Of a stretch of 64,000 nucleotides of DNA, positions 1-64,000 are shown piece by piece. The first letter of the stretch is position 1; every line of letters begins with the position of its first letter. Location: NCBI GenBank assembly GCA_002416125.1, contig DIBU01000008.1, forward strand, positions 79,665 to 143,664. Reading direction: 5' to 3'. Made by a program: the position numbers and the translations under genes. Source of the DNA: Halieaceae bacterium UBA5044 (GTDB lineage: Bacteria; Pseudomonadota; Gammaproteobacteria; Pseudomonadales; Halieaceae). Below the pieces are notes generated by a model. That model did not search any database, was not told the origin of the DNA, and saw only the letters and a program-made list of their open reading frames with translations.

Positions 1-757
1 GCAGAACCTGCGTGCCGTCCCTGCCCGTCACCACGGGAATCCGCTCGAATTCGAAGCGGTCGTAGGCCTGGCCGCGGGTCTGCAGCCGGATGTCGCCACC
101 GGCGTCCTTGATCGCGCCCGCCGGCAGGTTGAGCGACGACCCCCGTATCGCCGCCACCACATCGGCGAAGGTCAGTCCGTAGCGACGCAGGGTGTACTCG
201 GACACCTCCACTGAAACCTCATAAGGTCGCGGGGTATCCAGCTCCACGACCGACACGTGCGGCTGCGCCGCGAGGTCGTCACGCAACCGCTCGCCGAGGC
301 GCTTGAGATCCCGCTCTCCGAGATTGCCCGCCAGTGACACTGCGGCCATGTAGTGTCGAAAGGCGAGTTCTGTGACGATGGGGCGCTCCGCCTCCACCGG
401 AAAGGTATTGATGGCATCCACCCGGGTCTTGATTTCCGCGGACAGGCGCTGCATGTCGTAGTCGGGTTCAGCCTCGACCAGCACGGTCCCCATGCCTTCT
501 CGCGCGGTGCAGCGTATCTCCCGAACGCCGCTGAGGTCGTGTACGGCTTCCTCCACCCGCACACAGATCTGCTCCTCCACTTCGCGTGGGCCCGCGCCCG
601 GGTAAACCAGTGAGATACTGACCCGGTTGAGTTCGATCTGCGGGAAAAACTGCTTGTCCAGCGCCGGCACACTGAGCAAACCGCCGACCACCAGAAAAAG
701 CATCAGCAGGTTGGCCGCAATGGGGTTGTGGATAAACCAGCGAACCGGACCGCCCAC
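1..757 (-). CDS. RND efflux transporter permease subunit (AcrB-type), N-terminal part; gene runs off the window start
   Basis: Absent from the ORF track because it is truncated by the window edge. Reverse-strand translation from GTG at 757 reads MGGPVRWFIHNPIAANLLMLFLVVGGLLSVPALDKQFFPQIELNRVSISLVYPGAGPREVEEQ..., a typical AcrB-family N-terminus. It begins 2 nt after the stop of the adaptor gene. Confidence 0.85.
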   Translation of the reverse strand, partial: MGGPVRWFIHNPIAANLLMLFLVVGGLLSVPALDKQFFPQIELNRVSISLVYPGAGPREVEEQICVRVEEAVHDLSGVREIRCTAREGMGTVLVEAEPDYDMQRLSAEIKTRVDAINTFPVEAERPIVTELAFRHYMAAVSLAGNLGERDLKRLGERLRDDLAAQPHVSVVELDTPRPYEVSVEVSEYTLRRYGLTFADVVAAIRGSSLNLPAGAIKDAGGDIRLQTRGQAYDRFEFERIPVVTGRDGTQVL

Positions 758-759
758 GA

Positions 760-1953
760 TCAGTTTCCCGCACCGGCGATGCGCGCCACTTCATTGACCT
801 CGACACGCATACCCGCGACGGTTGCCGCGGGCTCTCGCACAACCACCCGGTCGCCGCGCTCGAGCCCCTGCACCCAGACCTGCCCGCCCTCGCTTTGCAG
901 CACGGACACCGCTCTCGGCGCCAGCTGTTGCCCCGCATCCACCAGCATCACCGTGTCATCACTGCGCAGTGCCGACCGCGGCAGGCCGACCACAGACGGC
1001 AGGCTGCGCCCTTCTATCGTTGCGTGGACAAACAGTCCGGGCACCAGGGGCGGGCGCTCACCCGAGGGCCCCGGGGCAAATGCTTCGGTGACTTCGGCCA
1101 CCGCATAGACCACTCGCGTGTTCTCATCCACGCTGGCGTCGGTGCGCACAATGCGGCCCTGCCACGTCCAATCCCGTCCGCCGAAGGTCGCACGCAGGCT
1201 CACCGCCGGCATCTCCGAGCTGGCGTCACCGGCACGGTAGTGCAACGGCAGATCGATAAGCGCGACCTGACGGTCGGTCAGGGGCAGGCGCACTTCCATG
1301 GAACGGGTGGCATAAACGCGTGCAATGCGAGCACCGGGTGTGACGTACTGCCCCGCGTCGACAAACTTTTCACTGATGCGCCCGTCGAAGGGCGCTGTAA
1401 TCTGCGTGCGCTCGAGGTCCAGCAGCGCCGCCGCCAGCTCCGCCTCCGCCGCGCGCAATGCGGCCTGCGCCGAGGCGAGCTGCGGCTCGCGCAGGAACAG
1501 CGCATTGGCCTGGGAATTGCCCAGATCCCGCCACTCCCGCTGCGCCTGCAATGCCCGACCTTCCTCTTCGGCGACGCGCTGTCGCGCAGCGGCCACCTGG
1601 GACTCCATGCGAGCGATCATGAGCTCGTAATCAACATCCTCGATGGCCACCAGCAGGCTGCCCTCACGAAAAAAGCTGCCCGCCGCAAAGTCCTGCGCCA
1701 CGCGCTCCACCTGACCGGCCACTCTGCTGACCAGGTCGATTTCCCGCTGCGGCTGGACCGTACCCTGCGTGGTCACCGACAGCGCGGCCGGTGCCGGATC
1801 AACGGTAACGACATCGACCATCGGCACTGCCCGGGGCGGCAGATCCTGTGGCTCCGGCGCCGGCTTCCCGGTAAGCAGTAGCCAGGACAGCGCCAGGCCG
1901 CCGGCGAGCACACCGCCCGGAGCGAGCATTGAGCGAGTTTTTTTCCAATCCAT
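760..1953 (-). CDS. RND efflux periplasmic adaptor (membrane fusion protein, HlyD/AcrA family)
   Basis: 397-aa ORF with an N-terminal TM/signal segment, a coiled-coil hairpin region (AAARQRVAEEEGRALQAQREW...LRAAEAELAAALLDLERT) and beta-barrel motifs. It sits directly upstream of the RND permease. Confidence 0.85.
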   Translation of the reverse strand: MDWKKTRSMLAPGGVLAGGLALSWLLLTGKPAPEPQDLPPRAVPMVDVVTVDPAPAALSVTTQGTVQPQREIDLVSRVAGQVERVAQDFAAGSFFREGSLLVAIEDVDYELMIARMESQVAAARQRVAEEEGRALQAQREWRDLGNSQANALFLREPQLASAQAALRAAEAELAAALLDLERTQITAPFDGRISEKFVDAGQYVTPGARIARVYATRSMEVRLPLTDRQVALIDLPLHYRAGDASSEMPAVSLRATFGGRDWTWQGRIVRTDASVDENTRVVYAVAEVTEAFAPGPSGERPPLVPGLFVHATIEGRSLPSVVGLPRSALRSDDTVMLVDAGQQLAPRAVSVLQSEGGQVWVQGLERGDRVVVREPAATVAGMRVEVNEVARIAGAGN

Positions 1954-2177
1954 GAATCACCTGAGGGCTGGCTGGGCGACTGTGGGGCCACCGAAAAGAA
2001 GACGTTCTCTGGACACTACAATGGTACTCCTGTTCCGCGATTTACGCAGAAGATCAGCCCGCGGATGCGGAAAATGGGAATTTGCCACTTCTAGTAGGAT
2101 CATTCTAATTTTGTTCGGTACCTTCCGTTCTGTCCGGTGCGGGCAGCAAGCGCACCCCAAACGTGAGGAGTAGAGAC

Positions 2178-2750
2178 ATGGCTGACGAAACCACCAACAC
2201 CACGACCAACACGGCGGCAGACACGCAGGCTGCAGCGCCCAAGCGCACGACTGCCAAGCGCAAGGCTGCCCCCAGGAAGGCTGCCACGGCCGGCAAAACC
2301 ACCACTAAGCGCCGCGCAACGAGCAAGAGCACTGTCGCCAAGGCCGAAGCCAAGGTGCGCACTTACAAGCGTCGCGCCACCAAAGCCACCAAGGAAACGG
2401 AAAAAACGGCCGCACGCCTCGGCGAGCGCGCCCGCACGGTGAGCCGCAACGCCTTCCTCGCCAGCCTCGGCTTCTACGGCAAGGCGTTTGACGAAGTGCA
2501 GGAACGCCTCGACAAGCTGCAGGCCCGCCTGGATGCGCGCGGCAAAGCCGCTGAAGTCGCTTACGCCGAGCTGGTCAAGCGCGGCACGAAGGTCGAAAAA
2601 GACGCCAAAGACATGCTGGGTGATATCGAACTGCCCAAGCTGGAGCTCGATGCCCTGAAGGATCGCAAGAAGCTGGAAGCACGTATCGAGAAGGCCCGCA
2701 GCCGCTTCGCAGAACTGCGCGGTTCAGTAGGCTTCCGCACAGCGGCCTGA
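2178..2750 (+). CDS. phasin-family (PHA granule-associated, PhaF/PhaI-like) protein with an N-terminal Lys/Ala/Thr-rich histone-H1-like tail
   Basis: ORF 2163..2750 trimmed to ATG 2178, which has a GAGGAG Shine-Dalgarno 7 nt upstream. Core motif AFLASLGFYGKAFDEVQERLDKLQ followed by coiled coil. The N-terminus is a basic AKRKAAPRKAATAGK-type low-complexity tract. Confidence 0.7.
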   Translation: MADETTNTTTNTAADTQAAAPKRTTAKRKAAPRKAATAGKTTTKRRATSKSTVAKAEAKVRTYKRRATKATKETEKTAARLGERARTVSRNAFLASLGFYGKAFDEVQERLDKLQARLDARGKAAEVAYAELVKRGTKVEKDAKDMLGDIELPKLELDALKDRKKLEARIEKARSRFAELRGSVGFRTAA

Positions 2751-2788
2751 AGATTGTTCCCTACTCCCTGCCTGACAGGGAGCTTTTC

Positions 2789-2813
2789 GGGCCACACTGT
2801 GGCCCTTTTTTTT
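2789..2813 (+). terminator. intrinsic terminator after the phasin gene
   Basis: GGGCCACA-CTG-TGGCCC hairpin followed directly by a run of 8 T. Confidence 0.75.
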
Positions 2814-2826
2814 GCCCGATAATCAG

Positions 2827-2863
2827 GCCGGAGGGCTGCGGTGCTGCAGGGCGGCCCTCCGGC
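2827..2863 (-). terminator. stem-loop downstream of the TonB-dependent receptor gene (possible terminator, no U tract)
   Basis: 10-bp perfect inverted repeat GCCGGAGGGC ... GCCCTCCGGC, 9 nt past the receptor stop codon. Confidence 0.4.
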
Positions 2864-2871
2864 GTGACAGG

Positions 2872-5187
2872 TTACCAGTTGTAGGTTGCTGAAAACATGT
2901 AGGTCCTCGGGTCCTGCCAGGCGCCGTTCAGGAACATGCTGAAATCGATACCCTGGATCTGCTTGTCCTCGTCCGTCAGGTTGCGCACGAAGAACGAGAA
3001 GTCCATGGTACCGTCACCCACCGGCACGTCAGCCAGTTGCAGCCGGGCGTTCAGGTTCTGGGTGTCCGGCACTTCATCAATGCCCTGCACATAGCTGCCA
3101 CCCGCATTCGGCGCGGTCAGGCTCTTGTTGACCGCGTACAGATACACCTTGTCGGTGTAGGTGTAATCCAGCAGGAAGCGCAGTTCACCGAAACCAAACT
3201 GTGCCAGGGTGCCCTCCAGCTGCAGGGCCGCGGTATTTTCAGGCGCGTAAGGTGCCAGACGGTTCGAGGCGGTGTCGATAATCGGGCGACCGGGGGCGAA
3301 AGAGTTATCCAGATACTTGTCAAACCCCGCATCCAGGTACCCGTAGTTTCCGGAAATCCGCCAGTTGTCCGTGATCTGGTAGGCCATTTCCAGTTCGAAC
3401 CCCTGATATGTGGCCTCCCCCGCGTTGGTGAGCAGCGACTGGGTCGTGCCCGGCAACAGCTGGGTAATGTGCAGGTCATCAATCGCGTTGTGGAACAGGG
3501 CGACGTTCAAACGCAGCGCGCCGTCCAGCCAGAGTGACTTCATGCCCACTTCCGTGGACAGCGAGGTCTGGGGTTCGAAAGGTGTGCTCACCGCCGGGTC
3601 GGCCACTTCGGAGCTGAAACCGCCGCTCTTGAAGCCATTGGCCACGCGCAGATAGAAATTCAGGTCGGGCGAGAGCTCGTAGGACAGGGCCGCCATGGGC
3701 GACGTGTCATCGAAGGTTTCGCTGTAGCTGATGAACGGCAACAGTCCCGGGCCCACGTCGGTGATGAACGAGCCGCCAAAACCGTCCGTCGTGTAACGGT
3801 GGGAGAAACCGGAGCGCTTCTCCTCCGTGTAGCGTGCACCCACCGTTGCGGTCCAGCGGTCGGCAAAGCGCCAGTCCATTTGCCCGAACAGGGCCCAGGC
3901 CTCGGTATCAGCCCCGTAGTTGACCTGCTGCGGTACGTTGCCGAACAGCGTGAACAGCTGGCTCCCCAGCGTTTCCCCCTCATCCTCGAAATAGTAGGCG
4001 CCCAACACCCAGTTGAAGTTGTCGCGATCGGCAATCCACTGGAATTCGTGGGAAATCTGCTCGTAGTCGGTCAGGCGATTGAAGTTCGCAGACATGCCCC
4101 AGGACAGCGCACCGGGGATGACCACAATGGAATCCAGCGGCATGCCGTCGATATCCTGGCTGTCGTTGTAGTCCATAGTCCGCAGCGCGCCGATGTACTT
4201 CAACTGGTCCCTGGAGGTCAGGTCGTATTCCAGCGTGAGCGCGTGTGCTCGCGTGCGGCTGCGCTCGAACAAACCCGGCTGCCCGGGAACGGTATTGGTG
4301 GAGACGGTGTCCGGGCGACCGGACACGACAAAGGGCGCCGCCGCACTTTCAATGGCGCTGCCCAGGAAGGGACCAAACACACTGGGGAAGGTGCCGGCCC
4401 AGCCCTCCAGCGACACCAGCGACGAGGGTGCTGGCGTCTGGTCGGTGTAGGAGTAATCAAAGTCGTAGATGGCCACCAGCTGCTCGCTGGGCTCCAGCAT
4501 GATCGACGCGCGGAAGGCCTCGTTATCCACAGAGCCGAGATCGGGCCCGGTGAGGTTGTCTGCCCAGCCGTCGGCGCGCTCCTTGCGCATCCCCACGCTG
4601 GCAGAGGCGATTCCCATCTGCGGCAGATCCACCTGCAGGCGACCGACGCGCCGGTCGTAGTTACCCACCTCGGCCAGGGCCGAGCCACTGAATTCGCCGG
4701 TGGGGCGCCGCGTTACGAAGTTGATCGCACCGCCCTCGGTGTTGCGGCCGAACAGTGTGCCCTGGGGGCCGCGCAGTACCTCAACGCGCTCGATGTCTAC
4801 CACATCGAATACGGAGCCCTGGGATTTGCCGAGGTAGATACCGTTCAGGTAAAGCCCGACGGGGGCATCAATCCAGATCGCCGGTTGCCCGGTCACACTG
4901 CCGCGAATGGATACCACCGAAACCAGGCGCGCTCCGGGGTTCTGGCGGAACATCACGTTGGGCGCGACCGCGTTGAGGTCAGCCAGACTCTCCATACCGC
5001 GCATTTCGAGTTCCGCTGAGGACAACGCGGAAATCGCCAGGGGGACCGACTGCAGGTTTTCCTCGCGCTTCTGGGCGGTAACAATCACTTCTTCGAGGGC
5101 CGCGCGCTCTGCTGCGTAGAGCCCCGCCGAGGCGGTCGTGCCAAGGGCCAGACACAGCGCGCTGACCAGATACTTTTGCTGTTTCAT
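2872..5187 (-). CDS. TonB-dependent outer-membrane receptor
   Basis: ORF 2872..5220 trimmed to ATG 5187, giving signal peptide MKQQKYLVSALCLALGTTASAGLYA. Plug motifs EEVIVTAQKREENLQSVPLAISA and ERVEVLRGPQGTLFGRNTEGGAINFV. Ends in an aromatic residue (..ATYNW). Confidence 0.9.
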   Translation of the reverse strand: MKQQKYLVSALCLALGTTASAGLYAAERAALEEVIVTAQKREENLQSVPLAISALSSAELEMRGMESLADLNAVAPNVMFRQNPGARLVSVVSIRGSVTGQPAIWIDAPVGLYLNGIYLGKSQGSVFDVVDIERVEVLRGPQGTLFGRNTEGGAINFVTRRPTGEFSGSALAEVGNYDRRVGRLQVDLPQMGIASASVGMRKERADGWADNLTGPDLGSVDNEAFRASIMLEPSEQLVAIYDFDYSYTDQTPAPSSLVSLEGWAGTFPSVFGPFLGSAIESAAAPFVVSGRPDTVSTNTVPGQPGLFERSRTRAHALTLEYDLTSRDQLKYIGALRTMDYNDSQDIDGMPLDSIVVIPGALSWGMSANFNRLTDYEQISHEFQWIADRDNFNWVLGAYYFEDEGETLGSQLFTLFGNVPQQVNYGADTEAWALFGQMDWRFADRWTATVGARYTEEKRSGFSHRYTTDGFGGSFITDVGPGLLPFISYSETFDDTSPMAALSYELSPDLNFYLRVANGFKSGGFSSEVADPAVSTPFEPQTSLSTEVGMKSLWLDGALRLNVALFHNAIDDLHITQLLPGTTQSLLTNAGEATYQGFELEMAYQITDNWRISGNYGYLDAGFDKYLDNSFAPGRPIIDTASNRLAPYAPENTAALQLEGTLAQFGFGELRFLLDYTYTDKVYLYAVNKSLTAPNAGGSYVQGIDEVPDTQNLNARLQLADVPVGDGTMDFSFFVRNLTDEDKQIQGIDFSMFLNGAWQDPRTYMFSATYNW

Positions 5188-5455
5188 GCACCAATTCCTC
5201 TTTATAGTTATAGTCGCCAAGGTGTCGCTGACGCCAACCGTGGCCGGGCTGACGGAAATACACTACCCCGGTAAAAAAATAATATCCATGCATTTTTGCA
5301 CAGATTCCCGGGCGCGGCGCAGCTGTCTGTACCGCGGCCCGCCCGTTCATTCCACCGCCCCCGGCCAGCGGCATCCATGTACCGCCCCACCGCTGGCACA
5401 CGGCGCCCGCTTTCTGCTTAAATGAGCGCCCCGATGGCCCAATGCGCCCTGCGCA

Positions 5456-5941
5456 ATGGAGGACGATGTGAGCGATGACAAGAGCGATAAGAACAAGGTC
5501 ACCGACAAGGCGGGGGAAATAGCCCGCAACATCTGGCTCGCCGGCGTGGGTGCCTACGGGCGCGCCGTGGACGAGGCCCAGGACCGCATGGAGAAGGCCG
5601 GCGTGGAAACACCCAAGCTGTTCCGTGACCTGGTAAAGGCCGGCGCCGCGCTGGAAGACGAGGCGCGCAAGGGCCTGCGCAGCGGCCGCAGTGCACGCAA
5701 TTCCGTTGAGGAACGCATTCACCGCGTGCGTGAGAGCTTTCAGATGCAGCTGCCTGCCCGCGGCGAGGACCTGCTCGCGCTGCACGAGAAAATCGACCGC
5801 CTGACCCGCAAGGTGGATGATCTCAGCGCCGCACTGGCCGCCCAGGGCAAACCCGCGAGAAAACCCGCCGCGCGCAAGAAAGCCGCCACGCGCCGAGCCG
5901 CCGTGAAGGGCAAGCCCGCCACCGGCCGCAAGCCCGCCTGA
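5456..5941 (+). CDS. phasin-family (PhaF-like) protein with a C-terminal Lys/Ala/Pro-rich histone-like tail
   Basis: Motif NIWLAGVGAYGRAVDEAQDRMEKAG is the granule-associated protein signature. The C-terminus is AAQGKPARKPAARKKAATRRAAVKGKPATGRKPA. Confidence 0.7.
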   Translation: MEDDVSDDKSDKNKVTDKAGEIARNIWLAGVGAYGRAVDEAQDRMEKAGVETPKLFRDLVKAGAALEDEARKGLRSGRSARNSVEERIHRVRESFQMQLPARGEDLLALHEKIDRLTRKVDDLSAALAAQGKPARKPAARKKAATRRAAVKGKPATGRKPA

Positions 5942-5963
5942 CGCTGTAGCCGACGGCGGCGAG

Positions 5964-6638
5964 GTGAAGACGCGGGACCGCATACTGGTGACCAGTCTGG
6001 CCCTGTTCAACGAGGAGGGCGAGGCGCACACCACCACCATTGATATCGCCAACGAGTTGGATATCAGCCCCGGCAACCTGTATTACCACTTCAAGGGCAA
6101 GGACGAAATCATCGGCGAGCTGTTCCAGCAATACGAGCTGGCTCTCAGCGACACCCTCGCAGCGCCGCTTGAAGGGCCGCTGGGCACGGACCCCAGCCAG
6201 GTGGAGGACAACTGGTTCTACCTGTACGTGGTGCTGGAGGAAATGTGGCAGTATCGCTTCCTCTACCACAACCTGGACGACCTGCAGCAGCGCTATCCGG
6301 CCATCCGCAAGGGCTTCCGCCGCCTGCTGCAACTGCAGCGTTCGGCACTGCTCGCCATCTGCCACAAGCTGCTGGAACAGGCGGTTATCGATACCGACGA
6401 CGACCAGCTACTCAGCCTGGTGGACAACATGACATTGGTGCTGACCTTCTGGCTGAGCTACGACCAACTGCTACATGCACCACGCTCACCCCATATCGTG
6501 ATCCATCAGGGTGTGCTGCAGCTGCTGACCATGGTGGCGCCGTACCTGGGTGACGCCCAGCTGACCTTTTACCGCGATTGCCAGGCCATCTTCGAAGGCA
6601 TGATTGCGTCGCCGGAAAAACCTGAGCCACAACACTAG
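5964..6638 (+). CDS. TetR/AcrR-family transcriptional regulator, PhaD-like
   Basis: GTG start. N-terminal HTH MKTRDRILVTSLALFNEEGEAHTTTIDIANELDISPGNLYYHFKGKDEI. It lies immediately downstream of a phasin gene, as phaD sits next to phaF in pseudomonads (recalled similarity, not searched). Confidence 0.8.
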   Translation: MKTRDRILVTSLALFNEEGEAHTTTIDIANELDISPGNLYYHFKGKDEIIGELFQQYELALSDTLAAPLEGPLGTDPSQVEDNWFYLYVVLEEMWQYRFLYHNLDDLQQRYPAIRKGFRRLLQLQRSALLAICHKLLEQAVIDTDDDQLLSLVDNMTLVLTFWLSYDQLLHAPRSPHIVIHQGVLQLLTMVAPYLGDAQLTFYRDCQAIFEGMIASPEKPEPQH

Positions 6639-7312
6639 CCGCGGGGGCCGACCGGTTTCCGCAGCAGAATCACATCCGTGCCCTCGAATACCGGCCGGCT
6701 GCCGCGAGTCTGCGCCCACCACTGCCAGGTGCTGCGGCTGAAGAAACACACATGGGTGGGGTCGTTCTTGTAGTGCCAGCCGGCGAACGCTTCCGCATCC
6801 GTCACCAGCTTGGTCATGATGCCCAGGACACCTCCCGGAACCAGCAACTGCCAGAGCCGGTCGAGCTCGCCAGCGGGTGCCCGCAAGTGCTCCACCACCT
6901 CGGTGGCGGTGATGAAGTCATACCCCGGGCGGAGGACCGCCTCTGCAGGGGCATAGAAGGGATCGTACAGGCTCATCCGGTGCCCTGCTTCACGCAGCAT
7001 GGCGGCCAGCGCGGGACCGGGGCCGCAGCCGAAGTCCAGCCCCTGCGAGCCCGGCGCCAGCCCCGCCAGCAGCGGTGTGGCAAGACGAGCCAGGAAGGCG
7101 CGGTAGTGCGGGTCATCCACACGGTTCTGATGCAGGTCGTACTCGGCTTTCTCGTCGTCCAGCGACAGGTGGAATTGAGGGGGCACGAAGACCAGCAAAC
7201 AGCGCTCACAGCGACCGTAGTGACGCCTGCGATCCTCATGGAAGAGGTAACCGCCGGCGCCACAGAGAGGGCAGTGCAAGTGGCCGTGCATCTGGTATGA
7301 TCCCCGCTTCAT
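6635..7312 (-). CDS. class I SAM-dependent methyltransferase with an N-terminal Cys4 zinc-finger
   Basis: CPLCG..(N17)..CERC motif, then SAM-binding motif LDFGCGPGP and the later EVVEHL and PGGVL motifs. The start could alternatively be ATG 7291. Confidence 0.8.
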   Translation of the reverse strand: MKRGSYQMHGHLHCPLCGAGGYLFHEDRRRHYGRCERCLLVFVPPQFHLSLDDEKAEYDLHQNRVDDPHYRAFLARLATPLLAGLAPGSQGLDFGCGPGPALAAMLREAGHRMSLYDPFYAPAEAVLRPGYDFITATEVVEHLRAPAGELDRLWQLLVPGGVLGIMTKLVTDAEAFAGWHYKNDPTHVCFFSRSTWQWWAQTRGSRPVFEGTDVILLRKPVGPRG

Positions 7313-7342
7313 GGCACACCCGTTCGGGACAAGGAGAGTAAC

Positions 7343-7822
7343 ATGACCATCAAGGTTGGCGACAAAATCCCCTCAGCAACCCTCAAGACCATGGGCGAGA
7401 AAGGCCCGGTCGATATCAGCACCGATGAGCTGTTTGCCGGCAAGAAAGTGCTGCTGTTCGCCGTGCCCGGTGCATTCACCCCCGGCTGCACCCTGACCCA
7501 CCTGCCAGGCTACGTGGTCAACGCCGACAAGATCAAGGCCAAGGGTGTGGACACCATCGCCTGCATGGCGGTGAACGATGCCTTCGTCATGGATGCCTGG
7601 GGCAAGTCACAGAATGCAGAAGAGTTGCTGATGCTGGGGGATGGCAACGGTGACTTCACCGCGGCACTGGGTCTGGAACTCGACGGCAGCGGCTTCGGGC
7701 TGGGCAAACGCAGCCAGCGCTTTGCCATGCTGGTAGACGACGGCAAGGTCACGCACCTGAATGTAGAGCCGGGCCCGGGCGTTGATGTCAGCTCTGCCGA
7801 GAGCATGATGGCCCTGCTGTAA
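7343..7822 (+). CDS. peroxiredoxin, Prx5/type II (glutathione-dependent) subfamily
   Basis: LFAVPGAFTPGCTLTHLPGY active-site motif. 159 aa. AAGGAG Shine-Dalgarno upstream. Confidence 0.9.
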   Translation: MTIKVGDKIPSATLKTMGEKGPVDISTDELFAGKKVLLFAVPGAFTPGCTLTHLPGYVVNADKIKAKGVDTIACMAVNDAFVMDAWGKSQNAEELLMLGDGNGDFTAALGLELDGSGFGLGKRSQRFAMLVDDGKVTHLNVEPGPGVDVSSAESMMALL

Positions 7823-7857
7823 ACGCCGGCGCCTGTGGCAGAGACACGTCGCAGGCG

Positions 7858-9237
7858 CTAGCTCACAAGCACGTAGCACAGGCTGCTGATGACCACCGCT
7901 CCGAGCAGGTTCAGCAGCAGTCCCTCACGCGCCATTTGAGCGGTCGTGATCAGGCCGCTGCCATAGACCACGGAGTTGGGCGCCGTTGCCACCGGCAGCA
8001 TGAAGGCACAGCTGGCGCTCATCGCTGCGGGCACCATGATCAACTCTGGCGGCAGATCCGCCGCCAGCGCCGCAGCCGCAAGCACCGGCATCAGCAGCGT
8101 GGTACTCGCTGTGTTGGATGTGGTTTCCGTCATGAAGGTAACCGCAAGGCAGATCAGCAACAGCAACAACCAGACAGGCATGTCGGTCAAGCCGGCTAAC
8201 GCCTCACCCATGATATCGCTGAGCCCCGAGGCCACAAAACCGCTGGCCAGGCAGATGCCGCCGGAAAACAGCAGCAACACCCCCCACGGAATCGTGCTGG
8301 CCCGCTCCCAATCCAGCAGTCGACCGCCACTGCCATTCGGCACCACAAACATCACCACAACCGCCAGCAACGCCACCGAAGCATCGTTCGCCTGGGGCAA
8401 CCCCAGCCAGGACTGCCATCCGCCGAAGGGCTCACCCCGCGTAATCCAGGCCAGAGCTGTCAGGCCAAACACCGTCAGCACCCGCTTCTCTTCGCTGCGC
8501 CAGACCCCCGTGCTCGGCACCTGCACCGCGATCGGGCCGGACAGGTTGCGGGTGAGGGTCAGAGCCATCAGCGGAATCATCAGCACCACCACGGGCACCG
8601 CCCAACTCATCCACTGGCTGAAACTGATCGACTGCCCTGTCGTCTGTTCATAGACCTGCATGAAAATGAGGTTGGGCGGCGTCCCGATGGGTGTACCGAT
8701 TCCGCCCACACTGGCAGCGTAGGCCACACCCAGCAGCAGGGGCACGGCCAGTTCGCGGCGCCGGTCGGTGGCCTCCAGCACGGCCAGCGCAACGGGCAGC
8801 AGCATGAGCGTAGTGGCGGTGTTGGAGATCCACATGCTCAGGCTGGCCGCGGCGACCATGAAACCCAGCACCAGCCGTGGGCCGCTGTCCGCCCCGACCA
8901 GCCGCACCATGCCCAGGGCAATTCGCCGGTGCGCACCGGAATGCTCCATCGCCTTGGACAGCAGAAAACCGCCCAGCAACAGCAATATCAGGGGAGATCC
9001 ATAGGCCTGGCCCACTTCGGCGGGCGTCAACACACCCAGCAGAGGCAGCAGCGCAATGGGCAGCAGGGACGTGACCGGTATCGGAACCGGCTCGAATACC
9101 CACCACAGCACACACCAGAGTGCCACCATGGATACCACCGCAATGTCCTGACTGTGGCCGGCGCCCTGCAGCAGCAGTGCCAGGCCGACGGACAGCAGTG
9201 GCGCTGCCCACAGCAGAAAACGGCGGAAGCGGGTCAT
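7858..9237 (-). CDS. SLC13/DASS-family anion:sodium symporter permease
   Basis: 459-aa polytopic membrane protein with the duplicated hairpin motifs typical of DASS carriers (SNTATTLMLLP and ETTSNTASTTLLMP). Confidence 0.85.
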   Translation of the reverse strand: MTRFRRFLLWAAPLLSVGLALLLQGAGHSQDIAVVSMVALWCVLWWVFEPVPIPVTSLLPIALLPLLGVLTPAEVGQAYGSPLILLLLGGFLLSKAMEHSGAHRRIALGMVRLVGADSGPRLVLGFMVAAASLSMWISNTATTLMLLPVALAVLEATDRRRELAVPLLLGVAYAASVGGIGTPIGTPPNLIFMQVYEQTTGQSISFSQWMSWAVPVVVLMIPLMALTLTRNLSGPIAVQVPSTGVWRSEEKRVLTVFGLTALAWITRGEPFGGWQSWLGLPQANDASVALLAVVVMFVVPNGSGGRLLDWERASTIPWGVLLLFSGGICLASGFVASGLSDIMGEALAGLTDMPVWLLLLLICLAVTFMTETTSNTASTTLLMPVLAAAALAADLPPELIMVPAAMSASCAFMLPVATAPNSVVYGSGLITTAQMAREGLLLNLLGAVVISSLCYVLVS

Positions 9238-10301
9238 GGGCGCTGCAGCAGCGACAGGGGCACACGCAGGATGCGGTCGCCCACGTAGGAACCGATATAA
9301 ACTGACTGGCCCCGCTGCAGCGCGACGGTGCCGGCGCCCATCGGCGGCCCCGAGCGCTGCAGCAGCGTAGCTGGCTCAAGCGTGACCGGATCCAGCGCAA
9401 CAATGCTGAACGGCAGTTCGCTGGGTCGCTGGTGCCCCTGTGACAGACTGCGAAAAACCTGCCACAGCGTGCCTTCGTGGGAGGCCACCAGAAGCCGTCC
9501 GTCTTCCGCCCAGCTGGCGTTGTCCGGCTTCGGCACGGGCACCTCCGCCAATAGTTCGCCCCCGGGCAATGCGCGGTGCTGCACAAGGTTGCCGAGGTAG
9601 ACATTGAGGTAAAACGTCTGCTCGTCGGGCGCCAGCAGAATGCCATTGGGGTGTCGCGCACGGGTGGCGGGGAGCGGCGTAAAGCCGGCGTCGCGGGTCC
9701 AGCGGTAGACAAACCCGGTATCCCGCCCCAGCGCCGCCAGCAACGCATTGACCAATTGCCAGCGCCGGTCTGCCATGTGCGTGACCAGCAGGCTGCCGTC
9801 TGACAGGCCGGCAACGTCGTTGAAATTCGCCGCCGGTGGCCCCTCGGCGCAACCGCGCCAGAGGGCACGCGGGCGATCGCCCGTTGGGTTCTGCAGTTCG
9901 AAGAATTCGACGGATTCGCGCTCCGCATGATTCACCACCAGCAGCTGCCAGCGGCCATCCGGGCGGCGACGGATGTCCAGGCCGTGTGCTTCCAGCCGCG
10001 ATACAGGCCGCAGGCACTGTGGGTCGCCCCACAGCGCATCCGGCGGGGCGGGCACCGGCTCCGGCAGCAGGGAATGCACCGAGTCATCGCGGGTGTCCAG
10101 CAGGTACAGGCCGCCCGGCGCCGCCATCTGGCCGAAAATGAGATCGCGACCATTGGGCGCGGGCACCAGGTCTTCCGGCGCGGCGAGCCCGCAGATGGAC
10201 TGGATACCGTCAACCGGTTCACAGGGGGTGTCGGCCGCCAGGGGCAGGACGGAAAAGCCAAACAGAGCAAGTAGCCACCGCAGGGGGACTTTCTGGAGCA
10301 T
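9234..10301 (-). CDS. secreted six-bladed beta-propeller protein (SMP-30/arylesterase/strictosidine-synthase-like)
   Basis: ORF 9234..10433 trimmed to ATG 10301, giving signal peptide MLQKVPLRWLLALFGFSVLPLAA. Propeller-like repeats (NGILLAPDEQTFYL, LLVASHEG). Its stop overlaps the DASS gene start (ATGA). Confidence 0.55.
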   Translation of the reverse strand: MLQKVPLRWLLALFGFSVLPLAADTPCEPVDGIQSICGLAAPEDLVPAPNGRDLIFGQMAAPGGLYLLDTRDDSVHSLLPEPVPAPPDALWGDPQCLRPVSRLEAHGLDIRRRPDGRWQLLVVNHAERESVEFFELQNPTGDRPRALWRGCAEGPPAANFNDVAGLSDGSLLVTHMADRRWQLVNALLAALGRDTGFVYRWTRDAGFTPLPATRARHPNGILLAPDEQTFYLNVYLGNLVQHRALPGGELLAEVPVPKPDNASWAEDGRLLVASHEGTLWQVFRSLSQGHQRPSELPFSIVALDPVTLEPATLLQRSGPPMGAGTVALQRGQSVYIGSYVGDRILRVPLSLLQRP

Positions 10302-10419
10302 GATTATTTTTCCATGGTTGCTGTTCGCATCCTGCCCAGAGCCGGGCGCTGTGTAAAGGCCAGCTGTGCCCCGTGCACCATGACTAGAGTGAACTCGCCG
10401 CAAACAGTACACTGGACAC

Positions 10420-11430
10420 ATGACCCCCAGCATCCCAGCTCATCTGGTCGACCCCTTCCAGCGCCGGATCAACTACCTGCGCCTGTCGGTTACCGACCGC
10501 TGCGACTTCCGCTGTGTGTACTGCATGGCTGAAGACATGCAGTTCGTACCGCGGGCGCAGGTGCTGTCGCTGGAGGAGCTGTACCGCGTCGCGCAGGCCG
10601 CTGTGGGCCTCGGCATCAGCAAAATACGGCTTACCGGGGGGGAGCCGCTGGTGCGGCGCAACATCCTCTGGCTGGCGGAGCAATTGGGGGCACTGCCGGG
10701 CCTTGAGACCCTCGCGCTGACCACCAACGGCTCGCAGCTGGCGCGCCTGGCGCAGCCGCTGCAACAGGCCGGTGTCAGCACCCTCAATATCAGCCTGGAC
10801 AGCCTGCGGCCCCGGCGTTTTCGCGAACTGACCCGGACCGGCGACCTGCACCAGGTTCTGGCGGGCATAGACGCCGCAGTCAGCAGCGGCTTCCAGCGCA
10901 TCAAACTCAACGCCGTTATCCTCAACGGACGCAACGACGACGAGGCCCTGGACCTGGTGGAGTTTGCCCGCCAGCGCGGCATCGACATCGCTTTCATTGA
11001 AGAAATGCCTCTGGGGCGCATCGACGAACACAGCAGGCGTCTGAGCTTCTGCAGCAGTGCAGAACTGCGCCGGCGCATAGCGCAGCGCTATACGTTGGCG
11101 GCGCTGGGCGACCCTGCAGGCAACGCCGGGCCGGCCCGCTATTTCAGCATGCCGGACAGCGCAACGCGGGTGGGCTTTATCTCACCCCACAGCAACAACT
11201 TCTGCCACCTGTGCAACCGTGTGCGACTCACGGTTGAGGGCCGACTGCTGCTGTGCCTGGGCAATGAACACTCAGTGGATCTGCGCCCGCTGCTGCGTCG
11301 ACCGGGCAGCACCCGGCAGGAACTCGCCGAGGCGATTGTCGCCGCGCTGGCACTGAAGCCGGAAAAGCATCATTTTACTCACGACGATGAACCGGAGATT
11401 CTCCGCTTCATGAATACCACCGGCGGCTGA
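10420..11430 (+). CDS. moaA: GTP 3',8-cyclase MoaA (radical SAM, molybdenum cofactor biosynthesis)
   Basis: [20 protein letters not shown] radical-SAM CxxxCxxC motif. C-terminal auxiliary cluster motif [19 protein letters not shown]. Confidence 0.95.
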
Positions 11431-11451
11431 CCGCCCTGACGAGGATACAGC

Positions 11452-12393
11452 GTGCACACCCAGGACTTTCCGCAACTGGCTTCCATCGAGGCCATAGAGC
11501 AGGGTTTCGAATCGTTCGGCTACATCTGCAGCCCGAAAATCGCCACGGCGGTTTACCTTGCCTTTCAGTTGCGCAAGCCCATTCTGGTCGAGGGCCCGCC
11601 GGGCGTGGGCAAAACGGAACTGGCGAAAACCACGGCGCTGCTACTGGACGTGCCCTTGATCCGCCTGCAGTGTTATGAGGGGCTCGATGAGGCCAAGGCG
11701 CTCTACGAGTGGAAATACGGGAAACAGCTGCTGTACACGCAGATCCTGAAAGAGAAGCTGGGGGATCTGCTCAAGGGAGCCCAGGGGCTGGCGGAGTCCG
11801 TGGAACGCCTGCACCAGTTCGGCGACACCTTCTATTCCGAGGAGTTCCTCGAACCCAGGCCGCTGCTCAAGGCCATGCAGCAGGAACGGGGTGCCATACT
11901 GCTTATCGACGAGGTGGACAAATCCGACTACGAGTTCGAGTCACTGCTGCTGGAGATTCTCTCCGACTACCAGGTATCCATCCCCGAGATCGGCACCATC
12001 CAGGCACAGGTGTCGCCCATGGTGTTCCTCACCAGCAATAACACCCGGGATATCAGTGACGCGCTGAAGCGCCGCTGCCTGCACCTCTATATCCCCTTCC
12101 CCAGCGTCGAACTGGAGGAGCGCATTGTCCTCAGCCGCGTGCCGGATATCGATCAGCAGCTGCGCCACCAACTGGTCGAGTTCGTGCATTCCCTGCGCGA
12201 CCTCGACCTGAAAAAATCCCCCGCCATCTCGGAGACCATCGACTGGGCGCGCAGCCTGCTGCTGTTGCACGCCCGTGAGCTGGATGCGCAGGTCATCCAC
12301 AGCACCCTGAACGTGCTGCTCAAATTCGAAGACGATATCAATACCGCGGAGTCTGCACTGCGGGACCTGCTGCCGCGTCACGCCCATGGCTGA
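11452..12393 (+). CDS. MoxR-family AAA+ ATPase (CoxD-like)
   Basis: GTG start with GAGGA Shine-Dalgarno. Walker A GPPGVGKT, Walker B ILLIDEVDK. About 310 aa, the size and layout of MoxR/AAA_5 proteins. Confidence 0.9.
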   Translation: MHTQDFPQLASIEAIEQGFESFGYICSPKIATAVYLAFQLRKPILVEGPPGVGKTELAKTTALLLDVPLIRLQCYEGLDEAKALYEWKYGKQLLYTQILKEKLGDLLKGAQGLAESVERLHQFGDTFYSEEFLEPRPLLKAMQQERGAILLIDEVDKSDYEFESLLLEILSDYQVSIPEIGTIQAQVSPMVFLTSNNTRDISDALKRRCLHLYIPFPSVELEERIVLSRVPDIDQQLRHQLVEFVHSLRDLDLKKSPAISETIDWARSLLLLHARELDAQVIHSTLNVLLKFEDDINTAESALRDLLPRHAHG

Positions 12394-13849
12394 GGTGGCA
12401 CCCTCCCAGGCCATGCAGCGCCACCTGGTCAACTTCATCAGCCTGTTGCGCAGTCACGATGTGCGTGTGTCCCCGGCGGAAACGCTGGATGCCATGGACG
12501 TCGCAGCGACCCTGGGATACGCCCGACGCGAGCGGCTGCGCGACGGGCTCGCGGCGGCGCTGGCGAAAACGCCGGCAGAGGAGGCGGTTTTTCATCATTG
12601 CTTCGCGCGCTTCTTTGATCGCAGCCTCGCCGACTTCGCCCGCACGCGAGAAGAGCGCAGCGCCGAAGAGGACGCCGTGGGCACGGACGCCCTAAGCACG
12701 GACGCCGTCAGCACGGACACAACCACAGAGAACCACCGGGCCAGCGTCGAGCAGTTGCTGGACGAGGCTTCCCGCGATGACGCGGCGCTGGCCGAGCTGC
12801 TGGCGACACCGCTGCTGCAACAGCTGCGCAACAACGACAGCACCGCACTGAACCTGGCGCTGGGGGAAGCCGCAGCGAGTGTTGGGCTGAGCCAGATCCG
12901 CATGTTCACCCAGAAAGGCCAGTTCACCCGGCGCATGCTGGACGCCATGGGCGAGGAGCAACTGCGCCGTACACTCGCCAGGCTGGAGGAACAGGACAGC
13001 CCGGCGCTGGAACCGCTGCGCCGCTACCGCGACATCCTGCGCGAACAGGTGCGCGACTACGTCGAGCAACACTACCTGCTGCAGGCAGAGGGCCAGAACG
13101 CCCGTTTCATGGACGACCTGCTCAGCCGGACACGGCTGAGCAATCTGGAGCAACGCTACCTGCACCGGGTTCATGAGCTGGTGCAGCGGATGGCGCGCAA
13201 GCTCGCCGAGCGCCATGCGCGCAAACGGCGCGTCTACCGACGCGGCAAGCTGGATATGGGGCGGACCCTGCGCCGCGGTATCGCCAACGACGGCATCCTG
13301 TTCCATACTCACTGGAAGCGGGTGCAGAAAAACAAGCCGCAGCTGTTGGCGATCTGTGACGTCAGTGGCTCGGTGGCGGCCTATGCGAAATTCCTCCTGC
13401 TGTTTCTTTACAGCCTGCAGGATGTGCTGCCCAAGGTGCGCAGCTTCGCGTTCTCCAGCCACCTCGGCGAAGTCAGTGACCTGTTCGCGCAACACCCGGT
13501 GGACAAGGCGATTGAACTGGTCAACTGGCGCTACGGGGGCGCGACGGACTACGGCAAGAGCCTGCAGGATTTTGCCCGGCTGGCGCTGGAGGATATCAAC
13601 AGCAGCACCACCGTTATCGTGCTGGGTGACGCGCGCAACAATGATGGCGACCCACAGCTGGAGATCATGCGCAGCATTTACCAGCGCAGCCGCCGGGTGA
13701 TCTGGCTGAATCCGGAATCGCGACGGGCCTGGGGCACGGGTGACTCGGAGATGCTGCGCTACCTGAGCGCCTGTCACTTCGCTGCCGAGTGCAACAACCT
13801 GACACAGCTGGAACGCATTGTGGATCAACTGCTGAAAATGAATCGGTAG
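12386..13849 (+). CDS. VWA domain protein, CoxE-like partner of the MoxR ATPase
   Basis: Start overlaps the MoxR stop by 8 nt. The C-terminal VWA/MIDAS region reads LLAICDVSGSVAAYAKFLL ... VIVLGDARNN, the pattern of CoxE-type VWA proteins. Confidence 0.85.
   Translation: MAEVAPSQAMQRHLVNFISLLRSHDVRVSPAETLDAMDVAATLGYARRERLRDGLAAALAKTPAEEAVFHHCFARFFDRSLADFARTREERSAEEDAVGTDALSTDAVSTDTTTENHRASVEQLLDEASRDDAALAELLATPLLQQLRNNDSTALNLALGEAAASVGLSQIRMFTQKGQFTRRMLDAMGEEQLRRTLARLEEQDSPALEPLRRYRDILREQVRDYVEQHYLLQAEGQNARFMDDLLSRTRLSNLEQRYLHRVHELVQRMARKLAERHARKRRVYRRGKLDMGRTLRRGIANDGILFHTHWKRVQKNKPQLLAICDVSGSVAAYAKFLLLFLYSLQDVLPKVRSFAFSSHLGEVSDLFAQHPVDKAIELVNWRYGGATDYGKSLQDFARLALEDINSSTTVIVLGDARNNDGDPQLEIMRSIYQRSRRVIWLNPESRRAWGTGDSEMLRYLSACHFAAECNNLTQLERIVDQLLKMNR
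12681..12725 (+). repeat. three tandem in-frame 15-bp units inside the VWA gene linker
   Basis: GCACGGACGCCCTAA / GCACGGACGCCGTCA / GCACGGACACAACCA, encoding GTDAL-STDAV-STDTT. Confidence 0.8.
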
Positions 13850-13856
13850 GGCGAAC

Positions 13857-14063
13857 ATGAGCTATCACTGCAGGCAGTGCAGTTACCGGGGGAACCGGCT
13901 GGATGAGCGCGGCTACTGCCCCGCCTGCGGCTCGCCGGACATTCACATCGGCGGCAGGGCCGCAGTCAAGCCACCGCCCAAACCGCGCAAGCGGCAGCTG
14001 GTGCTGGTCATTGCCCTGTGGGTAATATTCGCCGGACTGCTGGCCTACAAGTTGGTGTCCTGA
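13857..14063 (+). CDS. small zinc-ribbon protein with a C-terminal transmembrane anchor
   Basis: 68 aa. CRQC-N14-CPAC zinc ribbon, basic linker PPPKPRKRQ, then TM helix LVLVIALWVIFAGLLAY. Starts 8 nt after the VWA stop codon. Confidence 0.5.
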   Translation: MSYHCRQCSYRGNRLDERGYCPACGSPDIHIGGRAAVKPPPKPRKRQLVLVIALWVIFAGLLAYKLVS

Positions 14064-14077
14064 CCGCGAGCGAGGCC

Positions 14078-15220
14078 CTAGAAGACCTGCGGGGGCTCGT
14101 CCTCATCGCCGAGGCCTTCCACGCTGAGCTTGAAGCCACCGGCCGGGTCACGGAGCTGCCCTTCTCGGGCAAACTTGATTTTCAGGCGCACGTTGTTCGG
14201 TGAATCGGCGTTGCGCAGTGCCTCCTCCTCGGATATCAAGCCCTCCTGGAACAGCTCCAGCAGCGCGCTGTCGAAGGTTTTCATACCCTGATTTTCCGAC
14301 TTCGCCATCACTTCCTTGATGCCATCGATCTCGCCCTTGAGGATCAGGTCGGCCACCATCGGGGTACCGAGCAGAATCTCGATCGCGGCGCAACGCTTGC
14401 CGTCCACGGTGGGTATCAGGCGCTGGGATACAAAGGCCTGCAGGTTCAGGGACAGGTCCATCAGCAGCTGCTGGCGTTTCGCTTCGGGGAAGAAGTTGAT
14501 AATGCGGTCCAGCGCCTGGTTGGCGTTGTTGGCATGCAGGGTGGAGATACACAGGTGGCCGGTTTCAGCGAAGGCGATGGCGTGCTCCATGGTTTCGCGG
14601 TCGCGAATCTCGCCAATCAGGATCACGTCCGGGGCCTGACGCAGGGTGTTTTTCAAGGCGTTATGCCAGCTGCGCGTGTCGACGCCCACCTCGCGCTGGT
14701 TGACGATGGATTTCTTGTGGTTGTGCACGTATTCCACCGGGTCTTCGATCGTCACGATGTGGCCGGCACTGTTGCTGTTGCGGTAGTCGATCAGGGCGGC
14801 CAGCGAGGTCGACTTGCCCGACCCTGTCGCCCCGACAAACAACACCAGCCCGCGCTTGCGCATGACCACCTCGGTCAGGCTCTCCGGCAGCCGCAGGTCT
14901 TTCCAGTGGGGAATCTCCGCCACGATGTTGCGCGCGACGATGCTCACCTCGTTGCGCTGCATGAAGATATTGATGCGAAAGCGACCAAAACCGGGCAGGG
15001 AGATTGCCAGGTTCATTTCCAGCTCCTGGGCAAAATCCGCCTGCTGCGTGGCGTCCATCAGCTCCTCGGCTATCGCGCGGATTTCGCCGGGCTTCAGCGT
15101 TTCCCGCGCGATCGGGCGAAGCTTGCCCTGGAACTTGGCACAGGGCGGTGCGCCGGTACTCAGGTAGAGGTCCGAACCCTGTTCTTTCGCCAGTATCTTC
15201 AGCCATTCCGCAATACGCAC
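14078..15220 (-). CDS. pilU: type IV pilus retraction ATPase, PilT/PilU family (PilU-like)
   Basis: GSDLYLSTGAPP..., Walker A GATGSGKST, and the Asp/His boxes of secretion ATPases (IGEIRD, GHLCISTLHAN). ORF 14078..15262 trimmed to GTG 15220 by comparison with typical PilU N-termini. The start is uncertain. Confidence 0.85.
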   Translation of the reverse strand: MRIAEWLKILAKEQGSDLYLSTGAPPCAKFQGKLRPIARETLKPGEIRAIAEELMDATQQADFAQELEMNLAISLPGFGRFRINIFMQRNEVSIVARNIVAEIPHWKDLRLPESLTEVVMRKRGLVLFVGATGSGKSTSLAALIDYRNSNSAGHIVTIEDPVEYVHNHKKSIVNQREVGVDTRSWHNALKNTLRQAPDVILIGEIRDRETMEHAIAFAETGHLCISTLHANNANQALDRIINFFPEAKRQQLLMDLSLNLQAFVSQRLIPTVDGKRCAAIEILLGTPMVADLILKGEIDGIKEVMAKSENQGMKTFDSALLELFQEGLISEEEALRNADSPNNVRLKIKFAREGQLRDPAGGFKLSVEGLGDEDEPPQVF

Positions 15221-15366
15221 GCTACACCACCCCCCGAATATCGCCGCGCGACCGGCAAACAAACCGCCTGTAATAGTGCCCTCCGCTCAGGCACCGTGCC
15301 ACTCTAGCATCCCCGACGCCCCCAACGAAAACACGCCGTGCGACCCTCGCGCGCGGCCTGAGCGGC

Positions 15367-17100
15367 TCAGAACCGGTCCTTGACGGTAAACAGGATCTGC
15401 GGGCTGCTGACCGTGTCATCGCGTATGAAGGGAAAGGCAATATCCACGTGTACCACCGAGCTTTTTTCCGCCCGACTGGAGTTCAGGCGCAGGCCAAAAC
15501 CGGCATTGGCGAGCACCCCACCGTTGGCGCCGTTGTCCTCGCCCTCAAACCACGCGCGTCCTACATCCACAAATGCCGCCAGCCCCACCTGGAACAGGCG
15601 GAACGGATGCCAGTCGGAGTAGTAACGCTGCTCCAGGTTCCAGACGAAGGCGCGATCACCCACCTGGTAGAACAGGTCGTAACCGCGTAGCCCGTTGTCG
15701 CCCCCTAGGGTCAGCTGGCGCTCACCGGTCAGACCCTCTGCCACGTCAACGCGCAGCCGACTGAAGGCAACCCACTGCCGGGATTGCTTGTGGTGGTAGC
15801 GGGTCTCACTGCTCCAGAGGAGGTTCTCGAAGCCGCTGCCTTCCACTCCCAGGAAACCGCTGAGACGGGTGTCCAGCTGCCAGAGGCGACGCTCGTCCAC
15901 CAGCAGCGTATTGCTGTAGCTACCGCGCAGCACAAGCTGGTCGCGACTCGCACCCAGGGCTTCGGCCGACCAGCCCAGCGCCCAGGCGTAGCGCTCGCCG
16001 ACGTAGACATCCTCGGTGCGGCCCAGGTAGTTGAAGTTGTGCAGTTCGACAAAGCGGTCCTCGGTCGACTCGTAGCCGATGTACGGGTAGCTGTACTCGC
16101 GATCCTCCGGCAGGGCGTCCGGTGGCAGAGCGGAGTCACTGAAGTCGAAACTGTGGGTTTCCAGCGTGTAACCGAACAGCCAGCGCCCCACTCGCCCTCG
16201 GGTCCTGCTGTCCGGGGCGATCCCGCCAAACACGTTGGCAAACTCGATTTCATGGTCAAACTCGGTTTGCTCATCACCCCGGAACCAGAGGGTCTCCTCA
16301 AGCTTGGTGCGGTTCAGGTTGGCTCCCGCCGACCAGCGTTCGTAGACGGAGAAAAACGGCCGCACCAGGCTGACACCCTGTTCGTAGCCGTCGTCGTTGT
16401 CGGCCACTGACAGCCGCAGTTGCCAGCGGGAACCGCCGAGGGCCGGATCGAAATAGCGCACAGTGGTTCCCGAACGCTCCTCATCACTGTCGCGCTGTAC
16501 CACCACCTGCTTGCCGGTGCCGAGGAAGTTGGCGTCGCGAAAGCCGAAGGCAAAGGTGTTTTCACCCCCGCGCCGGGACACTGACAGCATCGGGGTGAAG
16601 GTCCAGATATCCCGGGTAATCACCTCGAGGTCAACGGTCTCACCGCACAGCCGCCAGGGCCGCACCCTGGCATCGTAGATAAAACCCAGATTCCGCAGGA
16701 TGCGCTCGGACTCCGCGACACGCGCTGCGCTGTAGGTCTCCCCCGGCTCCACCAGCAGATGATCCTCAATCACCCACTCCCGTGTCACGCTGTGGAAGTC
16801 ATTGGCCCAGCGATAGAGCGCGTTGTCCTCCCGCGGGTCCTCAACATCAAAGACGGCGAACCGCTGCTGTCGGATGCTGCCGATGCGGGCACCCTCGGGG
16901 ATGCCCTCGAGGAAGTCCTCCATGTGAGGCACAGGCTCAAAGCGAAACCGGGCGGAGTCGCTCTGCGTAGGGGCCAGTACGCAGGTCGCTTGCTCCTCGT
17001 CGCCGTGAGCGCTCCCGACCTGCACGCACAGCAACCAGCTGCACCAGAACACGGGGCACAGCCTGCGCAGGCGGGTGGCAATGTCGCTGCGACGTTTCAT
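15367..17100 (-). CDS. Omp85-superfamily outer-membrane protein (POTRA plus surface-antigen beta-barrel)
   Basis: ORF trimmed to ATG 17100 (MKRRSDIATRL...signal). POTRA-like segment, then barrel motifs (LGGDNGLRGY; C-terminal ..ILFTVKDRF ending in Phe). Confidence 0.7.
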   Translation of the reverse strand: MKRRSDIATRLRRLCPVFWCSWLLCVQVGSAHGDEEQATCVLAPTQSDSARFRFEPVPHMEDFLEGIPEGARIGSIRQQRFAVFDVEDPREDNALYRWANDFHSVTREWVIEDHLLVEPGETYSAARVAESERILRNLGFIYDARVRPWRLCGETVDLEVITRDIWTFTPMLSVSRRGGENTFAFGFRDANFLGTGKQVVVQRDSDEERSGTTVRYFDPALGGSRWQLRLSVADNDDGYEQGVSLVRPFFSVYERWSAGANLNRTKLEETLWFRGDEQTEFDHEIEFANVFGGIAPDSRTRGRVGRWLFGYTLETHSFDFSDSALPPDALPEDREYSYPYIGYESTEDRFVELHNFNYLGRTEDVYVGERYAWALGWSAEALGASRDQLVLRGSYSNTLLVDERRLWQLDTRLSGFLGVEGSGFENLLWSSETRYHHKQSRQWVAFSRLRVDVAEGLTGERQLTLGGDNGLRGYDLFYQVGDRAFVWNLEQRYYSDWHPFRLFQVGLAAFVDVGRAWFEGEDNGANGGVLANAGFGLRLNSSRAEKSSVVHVDIAFPFIRDDTVSSPQILFTVKDRF

Positions 17101-17264
17101 GTACCCAAGATAGCCACAAACCGCGGGCCACGACAATCATCGACCGGGCTTTTCGCGACATCGCAGCACAATCTGTACTCGCCCCCCATTGGCGGCTACA
17201 CTTTCACCGCCCTGGCGGCGGGACACACTCCCGGCGTGCCCCCAGCCATGACAAGGAGTGCCTC

Positions 17265-18854
17265 TTGACCCCTCATCTGCTCAGCCAATTACAAGCCCTC
17301 AATGGGCCCGGCTATGACGCCCTGCTGCGACGCATCCAACGTGGCCTTGAGAAAGAGAGCCTGCGCATCACGGCCGAGGGTCGGCTCGCCCAGACACCGC
17401 ACCCCGCCAGCCTGGGTTCGGCACTCACTCACTCATCAATCACCACGGACTACTCCGAAGCGCTGATGGAGTTCATCACGCCGGTGGATACCCGCATTGA
17501 ACAAACCCTGGATACGCTGGCGGACATCCACAGCTTCACCTACAGCAAGCTGGACGACGAGATGCTCTGGGCGACCAGCATGCCCTGTGTGGTGAACGGC
17601 GATGACAGCATTCCGGTGGCCGAGTACGGCAGTGCCAACGTCGCCCGCATGAAAAAAGTCTATCGCTACGGCCTCGGCCACCGCTACGGGCGGCTGATGC
17701 AAACCATTGCGGGCATCCACTACAACTTTTCGCTGCCTGCAGAGTTCTGGCAGCGCGCCTGGGATGATGCCGGCAATCCGGGAACCCTGCAGGACTACGT
17801 GACTGACCGCTACCTGGGGCTGATCCGCAATTTCCATCGCCATTCCTGGTTGCTGATCTACCTGTTCGGAGCGTCACCCGCCGTGTGCGCCAGCTTTCTG
17901 CGCGGCCGCGACAGCCACGGCCTGGAGCCCTTCGACGCCACTGGCCGCACCCTGCATCGCCCCTGGGGCACCGCACTGCGCATGGGCGACCTCGGTTACA
18001 ACAGCGAAGCGCAGAAAGGCCTCAACGTCTGCTACAACTCGCTGGACAATTACGTTCTGGCGCTGCGCGATGCCATCATGCACCCGCACCCACCCTACCA
18101 GGCATTCCCTGCGGGACAGCAGGGCGACTACCAGCAGCTCAACGACAGCCTGCTGCAGATCGAGAACGAGTTCTACAGCACGATCCGCCCGAAGCGGGTG
18201 ACCCAGCCGGGCGAAGCGCCGCTCGCGGCGCTGCGCCGGGCCGGCATCGAGTACGTCGAAGTACGCTGCATCGACGTCAGCCCGTTCGCGCCGCTGGGCA
18301 TCGACGCCAGCCAGATCCGCTTTCTGGACACCTTCCTGCTCTACTGCCTGCTGGAAGACAGCCCCGCCTGCGACGACGCAGAGCGCGCCCTGCAGGCGGA
18401 CAACCTCAGCACCGTGGTCAATCGCGGACGTGAGCCCGGCCTGCGTCTGCGCACTGCGGCGGGCGATGAGACACTGCAGGCGTTGGCCGGCACACTGCTG
18501 GGAGACATGGAAGGCATCGCCGACCTGCTCGATGCCGCCCACGGCGGCGACAGCTACCGCGGGGCACTGAACGCGCAACAGGCCAAGGTCGAGGACACCG
18601 CACTGACACCCTCCGCGCGCGTACTGCAGGAGATGCGGGACCGTGACCTGCCTTTCTTCCGCCTCGCCATGGCCTACAGCGAACAGTGGGCACGGCACTT
18701 CCGGGAGCGGGTGCTGTCAGAGAGCACACAGCAGCGTTTTGAGCAGGAAACACGCGAATCGCTGGCGGCGCAGAGGCGGCTGGAGGCCAGCGACGACCTG
18801 AGCTTCGAAGACTACCTGGCACGCTTTTTTGGCCAGTACCGAACACTGTTCTAA
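17265..18854 (+). CDS. gshA: glutamate--cysteine ligase (proteobacterial GshA type)
   Basis: TTG start with AAGGAG 6 nt upstream. IQRGLEKESLRI and TTDYSEALMEFITP motifs match enterobacterial GshA. Confidence 0.95.
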   Translation: MTPHLLSQLQALNGPGYDALLRRIQRGLEKESLRITAEGRLAQTPHPASLGSALTHSSITTDYSEALMEFITPVDTRIEQTLDTLADIHSFTYSKLDDEMLWATSMPCVVNGDDSIPVAEYGSANVARMKKVYRYGLGHRYGRLMQTIAGIHYNFSLPAEFWQRAWDDAGNPGTLQDYVTDRYLGLIRNFHRHSWLLIYLFGASPAVCASFLRGRDSHGLEPFDATGRTLHRPWGTALRMGDLGYNSEAQKGLNVCYNSLDNYVLALRDAIMHPHPPYQAFPAGQQGDYQQLNDSLLQIENEFYSTIRPKRVTQPGEAPLAALRRAGIEYVEVRCIDVSPFAPLGIDASQIRFLDTFLLYCLLEDSPACDDAERALQADNLSTVVNRGREPGLRLRTAAGDETLQALAGTLLGDMEGIADLLDAAHGGDSYRGALNAQQAKVEDTALTPSARVLQEMRDRDLPFFRLAMAYSEQWARHFRERVLSESTQQRFEQETRESLAAQRRLEASDDLSFEDYLARFFGQYRTLF

Positions 18855-18888
18855 ACGCCGGCACAGGCCGCAAAAGGAACCTGAAACC

Positions 18889-19383
18889 ATGCTCCACACA
18901 CTGACCCCACGCCTCGTCTACTTCGGGCTTGCCGCCCTGGCACTGTTCGCCATGCTGTTCGCCTGGTACCTGGAGTACCAGGTGGGGCTGAACCCCTGCC
19001 CCCTGTGCATGACCCAGCGCGTGTTCGTGATCGCCGGCGGCGTGGTTGCCCTGCTGGCAGCACTGCACAATCCGCGCGCCTGGGGCCGCCGCGTGTATGG
19101 CCTGCTGTGTGCCTTGCTCGCCATCGGTGGCGGTGCGGTGGCGGCACGCCACGTCTGGCTGCAGCACCTGCCGCCCGACCAGGTGCCAGCCTGCGGCCCC
19201 AGCCTGGAATACATGCTGGAGACGCTGCCCTTCAAGGACACGCTGAGCATGGTGCTGATGGGCGATGGCAACTGTGCGGAAACCCACTGGACGCTGCTGG
19301 GGTTGAGCATCCCCGAGCAGACACTGCTGCTGTTCATCGCCCTCACCGTGATCAGCCTCTGGCAAACACTGCGCCGAGGCTGA
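18889..19383 (+). CDS. dsbB: disulfide bond formation protein B
   Basis: ORF trimmed to ATG 18889 (AAGGAA Shine-Dalgarno). Four TM helices, a CPLC motif in loop 1 and a second Cys pair (PACG...GNC). Confidence 0.85.
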   Translation: MLHTLTPRLVYFGLAALALFAMLFAWYLEYQVGLNPCPLCMTQRVFVIAGGVVALLAALHNPRAWGRRVYGLLCALLAIGGGAVAARHVWLQHLPPDQVPACGPSLEYMLETLPFKDTLSMVLMGDGNCAETHWTLLGLSIPEQTLLLFIALTVISLWQTLRRG

Positions 19384-19463
19384 CCCCGCGGCGTGCTTGC
19401 GACCGGCCTCCGCCTGTGCCTATAGTGGCAGCCGAAGTCACCGCCAACGCAAGAGCACGCCGC

Positions 19464-19952
19464 ATGCCGTCACGCAACCAAGATCCCGCTGAACAGTTTC
19501 AGGCCGTCGACAGCCTGCTCACCACCTGGCTGGCGGAGCGCCGTGCCGTACTCGCACGCTACACCGCACTGGTGGTCGCCAGCGACGATGTGCCCGGCTC
19601 GGCAGCCATCACCCAACGCCAGCGCGACCTCTGCGAACTGCTGGTGGACTACGTGTCAGCCGGACATTTCGAGGTCTACAACGAGTTGCTGCACGAGGCA
19701 GAAGCCTTCGGCGACACGGGTGCAGCGCTGGCGACTGCACTGATCGCCGAGATCGCGGACACAACCGACGTCATTCTGGCCTACGAAGAAAAATACGGGA
19801 GCGGCGACCAGTACCCGGAAACCATGCTCAGGGACCTGTCGGCGTTGGGGGAACTGCTGGAATCGCGTTTTGTGTTGGAGGACCGGCTGATCGCCGGCCT
19901 CCACACCCAACACCGGCGCCAGCTGCAGTCGGCGCCGGAAGAAGCTCGCTAG
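19464..19952 (+). CDS. rsd: Rsd/AlgQ-family anti-sigma70 regulator
   Basis: The real gene is the 3' part of track ORF 19005..19952, starting at ATG 19464. 162 aa with LLVDYVSAGHFEVY and LESRFVLEDRLI motifs typical of Rsd/AlgQ. Confidence 0.8.
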   Translation: MPSRNQDPAEQFQAVDSLLTTWLAERRAVLARYTALVVASDDVPGSAAITQRQRDLCELLVDYVSAGHFEVYNELLHEAEAFGDTGAALATALIAEIADTTDVILAYEEKYGSGDQYPETMLRDLSALGELLESRFVLEDRLIAGLHTQHRRQLQSAPEEAR

Positions 19953-19955
19953 CGC

Positions 19956-20720
19956 TTAGCCTTCAGCGCCGTCTGCAGGGGCTTCGGCGTCATCAGCCGC
20001 CTTGGTCACCGAGATCAACTCCACCTCAAACACCAGAGCCGCGTTCGGGCCAATCAGGTTGCCTGCACCGCCGGGGCCATAGGCGAGATCAGCTGGAATA
20101 AACAGCTTCCACTTGGCGCCGGGTGACATCAGCTGCAGTGCCTCGGTCCAGCCTGCAATCACCTGGCTGACACCAAAGCTGACGGTTTCGCCGCGCTTGT
20201 AGGAGGAATCGAACTCGGTGCCGTCCACCAGCGTGCCGCGGTAGTGGACTTCCACCATGTCGTCCGCACTCGGGCTTGCACCTTCACCCGCCTCAATCAC
20301 TTCGTATTGCAGGCCGGACTCTGTCACCACAACACCTTCACGCTGGGCGTTTTCCGTCAGGAAAGCCTCTGAAGCTGCCAGGTTGGCTTCGCCGGCCGCC
20401 GCGATCGCGGCCTGCTGCTCGGCCATGGCGCGCTCCTGGTAGGCCTGCATCTCGGCCTGAATTTCTTCCGGCGTCATGCGCGGCTCGGCACCCTCCATGG
20501 CATCGCGCAGACCCGCGCTGAAGGCATCGACATCCATCGGCACACCGTCCGCGGCCATGCGCTGGCCCAGGCCGAAGGCAATACCGTAGCTGAGGCGCTG
20601 ATTGCTGTCCTCCAGCGTCACGGTGGCGGCAGTGTCTGCAGCTTCGGGCGCAGACTGCTGGTTACAGGCCTGCAAGGTCACGGTCGCGACCAGGGCAAGC
20701 GGCAATGCGTATTTCTTCAT
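19956..20720 (-). CDS. FKBP-type peptidyl-prolyl cis-trans isomerase, lipoprotein form
   Basis: Start at ATG 20720 (MKKYALPLALVATVTLQAC lipobox). C-terminal FKBP domain VHYRGTLVDGTEFDSSY...IPADLAYGPGG. Confidence 0.9.
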   Translation of the reverse strand: MKKYALPLALVATVTLQACNQQSAPEAADTAATVTLEDSNQRLSYGIAFGLGQRMAADGVPMDVDAFSAGLRDAMEGAEPRMTPEEIQAEMQAYQERAMAEQQAAIAAAGEANLAASEAFLTENAQREGVVVTESGLQYEVIEAGEGASPSADDMVEVHYRGTLVDGTEFDSSYKRGETVSFGVSQVIAGWTEALQLMSPGAKWKLFIPADLAYGPGGAGNLIGPNAALVFEVELISVTKAADDAEAPADGAEG

Positions 20721-20796
20721 AATGGGTTCCATGGGTAAGAGAAATGGACGTGCGGAAAAACCGACAGGCGGCAGATCATACTACCGCGGGCCACCT

Positions 20797-21285
20797 CTAT
20801 GCCACCCCCGGCCCCGCGAGCAGCCCCGCGAGCCGCTGCACCAGCGCCTCCCGCTCCGCAACCGCACAAGCCCCGGGAGCCATCAGGCACTCCAGCGCGG
20901 CGACCAGCGCCACACTCGGAGCCGGGGCTGGCACACAGGCCGCACAGCGCTCATGCCAGGCCCATATGGCCCCCTGCTGCGTCTGCTCGGCCACCAGCTC
21001 AAGCGCCTTGACCTGCTGCCGAAGCTCGGCCGCCTGCGGCAGGTCGCGCCACTCGCGACGCAGGGCGCGCAGCGGCTGCACCACCCGCTGATTCCAGGGA
21101 GCCACACAGGCCTGCAGCTCCGGCCATTGCGCACTGGGCAGCTGCAACCCGCTGTGTGCCAGCCAGGCCGCATACAGGAGCAGATTCACATCGGTGCCAC
21201 ACCGGTCCTGCGCCTCGATACACGCCTCGGCCACGCCCGGCCGACCGTAGCAGTGCAGGGAGAATGTCCACAACGGATGCGTCAT
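20797..21285 (-). CDS. TIGR02444/DUF2390-like conserved hypothetical protein
   Basis: 162 aa with FSLHCYGRPGVAEACIEAQDRCGTDVNLLLYAAW. It lies divergent from the yheS-type ABC-F gene, the usual context recalled for this family. Confidence 0.6.
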   Translation of the reverse strand: MTHPLWTFSLHCYGRPGVAEACIEAQDRCGTDVNLLLYAAWLAHSGLQLPSAQWPELQACVAPWNQRVVQPLRALRREWRDLPQAAELRQQVKALELVAEQTQQGAIWAWHERCAACVPAPAPSVALVAALECLMAPGACAVAEREALVQRLAGLLAGPGVA

Positions 21286-21336
21286 CGCGTCTCCGGCTGG
21301 TGAGAGCCTCAGGCTGCGCGTAGAATGCGCGTCCTG

Positions 21337-23238
21337 ATGATCATACTACGCGATATTGAACTGCGGCGGGGCAGCAAACTGTTGCTCGAAGGCGCCGGCG
21401 TCACTTTGCAACCGGGGCAAAAACTGGCCCTGATCGGGGCCAATGGCAGCGGCAAATCCAGCCTGTTCGCCATGCTGCTGGGCACACTGCAGGCGGACAG
21501 TGGCGATATCGAGGGCATGAACAACCTGCGCCTCGCCCACATGGCGCAGGAAGTGGCCACCACCCATGAAACGGCCGGGCGCTACGTACTGCAGGGGGAC
21601 ACCGAGCTCGCGCACCTGTGCAGCGAACTGGAAAGCGCCGAGCGCACGGGCGACTTCCAGCGCGCAGCGGCCCTGCACACCGCCATGGAAGAGGCCGACG
21701 GCTACAGCGCCGACAGCCGCGTGCAGCGACTGCTGCAGGGGTTGGGCTTCGCACCCGATGCCGCAGCGCGCCCGGTCAGCGACTTTTCCGGCGGCTGGCG
21801 CATCCGGCTCAATCTGGCCCGCGCGCTCATGACGCCCTCCGATATGCTGCTGCTGGATGAACCCACCAACCACCTGGACCTGGATGCGACCCTGTGGCTG
21901 GAACAGTGGCTGCAGGCCTACCCCGGCACCCTGCTGATGATCTCCCACGACCGCGACTTTATCGACGCCACCTGCGAACGCATCCTCAGCATTGAGCACC
22001 AGCAATTGCACACCTGGAAGGGCAACTACTCCGACTACGAGCGTCTGCGCGCCGAGATGCTTGCCAACCAGCAGGCCAGCTTCGAGAAGCAGCAGCAACG
22101 CATCGCCCACATCGAGGATTTCGTGCGCCGCTTCCGCTACAAGGCGACCAAGGCGCGGCAGGCGCAGAGCCGGCTGAAAGAACTGGAGCGCATGCAGCAG
22201 CTGGCGCCTGCACACATCGACTCACCGTTCAATTTCATGTTCCCGCCGGCGGGCAAGAGCAGTGATCCCCTGCTGCGCATTGATGAGGCCGACCTGGGTT
22301 ACGCCGGTAAACCGGTGCTGCACAGCGTCAACCTGGTGCTGCGCCCTGGTTCACGCATCGGTCTGCTGGGGAAGAACGGCGCGGGCAAATCCACCCTGCT
22401 GAAGAGCCTCATCGGTCGCCTGCCGCTGCTGCGGGGCGCACGCCAGGCCGGGGAGCACTGCCGCATCGGCTATTTCGACCAGCAACAGCTGGAAGCGCTG
22501 GACCTGCAGGCCAGCGCCGCACTGCATGTGCAGCGCCTGAGTCCGGAGGCACGGGACCAGGACATCCTGAACTTCCTCGGCGGCTTCAACTTCCGCGGCG
22601 ACAGCGCCACCCAGCCCATCGCGCCCTTCTCCGGCGGCGAAAAGGCCCGCCTGGCCCTGGCTCTGGTGGTCTGGCAGCGCCCCAACCTGCTGGTGCTGGA
22701 CGAACCCACCAACCACCTTGATCTCGATATGCGCAACGCCATGGAGATGGCGCTGCAAGGGTATGAGGGCGCGTTGATCCTGGTCAGCCACGACCGTCAC
22801 TTGCTGCGCAATACGGCGGACGAGCTGCTACTGGTGCACGATGGCGTCGTTGAAGAATATGAAGAAGACCTGAGGGCCTACGAGAAGTGGATCCTCGGCA
22901 GCTACCGCACTGGCGACAACGCAGCCACCGCAGGAGCCCCGACTGCGCCGGAAGCCTCGGCCAAGGAACGCCGGCAGCAGGCGGCCGCACAGCGCGAGCG
23001 GCTGCGGCCACTGCAGCGTGATATCGCTCAGACCGAGAAGGCCATGGCACAGGTGGAACAGGATCTGCTCGCGCTACAGGCACGGCTTGCCGACCCGGCA
23101 ATGTACGCCGCTGGCAGTACCGCTGAGGTGGCGGATCTGGTCAGACAGGAAGGCGCCCTGAAGGCAGAACAGTCACACCTTGAGGAACGCTGGTTGGCGC
23201 AACAGGAAGAGCTGGAGGCGATTACGGCCCCGGGCTGA
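21337..23238 (+). CDS. yheS: ABC-F family ATPase (YheS-like, two ABC domains, C-terminal coiled coil)
   Basis: Collinear similarity to E. coli YheS (VSDFSGGWRIRLNLARAL, LLLDEPTNHLDLDA, FSGGEKARLALALVVWQRPNLLVLDEPTNHLDLDM). Confidence 0.92.
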   Translation: MIILRDIELRRGSKLLLEGAGVTLQPGQKLALIGANGSGKSSLFAMLLGTLQADSGDIEGMNNLRLAHMAQEVATTHETAGRYVLQGDTELAHLCSELESAERTGDFQRAAALHTAMEEADGYSADSRVQRLLQGLGFAPDAAARPVSDFSGGWRIRLNLARALMTPSDMLLLDEPTNHLDLDATLWLEQWLQAYPGTLLMISHDRDFIDATCERILSIEHQQLHTWKGNYSDYERLRAEMLANQQASFEKQQQRIAHIEDFVRRFRYKATKARQAQSRLKELERMQQLAPAHIDSPFNFMFPPAGKSSDPLLRIDEADLGYAGKPVLHSVNLVLRPGSRIGLLGKNGAGKSTLLKSLIGRLPLLRGARQAGEHCRIGYFDQQQLEALDLQASAALHVQRLSPEARDQDILNFLGGFNFRGDSATQPIAPFSGGEKARLALALVVWQRPNLLVLDEPTNHLDLDMRNAMEMALQGYEGALILVSHDRHLLRNTADELLLVHDGVVEEYEEDLRAYEKWILGSYRTGDNAATAGAPTAPEASAKERRQQAAAQRERLRPLQRDIAQTEKAMAQVEQDLLALQARLADPAMYAAGSTAEVADLVRQEGALKAEQSHLEERWLAQQEELEAITAPG

Positions 23239-23521
23239 CAGCGTCGAGCTGGCACAGGGCGAGCTTGGCCTCACGCGACAGGCGTTTGATGGCGGCTTCC
23301 CGGCGCTGGGCCGTTGCCCGGTCCGCCGCCGGCTCACTCCAGAGCAACTGCACAGGGCGCCGCCCGCGAGTGTAACGGGGCCCACCGCTGCGCTCGCCGT
23401 TGTGCTGGGCCAGCCGCCGCCGCATGTCGACGGTGACGCCGGTGTACAGGCTGCCATCGACGCACTGCAACAGGTACACCACCCAGGTCGATTCAGTCGC
23501 GATCACGGGGCTCTCAGCCAT
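23222..23521 (-). CDS. GIY-YIG domain protein (UPF0213/YhbQ-like)
   Basis: WVVYLLQCVDGSLYTGVTVDMRRRLAQHN motif. About 99 aa. The 3' end overlaps the yheS 3' end (convergent). Confidence 0.8.
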   Translation of the reverse strand: MAESPVIATESTWVVYLLQCVDGSLYTGVTVDMRRRLAQHNGERSGGPRYTRGRRPVQLLWSEPAADRATAQRREAAIKRLSREAKLALCQLDAVSPGP

Positions 23522-23664
23522 ACACAAGGCATAAGGTCATAACGAAAAACTCCTGAGCGCCGGTTGTGCGCACATTGCCCAATGGTATCATTGCGCCTCA
23601 TCGACGGGCGGTGAACCGCGGCGGATGTGCTGCCGTACCAACGCCACAGCAACTGGAGAGCACC

Positions 23665-23991
23665 ATGAGCGAAAACATCGTACACGTCAGCGATGCAAGT
23701 TTTGACGCCGACGTCCTCAACGCCGACCTGCCGGTACTGGTTGATTTCTGGGCAGAGTGGTGTGGCCCCTGTAAGATGATCGCCCCCGTGCTGGACGAAA
23801 TCGCCAGCGAATACGCGGGCAAACTCAAGGTCTGCAAAGTGGATGTGGATGCCAACCCTGACATTCCACCGAAATTCGGTATTCGCGGCATCCCGACCCT
23901 GATCCTGTTCAAGGGCGGCAGCGCCGAAGCGACCAAGGTCGGCGCCCTGTCCAAGAGCCAGCTCGTGGACTTCATCAAGGAAGTCATCTAG
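23665..23991 (+). CDS. trxA: thioredoxin 1
   Basis: 108 aa from ATG 23665. [15 protein letters not shown] active site. Confidence 0.95.
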
Positions 23992-24222
23992 GGCACAGTG
24001 GCCTGGCCCGCTCGTCGCGCTGTGCAGGACAGGCGGGCCAAAAATCCTAGACGCCTCCAGCACAGCGTGCTACATTCGGTTTCGTTGCACGGCCCCGTGC
24101 CGCGATAATAACTCTGCCACCCAACGATTTAACGCTGCATTCACGTCGCCTCTGGCCGGCCTTCCGGCAGCGCGTTCGTTTGCATTGAACGTCTTCCCCG
24201 AACAACAACTCAGCGCTCCTCT

Positions 24223-25491
24223 ATGAATCTAACTGACCTAAAAACCAAATCCACGCAGGAACTGATCGATATTGCGAAAGAGATCGGCCTCGAAAACATG
24301 GCCCGGTCCCGCAAACAGGACATCATTTTCGCCATCCTCAAGCGCCACGCCAAAAGTGGCGAGGACATTTCCGGCGATGGCGTTCTGGAAATCCTGCAGG
24401 ATGGCTTTGGTTTCCTGCGCTCCGCCGACAGCTCCTACCTCGCCGGGCCGGATGACATCTACGTATCGCCGAGCCAGATCCGCCGTTTCAACCTGCGCAC
24501 GGGTGACAGCATTTCCGGCAAGATACGCCCGCCGAAGGACAGCGAGCGCTACTTCGCGCTGCTCAAGGTCAGTGAGATCAACTTCAATCGCCCGGAGAAC
24601 GCGAAGCACAAGATTCTTTTCGAGAACCTGACGCCGCTGTTTGCGGACCAGCGACTGAAACTGGAGAAGGGCAACGGCAGCACCGAAGACCTGATTGGTC
24701 GCGTCATCGACCTGGTTGCACCCATCGGCAAGGGCCAGCGCGGCCTGCTGGTGGCGCCGCCCAAGGCCGGCAAGACAGTCATCATGCAAAGCATCGCCCA
24801 GGCCATCCTGACCAACAACCCCGAGTGCTACATCATCGTGCTGCTGATTGATGAGCGCCCGGAAGAGGTCACCGACATGCAGCGCACCGTGGGTGTGCGC
24901 GGCGCCGAAGTGGTTGCCTCCACCTTTGACGAACCGCCCTCGCGGCACGTACAGGTGGCCGATATGGTCATCGAGAAAGCCAAGCGGCTGGTCGAGCACA
25001 AACGCGACGTCGTGATCCTGCTGGACTCCATTACCCGTCTGGCGCGAGCCTACAACACGGTGGTGCCGAGTTCCGGCAAGGTCCTCACCGGCGGTGTCGA
25101 TGCCCATGCCCTGGAGCGCCCCAAGCGGTTCTTTGGCGCGGCACGTAACATCGAAGAGGGCGGCAGCCTGTCGATTATTGCCACCGCGCTGGTCGACACC
25201 GGTTCAAAGATGGACGAGGTGATCTACGAAGAGTTCAAGGGCACCGGGAATATGGAGCTGCACCTGGACCGCAAGATCGCCGAAAAGCGGGTCTACCCGG
25301 CCATCAACATCCGTCGCTCCGGCACCCGCCGCGAGGAACTCCTTACCGGCGAGGAAGAGCTGCAGCGCATGTGGATTCTGCGCAAGCTGCTGCACAGCAT
25401 GGAAGATGGCCCGGCGATCGAGTTCCTGCTCGACAAACTCCGCGACACCAAGACCAACGACGAATTCTTCATGTCCATGAAACGCAAATAA
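24223..25491 (+). CDS. rho: transcription termination factor Rho
   Basis: MNLTDLK...[31 protein letters not shown]-binding domain, Walker A PPKAGKT. 422 aa. Preceded by a ~230-nt leader. Confidence 0.98.
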
Positions 25492-25498
25492 AGTTAAT

Positions 25499-25524
25499 GC
25501 GGAGCCGGCGTTGGCCGGCTCCGC
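25499..25524 (+). terminator. GC-rich hairpin after rho (possible terminator, no U tract)
   Basis: GCGGAGCCGGC-gttg-GCCGGCTCCGC, an 11-bp perfect stem 8 nt after the rho stop. Confidence 0.4.
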
Positions 25525-25571
25525 TGCGCGCTATACTGTCCCCTCGCCCGCAACACCCGCCAGGACAGCCT

Positions 25572-27074
25572 GTGACCTACAAAGACCTACGCGAATTCAT
25601 CACAGCGCTTGAACAGCGTGGTGAACTCGTGCGCATCCACCAGGAAATCGACCCGCACCTTGAAATGACTGAAATTGCTGACCGCACGCTGCGCGCGGGT
25701 GGCCCTGCACTGTTGTTCGAGGACCCGAAAGGCAGCCGTATTCCGGTGCTCGCCAATCTGTTCGGCACACAGACCCGGGTTGCCCTGGGGATGGGCGCGG
25801 AGAATGTACAGGCGCTGCGGGAGATAGGGGAGATACTCGCCTACCTGCGCCAGCCCGACCCGCCCAAAGGACTGCGCGATGCCTGGGAAAAAGCGCCGCT
25901 GTTAAAGCAGGTGATGAACATGGGACCAAAGCTGGTTCGCAACGCGCCGTGCCAGTTCCACGCCAAGAGCGGCGACGACGTGGACCTTTACCAGCTTCCC
26001 ATACAGACCTGCTGGCCCGGCGATGCCGGGCCACTGGTCACCTGGCCCCTGGTGATTACGCGCGGGCCGAACAAGACCCGCCAGAATCTCGGCATCTACC
26101 GCATGCAACTCATCGGGCGCAATAAACTGATTCTGCGCTGGCTGTCACACCGCGGCGGTGCACTGGACTACCGCGACTGGCAGCTGCAGAACCCGGGCAG
26201 CCGCTACCCCGTCGCCATCGCCCTGGGCGCGGACCCGGCCACCACACTGGGCGCGGTCACGCCGGTCCCGGACAGCCTGTCGGAGTACGCCTTTGCCGGC
26301 CTGCTGCGCGGCGCCAAAACCGAACTGACCGAGTGCTACACCGAGGGCTGTCGGAAACACGGGTTGCAGGTGCCGGCCAGCGCCGAATTCATCCTGGAGG
26401 GCTATCTGGAGCCCGGGGAAATGGCCGACGAAGGCCCTTTCGGTGACCACACCGGCTACTACAACGAGGTCGAGCGCTTTCCGGTGTTTACCGTGGAAGC
26501 CATTACCCACCGCGAAGACCCGATATACCACAGCACCTACACCGGGCGGCCGCCGGACGAACCCGCCATTCTTGGCCTGGCGTTGAATGAGGTGTTCGTG
26601 CCGATCCTGCAGAAGCAGTTTCCGGAGATTGTGGATTTCTATCTGCCGCCCGAGGGTTGCTCCTACCGCATGGCGATCGTGACCATGCGCAAGGAATACC
26701 CCGGGCACGCCAAACGCGTGATGCTGGGTGTGTGGTCTTTCCTGCGCCAGTTCATGTACACCAAATTTGTTATCGTGACCGATGAGGATGTGAACGCACG
26801 CGACTGGCAGGACGTTATCTGGGCCATGACCACGCGTATGGATCCACAGCGCGACAGCGTTTTCATCGACAACACGCCCATCGACTATCTCGACTTTGCC
26901 TCACCCGTGGCAGGGCTCGGATCGAAAGTGGGTTTTGATGCCACCAACAAGTGGCCGGGCGAGACCAGCCGTGAATGGGGCACGCCCATCGTCATGAGCA
27001 GCGAGGTGAAGGCGCGCGTTGACACCCTCTGGGATGAGCTGGGTATTGAACGCCCCGACGCCGGGCGGCGCTAG
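25572..27074 (+). CDS. ubiD: 4-hydroxy-3-polyprenylbenzoate decarboxylase UbiD
   Basis: Track ORF 25371..27074 overlaps rho in another frame. The real start is probably GTG 25572 ([22 protein letters not shown]...). UbiD motifs continue throughout ([10 protein letters not shown]). Confidence 0.92.
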
Positions 27075-27083
27075 GCGCCCGGG

Positions 27084-28334
27084 CTAGCGCAGGGCCGCGG
27101 GGCTGGCGTCGGCCCGTTTCGGTTGCGGCAACAGCGGCAGGCTGGTTTCCCGCAGCAGCAAGCCCTCGCGGAAATACACAGCGCTCTCCCGGTCCTCCCC
27201 AAGTGCGGCCAGCAACCGGCCCAACTCCGCGCAGACTTCCGGGGTGCGTCGCTGCCGGTAGCTGCTCTCGAAGTAATCCCGCGCCTTGCCCCACAGCTCG
27301 TGCCGGCAGGAAAGTCGCCCCAGCGTCAACAGCAACTGGTAGTCGCGGGGGTGATCCGCCAGCCACGCCTCTGCCTGGGCCAGTTGGCGCCCCGCGTCCG
27401 GCAACTCCACGTAGCCGAACAACCGCGCGAGATCGCCGTCCCAATCCTGTTTCAACGCGCGCTGGATCACCTTGGCCGCACCGCTGGCATCCCCCGCGTG
27501 GATCAGGTAACCCACGTAGCTGCGCAGCACCACCTTGTCCTGCCGCAGTGCCGCAGGCGTTGCCTGCCAGCGCTGATGCAGTGCCACCGAAGCGGAGTCA
27601 CCACCCGCCGTCGCGCAGGCCTCCAGCAGCTGCGTGTGTACCCTGCGCTCCAGGTCAAGCAATGCCGCTTCGTCCAGCACGGCGTGTTTGCGCAACTCTG
27701 GCAACAATTTGAGCAGCGCATCCCAGTCTTCCAGCCCCCGGTAGGCTTTGTGCAGCAACTTCAGCACGTAGGGATGCCGCCCCGCATTGCGGCGCGCGCG
27801 TTCCAGCGTGGCCACCGCCTGTTCGTACTGCCCGCCCTGCAGTTTCAGTTCGGCCTGGGTCAGCTCCACGGCAATACCGGCGTCGGAACCCGCCTGCTCT
27901 GCCATGCCCAGGTACTCGCGCATTTTGTCCGCTTCATCCAGCTGGAAACTGGCGCGCGCTGCAATCAGGTAGTTGAGCAGCGGAACCTCGCTGTGCTCGG
28001 CGCCGCCCACCAGCTGCCGCCGGGCACGCTCCCAGTTGCCTTCGATGAAATTGATCAAGCCACGGTGCGTCAACCGGGCCGCCCGTCGCGTCTTGCGCTG
28101 ACCCAACCAGCCGGCAATGGATCGCTGCCCGGAAAACACTTTGCGCAGCAGTGCTATGGCGGCGTACAGCAGCAGTGCGATCAGGGCGAGCAGGACCAGG
28201 CCCACCCACAGGCTGGTTTCCACGGTGTACTGCCCATAGGCTATCAGCACATAGCCGGGGTGGTTCTCGATCAGGGCAACCACCCCGACACCGAGCAGGA
28301 GGGCGAGCAGCGCCAGTATCAGCAGCCCACGCAT
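27084..28334 (-). CDS. hemY: HemY-type protein (TM anchor plus TPR, heme biosynthesis operon)
   Basis: N-terminal double TM (MRGLLILALLALLLGVGVVALIEN...), TPR-like C-terminus. Last gene of the hemCDXY order. Confidence 0.85.
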   Translation of the reverse strand: MRGLLILALLALLLGVGVVALIENHPGYVLIAYGQYTVETSLWVGLVLLALIALLLYAAIALLRKVFSGQRSIAGWLGQRKTRRAARLTHRGLINFIEGNWERARRQLVGGAEHSEVPLLNYLIAARASFQLDEADKMREYLGMAEQAGSDAGIAVELTQAELKLQGGQYEQAVATLERARRNAGRHPYVLKLLHKAYRGLEDWDALLKLLPELRKHAVLDEAALLDLERRVHTQLLEACATAGGDSASVALHQRWQATPAALRQDKVVLRSYVGYLIHAGDASGAAKVIQRALKQDWDGDLARLFGYVELPDAGRQLAQAEAWLADHPRDYQLLLTLGRLSCRHELWGKARDYFESSYRQRRTPEVCAELGRLLAALGEDRESAVYFREGLLLRETSLPLLPQPKRADASPAALR

Positions 28335-28336
28335 GG

Positions 28337-29539
28337 CTACTGTGCTCCGTCGCGCTGCAGGCGCGGCTCGGTATAGGTTTTCAGCGCAGCCAGCGATGCG
28401 GAGATATCCGGCAATGGCACGGCAATCACCTCATCCGCCAGGTCGTCCAGCTCACGCACTGCAGCGGCCGCCGCCGCCTCATCGGCGAGGAAAAACTCCA
28501 TCAGCCAGCGCCTGGCGCGCTGCAGACTGGCGGTGTAGAGCGCCTGATTACCCGACAGTAACGCCACCTGTGCCTGCTGCAGGAGCATCACCAGGTTCTG
28601 GCGCAGCAGTCCCTCCCACTGGGGATCCACCAGCGCCTCGACAGGCACCTCGCGACGGCGCACCACGATATAGTTCGACAGCGTGGACAAGGCCTGTTGG
28701 TAGCCCTGCTGCAAACGCTGCTGCCAGGTAGCGGCGGGCGCAGCCTCGTCCTCCCCGGCGCGCTGCGGCAGCTCGAAGATCACCAAACCCGCGACCTGGT
28801 CGACCAGCGCGCCGAGGCGCAGGTAGAGACCCTCAAGATCCAGTTCGGGCAGCGCACGCAGGACCGCGAGATCCTCGGCCACGGCACGGCGTACCGGGTG
28901 CAGGCCCACGCTGTCCAGTTGCCGCAGGATACCGTCCGCGCTCTGCAGCAGGCGCTGGGCGGAGGCGGTATCGCCGGCCATGATCAGGCGCTGATTGGCC
29001 AGACGCAGCAGATACTCGACTTCTGCCAGCAACCAGCTGTCCCGGTCACCACCGCGTAACTGCGCCAGTTCCGCGCGCTGCTCCGCCAGCCGCGCCTCCA
29101 GGGCCTCCAGCCGTGAGGTCTGCTCCTGCATCGACTGCGCCTGGCTTTGCAAGCGGGGCTGCAGTGCGTCCAGCCGCTGTTCCAGCGTATCCTGTACATT
29201 GCGCTCAAGCGCGCGCAGCTCAGCGCGCAGCGCCGAGTCATCAACAGCCACCGCCTGCGAGGGTGCATCGGCCGCTTCCAGTTCCGCAAGACGCTGCAAC
29301 AGGGCGGCCTCCCGCGCCTGAGCCTCCCATAAAACCCAGCCTGCGGCAGCTCCCAGGCCCAACGCCACCAGCAGCGCCAACCACGCTACCGCGCCGCCGG
29401 AACGCCGGGTAGCAGGCGCGGTCTGCATCGGCGCGGCAGGCTTGTCGGGGGTAGCACCCTGTGCCGCTGCGGTTTCCTCCACCGGCGCCTCGACAGCCGG
29501 TGTGGCGGGCGCTTCGGTCAGGTCTTTTTCTTCGCTCAC
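28337..29539 (-). CDS. hemX: HemX-type membrane protein (annotated uroporphyrinogen-III C-methyltransferase family)
   Basis: Acidic/Ala-rich N-terminus, single TM, long coiled coil. Positioned between hemD and hemY. Confidence 0.8.
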   Translation of the reverse strand: MSEEKDLTEAPATPAVEAPVEETAAAQGATPDKPAAPMQTAPATRRSGGAVAWLALLVALGLGAAAGWVLWEAQAREAALLQRLAELEAADAPSQAVAVDDSALRAELRALERNVQDTLEQRLDALQPRLQSQAQSMQEQTSRLEALEARLAEQRAELAQLRGGDRDSWLLAEVEYLLRLANQRLIMAGDTASAQRLLQSADGILRQLDSVGLHPVRRAVAEDLAVLRALPELDLEGLYLRLGALVDQVAGLVIFELPQRAGEDEAAPAATWQQRLQQGYQQALSTLSNYIVVRRREVPVEALVDPQWEGLLRQNLVMLLQQAQVALLSGNQALYTASLQRARRWLMEFFLADEAAAAAAVRELDDLADEVIAVPLPDISASLAALKTYTEPRLQRDGAQ

Positions 29540-30312
29540 GTGTTCTCTCCCTTAACCAGGGTCCAGCGCTCCAGTGCGCGCAGCATCGCGCCATCAGACG
29601 CATTGTCCGCAATCAGGCAATGCCGGAATCCCGCTGCCATCGCCGCATCCGCGACGCGGCGCGAGGGCAACAGCAAGGTGACTGTCTGTAACTTAGTGGT
29701 TTCTGCGGGGCTAAGCAACGCCAACATGGTCTCCAGGCCTTCGCCGCTGCTGATGCAGATCAGGTCCACCTGCCACCGAGCCAGCATGGCGGCGAGCTCG
29801 CCCGGCGCCATGCGCGGGCGGACACGGCGGTAGCAGGCCAGGGTGTCAACCTGTGCACCGCGACGCTCCAGTTCCACGCGCAGCGTATCGCGCCCGCCCT
29901 GACCCTTGACGATCAACACGCGTTGTCCGGCGCAGTCGCGCAGGCCGGGCAGTTCCAGCAACCCTTCGCTGCTCATATTTTCGCCCGGGGTCTGGGCCAG
30001 CACATTAAAGGCGGCAAGCGCGCGGGCTGTACCCTCACCCACCGCGTACCAGTGCAGACCGGCGGGCAGTTGCGGCCAGTAGTCCTCGATCACCGGCAGG
30101 CTGAAATTCACCGCATTCGCACTGATGAAAATCACGTGCTGCACGCGGTCGAGGTCGAGAATGCGGGCCCGCTCGACTGCCGGGAGTGGCTCTACCGGCT
30201 CCAGATCCAGAAACGGCAGGTGATGCGCTGTGAACCCGCGCGCCGTCAGCGCATTGCACAGCCTGTCGCCCTGTCCCGCCGGGCGGGTAACCAGCACCGA
30301 TCTAGCGCCCAT
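29536..30312 (-). CDS. hemD: uroporphyrinogen-III synthase
   Basis: Track ORF trimmed to ATG 30312 ([18 protein letters not shown]...), which overlaps the hemC stop by 11 nt. Confidence 0.85.
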
Positions 30313-31234
30313 AGACCTCGGCCAGTATGGCGCCCGCGCCCTGCGCCAGGAGATCCTCGGCCACTGCGACTCCCAGCGCCTCGGCCTCAGCAACCGGCGC
30401 GCGCCCTTCGGCACGCAGCAGCCGCGCACCATCCGGCTGCCCGACGAGGCCGCGCAGCCACAGTGTTTCACCACCGGATTCGAACTCTGCGTAGCAGGCA
30501 ATCGGGACCTGGCAGCCACCTTCCAGTCGGCGATTCAACGCGCGCTCCGCGGTCACCCGCTGCGCGGTCGGCGCGTGGTGCAGGGGCTGCAAAAGCGCCA
30601 GCAGCTGTTGGTCATCACTGCGCAGCTCGATACCCACCGCACCCTGCCCGCCTGCGGGCAATGAATCCGCCACAGGCATGCGCTGGCGGATCCTATCCGC
30701 CATTTCCAGACGCAGCAGGCCGGCAGTTGCCAGGATAATCGCGTCGTACTCGCCGGCGTCAAGCTTGCGCAGGCGGGTGTTGACGTTGCCGCGCAGAAAC
30801 CGCACCTCGAGGTCCGGGCGCGCGGCGCGCAGCTGACACTCCCGGCGCAGGCTCGAAGTCCCTACCACACTGCCCGGCGGCAGCGCGGCGACGCTGTCGT
30901 ACTGATTGCTGACAAAGGCATCGCGGGGATCTTCCCGCGCACAGATCACGCCCAGGCAGAGTCCCTCGGGGAACGCCATGGGCACATCCTTCATCGAGTG
31001 CACCGCGATATCCGCACTGCCGTCGAGCAGTGCGGTTTCCAGTTCCTTCACGAACAGGCCCTTGCCGCCGACCTTGGCCAGCGGCACATCCAGCAACTGG
31101 TCGCCGCGCGAGGTCATGCCCAACAGCTGCACATCAAGGCCGGGGTGCGCATGCTGCAAGGCGTCGCGGACAAATTCAGCCTGCCACAGTGCGAGCGGGC
31201 TTTCTCGGGTAGCGATGGTAATGGTGCGGGGCAT
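30302..31234 (-). CDS. hemC: hydroxymethylbilane synthase (porphobilinogen deaminase)
   Basis: ATG 31234 has AGGAAG 6 nt upstream (the track start 31240 is TTG). [16 protein letters not shown] and the cofactor-binding region GGCQVPIA. Confidence 0.95.
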
Positions 31235-31307
31235 GAACAACTTCCTGGGGCTCGAACGGCGATGATACCAGCCGCGCCCCGGCGCCGCGACTTCAGCTAG
31301 CGTGCGT

Positions 31308-32036
31308 TCAGCCTTGCTGCAGCCTGGCCTTCACGTCAGCGAGGTGCCGCCGGCTGACCTGTGGCCGCAGCGCCACGCCGTCCAGCTCTACTGACCAGCT
31401 ACCGCCCGCATCCCGGCGCAGGCGTCGGATGTACCGCCGCGCCACAAGGGCATTGCGATGTACGCGCAGGAAGTCCGTTGCAAACTCCTGCTCCAGATCC
31501 TTCAGCGCGTCCTGAATCAGCAGCTCGCGCTCCGGGGCAACCGCCGTCACATACTTCTGCCCGGCAATGAAGCAGCGCACCTCGGCGATGGGCAGGGTCT
31601 CCAGGCCCCGGTGCCCCTGGCTGCTGACCTGGGTGCGCCCCGCCGGCTCGCCATCCGAGAGCGCAGCGAGCTGTACGCGGTTGACCCGACCCGCTGTCGC
31701 CAGAGCCCGCGCGAGCTCTGTTTCTCGCACCGGCTTCAGTAAATAGGCAACCGCCTGATGACGCAGCGCATCGAGCGCATACTCATCATAGGCCGTACAG
31801 AAAATCACTGCGGGGGGCGCGGGCAGCCGATCCAGCGCCGCAGCCACCTCGATGCCGTCCATGCCGGGCATGCGCACATCCAGCAACACCAGCGAAGGGT
31901 CCTCGCGTGCCAGCAGTGCCAGGGCATCCTCCCCCGATCCGGCCTCGATGACCTCTGCTTCGGGCCGCAGGCGCTGCAGCAGTCGACGCAGGCGGTCCCG
32001 TGCCAGCGGCTCATCATCCACCAGCAGGATTTTCAT
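31308..32036 (-). CDS. algR: LytTR-family two-component response regulator (AlgR-like)
   Basis: Receiver domain [20 protein letters not shown]...DVRMPGMDG plus a C-terminal LytTR DNA-binding domain. Located upstream of hemC as in Pseudomonas. Confidence 0.85.
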
Positions 32037-33091
32037 ACCACAGGCCCCGCCGGATAGCGCAGCACGACCTGGAACGCCCCGCTGCCGCCTCGCTGGCGCA
32101 GGCTGGCCGCATCGCCGTACAGCGCCTGCAAACGCTGCTCGATGTTGCTCAGGGCCATGCGCTCACCGCGGCTGGGCGCGGGCGGATCCGGCCGTGGATT
32201 GTCAATCACCACCTGTACATCGCCTCCATCGCGCTGCACGGAAATCCGGATCACGCCCCCCGCCGGGAGCAGCGATACACCGTGGTACACGGCGTTTTCC
32301 ACCAGTGGCTGCAGGATCAGACTGGGCATCGGCAGATCGGCAAGCGCCTCGGCAACCTCCCACTCCACCTGCAGGCGATCGCCCAGGCGCAACCGCTCGA
32401 TACCCAGGTAGAGTTCACAGCGATGCACCTCTTCCGCCACGGTATCCCCGGGGCCAGCCTGGCGCAGGCTGGCGCGGAACAGTTCCGCCAGGTCCTCCAC
32501 CGCGGTTTCAGCGCGCTCCGGGTGCGAGGCGATCAGGCTGGCAATGCTGTTCAGGGTATTGAACAGAAAGTGCGGGCGGATACGGGCCTGCAGGGAATCG
32601 ATACGCGCCTGCAGCTCCGAGCGCTCCCGCAGGGTGAGTTGCTGTTGTAGATAGAAGTAGCGCAGCGTGATGCCTGTGACCAGCGCGGCAACCAGCATGT
32701 TGCGCAGCACCCACCAGCGATCATCCGCATCCGCCATGAGGCCGGGGTAGAAATGCAGAATCAGCTCGCCGGACAGACCCGTGACGGCGACCACCAGCAC
32801 GATGCTACCCACCGCGGCCAGCCACAGGCTGTGCCGCGAGAACCAGCCGCGCAGACGGCACAGGGTCACCGCGCTCGCCAGCACCAGCCACTGTACCAGC
32901 ACCGAACCGGTGGCAAGCACGGTCCATTCAAAACGCGGCAGGCTGCTCACCGCCAGGGTGTACATCAGGACCATCAGCTCCGCCAGCAACACCAGGAAGA
33001 GCAACGGCCGCGGCGCGCAGAGATCGGGGATGAAAAACGCACCCGAGGCCTGTGCCCGCGCCGCCCGTTGCTGCTCCCCTGTATCCCGCAT
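32033..33091 (-). CDS. algZ: LytS/YehU-type sensor histidine kinase (AlgZ/FimS-like)
   Basis: Trimmed to ATG 33091. [25 protein letters not shown]-terminus like AlgZ, His-kinase motif [14 protein letters not shown], ATPase domain. Overlaps algR by 4 nt. Confidence 0.8.
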
Positions 33092-33203
33092 GTACACAAA
33101 CCCCTGTCCACCCGGTGGTATACTTGCACCCAAGGGCGACGGGTACAAGCGCCAGAACCCCAGTCACGGCCCGCCGCAGGCCTTCAACCAGACATGGATC
33201 AAC

Positions 33204-34607
33204 ATGAGCAAGCAGACAGACACCAACACACTTTGGGGCGGGCGTTTCGCTGAACCCACCGACCAGTTCGTCCAGCGCTTCACCGCCTCCGTGGAGTTTG
33301 ATCAGCGCATGGCGGCCGAGGACATCCAGGGCTCCCGAGCGCATGCCGATATGCTGTGCGCCGTGGGTGTGCTGTCCGATGCCGAGCGCGGACAGATCCA
33401 GAGCGGGCTCGACCAGGTGGCAGCGGAGATCGCAGCCGGCGAGTTCCACTGGTCCATCGAGCGCGAAGACGTGCACATGAACATCGAGGCGCGCCTGACC
33501 GAGCTGATTGGCAATACCGGAAAGAAACTGCACACCGGCCGTTCGCGCAACGACCAGGTCGCGACGGATATCCGCCTGCACCTCCGTGCAGCCATCGATG
33601 CCATCGGCGCAGAGCTGACGCGCCTGCAGCGGGGCACTATCGGACTGGCAGCCGAGCACTGCACGACCATCATGCCCGGCTTCACCCACCTGCAGACCGC
33701 GCAGCCCGTGGTGTTCGGGCACCACCTGCTGGCCTGGAACGAAATGCTGGAACGCGATTATGGCCGGCTTATGGACTGCCGTGCCCGGCTCAACCAGTCT
33801 CCGCTGGGGGCGGCTGCACTGGCCGGCACCACCTACCCTATTGACCGCGAGATGACAGCGCGCGCGCTGGGCTTCGATCGGCCGACGGCCAACTCGCTGG
33901 ATTCCGTCTCGGACCGTGACTTCGCCATCGAATTCTGCAGTTTCGCCGCGCTGCTGATGACGCACCTGTCGCGCATGTCTGAAGAACTTGTGTTGTGGAC
34001 GTCAGCCCAGTTCAATTTCGTCGAGCTGCCGGACCGTTTCTGCACCGGCTCGTCCATCATGCCGCAGAAAAAGAACCCGGACGTCCCTGAACTGGTGCGC
34101 GGCAAGGTCGGCAGGGTCAACGGCCATCTGATCTCCCTGCTCACCCTGATGAAGAGCCAGCCTCTGGCCTACAACAAGGACAATCAGGAGGACAAGGAGC
34201 CGCTCTTCGATACCATCGATACCGTACTGGGCAGCCTGCGTGCCTTTGCCGACATGGTGCCTGCCATCCGGCCGCGCGCGGCGCAGATGCGCGAGGCGGC
34301 ACGCCGCGGGTTTTCCACCGCGACCGATCTCGCAGATTATCTCGTGCGCAAGGGACTGCCCTTCCGCGACGCCCACGAGGTGGTGGGCAAAGCGGTCGCA
34401 CACGGTGTGGCCAGCGGGGCCGACCTGGCCGAAATGTCGTTGGCTACGCTACAGGGGTTCAGTGGGGAGATCGATGCCGACGTGTTCGACGTGCTGACTC
34501 TGGAGGGTTCGGTGGCCGCGCGCGATCACCTGGGGGGCACTGCGCCCCGGCAGGTACAGACGGCCGCAGAGGCCGCGCTGCAGCGGCTGTCAGCCCGCCC
34601 GCAGTAA
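33204..34607 (+). CDS. argH: argininosuccinate lyase
   Basis: The real gene is the 3' part of track ORF 32781..34607, from ATG 33204 ([26 protein letters not shown]). Fumarate-lyase signature [12 protein letters not shown]. Confidence 0.95.
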
Positions 34608-34641
34608 GCCAGGCGGGAGGTGCCGGCGGAGGCGCTGCCAG

Positions 34642-35619
34642 TCAGGGCACAAAGCGCAGGCTGGCCTGAAAGGTGATATCCGGCGCCGTCTCGACCCGGA
34701 TATCCTCCATAAACCCGGCTTCCAGCGCCCAGCGGTCCGTCAGCTGCCAGCGCGCACCCACATTCAGCAGCAGGGCGCTGTCGCCCAGAGCCGTCAGATT
34801 GCTCTGCAGCGGAGCGGCGTGGGCATCGACCTGCGCCAGCAAGGTGACGCGCTCATGCACGGCCCAGCTCACCCCCATACCGGCAAACCAGAGATTGCGC
34901 TCCTGCGCGGCACGCAGCCCCGGAACCTGCCCCGCTCTCAGATAACCCGCCTGCCCAAACAGCTGCCAGACGCTCTGCGGGGGCAAGCCGTCGGCCCGCA
35001 ACACCAGAAAAACATCCTCCGCGCCACTGCCCAGCAGCTCGCGCTCTTCTCCGGTCGCCAGCTTGTACCCCAATCCGGCGCTCAGGCGCCAGTTCCCCCC
35101 AGTGCGCAATGCGCGGTGCAGGCCCAGGGTGACATCACCCGCTCCGGAGACGCTGTCCTGCAGGGCAAACGCCGCCGTCGAGTTCAGATAGCGGAAGTCC
35201 AGCTGGTCGCGGGGCACCGCATCACGCCCCCCATCCGGCATTCCCCACAGGCTGTGCCAGCTGTCGATCAGCGCATCCAGCGAGCCGCCGCTGTGGCTCA
35301 GCCAGGGCAGCTCCACCTGCAGCTCCCAGCCGGGTGCCAGGCCATAGCGCCACTCGAGGGCGAGGCGGTGGGTTTCACCATCCAGGCGCAGTGCCTCCCC
35401 GGTGGCGCTGTCGAACACGGCGTGGCTGGCCATCGCGCCATGCACGGCGAAAGCCATGTCCTGCGCAGGCAGCAGCGCGGCACCGCGCATCGAGGGCAAG
35501 CCCAGAAGACCGCTGACCGGTGTCAGGTTCTTGCCGTACAGCGGCTCCACTGCCTGGGCCGCACCGGCCAGGAGCAGCAGGGCAGTCAGGCCGCCAATGG
35601 CACAGCGACGCAGGGACAC
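34642..35619 (-). CDS. putative outer-membrane beta-barrel protein (DUF3187-like)
   Basis: Start placed at GTG 35619, giving signal peptide MSLRRCAIGGLTALLLLAGAAQA (GTG 35643 is also possible). Alternating beta-strand pattern. C-terminal ..FQASLRFVP. Confidence 0.55.
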   Translation of the reverse strand: MSLRRCAIGGLTALLLLAGAAQAVEPLYGKNLTPVSGLLGLPSMRGAALLPAQDMAFAVHGAMASHAVFDSATGEALRLDGETHRLALEWRYGLAPGWELQVELPWLSHSGGSLDALIDSWHSLWGMPDGGRDAVPRDQLDFRYLNSTAAFALQDSVSGAGDVTLGLHRALRTGGNWRLSAGLGYKLATGEERELLGSGAEDVFLVLRADGLPPQSVWQLFGQAGYLRAGQVPGLRAAQERNLWFAGMGVSWAVHERVTLLAQVDAHAAPLQSNLTALGDSALLLNVGARWQLTDRWALEAGFMEDIRVETAPDITFQASLRFVP

Positions 35620-35806
35620 CTTGAGGGAAACACACGCTCGCACGGGCAGGGCCTCAGTAACAAACCCCTGATCCTGCCATGATCCCGCGCGCAATTCGAG
35701 CCTTTGCCGAGGCGCCGCCCCCGGGCCTGCCCGCCCCGCGTTGTGCAACGCAGAATCCTGCGTCAATTCGGGTATACTGCGCGCTTTTATGGACGGAACC
35801 CCAGCC

Positions 35807-35977
35807 ATGCCCATGACGCGCCCTCACTGGCTGATTGCCCCACTACTGGCCCTGCTGGCCGGCTGCGGGCAGACCGGCCCCCTGCAGTTGCCGCCGCAGG
35901 CAGAGGCGCCCGCAACCGCGCCGGTGGCGAGTGCAGTGCTGCCAGCAACGACGGCTCACGCTTCCGCAACCTACTGA
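35807..35977 (+). CDS. lptM: small lipoprotein LptM/LppL (YifL family)
   Basis: MPMTRPHWLIAPLLALLAGCGQTGPLQLPP has the lipobox LAGC followed by the GPL.LP motif. It lies immediately upstream of lysA-dapF, as in Pseudomonas lppL and E. coli yifL. Confidence 0.6.
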   Translation: MPMTRPHWLIAPLLALLAGCGQTGPLQLPPQAEAPATAPVASAVLPATTAHASATY

Positions 35978-35991
35978 GTGCCCACAGAACC

Positions 35992-37242
35992 ATGAGTTTC
36001 TTCGAGTTTCGCGCCGGCACCCTGTACGCCGAAGAGGTCGCCGCTGACGCCATAGCCCAGCACCACGGCACGCCCTGCTATGTGTATTCACGGGCCGCCC
36101 TGGAAACAGCCCTGCGCGCCTACCAGGGCGCGCTTGCCGACTGGCCGCACCTGATCTGCTACGCCGTCAAAGCCAACTCCAACCTCGCCGTCCTCGATGT
36201 GCTGGCCCGCCTCGGTGCGGGCTTTGACATTGTTTCCGTGGGCGAACTGGAGCGGGTGATTGCCGCCGGCGGAGATCCCGCGAAGACCGTATTTTCCGGC
36301 GTGGCAAAGACCGCCGCAGAAATGGCCAGGGCTCTGGAGCTGGGCATTCACTGTTTTAACGTTGAATCGGCGGCGGAGCTGGATGTGCTCAACCGCGTCG
36401 CCGGACAGATGGGCAGGCAGGCACCGGTGTCGATCCGGGTAAACCCCGATGTGGATGCGCGCACCCACCCCTACATCTCCACCGGTCTGCGGGAAAACAA
36501 GTTCGGCCTCGGCGTCGACGAAGCCCTGCCGCTGTACCGGCGCGCCGTCGCGCTGCCGCATATCGATGTGCAGGGGCTGGACTGCCACATCGGCTCACAG
36601 CTGACGGAGCTGAGCCCTTTCATTGACGCCCTGCGGCGCCTGTTGCTGCTGGTCGACACACTGGCGGACGAGGGTATTGCCATCCGCCATCTCGACCTCG
36701 GTGGCGGCCTCGGCGTGCGCTACCGCGACGAACAGCCCCCCGCCATCGCCGACTACATCGCTGCCATCCGCCGGGAGCTGGGCGAACGCCGGCTGCCCCT
36801 GGTGTTCGAGCCCGGCCGCTCCATCGCTGCCAACGCCGGTGTTCTGCTCACCCGGGTGGAATACCTGAAGCAGACACCGGAACACAATTTTGCGCTGGTA
36901 GACGCCGGCATGAACGACATGATCCGTCCCGCACTGTACCAGGCGTGGCTGGATATACAGCCCAGTCACGCTGCGGCCGACGGCATCAACGCCACCTGGG
37001 ACATCGTCGGCCCGGTGTGCGAAACCGGCGACTTCCTCGGCAAGCAACGCACACTGTGCCTGCGGGAGGGCAGCCTGCTGGCCATGTTCGGCGCCGGCGC
37101 CTACGGCTTCAGCATGAGTTCCAACTACAACACCCGGCCACGCGCCGCGGAAATCATGGTGGATGGTGACGCGATGCATGTCGTCGGCGCCCGTGAAACC
37201 CTTGACGACCTGTTGCGGCGGGAACGCCGTCTGCCCGACTGA
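35992..37242 (+). CDS. lysA: diaminopimelate decarboxylase
   Basis: From ATG 35992 ([16 protein letters not shown]...). PLP-binding [18 protein letters not shown], and the CETGD motif. Confidence 0.95.
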
Positions 37243-37255
37243 GGAGCACCCGCCG

Positions 37256-38086
37256 ATGCTGCTCAAATTCACCAAAATGCACGGTGCAGGGAACGATTTC
37301 GTCGTCATCGATTTGATAACCCAGCGCTTTCGCCCCTGCACAGAGGACATCAAGCGCCTCGCCGACCGGCACTTCGGTATCGGCTGTGACCAGGTCCTGC
37401 TGGTGGAAACGCCGGACAGTCCGGAGGTGGACTTTCGCTATCGCATTTTCAATGCGGATGGCAGTGAAGTGGAGAATTGCGGCAACGGCGCACGCTGCTT
37501 CGCCCGCTTCGTGCGTGACAAGCACCTGACCGGCAAGCGCGTGATCCGCGTGCAGACCGCCGGTGGCGTGCTCGAACTGCGCCTGCGTGACAAGCAGCGG
37601 GTGGAAGTCGACATGGGCGCGCCGGTCTTTGAGCCAGCGCGTATTCCACTGCTGGCCGATCACGAGGCACCGAGCTACACCCTGCAGGTGGCGGACCAGC
37701 AGCTGGACATCGGCGCGCTGTCGATGGGCAATCCGCACGCGGTGCTGCGTGTGGAAGACGTTGACAGCGCCCCCGTTGCCACACTGGGTCCGGCAATCGA
37801 ACACCACCCCAGCTTCCCGAAACGCACCAACGCCGGTTTCATGCAGGTGCTCTCGGCAGGGGAAATTCGCCTGCGTGTTCACGAGCGCGGGGCCGGGGAG
37901 ACCCTGGCCTGCGGTACAGGTGCCTGCGCGGCAGCCGTGTACGGCATGATGCGCGGCTGGTTGCAGGACACCGTGACAGTTCACCTGCCCGGCGGTAAGC
38001 TTGAGATTCGCTGGCCCGGCCCCGGCAACCCGGTGACCATGACGGGTCCGACCGCCGTCGTGTTCGAGGGCAGTATCAGAATATGA
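37256..38086 (+). CDS. dapF: diaminopimelate epimerase
   Basis: From ATG 37256 ([19 protein letters not shown]). Catalytic Cys motifs [16 protein letters not shown] and ACGTGACA. Confidence 0.95.
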
Positions 38087-38123
38087 CGCCGGCGCCGCGC
38101 GCCGGAAATGTGGAGCACAGACC

Positions 38124-38828
38124 ATGTCAGCCAGAAATGAACAGGCAGTCGCTGCCGAGAGCGCAGCATTGACCGACGACACCGTTCGCGAGTACCTCAA
38201 GAACCACAGCGATTTCCTGCAGCGCCACCCTGACATGCTGGATTTTCTACACGTGAACCACGCCTCCGGGAGTGCCGTGTCCCTGGTAGAAAAGCAGGTG
38301 AGCGTGCTGCGCGAACGCAATACCGAAATGCGCCAGCGGCTCAACGCCCTCACGGCGAATGCGCGCAGCAACGACAAGCTATACGAGCAAACCCGGCACC
38401 TGGTGCTCGCCATGCTGGACGCCGACTCCGTCCCGGCACTGTGCGCCGCCTTCCAGCGCGCCATGCAGGCGGATTTCGGTGTTGAACACGCAAGCATCAT
38501 CCTGTTCGGTGATGCGACCGCGGCGGATGGTTTACGTGTGGTGCCGGCGGAAAGCGCCCAGTCAGCCATCGGCGCCCTGCTGCGCGGACGCAAAGCCGTC
38601 TGCGGCCCACTGCGCCGGGAGGAGCTCGACTTCCTGTTCGAGAACGCCGGCAGCGTGGGATCTGCAGCAGTCATGCCACTTGCCGGAACAGAGGACCTGG
38701 GGGTCATCGCGGTGGGCAGTTCCGATGCGCATCACTATACGAGCACCATGGGCACGCTGTTCCTGCAGCATATTGCCGAGGTGATGGTGCGCCTGCTGCC
38801 CCGCCTGCAAGCACCGGCACAGGCGTGA
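38124..38828 (+). CDS. DUF484-family protein (YigA-like)
   Basis: VREYLKNHSDFLQRHPDML N-terminus, coiled coil and GAF-like C-terminus. Conserved position between dapF and xerC. Confidence 0.8.
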   Translation: MSARNEQAVAAESAALTDDTVREYLKNHSDFLQRHPDMLDFLHVNHASGSAVSLVEKQVSVLRERNTEMRQRLNALTANARSNDKLYEQTRHLVLAMLDADSVPALCAAFQRAMQADFGVEHASIILFGDATAADGLRVVPAESAQSAIGALLRGRKAVCGPLRREELDFLFENAGSVGSAAVMPLAGTEDLGVIAVGSSDAHHYTSTMGTLFLQHIAEVMVRLLPRLQAPAQA

Positions 38829-39739
38829 TGCCGGAGGCCACGCCGCTGCAGGTCGCCTCTGAGGCCTTTATCCGCTACCTGCGCGACGTGCGCCAGTTGT
38901 CGCCACACACGGTCAGCAACTACCAGCGCGACCTCGCCGGCCTCCAGCGTTTCTGCGCGGATCGTGGTCGCAGCGATCCGGCCCGGTTGCACGAGTCCGA
39001 CATACGTGCCTGGGTAAGCCAGCTGCGCCGCCAGGGCCTCGCCAGCAGCAGCATCCAGCGTGCATTGTCGGCGCTGCGCTCCTTCTTCAATTATCTCGGT
39101 CGGGAACAGGGTCATACGCGTAACCCGGCCGCCGCGGTACAGGCGCCGCGGCAGCCCAGGCGCCTGCCGCGAGCGCTGGATACCGATCAGGTAAACCGCT
39201 ACCTGCAATTCAGCGGCGATGACCTGACGGCGCGCCGGGACAGCGCCATGGCGGAGCTCTTCTATTCCTCAGGCCTGCGACTGGCGGAGCTGGCCGCTAT
39301 CAATCTCGGCGACATAGACCGCCATGAGCAGTTGCTCACCGTCACCGGCAAGGGCCGCAAAACACGCACCGTACCGGTGGGCGCGGTGGCACTGGCGGCA
39401 CTGGATCGCTGGCTGGAAGTGCGCCCCGCAAGCACCGACCCCGCACTGTTCCTCAGCCGTCGCGGAACGCGCGCCAGCGCGCGCACGATCCAGGATCGGC
39501 TGCGCCTGCAAGGCCGGCGGGCAGGCATGTACCAGGACGTACATCCACACATGCTGCGCCACTCGTTTGCCAGCCATATGCTGGAATCCAGCGGCGACCT
39601 GCGCGCGGTGCAGGAGTTGCTGGGGCACGCGAACATTGCCACCACCCAGATCTACACCCACCTCGACTTCCAGCATCTGGCCAAGGTCTACGACGCAGCG
39701 CATCCGCGTGCCCGGCGCCGCAAGCCCGGCGAGGAATGA
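38825..39739 (+). CDS. xerC: tyrosine recombinase XerC (chromosome dimer resolution)
   Basis: Core-binding domain FIRYLRDVRQLSPHTVSNYQRDL. Catalytic residues within HMLRHSFASHMLESSGDLRAVQELLGHANIATTQIYTH. Housekeeping dapF-yigA-xerC-yigB synteny. Confidence 0.9.
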   Translation: MMPEATPLQVASEAFIRYLRDVRQLSPHTVSNYQRDLAGLQRFCADRGRSDPARLHESDIRAWVSQLRRQGLASSSIQRALSALRSFFNYLGREQGHTRNPAAAVQAPRQPRRLPRALDTDQVNRYLQFSGDDLTARRDSAMAELFYSSGLRLAELAAINLGDIDRHEQLLTVTGKGRKTRTVPVGAVALAALDRWLEVRPASTDPALFLSRRGTRASARTIQDRLRLQGRRAGMYQDVHPHMLRHSFASHMLESSGDLRAVQELLGHANIATTQIYTHLDFQHLAKVYDAAHPRARRRKPGEE

Positions 39740-39743
39740 GCGC

Positions 39744-40454
39744 ATGCCGCTGCGGGTGATCACCTTCGACCTGGACAACACGCTGTGGGACGTGGAGCCT
39801 GCCCTGTTGCGTGCGGAGCAGGCACAGCGGGACTGGCTGCTGCAGCATCGCCCCGGAAGCATCGAGCACCACGACCACGACAGCCTGTGGGAATTCAAGA
39901 AGCGGGTCTGGAAGCAGCATCCGGAACTGGTGCATCACGTCAGTCAGATGCGCATACGCACACTGTTTGAGCTGCAGCGCGCGGCGGGCTTCAGCGTCGC
40001 AGAGAGCGAGGCCGGCGCCCGCGCGGCGTTCGCCGCCTTTCTGGAAGAGCGGCACAAGGTCGAGCTCTACGCGGAGGCGCTGGACGTGCTGCAGACGCTG
40101 GCCAAAACCTACCGACTGGGTGCGCTGACCAACGGCAACGCCGACATCTACAAGACCGATGCGGCGGAATACTTCGATTTTGCCTTTCTGGCAGAAGAGA
40201 TCGGTGCCAGCAAGCCTGCGCCGGACATGTTTCACGCCGCACTGGCGGCGACCGGTGCCGCCGCGGAAGAGATTGTGCATGTGGGCGACAACCCCGAACA
40301 CGACATACTCGGGGCACAGCGGGTGGGCCTGCGCACTGTCTGGGTGAACCTGGCAGGTGACGCCTGGCAGCCTGAGAGCTATCGCGCCGACGAGGAGGTC
40401 ACGGCGCTGCGCGACCTGCCCGCGGCCATCGCCCGCCTCAACGGCAAGCCTTGA
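39744..40454 (+). CDS. HAD-superfamily hydrolase (YigB-like)
   Basis: From ATG 39744. DxD motif ITFDLDNTLW, later LTNGN and VGDNPEHDILGA motifs. Confidence 0.8.
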   Translation: MPLRVITFDLDNTLWDVEPALLRAEQAQRDWLLQHRPGSIEHHDHDSLWEFKKRVWKQHPELVHHVSQMRIRTLFELQRAAGFSVAESEAGARAAFAAFLEERHKVELYAEALDVLQTLAKTYRLGALTNGNADIYKTDAAEYFDFAFLAEEIGASKPAPDMFHAALAATGAAAEEIVHVGDNPEHDILGAQRVGLRTVWVNLAGDAWQPESYRADEEVTALRDLPAAIARLNGKP

Positions 40455-40480
40455 CAGGAAGAACCCCGGGGGACTCGGGT

Positions 40481-42697
<2,217 letters not shown>

Positions 42698-42701
<4 letters not shown>

Positions 42702-45700
42702 GATGCAGCTCCTGCGCTGTTCTTCGAGTCCTCAAGCACCACCAGTGCCTGCCCCGCGGCGACGCGACCGCCGGCGGTCGGCAACACCTGGGTGACCGTG
42801 CCATCGCAGGGGGCAGATACGGCAATCTCCATCTTCATCGATTCCAGCACCAGCAGCGCATCGCCGCGGCCCACGGTATCCCCCACCTGCACGCGCAGCT
42901 GCCAGACACTGCCGGAAACGGGGCTGTCCACGACGGTGGCGCTGTCGGGCCAGCTCTGCTCTTCCACAGCCGGGGGCTGCTCTTCTTCAGCGAAGTTGAA
43001 CTGCCCGCTGGCGTGCCACTGCGCCAGCTCTGCCGCGAAGGCCTGTTGACGGCGGCTACGGAAGTCGTCGATGGCCCCTGCATGGTCGGCCAGCAGCTGC
43101 TCGTAGTCGGCCAGTGAGAACTGGCTCTGCTCAATGGTCAGCGGATAGCGCCCCTGCGGGAAGTCACGACGGATTTGCTGCAGCTCGTCGTGACTGACTT
43201 CATAAAAGCGAATCTGGTCGAAGAAACGCAGCAGCCAGGGCTCCTCGAAGGCGTCGGTACGTCGATAGCGGTTCCACATCTGCAGGGTGCGCCCGACGAA
43301 CTGGTAGCCTCCCGGGCCCTCCATGCCATACACGCAGAGATAGGAACCCCCGATACCCACGGAGTTTTCTGCCGTCCAGGTGCGCGCGGGATTGTACTTG
43401 GTGGTGACCAGGCGGTGCCGGGGGTCTACCGGCGTAGCCACCGGCGCCCCGAGATAGACATCACCCAGCCCCATCACCAGGTACGCGGCCTCAAATACAA
43501 TGCGCTTGACGGCCTCGATGTCTTCGAGCCCGTTGATGCGGCGAATGAATTCCAGGTTACTCGGGCACCAGGGGGCATTCTTTCGCACGGACTGCGTGTA
43601 TTTTTCGATGGCGAGCCGGCAGGCCTCATCATCCCAGGACAGCGGCAGGTGCACGATGCGTGAGGGCACGCTGAGTTGCGCCAGTTGCGTGGCCAGCTCG
43701 CGCTCGCCGCGCTCGAGGTGCGCAAGCAGGGCATCGTGGCCCAGCACCTGGCTGTCGTAGTGAATCTGCAGCGAGCGGATCCCCGGGATCAACTCGCGCA
43801 GCCCCGGCAGCGAGTATTGCTGCAACCACTGCATGAGTGCATGGGCCCGGAAGCGCAGCCGAATATCGAGTTCCTGCTCGCCGTACTCGACCAGCAGAAA
43901 GTGGTCTCCCGCGCTGCGGCAGACAATCTCGTCACCGAAGGTCTCCGCGGGGAAGCGCGCCAGCACCGGCGACAGCGGTGCCGCCGGCTGCCACTCACAG
44001 GCAACCGGTGCAAGCGCGGCAATGGCCTCACTCTGGGCGGCCTCGAGCGCCACCGCCTGGGGCAGCGACACAGGCACAAAGCGCAGCGTGTCGCCAGCCC
44101 GCAGCTGCCCGAGCTTCCACAGATCCGCGGTAATCACCGTCGCCGGGCACACGAACCCTCCCAGTGAGGGGCCATCCGGGCCGAGAATAACGGGCATATC
44201 ACCGGTGAAATCCACCGTGCCGAAGGCGTAGCCATTGTCGTGAATGTTGGAGGGGTGCAGGCCTGCCTCACCACCGTCGGCACGGGCCCACTGCGGTTTC
44301 GGGCCAATCAGGCGCACACCCGTGCGGCTGGAGTTGTAGTGAACCTCCCAGTCGGTGGCAAAGAATGTGGCGATGTCGTCATCCGTGAAGAAATCAGGGG
44401 CGCCGTGGGGGCCGTAAATTACCCTCAGCTGCCACTGCCGGTGGATGTCGGGCTGCAGTGCAGTGGGAAGCCGCTGCGCTGCCGCGGGGAGCGCAGGCTC
44501 CTCACTCAGGTGCAGCACGTCACCGGCCCTCAGCGCACGGCCGTTGTGGCCGCCGAACTGGCCGAGTGTGAAGGTGGAGCGCGAACCGAGATACGCCGGG
44601 CACTGAAAACCGCCGCGTACCGCGAGGTACGCGCGCGCCCCGGCTTCACGCACCCGTCCCAGTTGCAGTGTCTGGCCCGCGCGCACGGCAACCACCTCCC
44701 ACGGAAAGACGGGTTGCTCATCGAGGGTGGCCTCGATCGCCGCGCCGGCAATCACCATTTGCGTATCGACAGCGAAGCGCAACAGCGGGCCCTGCAGGGT
44801 AATCTCCAGAGCGCTGGCATCGGCCTCGTTGTTCAGCAGGCGGTTCGCGAGGCGGAACGAGTAGCTGTCGAAAGGGCCGGAAGGCGGCACGCCAACATCC
44901 CAGTGCCCCTGCCGACCCGGGTAGTCCTGCAGTGTGGTCTGTGTTCCGCCCTGCAGCACATCAACCCGCGCCGGGCGATGACTGAAGCGGTTCAGGTAGC
45001 GGGTGGTCACCTGTCCCTGCAGCAGCGTGGCATCGCGGCTCAGGGCCCGCAGGTAACCGAGATTGGTCTCACTGCCGTAGAGTTCGATCTCGTCGAGGGT
45101 GCGCTGCAGCTTCTGCAGTGCCGCGCTGCGGTCGGCGGCGTGCACAATCACCTTGGCCAGCATTGGATCAAAGAAGGGAGGCACCTCAACGCCGGACTCA
45201 ATCCAGTGGTCAATGCGCACCCCGTCGCCGGAGGGAAAACTGACGTGGCTCAGCAGGCCCGCGCAGGGCTGAAAGTCCAGCGACGGGTCCTCGGCGTAGA
45301 CGCGCACCTGCACGGCGTGACCCCGTGGCCGCAGGGCGACGCGCTCGGCATCCAGGTCGGGAGCAGTGCCGGCAGCAATGCGCAGCATCCATTCCACCAG
45401 GTCTACGCCATACACTTCTTCCGTCACGCCGTGCTCAACCTGCAGCCGCGTATTGACCTCGAGAAAATAAAACGCTGCCGTGTCGGCATCGTAGATGAAC
45501 TCCACGGTGCCGGCGTTGCGGTAGCCTATGCTCGACAACAGGCGTTCAGCGGTACTGTGCAGAGCGGTACGGGTCGCGTCCTCCAGATTGGGGGCGGGGC
45601 ATTCTTCAACCACTTTCTGGTTGCGTCGCTGGCTTGAACAGTCACGCTCCCCGAGCGCCAGCGCCCTGCCCTGGCCGTCTCCCACCACCTGCACTTCAAT

Positions 45701-46321
45701 GTGCCGGGCACGGCCGATGAATTTCTCCAGGAACACGCTGTCGTCAGCGAAGTTGTTGGCGCCCAGCCGACGCACAGAATCAAACGCACCGGCCAGCTCT
45801 GCTGCATCGTGGCAAAGCTGCATGCCTATGCCGCCACCGCCAGCCGTGCTCTTCAGCATCACCGGATAGCCAATACGCAGCGCCTCTGCTTCCGCCGCCG
45901 CCAGCGTGTCGAGCAACCCGGAACCCGGCAACAGTGGAACACCCGCGGCCTCCGCCAGGTCCCGGGCCCGGTGCTTGAGCCCAAAGGCCTGCATCTGCTC
46001 AGGTGTCGGCCCGATAAAGGCGATGCCCGCCGCTTCGCAGCGCCTGACGAATTCAGCGTTTTCGCTGAGAAAACCGTAGCCCGGATGAATGGCCTGCGCG
46101 CCGCTCTCGCGCGCCACCTCGAGAATGCGCTCCATGTTGAGGTAGGTCTCGGCGGCACCCCCCTCCCCCAGGCAGAAAGCCTGGTCCGCCTGTCGCACAT
46201 GCAGGCTGTCGGCATCGCAGTCTGCATATACCGCCACAGAGCGGATATCCATTCGACGCAGGGTGCGCAGGATGCGGGTGGCGATCGCCCCCCTGTTGGC
46301 TACAAGTACAGTGTCAAACAT
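42698..46321 (-). CDS. urea-carboxylase-family biotin carboxylase, probably guanidine carboxylase
   Basis: ATG 46321 (the track start is TTG 46327). N-terminal biotin carboxylase (MFDTVLVANRGAIATRILRT), central KipI/KipA-like carboxyltransferase domains, C-terminal biotinyl motif LVLESMKMEIAV. The guanidine assignment rests on the upstream ykkC riboswitch and the DUF1989 pair. Confidence 0.9.
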
Positions 46322-46393
46322 CGTCAAACCTGGCGCGGGTCGTCCCGTCTCATCGTTGCCGGCTATGGTCGTCCACAGCCGGGGTTATCTGAT

Positions 46394-47035
46394 TCAGCGA
46401 TCCCAGACCAACACCTCAACCGGCGTTGGATTAAAACCATTGCAGGGATTGTTCAGTTGGGGGCAATTGGAAATCAGCACCAGCACATCCATCAGCGCCG
46501 TCAATTCGACATATTTGCCCGGCGCGGAAATACCGTCCTCAAAGGTCAGGCCGCCCTCCGCGGTGACTGGCACGTTCATGAAAAAGTTGATGTTGTGGCC
46601 GATATCACGCTTGTGCAGGCCATACTCGGGGTGTTCGGCAATCGCCAGCATCCAGCTGTCGCGACAGGAGTGCATGCAGCGTTTCTCAAGGTCGTAGCGC
46701 ACCGTATTGCTCTCACTGGCGCAGGCGCCGCCCAGGGTGTCGTGACGACCACAGGTGTCCGCGACAATTTCCAGCATGGGACGGTTGCGGCTGGAACGCA
46801 GTATGGACCCCGCGCTCAGGTACACATTGCCCTGTTCGCGCAGGGTATCGGTCGCGCTGTAGCGCTCGGCGCTGTCCTCTGCGTTGAAGAACAGGGTATC
46901 AGCGGCCTGATTGCCCTCGAGATCCAGAATACGCAGTGTCTGGCCCGCGTTCAGCCGACCCAGGTAATAGTCGCCGGCGGGCACGGTGGTGCGGGAATGC
47001 GCCTCATCGGGGCGCCGTACACTTTCAGTCAACAT
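46394..47035 (-). CDS. DUF1989 urea-carboxylase-associated protein (carboxyguanidine deiminase subunit candidate)
   Basis: Trimmed to ATG 47035. About 213 aa. Paralogous to the adjacent gene. This is the standard pair found beside urea-type carboxylases. Confidence 0.8.
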
Positions 47036-47045
47036 GGTGGACTCC

Positions 47046-47762
47046 TCAGCCTCCCAGGTGATACAGCAGGTTGTTGTGGAAGCCGCGCCGGTTCTCATCG
47101 CAATGATTCAGGCAGATGTCGTCCTCAGCCACCGGAGCCGCCTTGCCCAGTGCGATATGCACGGGGCTACGCGGATAGGACGGCGCGCGATGCAGTGGAT
47201 GGGGGCAGGCGTGGAGCAGTACCAGCGTGTCCATCTCAAAGCGCAGGGTGACGTGGCTGCCGGCCGCGCTATGCCCCTCCACCCGACGCAGATTCCCGTC
47301 CTCGTCGGTGGAAACACGGCTGAACCAGTTGATATTGGCGGCCATATCCGCCGCACCGAGCCCATACTTGGCGAGTTCGACAAGAAACGCATCGTGGCCA
47401 TTCTGGTGCCAGTCGTTGCGATCGCCCTGGTAATCGCGGCCGCCCCACTGTTGCGCGACATGTTCGGCACGGGAATTGCCGCATACCGTCTCATGCCACC
47501 CCAGGGAGTCCTCCACAATGGAGGCAAAAATGCGGCCCATATCCGAATACAGGCAATGCCCCCGGGTGAGCTTGAAGGTGTGCTGGCATTTAAGCGTGTC
47601 GGGTGCGTTGTAGCGCTCCTGCAGGTTTTCGGGGTTGTAAAACAGCATCCCCAGATTGGCGTCGCCGCGGCTGTCGGTAAGCCGCATTGCTGTCCCCCTG
47701 CGCAGGCGCAGTGACCAGTGGCCACCGGGAGCGATTTCGGTTTCATACTCGCAAGCGTTCAT
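47046..47762 (-). CDS. DUF1989 urea-carboxylase-associated protein (carboxyguanidine deiminase subunit candidate)
   Basis: Trimmed to ATG 47762 ([23 protein letters not shown]...). About 238 aa. Confidence 0.8.
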
Positions 47763-47766
47763 GATG

Positions 47767-48543
47767 TCATTCCGTTTCTGTTGCCGTGCGCGCCAGGTCG
47801 CGATCAATGTCAGACAGGGTGTCCCGGTCAATCTTGCCTACCGGCAAGTCGTAGGTGATGGTCGCGCCATAGGCGTCGGGTGCCTGGGGATCGTGTCGTG
47901 TCTTGTCGAATACCCAGAGCCGGGTACCCAGGTAGAAACCCTCCTTGAGATCGTGGGTGACCATGAACACCGTGAGCCGGTACTGGCGCCAGAGGCGCAG
48001 CACGAGGTCGTGCATGTCGGCCCGGATACCGGGGTCCAGGGCACCGAACGGCTCGTCGAGAAGGAGAATACCGGGGCGGCCAAGCAGCGCCTGGGCGATG
48101 GCGAGACGCTGGCGCATGCCACCGGAGAGCTCGGCGGGATACTGCCCCTGCGCGTGGGACAGACCCACTTCCTCGAGCAGGGCCAGGGCCTCCTCCCGCG
48201 CCGCGCGGCGCGCGCTGCCAAACAGTGCGCCGGTAAGATTGCGGCGGGAGAAACCGCGAGCAGCCATCACGTTCTGCAAAACCGTCATATGCGGGAACAC
48301 GGAGTACTGCTGGAACACGATGCCCCGGTCCGGGCCCGGTTCGCCGGGTACGGGCTTGCCGTGCAGCAGTAACTCACCGCTGCTGACGGGCTCGGTGCCC
48401 AGCAGCATGTTCAGGAAGGTGCTTTTACCGCATCCCGAGGTGCCCACCAGGGTGATGAACTCTCCTTCCTCAACCCGCAGGTTGACGCGCTCCAGCACCA
48501 CTTTGTCACCGTACTTCTTCCACAGATTGCGCGCTTCAATCAT
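47767..48543 (-). CDS. ABC transporter ATP-binding protein (NitT/TauT family)
   Basis: From ATG 48543. Walker A GTSGCGKST, signature LSGGMRQR, Walker [12 protein letters not shown]. Confidence 0.9.
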   Translation of the reverse strand: MIEARNLWKKYGDKVVLERVNLRVEEGEFITLVGTSGCGKSTFLNMLLGTEPVSSGELLLHGKPVPGEPGPDRGIVFQQYSVFPHMTVLQNVMAARGFSRRNLTGALFGSARRAAREEALALLEEVGLSHAQGQYPAELSGGMRQRLAIAQALLGRPGILLLDEPFGALDPGIRADMHDLVLRLWRQYRLTVFMVTHDLKEGFYLGTRLWVFDKTRHDPQAPDAYGATITYDLPVGKIDRDTLSDIDRDLARTATETE

Positions 48544-49361
48544 CAGTGGGCCCCCTGGTGATGCCACGGAAACAGGCGACGGCTGAGGGCTGCCAGCAGC
48601 GCATCAATCACAAACGCCAGCAGGGTGATCCAGGCTACATAGGGCAGGATAACGTCCATCGCCATGTAGCGGCGCACCAGAAAGATGCGATAGCCCAGGC
48701 CCTCGGTCGCGGCAATCGCTTCGGCGGCAATGAGAAACAGCCAGCCGGCGCCCAGCGAAAGACGCACTGCGTCGACCAGTCGCGGCATCAGCTGCGGTAA
48801 CAGCACCCGGCAGATGATCTGACTGGTATTCGCTCCCAGAGTTTGCGCCTTGACCAGCTGCTCCGAGGGTATCTCCTGCGTGCGCCGCTGTATGTCGCGG
48901 GCAATGAACGGTGTGATGCCAATGGCGATCAAGGCCACCTTCGACAATTCACCCAGACCAAACACGATGAACAGGACGGGAAGAATCGCCAGCGGGGGAA
49001 TCAGCGACACCACGGTCAGCAGGGGACTCGCCGTCGCTGCCACCAGCGGCAGGGCACCGGTGAACAATCCCAGTGCAAGGCCGATCACCGCCGCGATCAC
49101 CACCCCCAGCCCAAGCCGGGTAAGGCTGCTCAGCGTGTCCTCCCAGAGCAGGTAGTCACCGCTGCGCTTGCTCGGCTCGAAGGCCATGCGCTGTATGGCA
49201 TCGCCGATCTGCGCGAAGCTGGGCAGCAGTTTGTCTGCGGGGTTTTCCGCCAATCGGGCATCCGAAGCCAGCATGTACAGCAGCACCAGTGCCACAAAAG
49301 GCAACAGGGTAAGCAGCACGCGCAGCATCGGCGCAGGTGTCTGGTTAATCAGGCGTTTCAT
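48543..49361 (-). CDS. ABC transporter permease (NitT/TauT family)
   Basis: From ATG 49361 (MKRLINQTPAPMLRV...). Six TM helices, EAA-like loop. The stop shares a base with the ATPase start. Confidence 0.85.
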   Translation of the reverse strand: MKRLINQTPAPMLRVLLTLLPFVALVLLYMLASDARLAENPADKLLPSFAQIGDAIQRMAFEPSKRSGDYLLWEDTLSSLTRLGLGVVIAAVIGLALGLFTGALPLVAATASPLLTVVSLIPPLAILPVLFIVFGLGELSKVALIAIGITPFIARDIQRRTQEIPSEQLVKAQTLGANTSQIICRVLLPQLMPRLVDAVRLSLGAGWLFLIAAEAIAATEGLGYRIFLVRRYMAMDVILPYVAWITLLAFVIDALLAALSRRLFPWHHQGAH

Positions 49362-49420
49362 GATCAATCCTTGATGGGGTGGAGCACGGGAGAGCAACGC
49401 TCCCGTGCCCTGCCGTGGGC

Positions 49421-50461
49421 CTAGAGTTCGCCGTCCAGGGCCATTTGCATGTAGGTCGGATCAAAACGCAGCTTGATGTTATTGCTATCACCGTAGACGC
49501 CCGCGGGTGTCTCCACACCGATGAACGTGGCACCAGGCGCGCCCTCACCCAGCAAGCCGTGTTTGTGCGAGAACTCCGCCACCGTCTGCATGGTGGCCTT
49601 CACCTGCTCGCTGTTGGTCAGGGCCAGCGCTTCCGCCGGGGTGTAGAACATTTCGGTGCTGGCCAGTTGCGACTCAAAACCTGCAAGGTCGGTACCGGAC
49701 AGTTCCGCCAGGAAGGTCTTGGCGGCGGTCGCGCGCTCATCGCCACCGTTCATGTGTGCCATGATTTCGTACCACGCCCCGGTCAGCGCCTTGCCCAGCG
49801 CCGGGTAGGCCGCCAGCGTCTCGGTGTTGATGATCAACAGGTCGATCACCTCGCCGGGGATCTGGGAGGAGTCGAATACGAGGTGGCTGTCTGGCATGGC
49901 GGCCACTTCACTCAACAGGGGATTCCAGGTCGCGACTGCCGTCACACCGGGTGTCGCATAGACCGCCACCATATCGGCGTCCGAGGTGTTCACCACCTGG
50001 ACATCGCGCTCGGTAAGACCCACGCTTTCCAGGCCGCGGGCCAGCAGATAGTGGGACACGCTTAGCTCGACCAGATTCACGGTCTGCCCCTTGATGTCCG
50101 CCATTGAGTCCTTGCCTTTGAGCACGATACCGTCATTGCCGTTGGAAAAGTCGCCGACGATCAGCGCCGTGCTGTCCACACCGCCCGCCGCCGGAATGGT
50201 CAGCGCATCCATGTTCGTCATGGTGCAGGCATCGAACTCGCCCATGCTGTACTGGTTGATGGATTCGATGTAGTCGTTGATCTGCACCACTTCGATATTG
50301 ATGCCGTATTTGTCGGCCCACTTCTTCACGATGCCCTGTTCGGCACCGTAGGCCCAGGGTACCCAGCCGACGTAGATCGACCAGCAGATCTTGAAGCTGT
50401 CGCGGGCCGATGCCGTTGACGACAACATCACAAGGAGCAGGAATAGGGTAAATCGCTTCAT
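49421..50461 (-). CDS. periplasmic substrate-binding protein of the urea-carboxylase-region type (NMT1-like); candidate guanidine-binding protein
   Basis: From ATG 50461 (MKRFTLFLLLVMLSSTASA signal). FKICWSIYVGWVPWAYG motif, as recalled for the ABC_peri_uca family. Confidence 0.85.
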   Translation of the reverse strand: MKRFTLFLLLVMLSSTASARDSFKICWSIYVGWVPWAYGAEQGIVKKWADKYGINIEVVQINDYIESINQYSMGEFDACTMTNMDALTIPAAGGVDSTALIVGDFSNGNDGIVLKGKDSMADIKGQTVNLVELSVSHYLLARGLESVGLTERDVQVVNTSDADMVAVYATPGVTAVATWNPLLSEVAAMPDSHLVFDSSQIPGEVIDLLIINTETLAAYPALGKALTGAWYEIMAHMNGGDERATAAKTFLAELSGTDLAGFESQLASTEMFYTPAEALALTNSEQVKATMQTVAEFSHKHGLLGEGAPGATFIGVETPAGVYGDSNNIKLRFDPTYMQMALDGEL

Positions 50462-50519
50462 GGTGTACCTCTCAGTCGGGTTGGGTCGGTTGATCACAGA
50501 GTACCCCCGGCATTTCGCC

Positions 50520-50622
50520 TTCAGTTCTCCCGGGCTTTTATCCCGCCGTGTAACCCTTCACCGAAAGGTCGAGTGCTCTCGGACCAGTCACCACCGGTAC
50601 AGTGGTCGGAACCCTAGCGCTC
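50520..50622 (-). promoter_or_regulatory. guanidine-I (ykkC) riboswitch aptamer in the 5' leader of the ABC/carboxylase operon
   Basis: The reverse complement reads GCGCUAGGGUUCCGACCACUGUACCGGUGGUGACUGGUCCGAGAGCACUCGACCUUUCGGUGAAGGGUUACACGGCGGGAUAAAAGCCCGGGAGAA. All three invariant ykkC blocks are present in order. Confidence 0.88.
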
Positions 50623-50671
50623 TATTGGTTTTCATGTCACGTCATGTCAGGAGTACGGACAGGTAAGGCAA

Positions 50672-50687
50672 AGCAGGAACCATGCCA
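50672..50687 (-). promoter_or_regulatory. sigma54-type -24/-12 promoter for the riboswitch-led guanidine operon
   Basis: The reverse complement is TGGCATGGTTCCTGCT, with GG-N10-GC at exact consensus spacing (consensus TGGCAC-N5-TTGCW). About 50 nt upstream of the aptamer. Confidence 0.55.
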
Positions 50688-50740
50688 GAACCGTCAATCC
50701 CGCCGACAGCGGCCACACTGCGACCCTGAGCGCGGTACGC

Positions 50741-50894
50741 TGCACCGGAAAATGCACCAAATGCATGCCCTGCGCCATTCTGGTGCATCGCGCCAGGGCG
50801 CCCGGGCTGGCGGACGGAGTGACCCCGAACGCCGCTCGCCGCCACCGCCGCGACCTGCACCAAAAAGGACGCGGGATGCACACCTCGCGGTGCA
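50741..50894. promoter_or_regulatory. NtrC-like enhancer region shared by two divergent sigma54-type promoters
   Basis: One near-consensus site, TGCGCCATTCTGGTGCA, at 50771..50787 (consensus TGCACC-N5-GGTGCA). TGCACC half-sites at 50741, 50753 and 50856. Palindrome ATGCAC-N8-GTGCAT at 50876..50895. Confidence 0.5.
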
Positions 50895-50978
50895 TCGCCC
50901 CGCGACACACCCGAGTCAATCTTTACCGATCCGGTATTTTTTATTATTTTTCAATAGGTTGTGATTATACATACATCT

Positions 50979-50994
50979 TGGCATGGAAGTTGCT
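50979..50994 (+). promoter_or_regulatory. sigma54-type -24/-12 promoter for the TIM-barrel/desaturase/ABC operon
   Basis: TGGCATGGAAGTTGCT with exact GG-N10-GC spacing, 35 nt upstream of ATG 51029. Preceded by an AT-rich tract containing an IHF-like TTCAATAGGTTG. Confidence 0.6.
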
Positions 50995-51028
50995 CCTCGG
51001 TATAGAGCACGCTATCCAGGATCAGATC

Positions 51029-51901
51029 ATGCAATTACGCACCTTTAAAACCCTGTGGGGCCACACAGGCAGCATCGACCAGGGCGCCCTGCTCGCCCGC
51101 ACTGCAGGGTGTGCCGGCTTAGAGGCGCCGGCAATACACAGCGCGCCCGGGCACCTCGAGCAACTCGCCAGTGCGCTGCAGACACATGAGCTGGAGTGGA
51201 TCCAGGAAATCTGCACCGCGGGCTCCTACGTTCCCCGGCGAGACGCCAGCGTCAGCGAACACCTCGAGGACCTGGAGGCACAGATTGTGCTGGGCAAACC
51301 TCTCGCGCCACGCTTTATCAACGTGATGGGCGGCTGCGATGCCTGGCCCGTTCAGGACAGCGTGGACTTCTTCAGGGCGGCCATGGATATCGCCGACCGG
51401 CACGATGTGCTCTGCTCCTTCGAGACACACCGTGGACGCAGCTTCTATTGCCCCTGGAACACTGTGGCGATTCTGCAGGCGCTGCCGGCACTGAAAATCA
51501 CCTGTGACTTCAGCCATTGGGTGGTCGTCTGCGAACGCCTGATGGACAGTGAGTGGGACGCCGTCACCCTGGCCGCGCAACACGCACACCACATTCACGG
51601 GCGCATCGGTTATGACCAGGGGCCCCAGGTGCCCCACCCCGGCGCACCCGAGTATGCCGACGCACTGGCCAGTCACCAGCGCTGCTGGGAGGCCATCTGG
51701 CAGGCGCAGCAGGCGCGGGGCTACAGCGAAACAACACTGACGCCGGAATTCGGGCCCGATGGCTATCTGCACCACCTGCCGTTTACCAACGCCCCCATCG
51801 CAGACCTCTGGGAACTCAACCGCTGGATTGGCGCCGAGGAGCAAAGGCACTTCGCGCGCTGGTCGCATGCCAACGCCACCAAGGAGGCCCGTCATGCGTG
51901 A
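51029..51901 (+). CDS. xylose-isomerase-like TIM-barrel protein (sugar phosphate isomerase/epimerase family), function unknown
   Basis: The real gene is the 3' part of track ORF 50765..51901, from ATG 51029 (MQLRTFKTLWGH...). Metal-ligand-like motifs SFETHRG, CDFSHW, HIHGRIG and TPEFGP are typical of the AP_endonuc_2 fold. Confidence 0.75.
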   Translation: MQLRTFKTLWGHTGSIDQGALLARTAGCAGLEAPAIHSAPGHLEQLASALQTHELEWIQEICTAGSYVPRRDASVSEHLEDLEAQIVLGKPLAPRFINVMGGCDAWPVQDSVDFFRAAMDIADRHDVLCSFETHRGRSFYCPWNTVAILQALPALKITCDFSHWVVVCERLMDSEWDAVTLAAQHAHHIHGRIGYDQGPQVPHPGAPEYADALASHQRCWEAIWQAQQARGYSETTLTPEFGPDGYLHHLPFTNAPIADLWELNRWIGAEEQRHFARWSHANATKEARHA

Positions 51902-52907
51902 CGCTCTCAAACTGCGCGACCCCGCGGGCGCGCACTACACGCTGCTGGTGCTCGCCTATATTGCACTGACCTATACAGGCGGCTGGGCGGCGCTGTTCCA
52001 GCCCAGTGCGGCGGTCAACGCGCTGGGCGTTGTCGTGCTGGCACACAGCATGCTGATCGCCGCCTACCTGCTGCACGATTGCGGACACAACGCGGTGTTC
52101 ATGTCGGCGAAGACCAACGCGGCACTGGGCAAGGTTCTCAACTGGATAACCGGCAGCTGCTACGGGCGCTTTGAGGATATCCGCTACAAGCACATGCGCC
52201 ACCATGTCGACAACTACGACCCCGTGGTGTGGGACTACCGCAGCTTCCTGAAACGCCACCCCGGCCTCGCGAGGCTGGTGCATGCCGCGGAATGGGCCTA
52301 CATACCCGCCGTTGAAATCATGATGCACACCATGCTGGTCCTCGCACCCTGGGTGATCGAGTCCAAACGCGCTCAACGCGGTCGTGTGCTGCGCGTATTG
52401 CTGGTTCGTGGTGCACTGCTCGGGCTGGTACTGTTCATCAGCCCCGTTGCCTTCCTGCTGTACGCGCTGGCGCAGCTGTTGCTGCTCACTGCCCTGCGCT
52501 TCATGGATTGCTACCAGCACAACTACGAGGTGATCTTTAATCTCGACGACCCGGATACAGTGTTTCCCCACAAGGGTGATGCCAAGTACGAACAGCGCAA
52601 CACCTACAGCAACCTCCTGTCACACCGCTTTCCCGCCATCAACCTGCTGGTGCTCAATTTCTGCTATCACAATGCACACCACGAGAAGCCCACGCTGGGC
52701 TGGTACCGCCTGCCAGAGCTGCATCGCAGCATGCAGCCCGACGTCGAGGCACAGACACTGGGTTTTGTGCCGCAGGCGCGTGCCTTTCACAAACACCGGG
52801 TGGCACGCATTTACGCTGAAGAATACGGCGCCGATGAGGTAAAGACCTCACTCAACGAGGGGCGCGCGGTCGGTGTCGACGCGCTCAGCTTCCTGACGGC
52901 GTTCTAG
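51894..52907 (+). CDS. membrane fatty-acid-desaturase-family di-iron protein, substrate unknown
   Basis: ATG 51894 has AAGGAGG upstream and overlaps the previous stop (ATGCGTGA). Three His boxes: HDCGH, HMRHH, HNAHH. Several TM helices. Confidence 0.85.
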   Translation: MRDALKLRDPAGAHYTLLVLAYIALTYTGGWAALFQPSAAVNALGVVVLAHSMLIAAYLLHDCGHNAVFMSAKTNAALGKVLNWITGSCYGRFEDIRYKHMRHHVDNYDPVVWDYRSFLKRHPGLARLVHAAEWAYIPAVEIMMHTMLVLAPWVIESKRAQRGRVLRVLLVRGALLGLVLFISPVAFLLYALAQLLLLTALRFMDCYQHNYEVIFNLDDPDTVFPHKGDAKYEQRNTYSNLLSHRFPAINLLVLNFCYHNAHHEKPTLGWYRLPELHRSMQPDVEAQTLGFVPQARAFHKHRVARIYAEEYGADEVKTSLNEGRAVGVDALSFLTAF

Positions 52908-52913
52908 ATCGCG

Positions 52914-53717
52914 ATGCATCAGGCCAACCCGCTATTCAGTTCCGCCCGCAGAGTCGCTGCCGTCGCCGGCTCCCGAACTGTGCTGGGCATTCTGGGCTGG
53001 GCGCTGTTCATCGGCGGCTGGTGGCTTGCCGCGCATGCCGAGATCGCGCCACCGCGCCTGTTTCCCGGGCCGGAAAAAGTGTTTACCAGTTTGTATGAAT
53101 TACTGGTGGAGAAGGATTTTGCCAGCGATATCTGGGCGAGCGTGAAGCGCATTCTGCTCAGTTTCGGCATCGCCGTGGCGATTGCCCTGCCGCTGGGTCT
53201 GCTGATGGGCGCCTACCGTCCCATCGATCGCGTACTGGGCCCGGTAGCCAGCGCCTTCCGCTACCTGCCGGCACCGGCGTTCATCCCACTGTTACTGATG
53301 TGGCTGGGCACCGGGGACGAGCAGAAAATCGCCCTGTTGGTGATCGGCGTGCTGTTTTTCCTCATCATCATGCTCGCCGACGTTACCCGCCAGGTGCCCA
53401 GGGTATACATCGAAACCGCCCGCACCCTCGGCCTGCGCGCGCCCCAGATTCTGCTTTCGGTCACGTTCAGGGCCAGCCTGCCAGGCTATCTGGATGTGCT
53501 GCGACAGATGCTGGCGGTGAGCTGGACGTATCTGGTAATCGCCGAAATCGTCGCCGCCACCGATGGCATTGGCGCCATGATGATGCGCGCCAAGCGCTTT
53601 GTGCATATTGACGACATCATGGCCGGCATTCTGGTCATCGGCCTGCTCGGCCTGCTTTTTGACGCACTGTTCAAACTGCTGCATCGCACTGCGTTTCGTT
53701 ACCTCGAGTCCCACTAG
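52914..53717 (+). CDS. ABC transporter permease (NitT/TauT family)
   Basis: 267 aa, six TM helices, with the conserved cytoplasmic loop ETARTLGLRAPQILLSVTFRASLP. Confidence 0.85.
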   Translation: MHQANPLFSSARRVAAVAGSRTVLGILGWALFIGGWWLAAHAEIAPPRLFPGPEKVFTSLYELLVEKDFASDIWASVKRILLSFGIAVAIALPLGLLMGAYRPIDRVLGPVASAFRYLPAPAFIPLLLMWLGTGDEQKIALLVIGVLFFLIIMLADVTRQVPRVYIETARTLGLRAPQILLSVTFRASLPGYLDVLRQMLAVSWTYLVIAEIVAATDGIGAMMMRAKRFVHIDDIMAGILVIGLLGLLFDALFKLLHRTAFRYLESH

Positions 53718-53745
53718 CAGCACTCAACCGCAAAGGAGCACCACT

Positions 53746-54771
53746 ATGCGCTATATTCGATCCGGTATTGCCATCCTGGCCCTGGCCCTGGGGTCGGCCA
53801 CCCAGGCCGCTGACCCCGTGAAACTCTCACTCTTTTCCTGGCCCGGCTACGGGTTCTGGTTTATCGCCAAGGAGAAGGGCCTGACCGAGGGGTTGGAGCT
53901 CGACATCAGCATCATCGAGGATCCCTACCAGAGCTTCGCCCTGATGACGGCGGGGGAACTCCACGCCACCTCAAGCACCGCGGAGTATGGTCCCATTGCG
54001 GCCGACAAGGACGTTGGCATCAAGCTGGTGACCTACACCAATCCGTCCTACGGCACGGATAAAATCATCCTCGCACCCGGCATCACCAGCGCGGAGCAGC
54101 TCAAAGGCCAGACAGTCGCAGTGCTGGAGGGTGGCCTGACACAGATCTTCATGGCTGAATGGCTCACCGACAACGGCGTGGGAATCAATGAAGTCACCTT
54201 CACCAACCTGATCATGGACGATGCCGTGGGCGCGATGGTGGGCGGCACCGCGGCCGCCGCGGAATTCTGGGAACCCTTTGGCTCCCAGGTGCTTGAAGCC
54301 ATGCCAGGCGCCACGGTGGCAGCAGACTCCACCGAGGAAAAGTACATCACCACGGCGCTGCTGGGCGACGCCCTCTACATGAGCACGGCCTTCCTGGAGC
54401 AGCGGCCTGAAGACGCGGCCAAACTCACCCGGGCCTACTTCAACGCCGTGGATTTCTGGAAGACAAACACCGCGGAAGCCAACCAGATCATCGCAGATGG
54501 CCTGCAGTTCACGGTGGCGGACGTCGAGCAGGTGCTGGGCAGCACGGGCGACATTCTCAAGGGCGGTATCTTCGTCTTCGACCGCGACCAGGCCGCGATC
54601 TTCATGGGCCTGAAAGACGGTGAACTGCCCCTCGGAATTGCCGCCGACGGCATGCAGAACCACTGGGATATCACCACGGACTGGTGGTTGAAGTTTGGCT
54701 TCATCGACAAGGCCATGCCGATGGCGGCCGGGGTCGACACGACGCCGCTGGCGGCAGCGCTGAACAAATGA
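53746..54771 (+). CDS. periplasmic substrate-binding protein (NMT1/THI5-like), ligand unknown
   Basis: From ATG 53746 (AAAGGAG upstream). Signal peptide MRYIRSGIAILALALGSATQA. Layout resembles the binding protein of the neighbouring guanidine operon. Confidence 0.8.
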   Translation: MRYIRSGIAILALALGSATQAADPVKLSLFSWPGYGFWFIAKEKGLTEGLELDISIIEDPYQSFALMTAGELHATSSTAEYGPIAADKDVGIKLVTYTNPSYGTDKIILAPGITSAEQLKGQTVAVLEGGLTQIFMAEWLTDNGVGINEVTFTNLIMDDAVGAMVGGTAAAAEFWEPFGSQVLEAMPGATVAADSTEEKYITTALLGDALYMSTAFLEQRPEDAAKLTRAYFNAVDFWKTNTAEANQIIADGLQFTVADVEQVLGSTGDILKGGIFVFDRDQAAIFMGLKDGELPLGIAADGMQNHWDITTDWWLKFGFIDKAMPMAAGVDTTPLAAALNK

Positions 54772-55562
54772 CCGCAGGCACACACAGCGGACTTACCGTC
54801 TCGGGCGTCAGCAAGCGTTTTCTGCTGCGCTCGGGACAAACCCTGACCGCGCTGGACAACATCAACTTCGAACTGCCAAAAACCGGGGTCGGGGTGTTAC
54901 TGGGACCGTCCGGTTGCGGTAAATCCACCTTGCTGCGGATTATTGCCGGCCTGGAGACACAGGATGAAGGCGACATCACCGTGGATGGCAGCACCGTCCT
55001 CGGGCCCGGTATAGACCGCGGCATGGTCTTCCAGAACTACAGCTCCTTTCCCTGGCTGACCGTAGAGGAAAACGTCGCGTTCGGCCTGAAAGCCCGGGGC
55101 GAGGCGCTCAGCCTGCGCGAGGGGGTGGTTCCGTATTTCATCAAGGCAGTCAAGCTGGATGGCTTCGAACGCGCCTACCCCCACCAGCTCTCGGGCGGCA
55201 TGCAGCAACGCGTCGCCATCGCCCGCAGCCTGGCCAGTAATCCGTCACTGCTGTTGATGGATGAACCCTTCGGCGCACTGGACCCGGAAACACGCTGGCA
55301 GATGCAGAGCCTGCTGTTGGAAATTGTCCATCAGGAACGTACCACTGTGCTGATGGTGTCCCACGACATCGAGGAAGCGCTGTATCTGGGTGACGTGGTG
55401 TTTTTTATGGGCACGCGGCCCGGGCGCCTGCTGGAGACCATCCGTCCCGGCCTGGAGAAGAGCAGCACCGATCGCGATGCCATACTGGATTTCGATGAAT
55501 ACCGCTTTCTTGAGCGAAAAATTCGGCAGATGATGCGTGCGCAGTCACTGGACTGTGCGTAG
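54768..55562 (+). CDS. ABC transporter ATP-binding protein (NitT/TauT family)
   Basis: ATG 54768 overlaps the previous stop (ATGA). Walker [10 protein letters not shown], signature LSGGMQQR, Walker [12 protein letters not shown]. Confidence 0.9.
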
Positions 55563-56156
55563 CAGGCGCAGAAACTCACCGACAAAGAAGTCGAGATTGT
55601 TATCCAGGTCGGTGATGCCGGAATCGAACAGCCAGCTCTGGGTCAGTCCCATCAGGTAAGCATACATGGACAGCGCCACCGTGCGGCTCGCAACACCTCC
55701 CTGAACGCCCTGCTCCCGACGGTAGCGCTCCACCCAGGCCGCAAAGGTCGCAATCAGGGAGGCCGTCAATGCGCGTTCGCGCGCCAGTGTTTTTGATACC
55801 GCCTCGGTAAACTCGGTCTTGTTGAGAAAGATCTCGAATGACTGCCGAAAATAATGATCATCCAACAGCATACGCAGCCACTGGCGAGAGAAGTCCGCTG
55901 CGGCCGCGAGCGGGTCGCTGGCCTCGTGGTGCAGCGCAACCAGCCGCTCCAGCGGCAGCTGTGAGTAGGCGAGGATTTCTTCAAACAACTCTTCTTTGCT
56001 GGCGAAATGCCAGTAGATGGGCCCGCGGGAGCACCCTGCCTCCTCCGCAATCAGTCGCAGGGTGGTGCCGCTGTAGCCTCGTTGGCCAAAGAGTTTGAGC
56101 GCCGCATCCACCAGGCTCTGCCGGGTTTTCGCTGCATCCTCCTTGGTTCGCCTCAT
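55545..56156 (-). CDS. TetR/AcrR-family transcriptional regulator
   Basis: MRRTKEDAAKTRQSLVDAALKLFGQRGYSGTTLRLIAEEAGCSRGPIYWHFASKEELF HTH domain. Lies downstream of the GS-like gene on the same strand. Confidence 0.85.
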   Translation of the reverse strand: MRRTKEDAAKTRQSLVDAALKLFGQRGYSGTTLRLIAEEAGCSRGPIYWHFASKEELFEEILAYSQLPLERLVALHHEASDPLAAAADFSRQWLRMLLDDHYFRQSFEIFLNKTEFTEAVSKTLARERALTASLIATFAAWVERYRREQGVQGGVASRTVALSMYAYLMGLTQSWLFDSGITDLDNNLDFFVGEFLRLLRTVQ

Positions 56157-56235
56157 GATCCGACCCGAGCAATGGAAAACCTACAGTGTAGGGACGCGAC
56201 CGGCAAAGGCAAGTCGCGACCCCCGGTGGTAACGG

Positions 56236-57588
56236 TTAACCGAAGAGTCGCAGATAGCGCGCCACTTCCCAGTCCGATACGATGTTGTGGTAACTGTCCC
56301 ATTCCGCCCGCTTGAAGTCGACAAAGGCCTTGTGCATCGCGGGGCCCAGCACCTGATAGGCCAGTTCATCAGCGGCGATAGCCTCTGTCGCCTCGGCGAG
56401 GGTCTTCGGCAGACACTGAATGCCGGCCTTGGCGATTTCCGCATCACTGTAATGGTACATGTTCTCCCGGTGCGGCTGACCGGGGTCAATACCCTGCTCT
56501 ATGCCCTCCAACCCTGCGGCGAGCATCAGGGCCGCACCGAGATAGGGATTGCAGGCGATATCCGGCGCCCGGCACTCGACCCGTGCACCGGCACTGGGAA
56601 TACGCAACATATTGGTGCGATTGTTATTGCCGTAACAGCAGAACACCGGTGCCCAGGTGGAGCCGGACATGCTGCCCTGACGCACCAGCCGCTTGTAACT
56701 GTTCACGGTGGGCGCGACCACCGCGCTGATGGCCTTGGCGTGGCGCAACACGCCCCCGATAAACTGGTAGGCGAGCTCGGAGACACCGCAGTCGTAGCGA
56801 TCGGCATCCGGGCTCACTGCGAACAGATTCTGCCCGGTGTCCACACTCGCCAGGGACATGTTGTAATGGGCGCCACTGCCCGTGCGGTCAGCGAAGGGTT
56901 TGGGCATGAAACTGGCGAAGGCACCATGCTTGCGCGCAATTTCGTTGGCCAGCAAGCGGAAATACACCAGGCGATCAGCCATGGTCAGCGCATCCGCGTA
57001 ATTGAAGTCGATCTCGAACTGGCCGTTGGCATCTTCGTGATCGAAGGAATAAACGCCCCAACCCATGTCAGTCAGTGCCTGTACCAACTCGTCGATAATC
57101 ACGATGTTATCCATCATGCTGGGGATGTCGTAACAAGGCTTGCCCAGGGTATCGCGCTCACTGAAAGGCACCGGGCGCCCGTCAGCCCCCTTGCGCAGGA
57201 TGAAAAACTCGGTTTCTATCCCCAGGTTGAAGGTAAACCCCATGGCGGCGGCTTTCGCCAGCTGACGCTTGAGAATCGTGCGGGAGCAGGCCTCGAAGGG
57301 TTCTCCCTGCAGATACAGGTCGCTGGCAAACCAGGCCAGCTCCGGGTTCCACTGGCACTGCTGCATGGACGCCATGTCGGGCATGGCAGCCACTTCATCA
57401 TCGGCAATGTCCTGTGGCACGCCGTCGAGGGCCGCGCCGGTAAACAGCTCCGAGCCGGCAAACATCTGCTTGAAATGGCCGACAGGCACAAACTTGCCCT
57501 TGCTGGCGCCGTGAATATCCACGTAGCTCGCCATACCGTATTTAATACCCTGTTCCAGACAACGCTGTTTCAACTGTTCAATGTTCAT
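56236..57588 (-). CDS. glutamine synthetase family protein, type III / gamma-glutamyl-amine ligase-like
   Basis: 450 aa. GS catalytic-domain motifs (NLGIETEFF, GSGAHYNMSL, NRTNMLRIP). The size and N-terminus fit GlnT/PuuA/GmaS-like enzymes rather than GlnA. Confidence 0.85.
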   Translation of the reverse strand: MNIEQLKQRCLEQGIKYGMASYVDIHGASKGKFVPVGHFKQMFAGSELFTGAALDGVPQDIADDEVAAMPDMASMQQCQWNPELAWFASDLYLQGEPFEACSRTILKRQLAKAAAMGFTFNLGIETEFFILRKGADGRPVPFSERDTLGKPCYDIPSMMDNIVIIDELVQALTDMGWGVYSFDHEDANGQFEIDFNYADALTMADRLVYFRLLANEIARKHGAFASFMPKPFADRTGSGAHYNMSLASVDTGQNLFAVSPDADRYDCGVSELAYQFIGGVLRHAKAISAVVAPTVNSYKRLVRQGSMSGSTWAPVFCCYGNNNRTNMLRIPSAGARVECRAPDIACNPYLGAALMLAAGLEGIEQGIDPGQPHRENMYHYSDAEIAKAGIQCLPKTLAEATEAIAADELAYQVLGPAMHKAFVDFKRAEWDSYHNIVSDWEVARYLRLFG

Positions 57589-57607
57589 GACTGCTCCATA
57601 AGCGGGA

Positions 57608-57658
57608 ATGTTTCTTGCTAGTCAGAAGCATCCAAGAAACATGCCAGAATGCATGTTT
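57608..57658. promoter_or_regulatory. nested inverted repeats (candidate TetR operator) in the GS-like / MetX-like divergent intergenic region
   Basis: ATGTTTCTTG (57608..57617) pairs with CAAGAAACAT (57633..57642). AAACATGC (57637..57644) pairs with GCATGTTT (57651..57658). A sigma54-like TGGCATGTTTCTTGGA lies on the minus strand at 57631..57646, but its -12 element is GG, not GC. Confidence 0.4.
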
Positions 57659-57690
57659 AAATTGTTCGACCTGAACCCGGAGTCAAGTCA

Positions 57691-58701
57691 TTGAAAAACA
57701 AGCTGTATTGGCAGGAAAACGAACATGCGCTGGGGGACCTTGTGCTGGAAAGCGGCACGGTGCTGCGCAATGCCCGCCTGCGCTACCACCAATTTGGTGC
57801 GCTGAACGCACCAAAAGACAACCTCGTGTTGCTGCCCACCTACTACGGCGGCGTTGCCGCCAGCAACCGTGCCTGGGTGGATGACCCCGACAGCCCACTC
57901 GGCAGCGGTGACTACTGCGTGGTCATTCCCTGCCTGTTTGGTGCCGGGGAGTCCAGTTCGCCCAGCAACACGCCAGCGCCACAGTCCGGACCGGACTTCC
58001 CACAGGTGAGCATCGGCGACAACGTGCGTGCACAACAGCTGCTGCTACAGGCGCGCTTTGGGGGTGCCAATCCCCGGCTGGTGATGGGCTGGTCGATGGG
58101 GGGAATGCAGGCACTGCACTGGCACAGGGCCCGCGGCAACGCCGTTGGCAGCGTGCTCGCCGTCTGTGCCACCATCGGCTGTTACCCACACAACCGGGTT
58201 TTTCTCGACGGTGTGGCGGCGGCCCTCACGGCGGATGCGGCCTTTGCCGACGGTCACTACCGCACACCGCCGGTCCGCGGCCTTGGCGCATTTGCCACAG
58301 TCTATGCCGGCTGGGCCTACAGTCAGGCTTTCTTCAGCAACGCGCGCTACCGCGAATTGGGTTTTGCCGATATCGGGGACGTACTGGACTACTGGAGAGA
58401 GGATCACCTGCAGCAGGACGCCAACAACCTGTTGCTGCAACTGCGCACCTGGCAGCAGGCTCCGCTGCCGACGGCTGACGCCGATGATGCGCAGCCGGGC
58501 TGCCCCGGCATCCTCATGCCCTGCAGCACTGATCTCTATTTCACGGCCGAGGACGCCGCGCACGATGCGACGGTCCTGGGGATGGAGTGTCGGGTGATCG
58601 AATCGGAATTTGGCCATGTCGCCGGTGGCCCTGGGCGCGTGGCCGCCGCAAGCCGCCAGATCTTCGCCGCTGCGGCCGAGCTGCTCGCCGCCAGCGCCTG
58701 A
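57691..58701 (+). CDS. alpha/beta hydrolase of the homoserine O-acetyltransferase (MetX-like) family
   Basis: TTG start. Nucleophile elbow MGWSMGGMQAL. Overall MetX-like layout (LGDLVLESGTVLRNARLRYHQFG...). Confidence 0.75.
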   Translation: MKNKLYWQENEHALGDLVLESGTVLRNARLRYHQFGALNAPKDNLVLLPTYYGGVAASNRAWVDDPDSPLGSGDYCVVIPCLFGAGESSSPSNTPAPQSGPDFPQVSIGDNVRAQQLLLQARFGGANPRLVMGWSMGGMQALHWHRARGNAVGSVLAVCATIGCYPHNRVFLDGVAAALTADAAFADGHYRTPPVRGLGAFATVYAGWAYSQAFFSNARYRELGFADIGDVLDYWREDHLQQDANNLLLQLRTWQQAPLPTADADDAQPGCPGILMPCSTDLYFTAEDAAHDATVLGMECRVIESEFGHVAGGPGRVAAASRQIFAAAAELLAASA

Positions 58702-58723
58702 GCGCAACGCAAAAAGCGGCCAT

Positions 58724-58747
58724 AAAAAAGGGGGCCCGAAGGCCCCC
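58724..58747 (-). terminator. intrinsic terminator of the porin-glnK-amtB operon
   Basis: The minus strand reads GGGGGCC-UUCG-GGCCCCC followed by UUUUUU, about 40 nt after the amtB stop. Confidence 0.8.
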
Positions 58748-58784
58748 AAACACGCATTGCATCAATGCGCCCGCAAGCTGTTGC

Positions 58785-60056
58785 TCACTTCTGTGCCACA
58801 AACTCCGGATAGGCTTCCATACCACATTCGGAGAGGTCGACACCTTCGTACTCTTCCTCTTCGCTGACACGCACACCCATGACCGCCTTGAGGATGGCCC
58901 AGGTGATCAGGCTGGCGCCGAAGACCCAGACAAAGATCACCAGGGTGCCGACGAGCTGACCCATGAAGGTGGCATCGGGGTCAGACAGCAGGACCGCGAA
59001 GATACCCCAGATACCGACGACGCCGTGCACGGAGATGGCGCCGACCGGATCGTCGATTTTCACTTTGTCCATGGCAACGATGCTGAACACAACGATCACA
59101 CCACCAATCGCACCGATGATCATCGCCAGCATCGGCGTGGGATCTGCGGGCTCAGCCGTAATCGCTACCAGGCCAGCCAGCGCACCGTTCAAGGCCATGG
59201 TCAGGTCGGCTTTACCGAAGATCAGGCGTGACAGCAGCAGGGCCGCAATCAGACCACCGGCAGCCGCAGCGTTGGTGTTCAGGAACACGTTGGCCACTTC
59301 GTTGGCCACGGCAATGCCACCCAGCTTGAGCGTGGAGCCGCCGTTGAAGCCGAACCAGCCCATCCAGAGGATGAAGGTACCCAGCGTGGCCAGCGGCATG
59401 TTGGCGCCCGGAATGGCCTTGACGGAACCGTCAGCAGCGTATTTACCCTTGCGCGGACCGAGCAGCAGAACACCCGCAAGCGCCGCAGCCGCACCAGCAA
59501 GGTGCACGATACCGGAGCCGGCGTAGTCGCTGTAGGACAGCTCACCGATGAACGGAACCGCCTTGCCACCCCAGGTCCAGCCGCCCTCGATGGGGTAGAT
59601 GAAGCCGGTCATGACAACGGCAAAGGCCAGGAACGCCCACAGTTTCATGCGTTCGGCAACTGCACCGGACACAATCGACATGGCCGTGGCGACAAACACC
59701 ACCTGGAAGAAGAAGTCGGATGCGCCGGAGTACACCGAGTCGCCACCGAAACCGGCTTCCGCGGAGTCCGCCAGCACCGCTGCCACCGCCGCATCATCCA
59801 TCTGCGCCACGGTGGTCACACCGGACAGGAAGAAGCCGCCGTCGTACATGAACTGGTAACCGCAGATCAGGTACATGGTGCACGCAATGGCGTACAGGGC
59901 CACGTTCTTGGTCAGGATTTCCGTCGTGTTCTTGGCGCGCACCAGGCCCGCCTCCAACATCGCGAAGCCGGCCGCCATCCACATCACGAGGGCGCCGCAC
60001 ACCAGGAAATAAAAGGTGTCCATCGCGTACTGTAATTCAAATATCTGGTTTTCCAT
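58785..60056 (-). CDS. amtB: ammonium transporter AmtB
   Basis: From ATG 60056. Amt signatures (AGFAMLEAGLVRAKN, DYAGSGIVHL, VHGVVGIWG). Confidence 0.93.
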   Translation of the reverse strand: MENQIFELQYAMDTFYFLVCGALVMWMAAGFAMLEAGLVRAKNTTEILTKNVALYAIACTMYLICGYQFMYDGGFFLSGVTTVAQMDDAAVAAVLADSAEAGFGGDSVYSGASDFFFQVVFVATAMSIVSGAVAERMKLWAFLAFAVVMTGFIYPIEGGWTWGGKAVPFIGELSYSDYAGSGIVHLAGAAAALAGVLLLGPRKGKYAADGSVKAIPGANMPLATLGTFILWMGWFGFNGGSTLKLGGIAVANEVANVFLNTNAAAAGGLIAALLLSRLIFGKADLTMALNGALAGLVAITAEPADPTPMLAMIIGAIGGVIVVFSIVAMDKVKIDDPVGAISVHGVVGIWGIFAVLLSDPDATFMGQLVGTLVIFVWVFGASLITWAILKAVMGVRVSEEEEYEGVDLSECGMEAYPEFVAQK

Positions 60057-60088
60057 GGGAATCACTCTCGTAGTTAGTCTCGGTGGAT

Positions 60089-60442
<354 letters not shown>

Positions 60443-60449
60443 TCAGCAG

Positions 60450-60467
60450 GGCGCCCCGCAGGGCGCC
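60450..60467 (-). other. GC hairpin between the porin gene and glnK (possible attenuator or processing site)
   Basis: GGCGCCC-N4-GGGCGCC perfect 7-bp stem with no U tract. Confidence 0.3.
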
Positions 60468-60489
60468 GTAGGTTTCAGTCCCGAAACGC

Positions 60490-61164
60490 TTAGAGGCTCT
60501 TCGAGATGGAGAACACGATGCGATCATCCGCAGCGTCCACATCGTCAAGATCCGTTCCGATCAGGGCCAGCGCGAAGTCCAGCTCCATGGCGCTGTAACC
60601 GAAGGTCACGCCGTAATCCGTGTAGCTGTCGGCGCCATCTTCCCAGTAGTCGTCCTGGTCGGTGTCGGTGAAGCCGATGTTGAAGTCGACGGTGAGAACG
60701 TCGGTCAGGCTCAGGGAGTAGCCGGCGGAGTAGTACATGTACTCGGGGCCGCCGTCACCAAACTCGTCTGAGTACACAAAGCCAACGCTGAAGTCGGCGT
60801 AGCTCAGGCCCAGGGCGTATTCGATGTAGTCGAGGGAAGACTCACCCTCGTAATCGAAGTAGAAGAAGCCCACGTCGTAGCCGAAGCCGCCGTCGGTTTC
60901 ACCGGCGTAGCCGAAGTAATAATCCATCTCGGTGGTAGCACCACCGAAGGCGACGTTGGAGGCCCAGATGCCGGCGTACAGGCCGGAATCACCCGACCAG
61001 TCGAAGCCGCCCTGGATGGCGCCTTTCTCGTCAGTCTGCGAGATACCGCGGAACACGTAATCCGTGGCGAGGGTCACGTTGCCGGAGATCTCTGCCTGGG
61101 CAGAAACAGCGCCTGCGAACAGGACGGCGGCGACAGAAGCGGGAAGCAGTTTTTTGTGCAGCAT
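60490..61164 (-). CDS. TorF-family putative outer-membrane porin (TIGR02001-like)
   Basis: Signal peptide MLHKKLLPASVAAVLFAGAVSAQA. Motif ISGNVTLATDYVFRGISQTD and Tyr/Gly/Asp-rich beta strands. First gene ahead of glnK-amtB. Confidence 0.75.
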   Translation of the reverse strand: MLHKKLLPASVAAVLFAGAVSAQAEISGNVTLATDYVFRGISQTDEKGAIQGGFDWSGDSGLYAGIWASNVAFGGATTEMDYYFGYAGETDGGFGYDVGFFYFDYEGESSLDYIEYALGLSYADFSVGFVYSDEFGDGGPEYMYYSAGYSLSLTDVLTVDFNIGFTDTDQDDYWEDGADSYTDYGVTFGYSAMELDFALALIGTDLDDVDAADDRIVFSISKSL

Positions 61165-61256
61165 GTGTGGTTCTCCTTGGTTTGGCAGTCAAAAAAAATC
61201 TGTGCCAGGCACGGAACTTTTTTGCTCTGCATAATTCGCGTTTGCACCCCGGTCTT

Positions 61257-61272
61257 TGCAGGTGCTGTGCCA
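61257..61272 (-). promoter_or_regulatory. sigma54-type promoter of the porin-glnK-amtB operon
   Basis: The reverse complement is TGGCACAGCACCTGCA, with exact GG-N10-GC spacing. About 95 nt upstream of the porin ATG. Confidence 0.65.
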
Positions 61273-61360
61273 ACCAGAAAAAAAACCATTATTTACAAAG
61301 CGTTAAGGGATTTTGGGGCTCGCTGCACGCGATTTCCGCCAGGGGTCAACGGCAGCGACG

Positions 61361-61395
61361 CGCACCATTAGGATGCACCGCACCCTATTGGTGCA
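61361..61395. promoter_or_regulatory. two tandem NtrC-type binding sites
   Basis: CGCACCATTAGGATGCA (61361..61377) and CGCACCCTATTGGTGCA (61379..61395), against consensus TGCACC-N5-GGTGCA. About 100-130 bp upstream of the sigma54-type promoter. Confidence 0.55.
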
Positions 61396-61470
61396 CCAAG
61401 ATGATCTGTGCGCCGTTTTGCAATTCCTCTACACTGCGACCTGTCCTGTCTGGCAGAGGAAATGCGCATT

Positions 61471-61731
61471 ATGGCCCTGAAACCACCGCCGATCAGTGAA
61501 GTACTGCAGCAGATGTCGGCCCTGGTCGGCAGTCCGGGCCTGCGCGCGGAAGTCGACAGGGGCGCGCGCGCCCTGGCGCAGTCCGCATTGGGCAAACTGG
61601 ACGTTGTCAGCCGCGAGGAGTTTGACGCGCAGGCCGCGATACTGGCCCGCACCCGGGCCAGGGTCGCCGAGTTGGAAGCTGAACTGGAGGCCCTGACGCG
61701 AGAGTTCGAGTCGCTGAAACCCCAAACCTGA
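61471..61731 (+). CDS. ubiK: UbiK/YqiC-family accessory factor (BMFP coiled-coil protein)
   Basis: The start is ATG 61471 or 61462. LGKLDVVSREEFDAQAAILARTRARVAELEAELEAL matches the YqiC pattern. Confidence 0.7.
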   Translation: MALKPPPISEVLQQMSALVGSPGLRAEVDRGARALAQSALGKLDVVSREEFDAQAAILARTRARVAELEAELEALTREFESLKPQT

Positions 61732-61752
61732 CCTCTCCACTCACCGGAGAGG
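61732..61752 (+). other. hairpin between ubiK and yifB
   Basis: CCTCTCC-N7-GGAGAGG perfect 7-bp stem immediately after the ubiK stop. There is no clear U tract. Confidence 0.3.
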
Positions 61753-61773
61753 CTCTGTGCTCAAGGATGAGCC

Positions 61774-63276
61774 ATGGAACTGTCTGTTGTTTACAGCCGC
61801 GCTGCAGTAGGCATTGAAGCCCCCCTGGTCCAGGTGGAAACCCACCTGGGCAACGGGCTGCCGGCTTTCCAGATTGTCGGACTACCGGAAACCGCTGTCC
61901 GGGAGAGCCGCGACCGGGTGCGTTGTGCACTGCAACAAGCCCATTTCGAGTTTCCGGATCGCCGTATTACCGTGAACCTTGCGCCGGCTGACCTGCCCAA
62001 GGAGGGTGGGCGCTTCGATCTGCCCATCGCGCTGGGTATTCTTGCGGCTTCCGGGCAGTTGCCAGCGGCTGCTCTGACCGCCCACGAATTTATTGGAGAG
62101 CTGGCCCTGACCGGTGCCGTGCGCCCGGTGCCGGGCATCATCCCTGCTGCGCTTGCCTGCAGCGCGGCAGATCGCGCCCTGGTCACCCCGGCGGCGAGTG
62201 CTGCGCTGGCCGCCGCCGTCCCCGGGAGCCGTATCATCGCCGCAGAGGACCTGCTCACGCTGTGTGCCCACCTCAACGGCCGCCACAGACTGTCAGTACA
62301 GGAACACGAGCCACAGCCGCAACCGGCGATGCCCTACCCCGACCTGGCGGACGTCGCCGGGCAGGCGCTGGCGCGGCGCGCGCTCGAAATAGCGGCCTCT
62401 GGCAATCACAATCTGCTCCTGGTGGGGCCACCCGGTACGGGAAAAACCCTGTTGGCGAGCCGTTTACCCGGCCTCCTGCCTCCGCCGGACACGCAGGAGG
62501 CCCTAACCTGCGCGGCCCTGCACAGCTTTCACGACAGCACCAGCGTGGAACACCTCTGGCGGCGGCCCTTTCGCCACCCGCACCACAGTGCCAGCGCCGC
62601 GGCACTCATTGGCGGCGGCGCGCGACCACGGCCGGGCGAGGCCAGCCTTGCCCATGGCGGTGTTCTGTTTCTCGACGAACTGCCGGAATTCAGCCGCCAG
62701 GCGCTGGAAATGCTGCGCGAGCCCCTGGAGGCCGGCGCCGTCACGCTGTCCCGCGCTGCACACAAATTCACCTATCCCGCGCGGTTTCAACTGATCGGGG
62801 CAATGAACCCCTGCCCCTGCGGCTACTATGGCGACCCGGAGCACAGCTGCCGCTGCACCAGCGAGCACATCCAGCGCTACCGGCACCGACTGTCAGGTCC
62901 ACTGCTCGACCGTATCGATCTGCATGTCAGCATGCAACGACTGCCGGCGCGCCTACTGCTGGAAACACAAGCGAAAGGGGAATCGTCAGCCGCCGTGCGG
63001 GAACGTGTGCTGGCGGCCCGACAACGGCAGCAGGCACGCCAGGGGTGCAACAACGCCGCGCTGTCGGCACAGGCTCTGGCGACACAGTGCGTGATGCGGC
63101 CCGCAGCACGCCAACAGCTCGAGCAAGCGGCCGATGCGCTGCAGCTTTCGGGGCGAGGCCTGCACCGCAGCCTGCGCGTGGCGCAGACACTGGCGGATAT
63201 GGAGGGTGCCGACTGTATCGACCTGCAGCACGTCACCGAGGCACTCGCCTTCCGCGAGCCCATGCCGTTGCCGTGA
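61774..63276 (+). CDS. yifB: YifB/ComM-family Mg-chelatase-like AAA+ ATPase
   Basis: Lon-protease-like N-domain (LPAFQIVGLPETAVRESRDRV), Walker A GPPGTGKT, Walker B VLFLDELPEF, and a CPCGYYGDPEHSCRC zinc motif. Confidence 0.9.
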   Translation: MELSVVYSRAAVGIEAPLVQVETHLGNGLPAFQIVGLPETAVRESRDRVRCALQQAHFEFPDRRITVNLAPADLPKEGGRFDLPIALGILAASGQLPAAALTAHEFIGELALTGAVRPVPGIIPAALACSAADRALVTPAASAALAAAVPGSRIIAAEDLLTLCAHLNGRHRLSVQEHEPQPQPAMPYPDLADVAGQALARRALEIAASGNHNLLLVGPPGTGKTLLASRLPGLLPPPDTQEALTCAALHSFHDSTSVEHLWRRPFRHPHHSASAAALIGGGARPRPGEASLAHGGVLFLDELPEFSRQALEMLREPLEAGAVTLSRAAHKFTYPARFQLIGAMNPCPCGYYGDPEHSCRCTSEHIQRYRHRLSGPLLDRIDLHVSMQRLPARLLLETQAKGESSAAVRERVLAARQRQQARQGCNNAALSAQALATQCVMRPAARQQLEQAADALQLSGRGLHRSLRVAQTLADMEGADCIDLQHVTEALAFREPMPLP

Positions 63277-63302
63277 GCGGGGCCCTCCTGCCCTGCGCTC
63301 GC

Positions 63303-64000
63303 TCAGGCGCCGCCTGGCGCTGGCCCCATGAATTTACTTTGCACAATACGGAAGCGGTTGCTGACAAACGCCAGATCCGCGAGGCAGGCGTTACCTGCCG
63401 GGTTCAGGCCGGTGACATGAAAGTCTGAGTAGGCGGCGGCAAAATTGATCGGCATGCCGGTGAGGTTGCAGGCCACGGACGCGCCCGCAGCGTGATAGGC
63501 GTCCACAGCCTCGGCGAGGAATGCCGGGTCCGTCGAGTACACATGGGAGGTGATCGCACCACAGTCGCGGGCATTGCCGGTGGCATCCTGCAGACAGGCG
63601 TGCGCATCGGCATTGGCAATGATGAACGACACCGGCCCGAACACCTCTTCCCGGTACCAGTCACGATCCGCCTCGGTGGCAGCAATGACCAGCGGCGTCG
63701 CCGTACGTGCGGCCGGGTACCCCGGGTTTGCATAGGGGGCCGAGTCGCGCAGGATGCGCTGCTGCGCTTTGGCCAGCCCGCGATAGCGATCGACATTGGC
63801 TTGCACCGCCGGGTCAAACAACGTGCCACAGAGCGTCGCTGCAGCGCGCGGGTCGGCCAACCAGCCGTCCACCGCATCACAGATTGCAGCAGCAACCTCG
63901 GCGTGCGGTATGGAGTGACCGGCCACGCGCACCCCCGTGGCCGGTATGTGAATATTCTGCACGCTGGTGCACATCTGGGCCGAGGCCTGGCAGAGGGAGT
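63303..64000 (-). CDS. aldehyde dehydrogenase family protein (PaaN-like), C-terminal part; gene continues beyond the window end
   Basis: The frame stays open to the window edge. It contains the catalytic Cys context ..SAQMCTSVQNIHIP and EEVFGPVSFI, typical of ALDH enzymes. Confidence 0.7.
   Translation of the reverse strand, partial: SLCQASAQMCTSVQNIHIPATGVRVAGHSIPHAEVAAAICDAVDGWLADPRAAATLCGTLFDPAVQANVDRYRGLAKAQQRILRDSAPYANPGYPAARTATPLVIAATEADRDWYREEVFGPVSFIIANADAHACLQDATGNARDCGAITSHVYSTDPAFLAEAVDAYHAAGASVACNLTGMPINFAAAYSDFHVTGLNPAGNACLADLAFVSNRFRIVQSKFMGPAPGGA

Follow-up and report, generated by a model that had tools for sequence, protein, structure and literature searches.

A candidate accessory module for substituted-guanidine scavenging encoded divergently from a guanidine carboxylase operon

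Genetic organisation of the locus

The window (the whole 64 kb stretch of DNA that was analysed, from a marine Haliea bacterium) harbours, on the forward strand, genes encoding in order a TIM-barrel enzyme (TIM), a membrane di-iron enzyme of the fatty acid desaturase family (DES) and the permease, binding protein and ATPase of an ABC importer (Table 1). All five open reading frames translate cleanly, and the overlaps and gaps from which the initial annotation had read a same-strand operon are borne out exactly. The ATG of DES (51894) overlaps the TIM stop codon (TGA, 51899-51901; ATGCGTGA) and has AAGGAGG 7 nt 5' of it; the permease gene (ATG 52914) follows the DES stop (52905-52907) after a 6-nt gap, the binding-protein gene (ATG 53746) follows the permease stop (53715-53717) after a 28-nt gap containing AAGGAG, and the ATPase gene begins in an ATGA overlap (54768-54771). 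With a sigma54 -24/-12 element in front, the five genes probably constitute a single sigma54-dependent, NtrC-activated operon.

Table 1. Features of the operon and its surroundings in the window
Feature	Position	Strand	Remarks
Guanidine carboxylase pathway genes	40887..50497	-	Uptake, CgdA/CgdB, carboxylase, hydrolase
Guanidine-II riboswitch, internal to guanidine operon	46336-46380	-	Rfam
Guanidine-I riboswitch heading divergent guanidine uptake/degradation operon	50525..50628	-	Rfam, 95.2 bits
sigma54-like element TGGCATGGTTCCTGCT facing guanidine operon	50672..50687	-	Two departures from consensus; putative function
NtrC-type enhancer region, five TGCACC/GGTGCA half-sites	50741..50894	.	Half-site density
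Conserved ATTATACATACAT block abutting -24 element	50964..50976	+	Candidate operator (TetR?) or IHF-region element
sigma54-type -24/-12 promoter TGGCATGGAAGTTGCT of TIM-DES-ABC operon	50979..50994	+	34 nt before ATG
Divergent xylose-isomerase-like TIM-barrel metalloenzyme, 290 aa (TIM)	51029..51901	+	PF01261
Integral-membrane di-iron enzyme, fatty acid desaturase/hydroxylase family, 337 aa (DES)	51894..52907	+	PF00487
ABC permease, NitT/TauT type	52914..53717	+	BPD_transp_1
Periplasmic binding protein, NMT1/SsuA-like	53746..54771	+	NMT1, NMT1_2; signal peptide ends AQA-AD
ABC ATPase	54768..55562	+	ABC_tran
TetR-family regulator	55545..56156	-	Convergent; overlaps ATPase gene by 18 nt
Glutamine-synthetase (GS) type III-like ligase without ammonium site	56236..57588	-	TIGR03105, 563 bits
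MetX-like alpha/beta hydrolase	57691..58701	+	Divergent from GS-like gene; conserved with island

The functional unit is larger than these five genes, since the downstream TetR gene, GS-like ligase and alpha/beta hydrolase are conserved alongside. The TIM-DES(-ABC) module itself is retained, amid unrelated flanking regions, at about 55 of 85 loci from many gammaproteobacterial genera, and the TetR gene accompanies TIM-DES even in the transporter-less loci of Methylophaga. In the GS-like ligase, D50 is replaced by Thr and S53 by Ala, and the Glu327 flap is also replaced; a role as gamma-glutamyl-amine ligase (GmaS-like) is probable. On the other side of the operon, the divergent guanidine operon encodes a binding protein (TIGR03427), permease, ATPase, CgdA/CgdB (DUF1989), guanidine/urea carboxylase and allophanate hydrolase.

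Regulatory region

One-mismatch sigma54 matches in the window (6 found against 3.9 expected) are by themselves not beyond chance. Conservation of the element is extensive: 58 of the 92 scanned loci, nearly all of the gammaproteobacterial ones, have it 45-70 nt 5' of the first gene, and in an alignment of Halieaceae intergenic regions, which is diverged elsewhere, it forms one of the three conserved blocks. The adjoining ATTATACATACAT block is nearly invariant in Halieaceae upstream regions and ranks among the commonest shared 8-mers. Furthermore, this intergenic region holds the densest 200-nt stretch of TGCACC/GGTGCA half-sites in the whole 64 kb; its best NtrC-type 17-mer is TGCGCCATTCTGGTGCA (50771-50787), and one half-site pair, TGCACCAAAAAG (50856) and GGTGCAT (50889), is conserved across Halieaceae genera. 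Of 54 orthologous upstream regions, 22 contain NtrC-like 17-mers (background 2.9%). The conserved -24/-12 element, these 17-mers and the half-site cluster argue for the Ntr/sigma54 control proposed earlier. An enhancer shared with the guanidine operon, as had also been suggested, appears plausible, as the second sigma54-like element TGGCATGGTTCCTGCT (50687-50672, minus strand), about 45 nt 5' of the Guanidine-I aptamer, faces that operon. Within the window, a riboswitch is absent before the TIM-DES-ABC operon, which counts against a guanidine-related function.

Predicted enzymes and importer

Each of the five proteins could be assigned to a Pfam family. Their designation as uncharacterised stands: neither the two enzymes nor the transporter match any curated NCBIfam equivalog, sequence searches detected no related solved structure, and no description of a TIM-desaturase pair was found in full-text literature and curated models.

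The TIM barrel passes PF01261 with 34 bits (cut-off 31.1), while its best profile match in the PDB has E = 0.18. TIM belongs to a compact family; at E <= 1e-30, it has 173 cluster representatives among 1.84 billion. The AF2 model (pLDDT 84.7) retrieves ketose 3-epimerases, the C-glycoside deglycosidase DgpB-C and IolE in Foldseek (TM 0.6-0.68), and the invariant residues E132, D160, H188/H190 and E240 fall at the positions of the fold's E-D-H-E metal site, so that the same single-metal site is probably shared. These relatives, C-C lyases among them, act on alpha-hydroxy-carbonyl groups; however, they are only 10-19% identical, and sugar genes are absent around the TIM barrel. A lyase or isomerase acting on a hydroxylated intermediate is proposed.

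DES matches PF00487 (FA_desaturase) with 115 bits and has His boxes HDCGH, HMRHH and HNAHH at residues 61, 100 and 259, with its four hydrophobic spans ordered as is usual for desaturases. The His-box pattern resembles that of acyl-lipid delta-12/omega-3 desaturases, a likeness that counts against a guanidine substrate. Homologues are annotated in some sources as omega-6 desaturase. In ammonia oxidisers, a DES-like gene (45-48% identity) is accompanied only by a small regulator, without TIM barrel or transporter. DES is proposed to be a monooxygenase fed by rubredoxin or ferredoxin; the gene order in P. tohonis is TIM-DES-rubredoxin-rubredoxin reductase, and rubredoxin also adjoins Thioalkalivibrio-type loci. 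Such partners recall the alkane hydroxylase AlkB, likewise an integral-membrane, di-iron, His-box oxygenase served by rubredoxin and its reductase, and FtAlkB is the third-best, though weak, Foldseek match (TM 0.38). In contrast to AlkB, DES has the His-box spacing and sequence of a desaturase, and the context is nitrogen/guanidine metabolism instead of alkane oxidation. A further comparison is offered by GntB, the L-arginine gamma-hydroxylase of guanitoxin biosynthesis (NF041365), a transmembrane desaturase-family enzyme acting on a polar guanidino compound, which indicates that the fold can handle such substrates. The match of DES to the GntB model is weak (18.6 bits; cut-off 380), and GntB differs in being biosynthetic and in hydroxylating a carbon at a distance from the guanidino group.

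The importer shares the NitT/TauT family and component set with TauABC, SsuABC, Nrt and the importer of the guanidine operon. The likeness of its binding protein to that of the guanidine operon, claimed in the initial annotation, holds at family level only, identity being a distant 26%; its score of 40.9 bits against TIGR03427 (cut-off 333.9) lies below the cut-off, as with every other equivalog. The best NCBIfam scores of the transporter parts are to TauC, SsuA and TauB-type models, all far below equivalog cut-offs.

Association with guanidine metabolism in other bacteria

At least eight lineages with different arrangements carry TIM- and DES-like genes adjoining or within guanidine carboxylase operons, and this pathway is next door in 6 of the 9 distant contexts sampled. 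The guanidine link thus recurs in many arrangements and does not stem from a chance placement in Haliea. The divergent layout of the Haliea window is shared by Nevskiales (L093); L062 has the co-directional order CgdAB-GCA-AH-...-creatininase-TIM-DES-ABC, and Sulfurimonas L087 and L094 have SBP-PERM-ATP-CgdA-CgdB-DES-MBL-GCA-TIM-EamA-AH. Guanidine carboxylase genes are likewise adjacent in L072, L080, L089, L090 and Thiomicrorhabdus L088, and in L063 the GS-like gene and TetR flank a gene for a guanidine-type binding protein. At most marine loci (Marinobacter, Alcanivorax, Halopseudomonas), guanidine genes were not found within 10 kb. A Guanidine-I riboswitch heads the operons holding module genes in L087, L094 and L090, and in Thiomicrorhabdus chilensis (L088) a Guanidine-II riboswitch (8061-8107) lies directly 5' of the DES-like gene at 8157. 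The L090 operon contains TIM, MBL and EamA with no DES-like gene nearby, indicating that the two enzymes need not be an obligate pair.

Recurrent partners of the module include rubredoxin with its reductase, an AiiA-like lactonase-fold hydrolase (MBL), an EamA transporter, creatininase-family hydrolases and the GS-like ligase. Among the creatininase-family hydrolases, the L062 protein is a true creatininase by NCBIfam. Pairs of creatininase-family and GS-like genes follow the module in L088, L091, L093 and L095; together with the L062 gene, these favour the substituted-guanidine role proposed below. Hosts include sugar-blind hydrocarbon degraders, chemolithoautotrophs and sulfur-oxidising autotrophs.

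Proposed role in substituted-guanidine utilisation

The occurrence of the same genes inside guanidine-sensing and guanidine-degrading operons of many bacteria suggests that they probably convert a substituted guanidine to free guanidine, in line with the substituted-guanidine processing considered earlier. The evidence tips modestly towards the operon serving the guanidine carboxylase pathway as an accessory module for uptake and oxidation, which would free guanidine from an imported substituted guanidine as a nitrogen source. We infer the substrate, the site of hydroxylation and the roles of TIM and the GS-like ligase as follows. Under nitrogen limitation, the importer would take up the substituted guanidine, the best candidates being methylguanidine or the creatine/creatinine family, with other N-alkyl guanidines possible. 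DES, with electrons supplied by rubredoxin or a different small redox protein whose gene lies elsewhere in the genome, would hydroxylate the carbon attached to the guanidino nitrogen, and TIM would split or rearrange the hydroxylated (hemiaminal or alpha-hydroxy-carbonyl) intermediate to free guanidine and an aldehyde. The freed guanidine would open the Guanidine-I riboswitch of the divergent operon and then be carboxylated and hydrolysed to ammonia, while the GS-like ligase may capture an amine by-product, e.g. methylamine.

A precedent is provided by Vreelandella boliviensis, where the oxygenase MgdH and the lyase MgdL demethylate methylguanidine to guanidine for nitrogen acquisition (PMC12508155). 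Their genes lie in or beside a guanidine carboxylase operon that begins with a Guanidine-I riboswitch and has a Guanidine-II riboswitch ahead of the carboxylase gene, and N-(hydroxymethyl)guanidine is stable enough that a lyase is needed (PMC12508155). The TIM-DES system is best read as analogous, not homologous: MgdH belongs to the soluble 2-oxoglutarate/Fe(II) dioxygenases and MgdL is a beta-barrel protein of small size, both unrelated to the membrane di-iron protein and TIM barrel. Unlike MgdH/MgdL, the operon in the window has its own ABC importer and a sigma54 promoter instead of a riboswitch, and its substrate is a predicted one. Against the proposed role, the lactonase-fold hydrolase, EamA, SDR, MetX-like hydrolase and GS-like ligase fit loosely or stay unexplained, and the substrate of riboswitch-controlled gene products could instead be guanidine itself or a by-product.

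Alternative interpretations

The GS-like ligase raises the rather unlikely alternative of an amine branch, in which the guanidine pathway or another hydrolase frees methylamine or another small amine from the compound taken up, the ligase forms a gamma-glutamyl-alkylamide, DES hydroxylates the N-alkyl group of this amide and TIM (or a creatininase/MBL hydrolase) frees glutamine and an aldehyde. Such logic is known from the isopropylamine (Ipu) and aniline (AtdA) pathways, and some bacteria make methylamine from methylguanidine (PMC12623156). The ligase lacks the ammonium-binding D50, S53 and Glu327 flap; it shares 51% identity with the GS-like genes of the L088 and L091 operons (51-55% over the orthologues inside L088, L091, L093 and L095) and is conserved downstream in about 19 loci. 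However, at many TIM-DES-ABC or DES-MBL-TIM-EamA loci a GS-like gene was not found within 10 kb, methylamine would be an unusual cargo for a TauT-type ABC importer, and a gamma-glutamyl hydrolase of known type is absent.

Slightly more doubtful is the salvage or degradation of cyclic acyl-guanidines, such as creatinine, glycocyamidine or guanidine-glyoxal/methylglyoxal hydroimidazolone adducts. A creatininase or the lactonase-fold MBL would first open the ring, and DES and TIM would strip the carbon side chain to yield guanidine or methylguanidine; the genes could then be those of the genetically unassigned creatinine-to-methylguanidine route, which a review records with its enzymes unnamed (PMC12623156). 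This would suit the L062 creatininase, which passes the TIGR04448 equivalog (328 against a cut-off of 235 bits) and whose gene overlaps the TIM start, the copy of it, at 73% identity, that Halioglobus (L027) has near the module, and the AiiA/4-pyridoxolactonase-like MBL, which keeps 68-75% identity between Campylobacterota and Halioglobus and adjoins DES or TIM in eight loci. Nevertheless, neither a creatininase nor an MBL gene was found in the window, nor within 10 kb at most module-bearing loci, and the chemistry is speculative.

A genuine membrane-lipid desaturase/hydroxylase induced by nitrogen limitation, with TIM and the transporter unrelated, had been offered as an alternative and is now highly improbable. 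The FA_desaturase score, the delta-12-like His boxes, the omega-6 annotations and the solitary gene of ammonia oxidisers would agree with it, but DES is tightly, often translationally, coupled to the TIM barrel and importer across orders, lies, downstream of a Guanidine-I riboswitch, between the genes for CgdB and guanidine carboxylase, and directly follows the Guanidine-II riboswitch of L088.

Equally hard to credit is the catabolism of an O-methylated inosamine or other carbocyclic amino sugar, as in rhizopine degradation. In the moc system, the xylose-isomerase-like MocC is combined with MocD, an oxygenase of the desaturase family, and the same two Pfam families co-occur. The mocC and mocDEF genes have been described (PMC10107442). 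The moc system shares with the present operon this enzyme pairing, a binding protein and a polar nitrogen-containing substrate, and IolE is among the Foldseek matches of TIM. Nevertheless, no sequence-level relationship to MocC/MocD was found, equivalents of MocA, MocB, MocE and MocF are absent, as are a Rieske ferredoxin and reductase, and the binding protein and transporter family, regulation and hosts (sugar-blind hydrocarbon degraders and chemolithoautotrophs among them) differ; tblastn of DES against 72,556 plasmids returned only one distant cyanobacterial match.

Least probable of all is the uptake and oxygenolytic desulfonation of a sulfonate (taurine/Ssu-like), with which the best-scoring TauC, SsuA and TauB-type models would agree, as every transporter score is far under its cut-off, control is by sigma54/NtrC-type elements and guanidine riboswitches instead of sulfur starvation, and the module is carried by sulfur-oxidising autotrophs.

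Operon structure and conservation of the module

The operon encodes a xylose-isomerase-like TIM barrel (TIM), a desaturase-family membrane di-iron protein (DES) and an ABC importer consisting of a permease, a periplasmic binding protein (SBP) and an ATPase. All five plus-strand genes delineated in the initial annotation translate without interruption, and the start codons chosen there give products as long as their nearest database matches (290 aa, 100% identical, and 337 aa). The junctions, as read from the sequence, are also as first described, including the 28-nt gap between the permease and SBP genes, which contains AAGGAG. A simple promoter and terminator scan detected no sigma70 promoter and returned terminator-like hairpins at chance level (7 versus 5.6 expected); these predictions are neutral on co-transcription, speaking neither for nor against it.

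Positions of the features discussed, in the window and in fetched loci of relatives (L-numbers)
Feature	Locus	Position	Strand	Remark
TIM gene	window	51029-51901	+	290 aa
DES gene	window	51894-52907	+	337 aa
Permease gene	window	52914-53717	+	
SBP gene	window	53746-54771	+	
ATPase gene	window	54768-55562	+	
TIM/DES overlap	window	51894-51901	+	ATGCGTGA; AAGGAGG precedes
DES/permease gap	window	52908-52913		6 nt
SBP/ATPase overlap	window	54768-54771	+	ATGA
-24/-12 element	window	50979-50994		TGGCATGGAAGTTGCT; GG-N10-GC; 34 nt 5' of first ATG
NtrC-like 17-mer	window	50771-50787		one mismatch
Sigma54-like element	window	50687-50672	-	faces Guanidine-I riboswitch
Promoter-like sequence 5' of GS-like gene	window	57640-57670	-	AAACATGCATTCTGGCATGTTTCTTGG
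Gcw_chp (porin-like) gene	window	60490-61395	-	
Marine-subtype ammonium transporter gene	window	58785-60065	-	
Sigma54-like sequence	window	61272-61257		TGGCACAGCACCTGCA
NtrC-like 17-mers	window	61361-61377; 61379-61395		
Second-densest half-site cluster	window	61243-61392		
DUF484, XerC-like and HAD genes	window	38124-39739		
Guanidine-II riboswitch	L088	8061-8107		
DES-like gene	L088	8157 (start)		
MOSC-domain gene	L091	16866-17735		
NikR-like gene	L072	15014-15463		
NikR-like gene	L080	16646-17134		
NikR-like gene	L088	573-1049		
NikR-like gene	L093	16176-16613		
Small divergent regulator-like gene	L004	8554-8934		
Small divergent regulator-like gene	L005	2406-2783		
Small divergent regulator-like gene	L086	9414-9788		
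Small divergent regulator-like gene	L069	9439-9861		
FNR-type reductase and second FA_desaturase genes	L028-L032	about 6180-8440		

A genome scan with DES yielded at least 577 relatives, and 80 loci were fetched. The order TIM-DES-permease-SBP-ATPase is kept in about 55 loci with unrelated flanks, a pattern of gene order that marks these genes as a mobile, self-contained module. Its carriers, hundreds of genome species, include Halieaceae, Marinobacter, Alcanivorax, Methylophaga, Thiomicrorhabdus, Sulfurimonas, Nitrosomonas and Nitrosospira. As in the window, genes for TetR, a glutamine-synthetase type III-like ligase (GS-like) and a MetX-like hydrolase lie downstream in Halieaceae, Alloalcanivorax and one Oleiphilaceae MAG, while Methylophaga loci have TIM-DES-TetR without a transporter. 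Haliea salexigens DSM 19537 (L008) shares the layout of the window. One contig (L040), binned as 'Candidatus Fonsibacter ubiquis', bears a module resembling that of Marinobacter, and in a MAG assigned to Oleispira (L012) the island is Halieaceae-like (74-88% identity); both oddities are likely binning errors or recent transfers.

Association with guanidine metabolism

Adjacency to guanidine genes was scored within 10 kb, and nine further contexts were read from a search with a distant TIM orthologue. The initial annotation had asked whether the module recurs beside guanidine (ykkC-type) loci; the link was found again in L062, L072, L080, L087-L090, L093 and L094. The genes concerned are those of the guanidine carboxylase pathway (CgdAB; GCA, guanidine carboxylase; AH, allophanate hydrolase), accompanied in several loci by a lactonase-fold hydrolase (MBL) and an EamA transporter.

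Gene arrangements around TIM and DES
Locus	Arrangement	Remark
Haliea (window)	guanidine carboxylase genes divergent	
L062	CgdAB-GCA-AH-unknown-SDR-creatininase-TIM-DES-ABC	co-directional
L072, L080	DES-MBL-EamA, TIM, guanidine-type ABC, NikR-like, CgdAB, Guanidine-II	
L063	guanidine-type binding protein between GS-like and TetR genes	
L087, L094	SBP-PERM-ATP-CgdA-CgdB-DES-MBL-GCA-TIM-EamA-AH	Sulfurimonas type
L090	order of L087/L094 without DES	
L089	DES-MBL-TIM-EamA beside ABC and CgdAB-GCA-AH	
L088	...CgdAB-GCA-AH-DES-MBL-TIM-EamA-SBP-creatininase family-GS-like	Thiomicrorhabdus chilensis
L093	divergent layout of the window, with creatininase-family, GS-like and NikR-like genes appended	Nevskiales
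L091, L095	creatininase-family and GS-like genes	
L086	TIM-DES-rubredoxin-rubredoxin reductase	P. tohonis

According to Rfam, a Guanidine-I riboswitch heads the L087, L094 and L090 operons, and a Guanidine-II riboswitch lies directly 5' of the DES-like gene in L088; the window operon has a predicted sigma54 promoter instead of a guanidine riboswitch. Owing to the interleaved arrangements and this placement of both riboswitch classes, the TIM and DES genes very probably belong to guanidine metabolism. As counter-evidence, most marine loci have no guanidine genes within 10 kb. An accident of nitrogen-gene clustering in Haliea was rejected as the origin of the link because of the interleaved and riboswitch-gated layouts in unrelated lineages.

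Two further features of the guanidine operons were observed. A NikR-like protein (RHH plus nickel-binding domain) is encoded inside the guanidine carboxylase operons of several lineages, which hints at a link to nickel or another metal in that pathway. In the window, genes for a DUF484 protein, a XerC-like tyrosine recombinase and then a HAD hydrolase lie just outside the guanidine operon, on its allophanate hydrolase side.

The enzymes and the transporter

The assignment of DES to the desaturase family was borne out by Pfam (PF00487, FA_desaturase; 115.1 bits against a cut-off of 29.7), as were the three His boxes (HDCGH at residue 61, HMRHH at 100 and HNAHH at 259), whose histidines are invariant across 26 orthologues. 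With hydrophobic spans at 17-35, 37-62, 137-155 and 163-204, the layout TM1-TM2-box1-box2-TM3-TM4-box3 follows the canonical desaturase order. Foldseek of the DES model (pLDDT 81.5) retrieved only a chloroplast desaturase-like protein, a subunit of the Ycf2-FtsHi complex, and, as a weak match, AlkB, providing no functional lead, while sequence searches of DES, TIM and SBP against solved structures gave nothing meaningful. Judged by its genomic context, DES is more likely to act on a polar guanidino compound than on an acyl-lipid. A tblastn search of the window with rubredoxin revealed no electron-donor gene for DES; elsewhere, DES orthologues adjoin rubredoxin and rubredoxin reductase, or an FNR/2Fe-2S reductase. 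MocD-like genes were sought by tblastn of DES against plasmids, which returned one distant cyanobacterial match, and the rhizopine analogy therefore remained an analogy. In Alcanivoracaceae, two genes were observed immediately 5' of a small regulator gene and the TIM-DES operon: one for an FNR-type reductase bearing a 2Fe-2S domain, the other for an FA_desaturase distinct from DES.

TIM matches PF01261 marginally (34.0 bits against a cut-off of 31.1). Foldseek of its AF2 model (pLDDT 84.7) gave probability 1.0 and TM 0.6-0.68 to ketose 3-epimerases, UlaE, DgpB-C, IolE and AsbF, at only 10-19% identity. Residues E132, D160, H188/H190 and E240 are invariant in orthologues and sit where the fold binds its metal, forming a predicted Glu-Asp-His-Glu site; E132 and D160 align with matching motifs of Art22, and the His and second Glu are placed by strand position only. 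PDB searches with phmmer and profiles returned E >= 0.056 (best E = 0.18 in the profile search), so that TIM could be placed in no characterised subfamily of sugar isomerases, epimerases or dehydratases. The family is compact, with 173 cluster representatives at E <= 1e-30 among 1.84 billion. Neither TIM nor DES has an NCBIfam equivalog, and no description of the pair or cluster was found in the literature searched, including the contexts of Marinobacter, Alcanivorax, nitrogen limitation and creatinine; the cluster is thus uncharacterised, as had been supposed.

Partner enzymes offer additional clues. The L062 creatininase scores above its equivalog cut-off (328 versus 235 bits) and its gene overlaps the TIM start, while MBL is AiiA/4-pyridoxolactonase-like and conserved at 68-75% identity from Campylobacterota to Halioglobus. 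The GS-like protein of the window (PF00120, 338 bits) is 51% identical to those of L088 and L091. In alignment with E. coli GlnA, Thr stands at the position of D50 and Ala at that of S53, and a longer loop without Glu takes the place of the Glu327 flap; since these ammonium-site residues are not conserved, it is probably a gamma-glutamyl-amine ligase (GmaS/PuuA-like), and an ordinary glutamine synthetase was rejected on the active-site residues. A MOSC-domain gene follows the GS-like gene in L091. N-hydroxylated amidines and guanidines are substrates for reduction by MOSC/mARC proteins, so this locus may involve N-hydroxyguanidine chemistry.

The importer is of the general NitT/TauT type proposed earlier, comprising in one operon a permease (BPD_transp_1), a signal-peptide periplasmic binding protein (NMT1 and NMT1_2) and an ATPase (ABC_tran). 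All components fall far below the curated NCBIfam cut-offs: 127 versus 295 (SaoP) and 115 versus 342 (TauC) for the permease, 77 versus 163.5 (SsuA family) and 41 versus 334 (TIGR03427) for SBP, and 227 versus 360 for the ATPase. None of the components reaches the equivalog level of TauABC, SsuABC, NrtABC or the guanidine-operon importer, and the resemblance of SBP to its guanidine-operon neighbour, which the initial annotation had noted, is a limited one (26% identity).

Proposed role and significance

The closest known system is MgdH/MgdL, which is encoded within a Guanidine-I/Guanidine-II guanidine carboxylase operon: an oxygenase hydroxylates methylguanidine to a hemiaminal stable for more than 1 hour, and the dedicated lyase MgdL releases guanidine and formaldehyde (PMC12508155). 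The window module similarly adjoins a guanidine carboxylase operon, but, unlike MgdH/MgdL, has its own importer. Furthermore, the Pfam families of DES and TIM differ from those of MgdH (2OG dioxygenase) and MgdL (beta-barrel lyase), the pairs being set apart by the descriptions in that paper (PMC12508155). DES and TIM would be a non-homologous counterpart of MgdH/MgdL, with an importer of their own, acting on a substituted guanidine. Such accessory uptake and oxidation, feeding the guanidine carboxylase pathway, is favoured by a slight margin on the genomic context; the substrate, hydroxylation site and TIM-barrel reaction are those that we infer. The creatininase links and the putative amine ligase point to the methylguanidine/creatine/creatinine family as the candidate substrate. 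A creatinine-methylguanidine-methylamine route is noted in a review, where its enzymes are not named (PMC12623156).

The proposed mechanism has misfits, namely L090, which is without DES, and the ammonia oxidisers, which carry only a DES-like gene plus the small regulator; MBL, EamA, SDR, MOSC and the MetX-like hydrolase have no fitted role in it. In Nitrosomonas and Nitrosospira (L064, L066, L069, L071, L074, L076-L078, L081, L082, L084 and L085), the DES-like gene (45-48% identity) is accompanied only by the small, winged-helix-like regulator and sometimes by a downstream SDR or MetY gene; genes for a TIM barrel, a transporter or guanidine metabolism are absent within 10 kb.

In kind, this would be a known type of system, accessory enzymes feeding the guanidine carboxylase pathway; new are the enzyme families for this chemistry and their wide distribution. 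A bolder and rather doubtful possibility is that DES represents the first case of a membrane di-iron oxygenase devoted to catabolising a small polar guanidinium compound and, with TIM and the lactonase-fold or creatininase hydrolases where present, forms the never-identified gene set converting creatinine/creatine-type compounds or methylguanidine to guanidine.

To our knowledge, few guanidine-producing reactions have been described, and it is a standing question what bacteria encounter in nature for guanidine riboswitches and guanidine carboxylase operons to pay off. The module repeatedly ties two enzyme families not previously known to be linked to guanidine into guanidine operons and riboswitches. 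If the gene-set reading is true, it would represent a major natural source of riboswitch-sensed guanidine in hosts that range from marine heterotrophs to autotrophs oxidising sulfur and possibly to ammonia oxidisers. Identification of the substrate would reveal a new nitrogen source used by marine and chemolithoautotrophic bacteria, broaden desaturase-family chemistry to polar substrates, give a function to a compact orphan TIM-barrel family and perhaps provide the genes still missing from the creatinine-to-methylguanidine route. The role lends itself to direct testing, as some carriers are in culture and a guanidine sensor built on a riboswitch is available.

Predicted sigma54/NtrC control

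The proposal of Ntr control through a sigma54 promoter is supported by a conserved -24/-12 element and by enrichment of predicted NtrC sites in orthologues. The case for this predicted promoter is made by conservation and not by the pattern count, which alone is not significant (6 matches versus 3.9 expected). Of the 92 loci scanned, 58 have the element 45-70 nt 5' of their first gene, among them nearly all the gammaproteobacterial ones (Halieaceae, Marinobacter, Halopseudomonas, Methylophaga, Alcanivoracaceae and P. tohonis), and it is also present 5' of the DES-first operons of L072, L080, L091, L093 and L095. Three blocks are kept in the otherwise diverged Halieaceae upstream alignment (the L027 row, with wrong coordinates, left out): the TGCACCAAAAAG ... 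GGTGCAT pair, the ATATACATRCAT block, which abuts the -24 element, and the -24/-12 element itself.

Five NtrC-type half-sites (TGCACC/GGTGCA) fall within 150 nt of the intergenic region, the densest such stretch in the 64 kb, and of 54 orthologous upstream regions 22 contain NtrC-like 17-mers (<=2 mismatches), compared with a rate of 2.9% in random 300-nt stretches. The operon in the window has no neighbouring gene for an enhancer-binding protein, which fits a putative global activator such as NtrC. The enhancer thought to be shared with the guanidine operon is plausible, as a minus-strand sigma54-like element faces the Guanidine-I riboswitch. With what is seemingly a sigma54-like promoter of its own, the guanidine pathway may be under double control by nitrogen limitation and guanidine.

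Other promoter-like sequences were also observed. The Gcw_chp and ammonium transporter genes lie behind a sigma54-like sequence, with two good NtrC-like 17-mers and the second-densest half-site cluster of the window 5' of this operon. A candidate second sigma54 promoter 5' of the GS-like gene, TGGCATGTTTCTTGG, was not counted, having GG rather than GC at -12. The sequence tabulated 5' of that gene resembles the TIM promoter region ACATACATCTTGGCATGG except for this GG at -12, and may be a degenerate or unusual sigma54 promoter with the same operator-like block.

In 33 loci (four tabulated, about 30 others), a gene divergent from TIM or DES codes for a small protein of ~125-140 aa without a Pfam or NCBIfam match, probably a winged-helix regulator. 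TTACATG/CATGTAA palindromes occur in the upstream regions of these loci, for example ATTTACATGC-N6-GCATGTAAAT in L004, while in Halieaceae a TetR gene and a different conserved block stand in place of the small regulator and palindromes.
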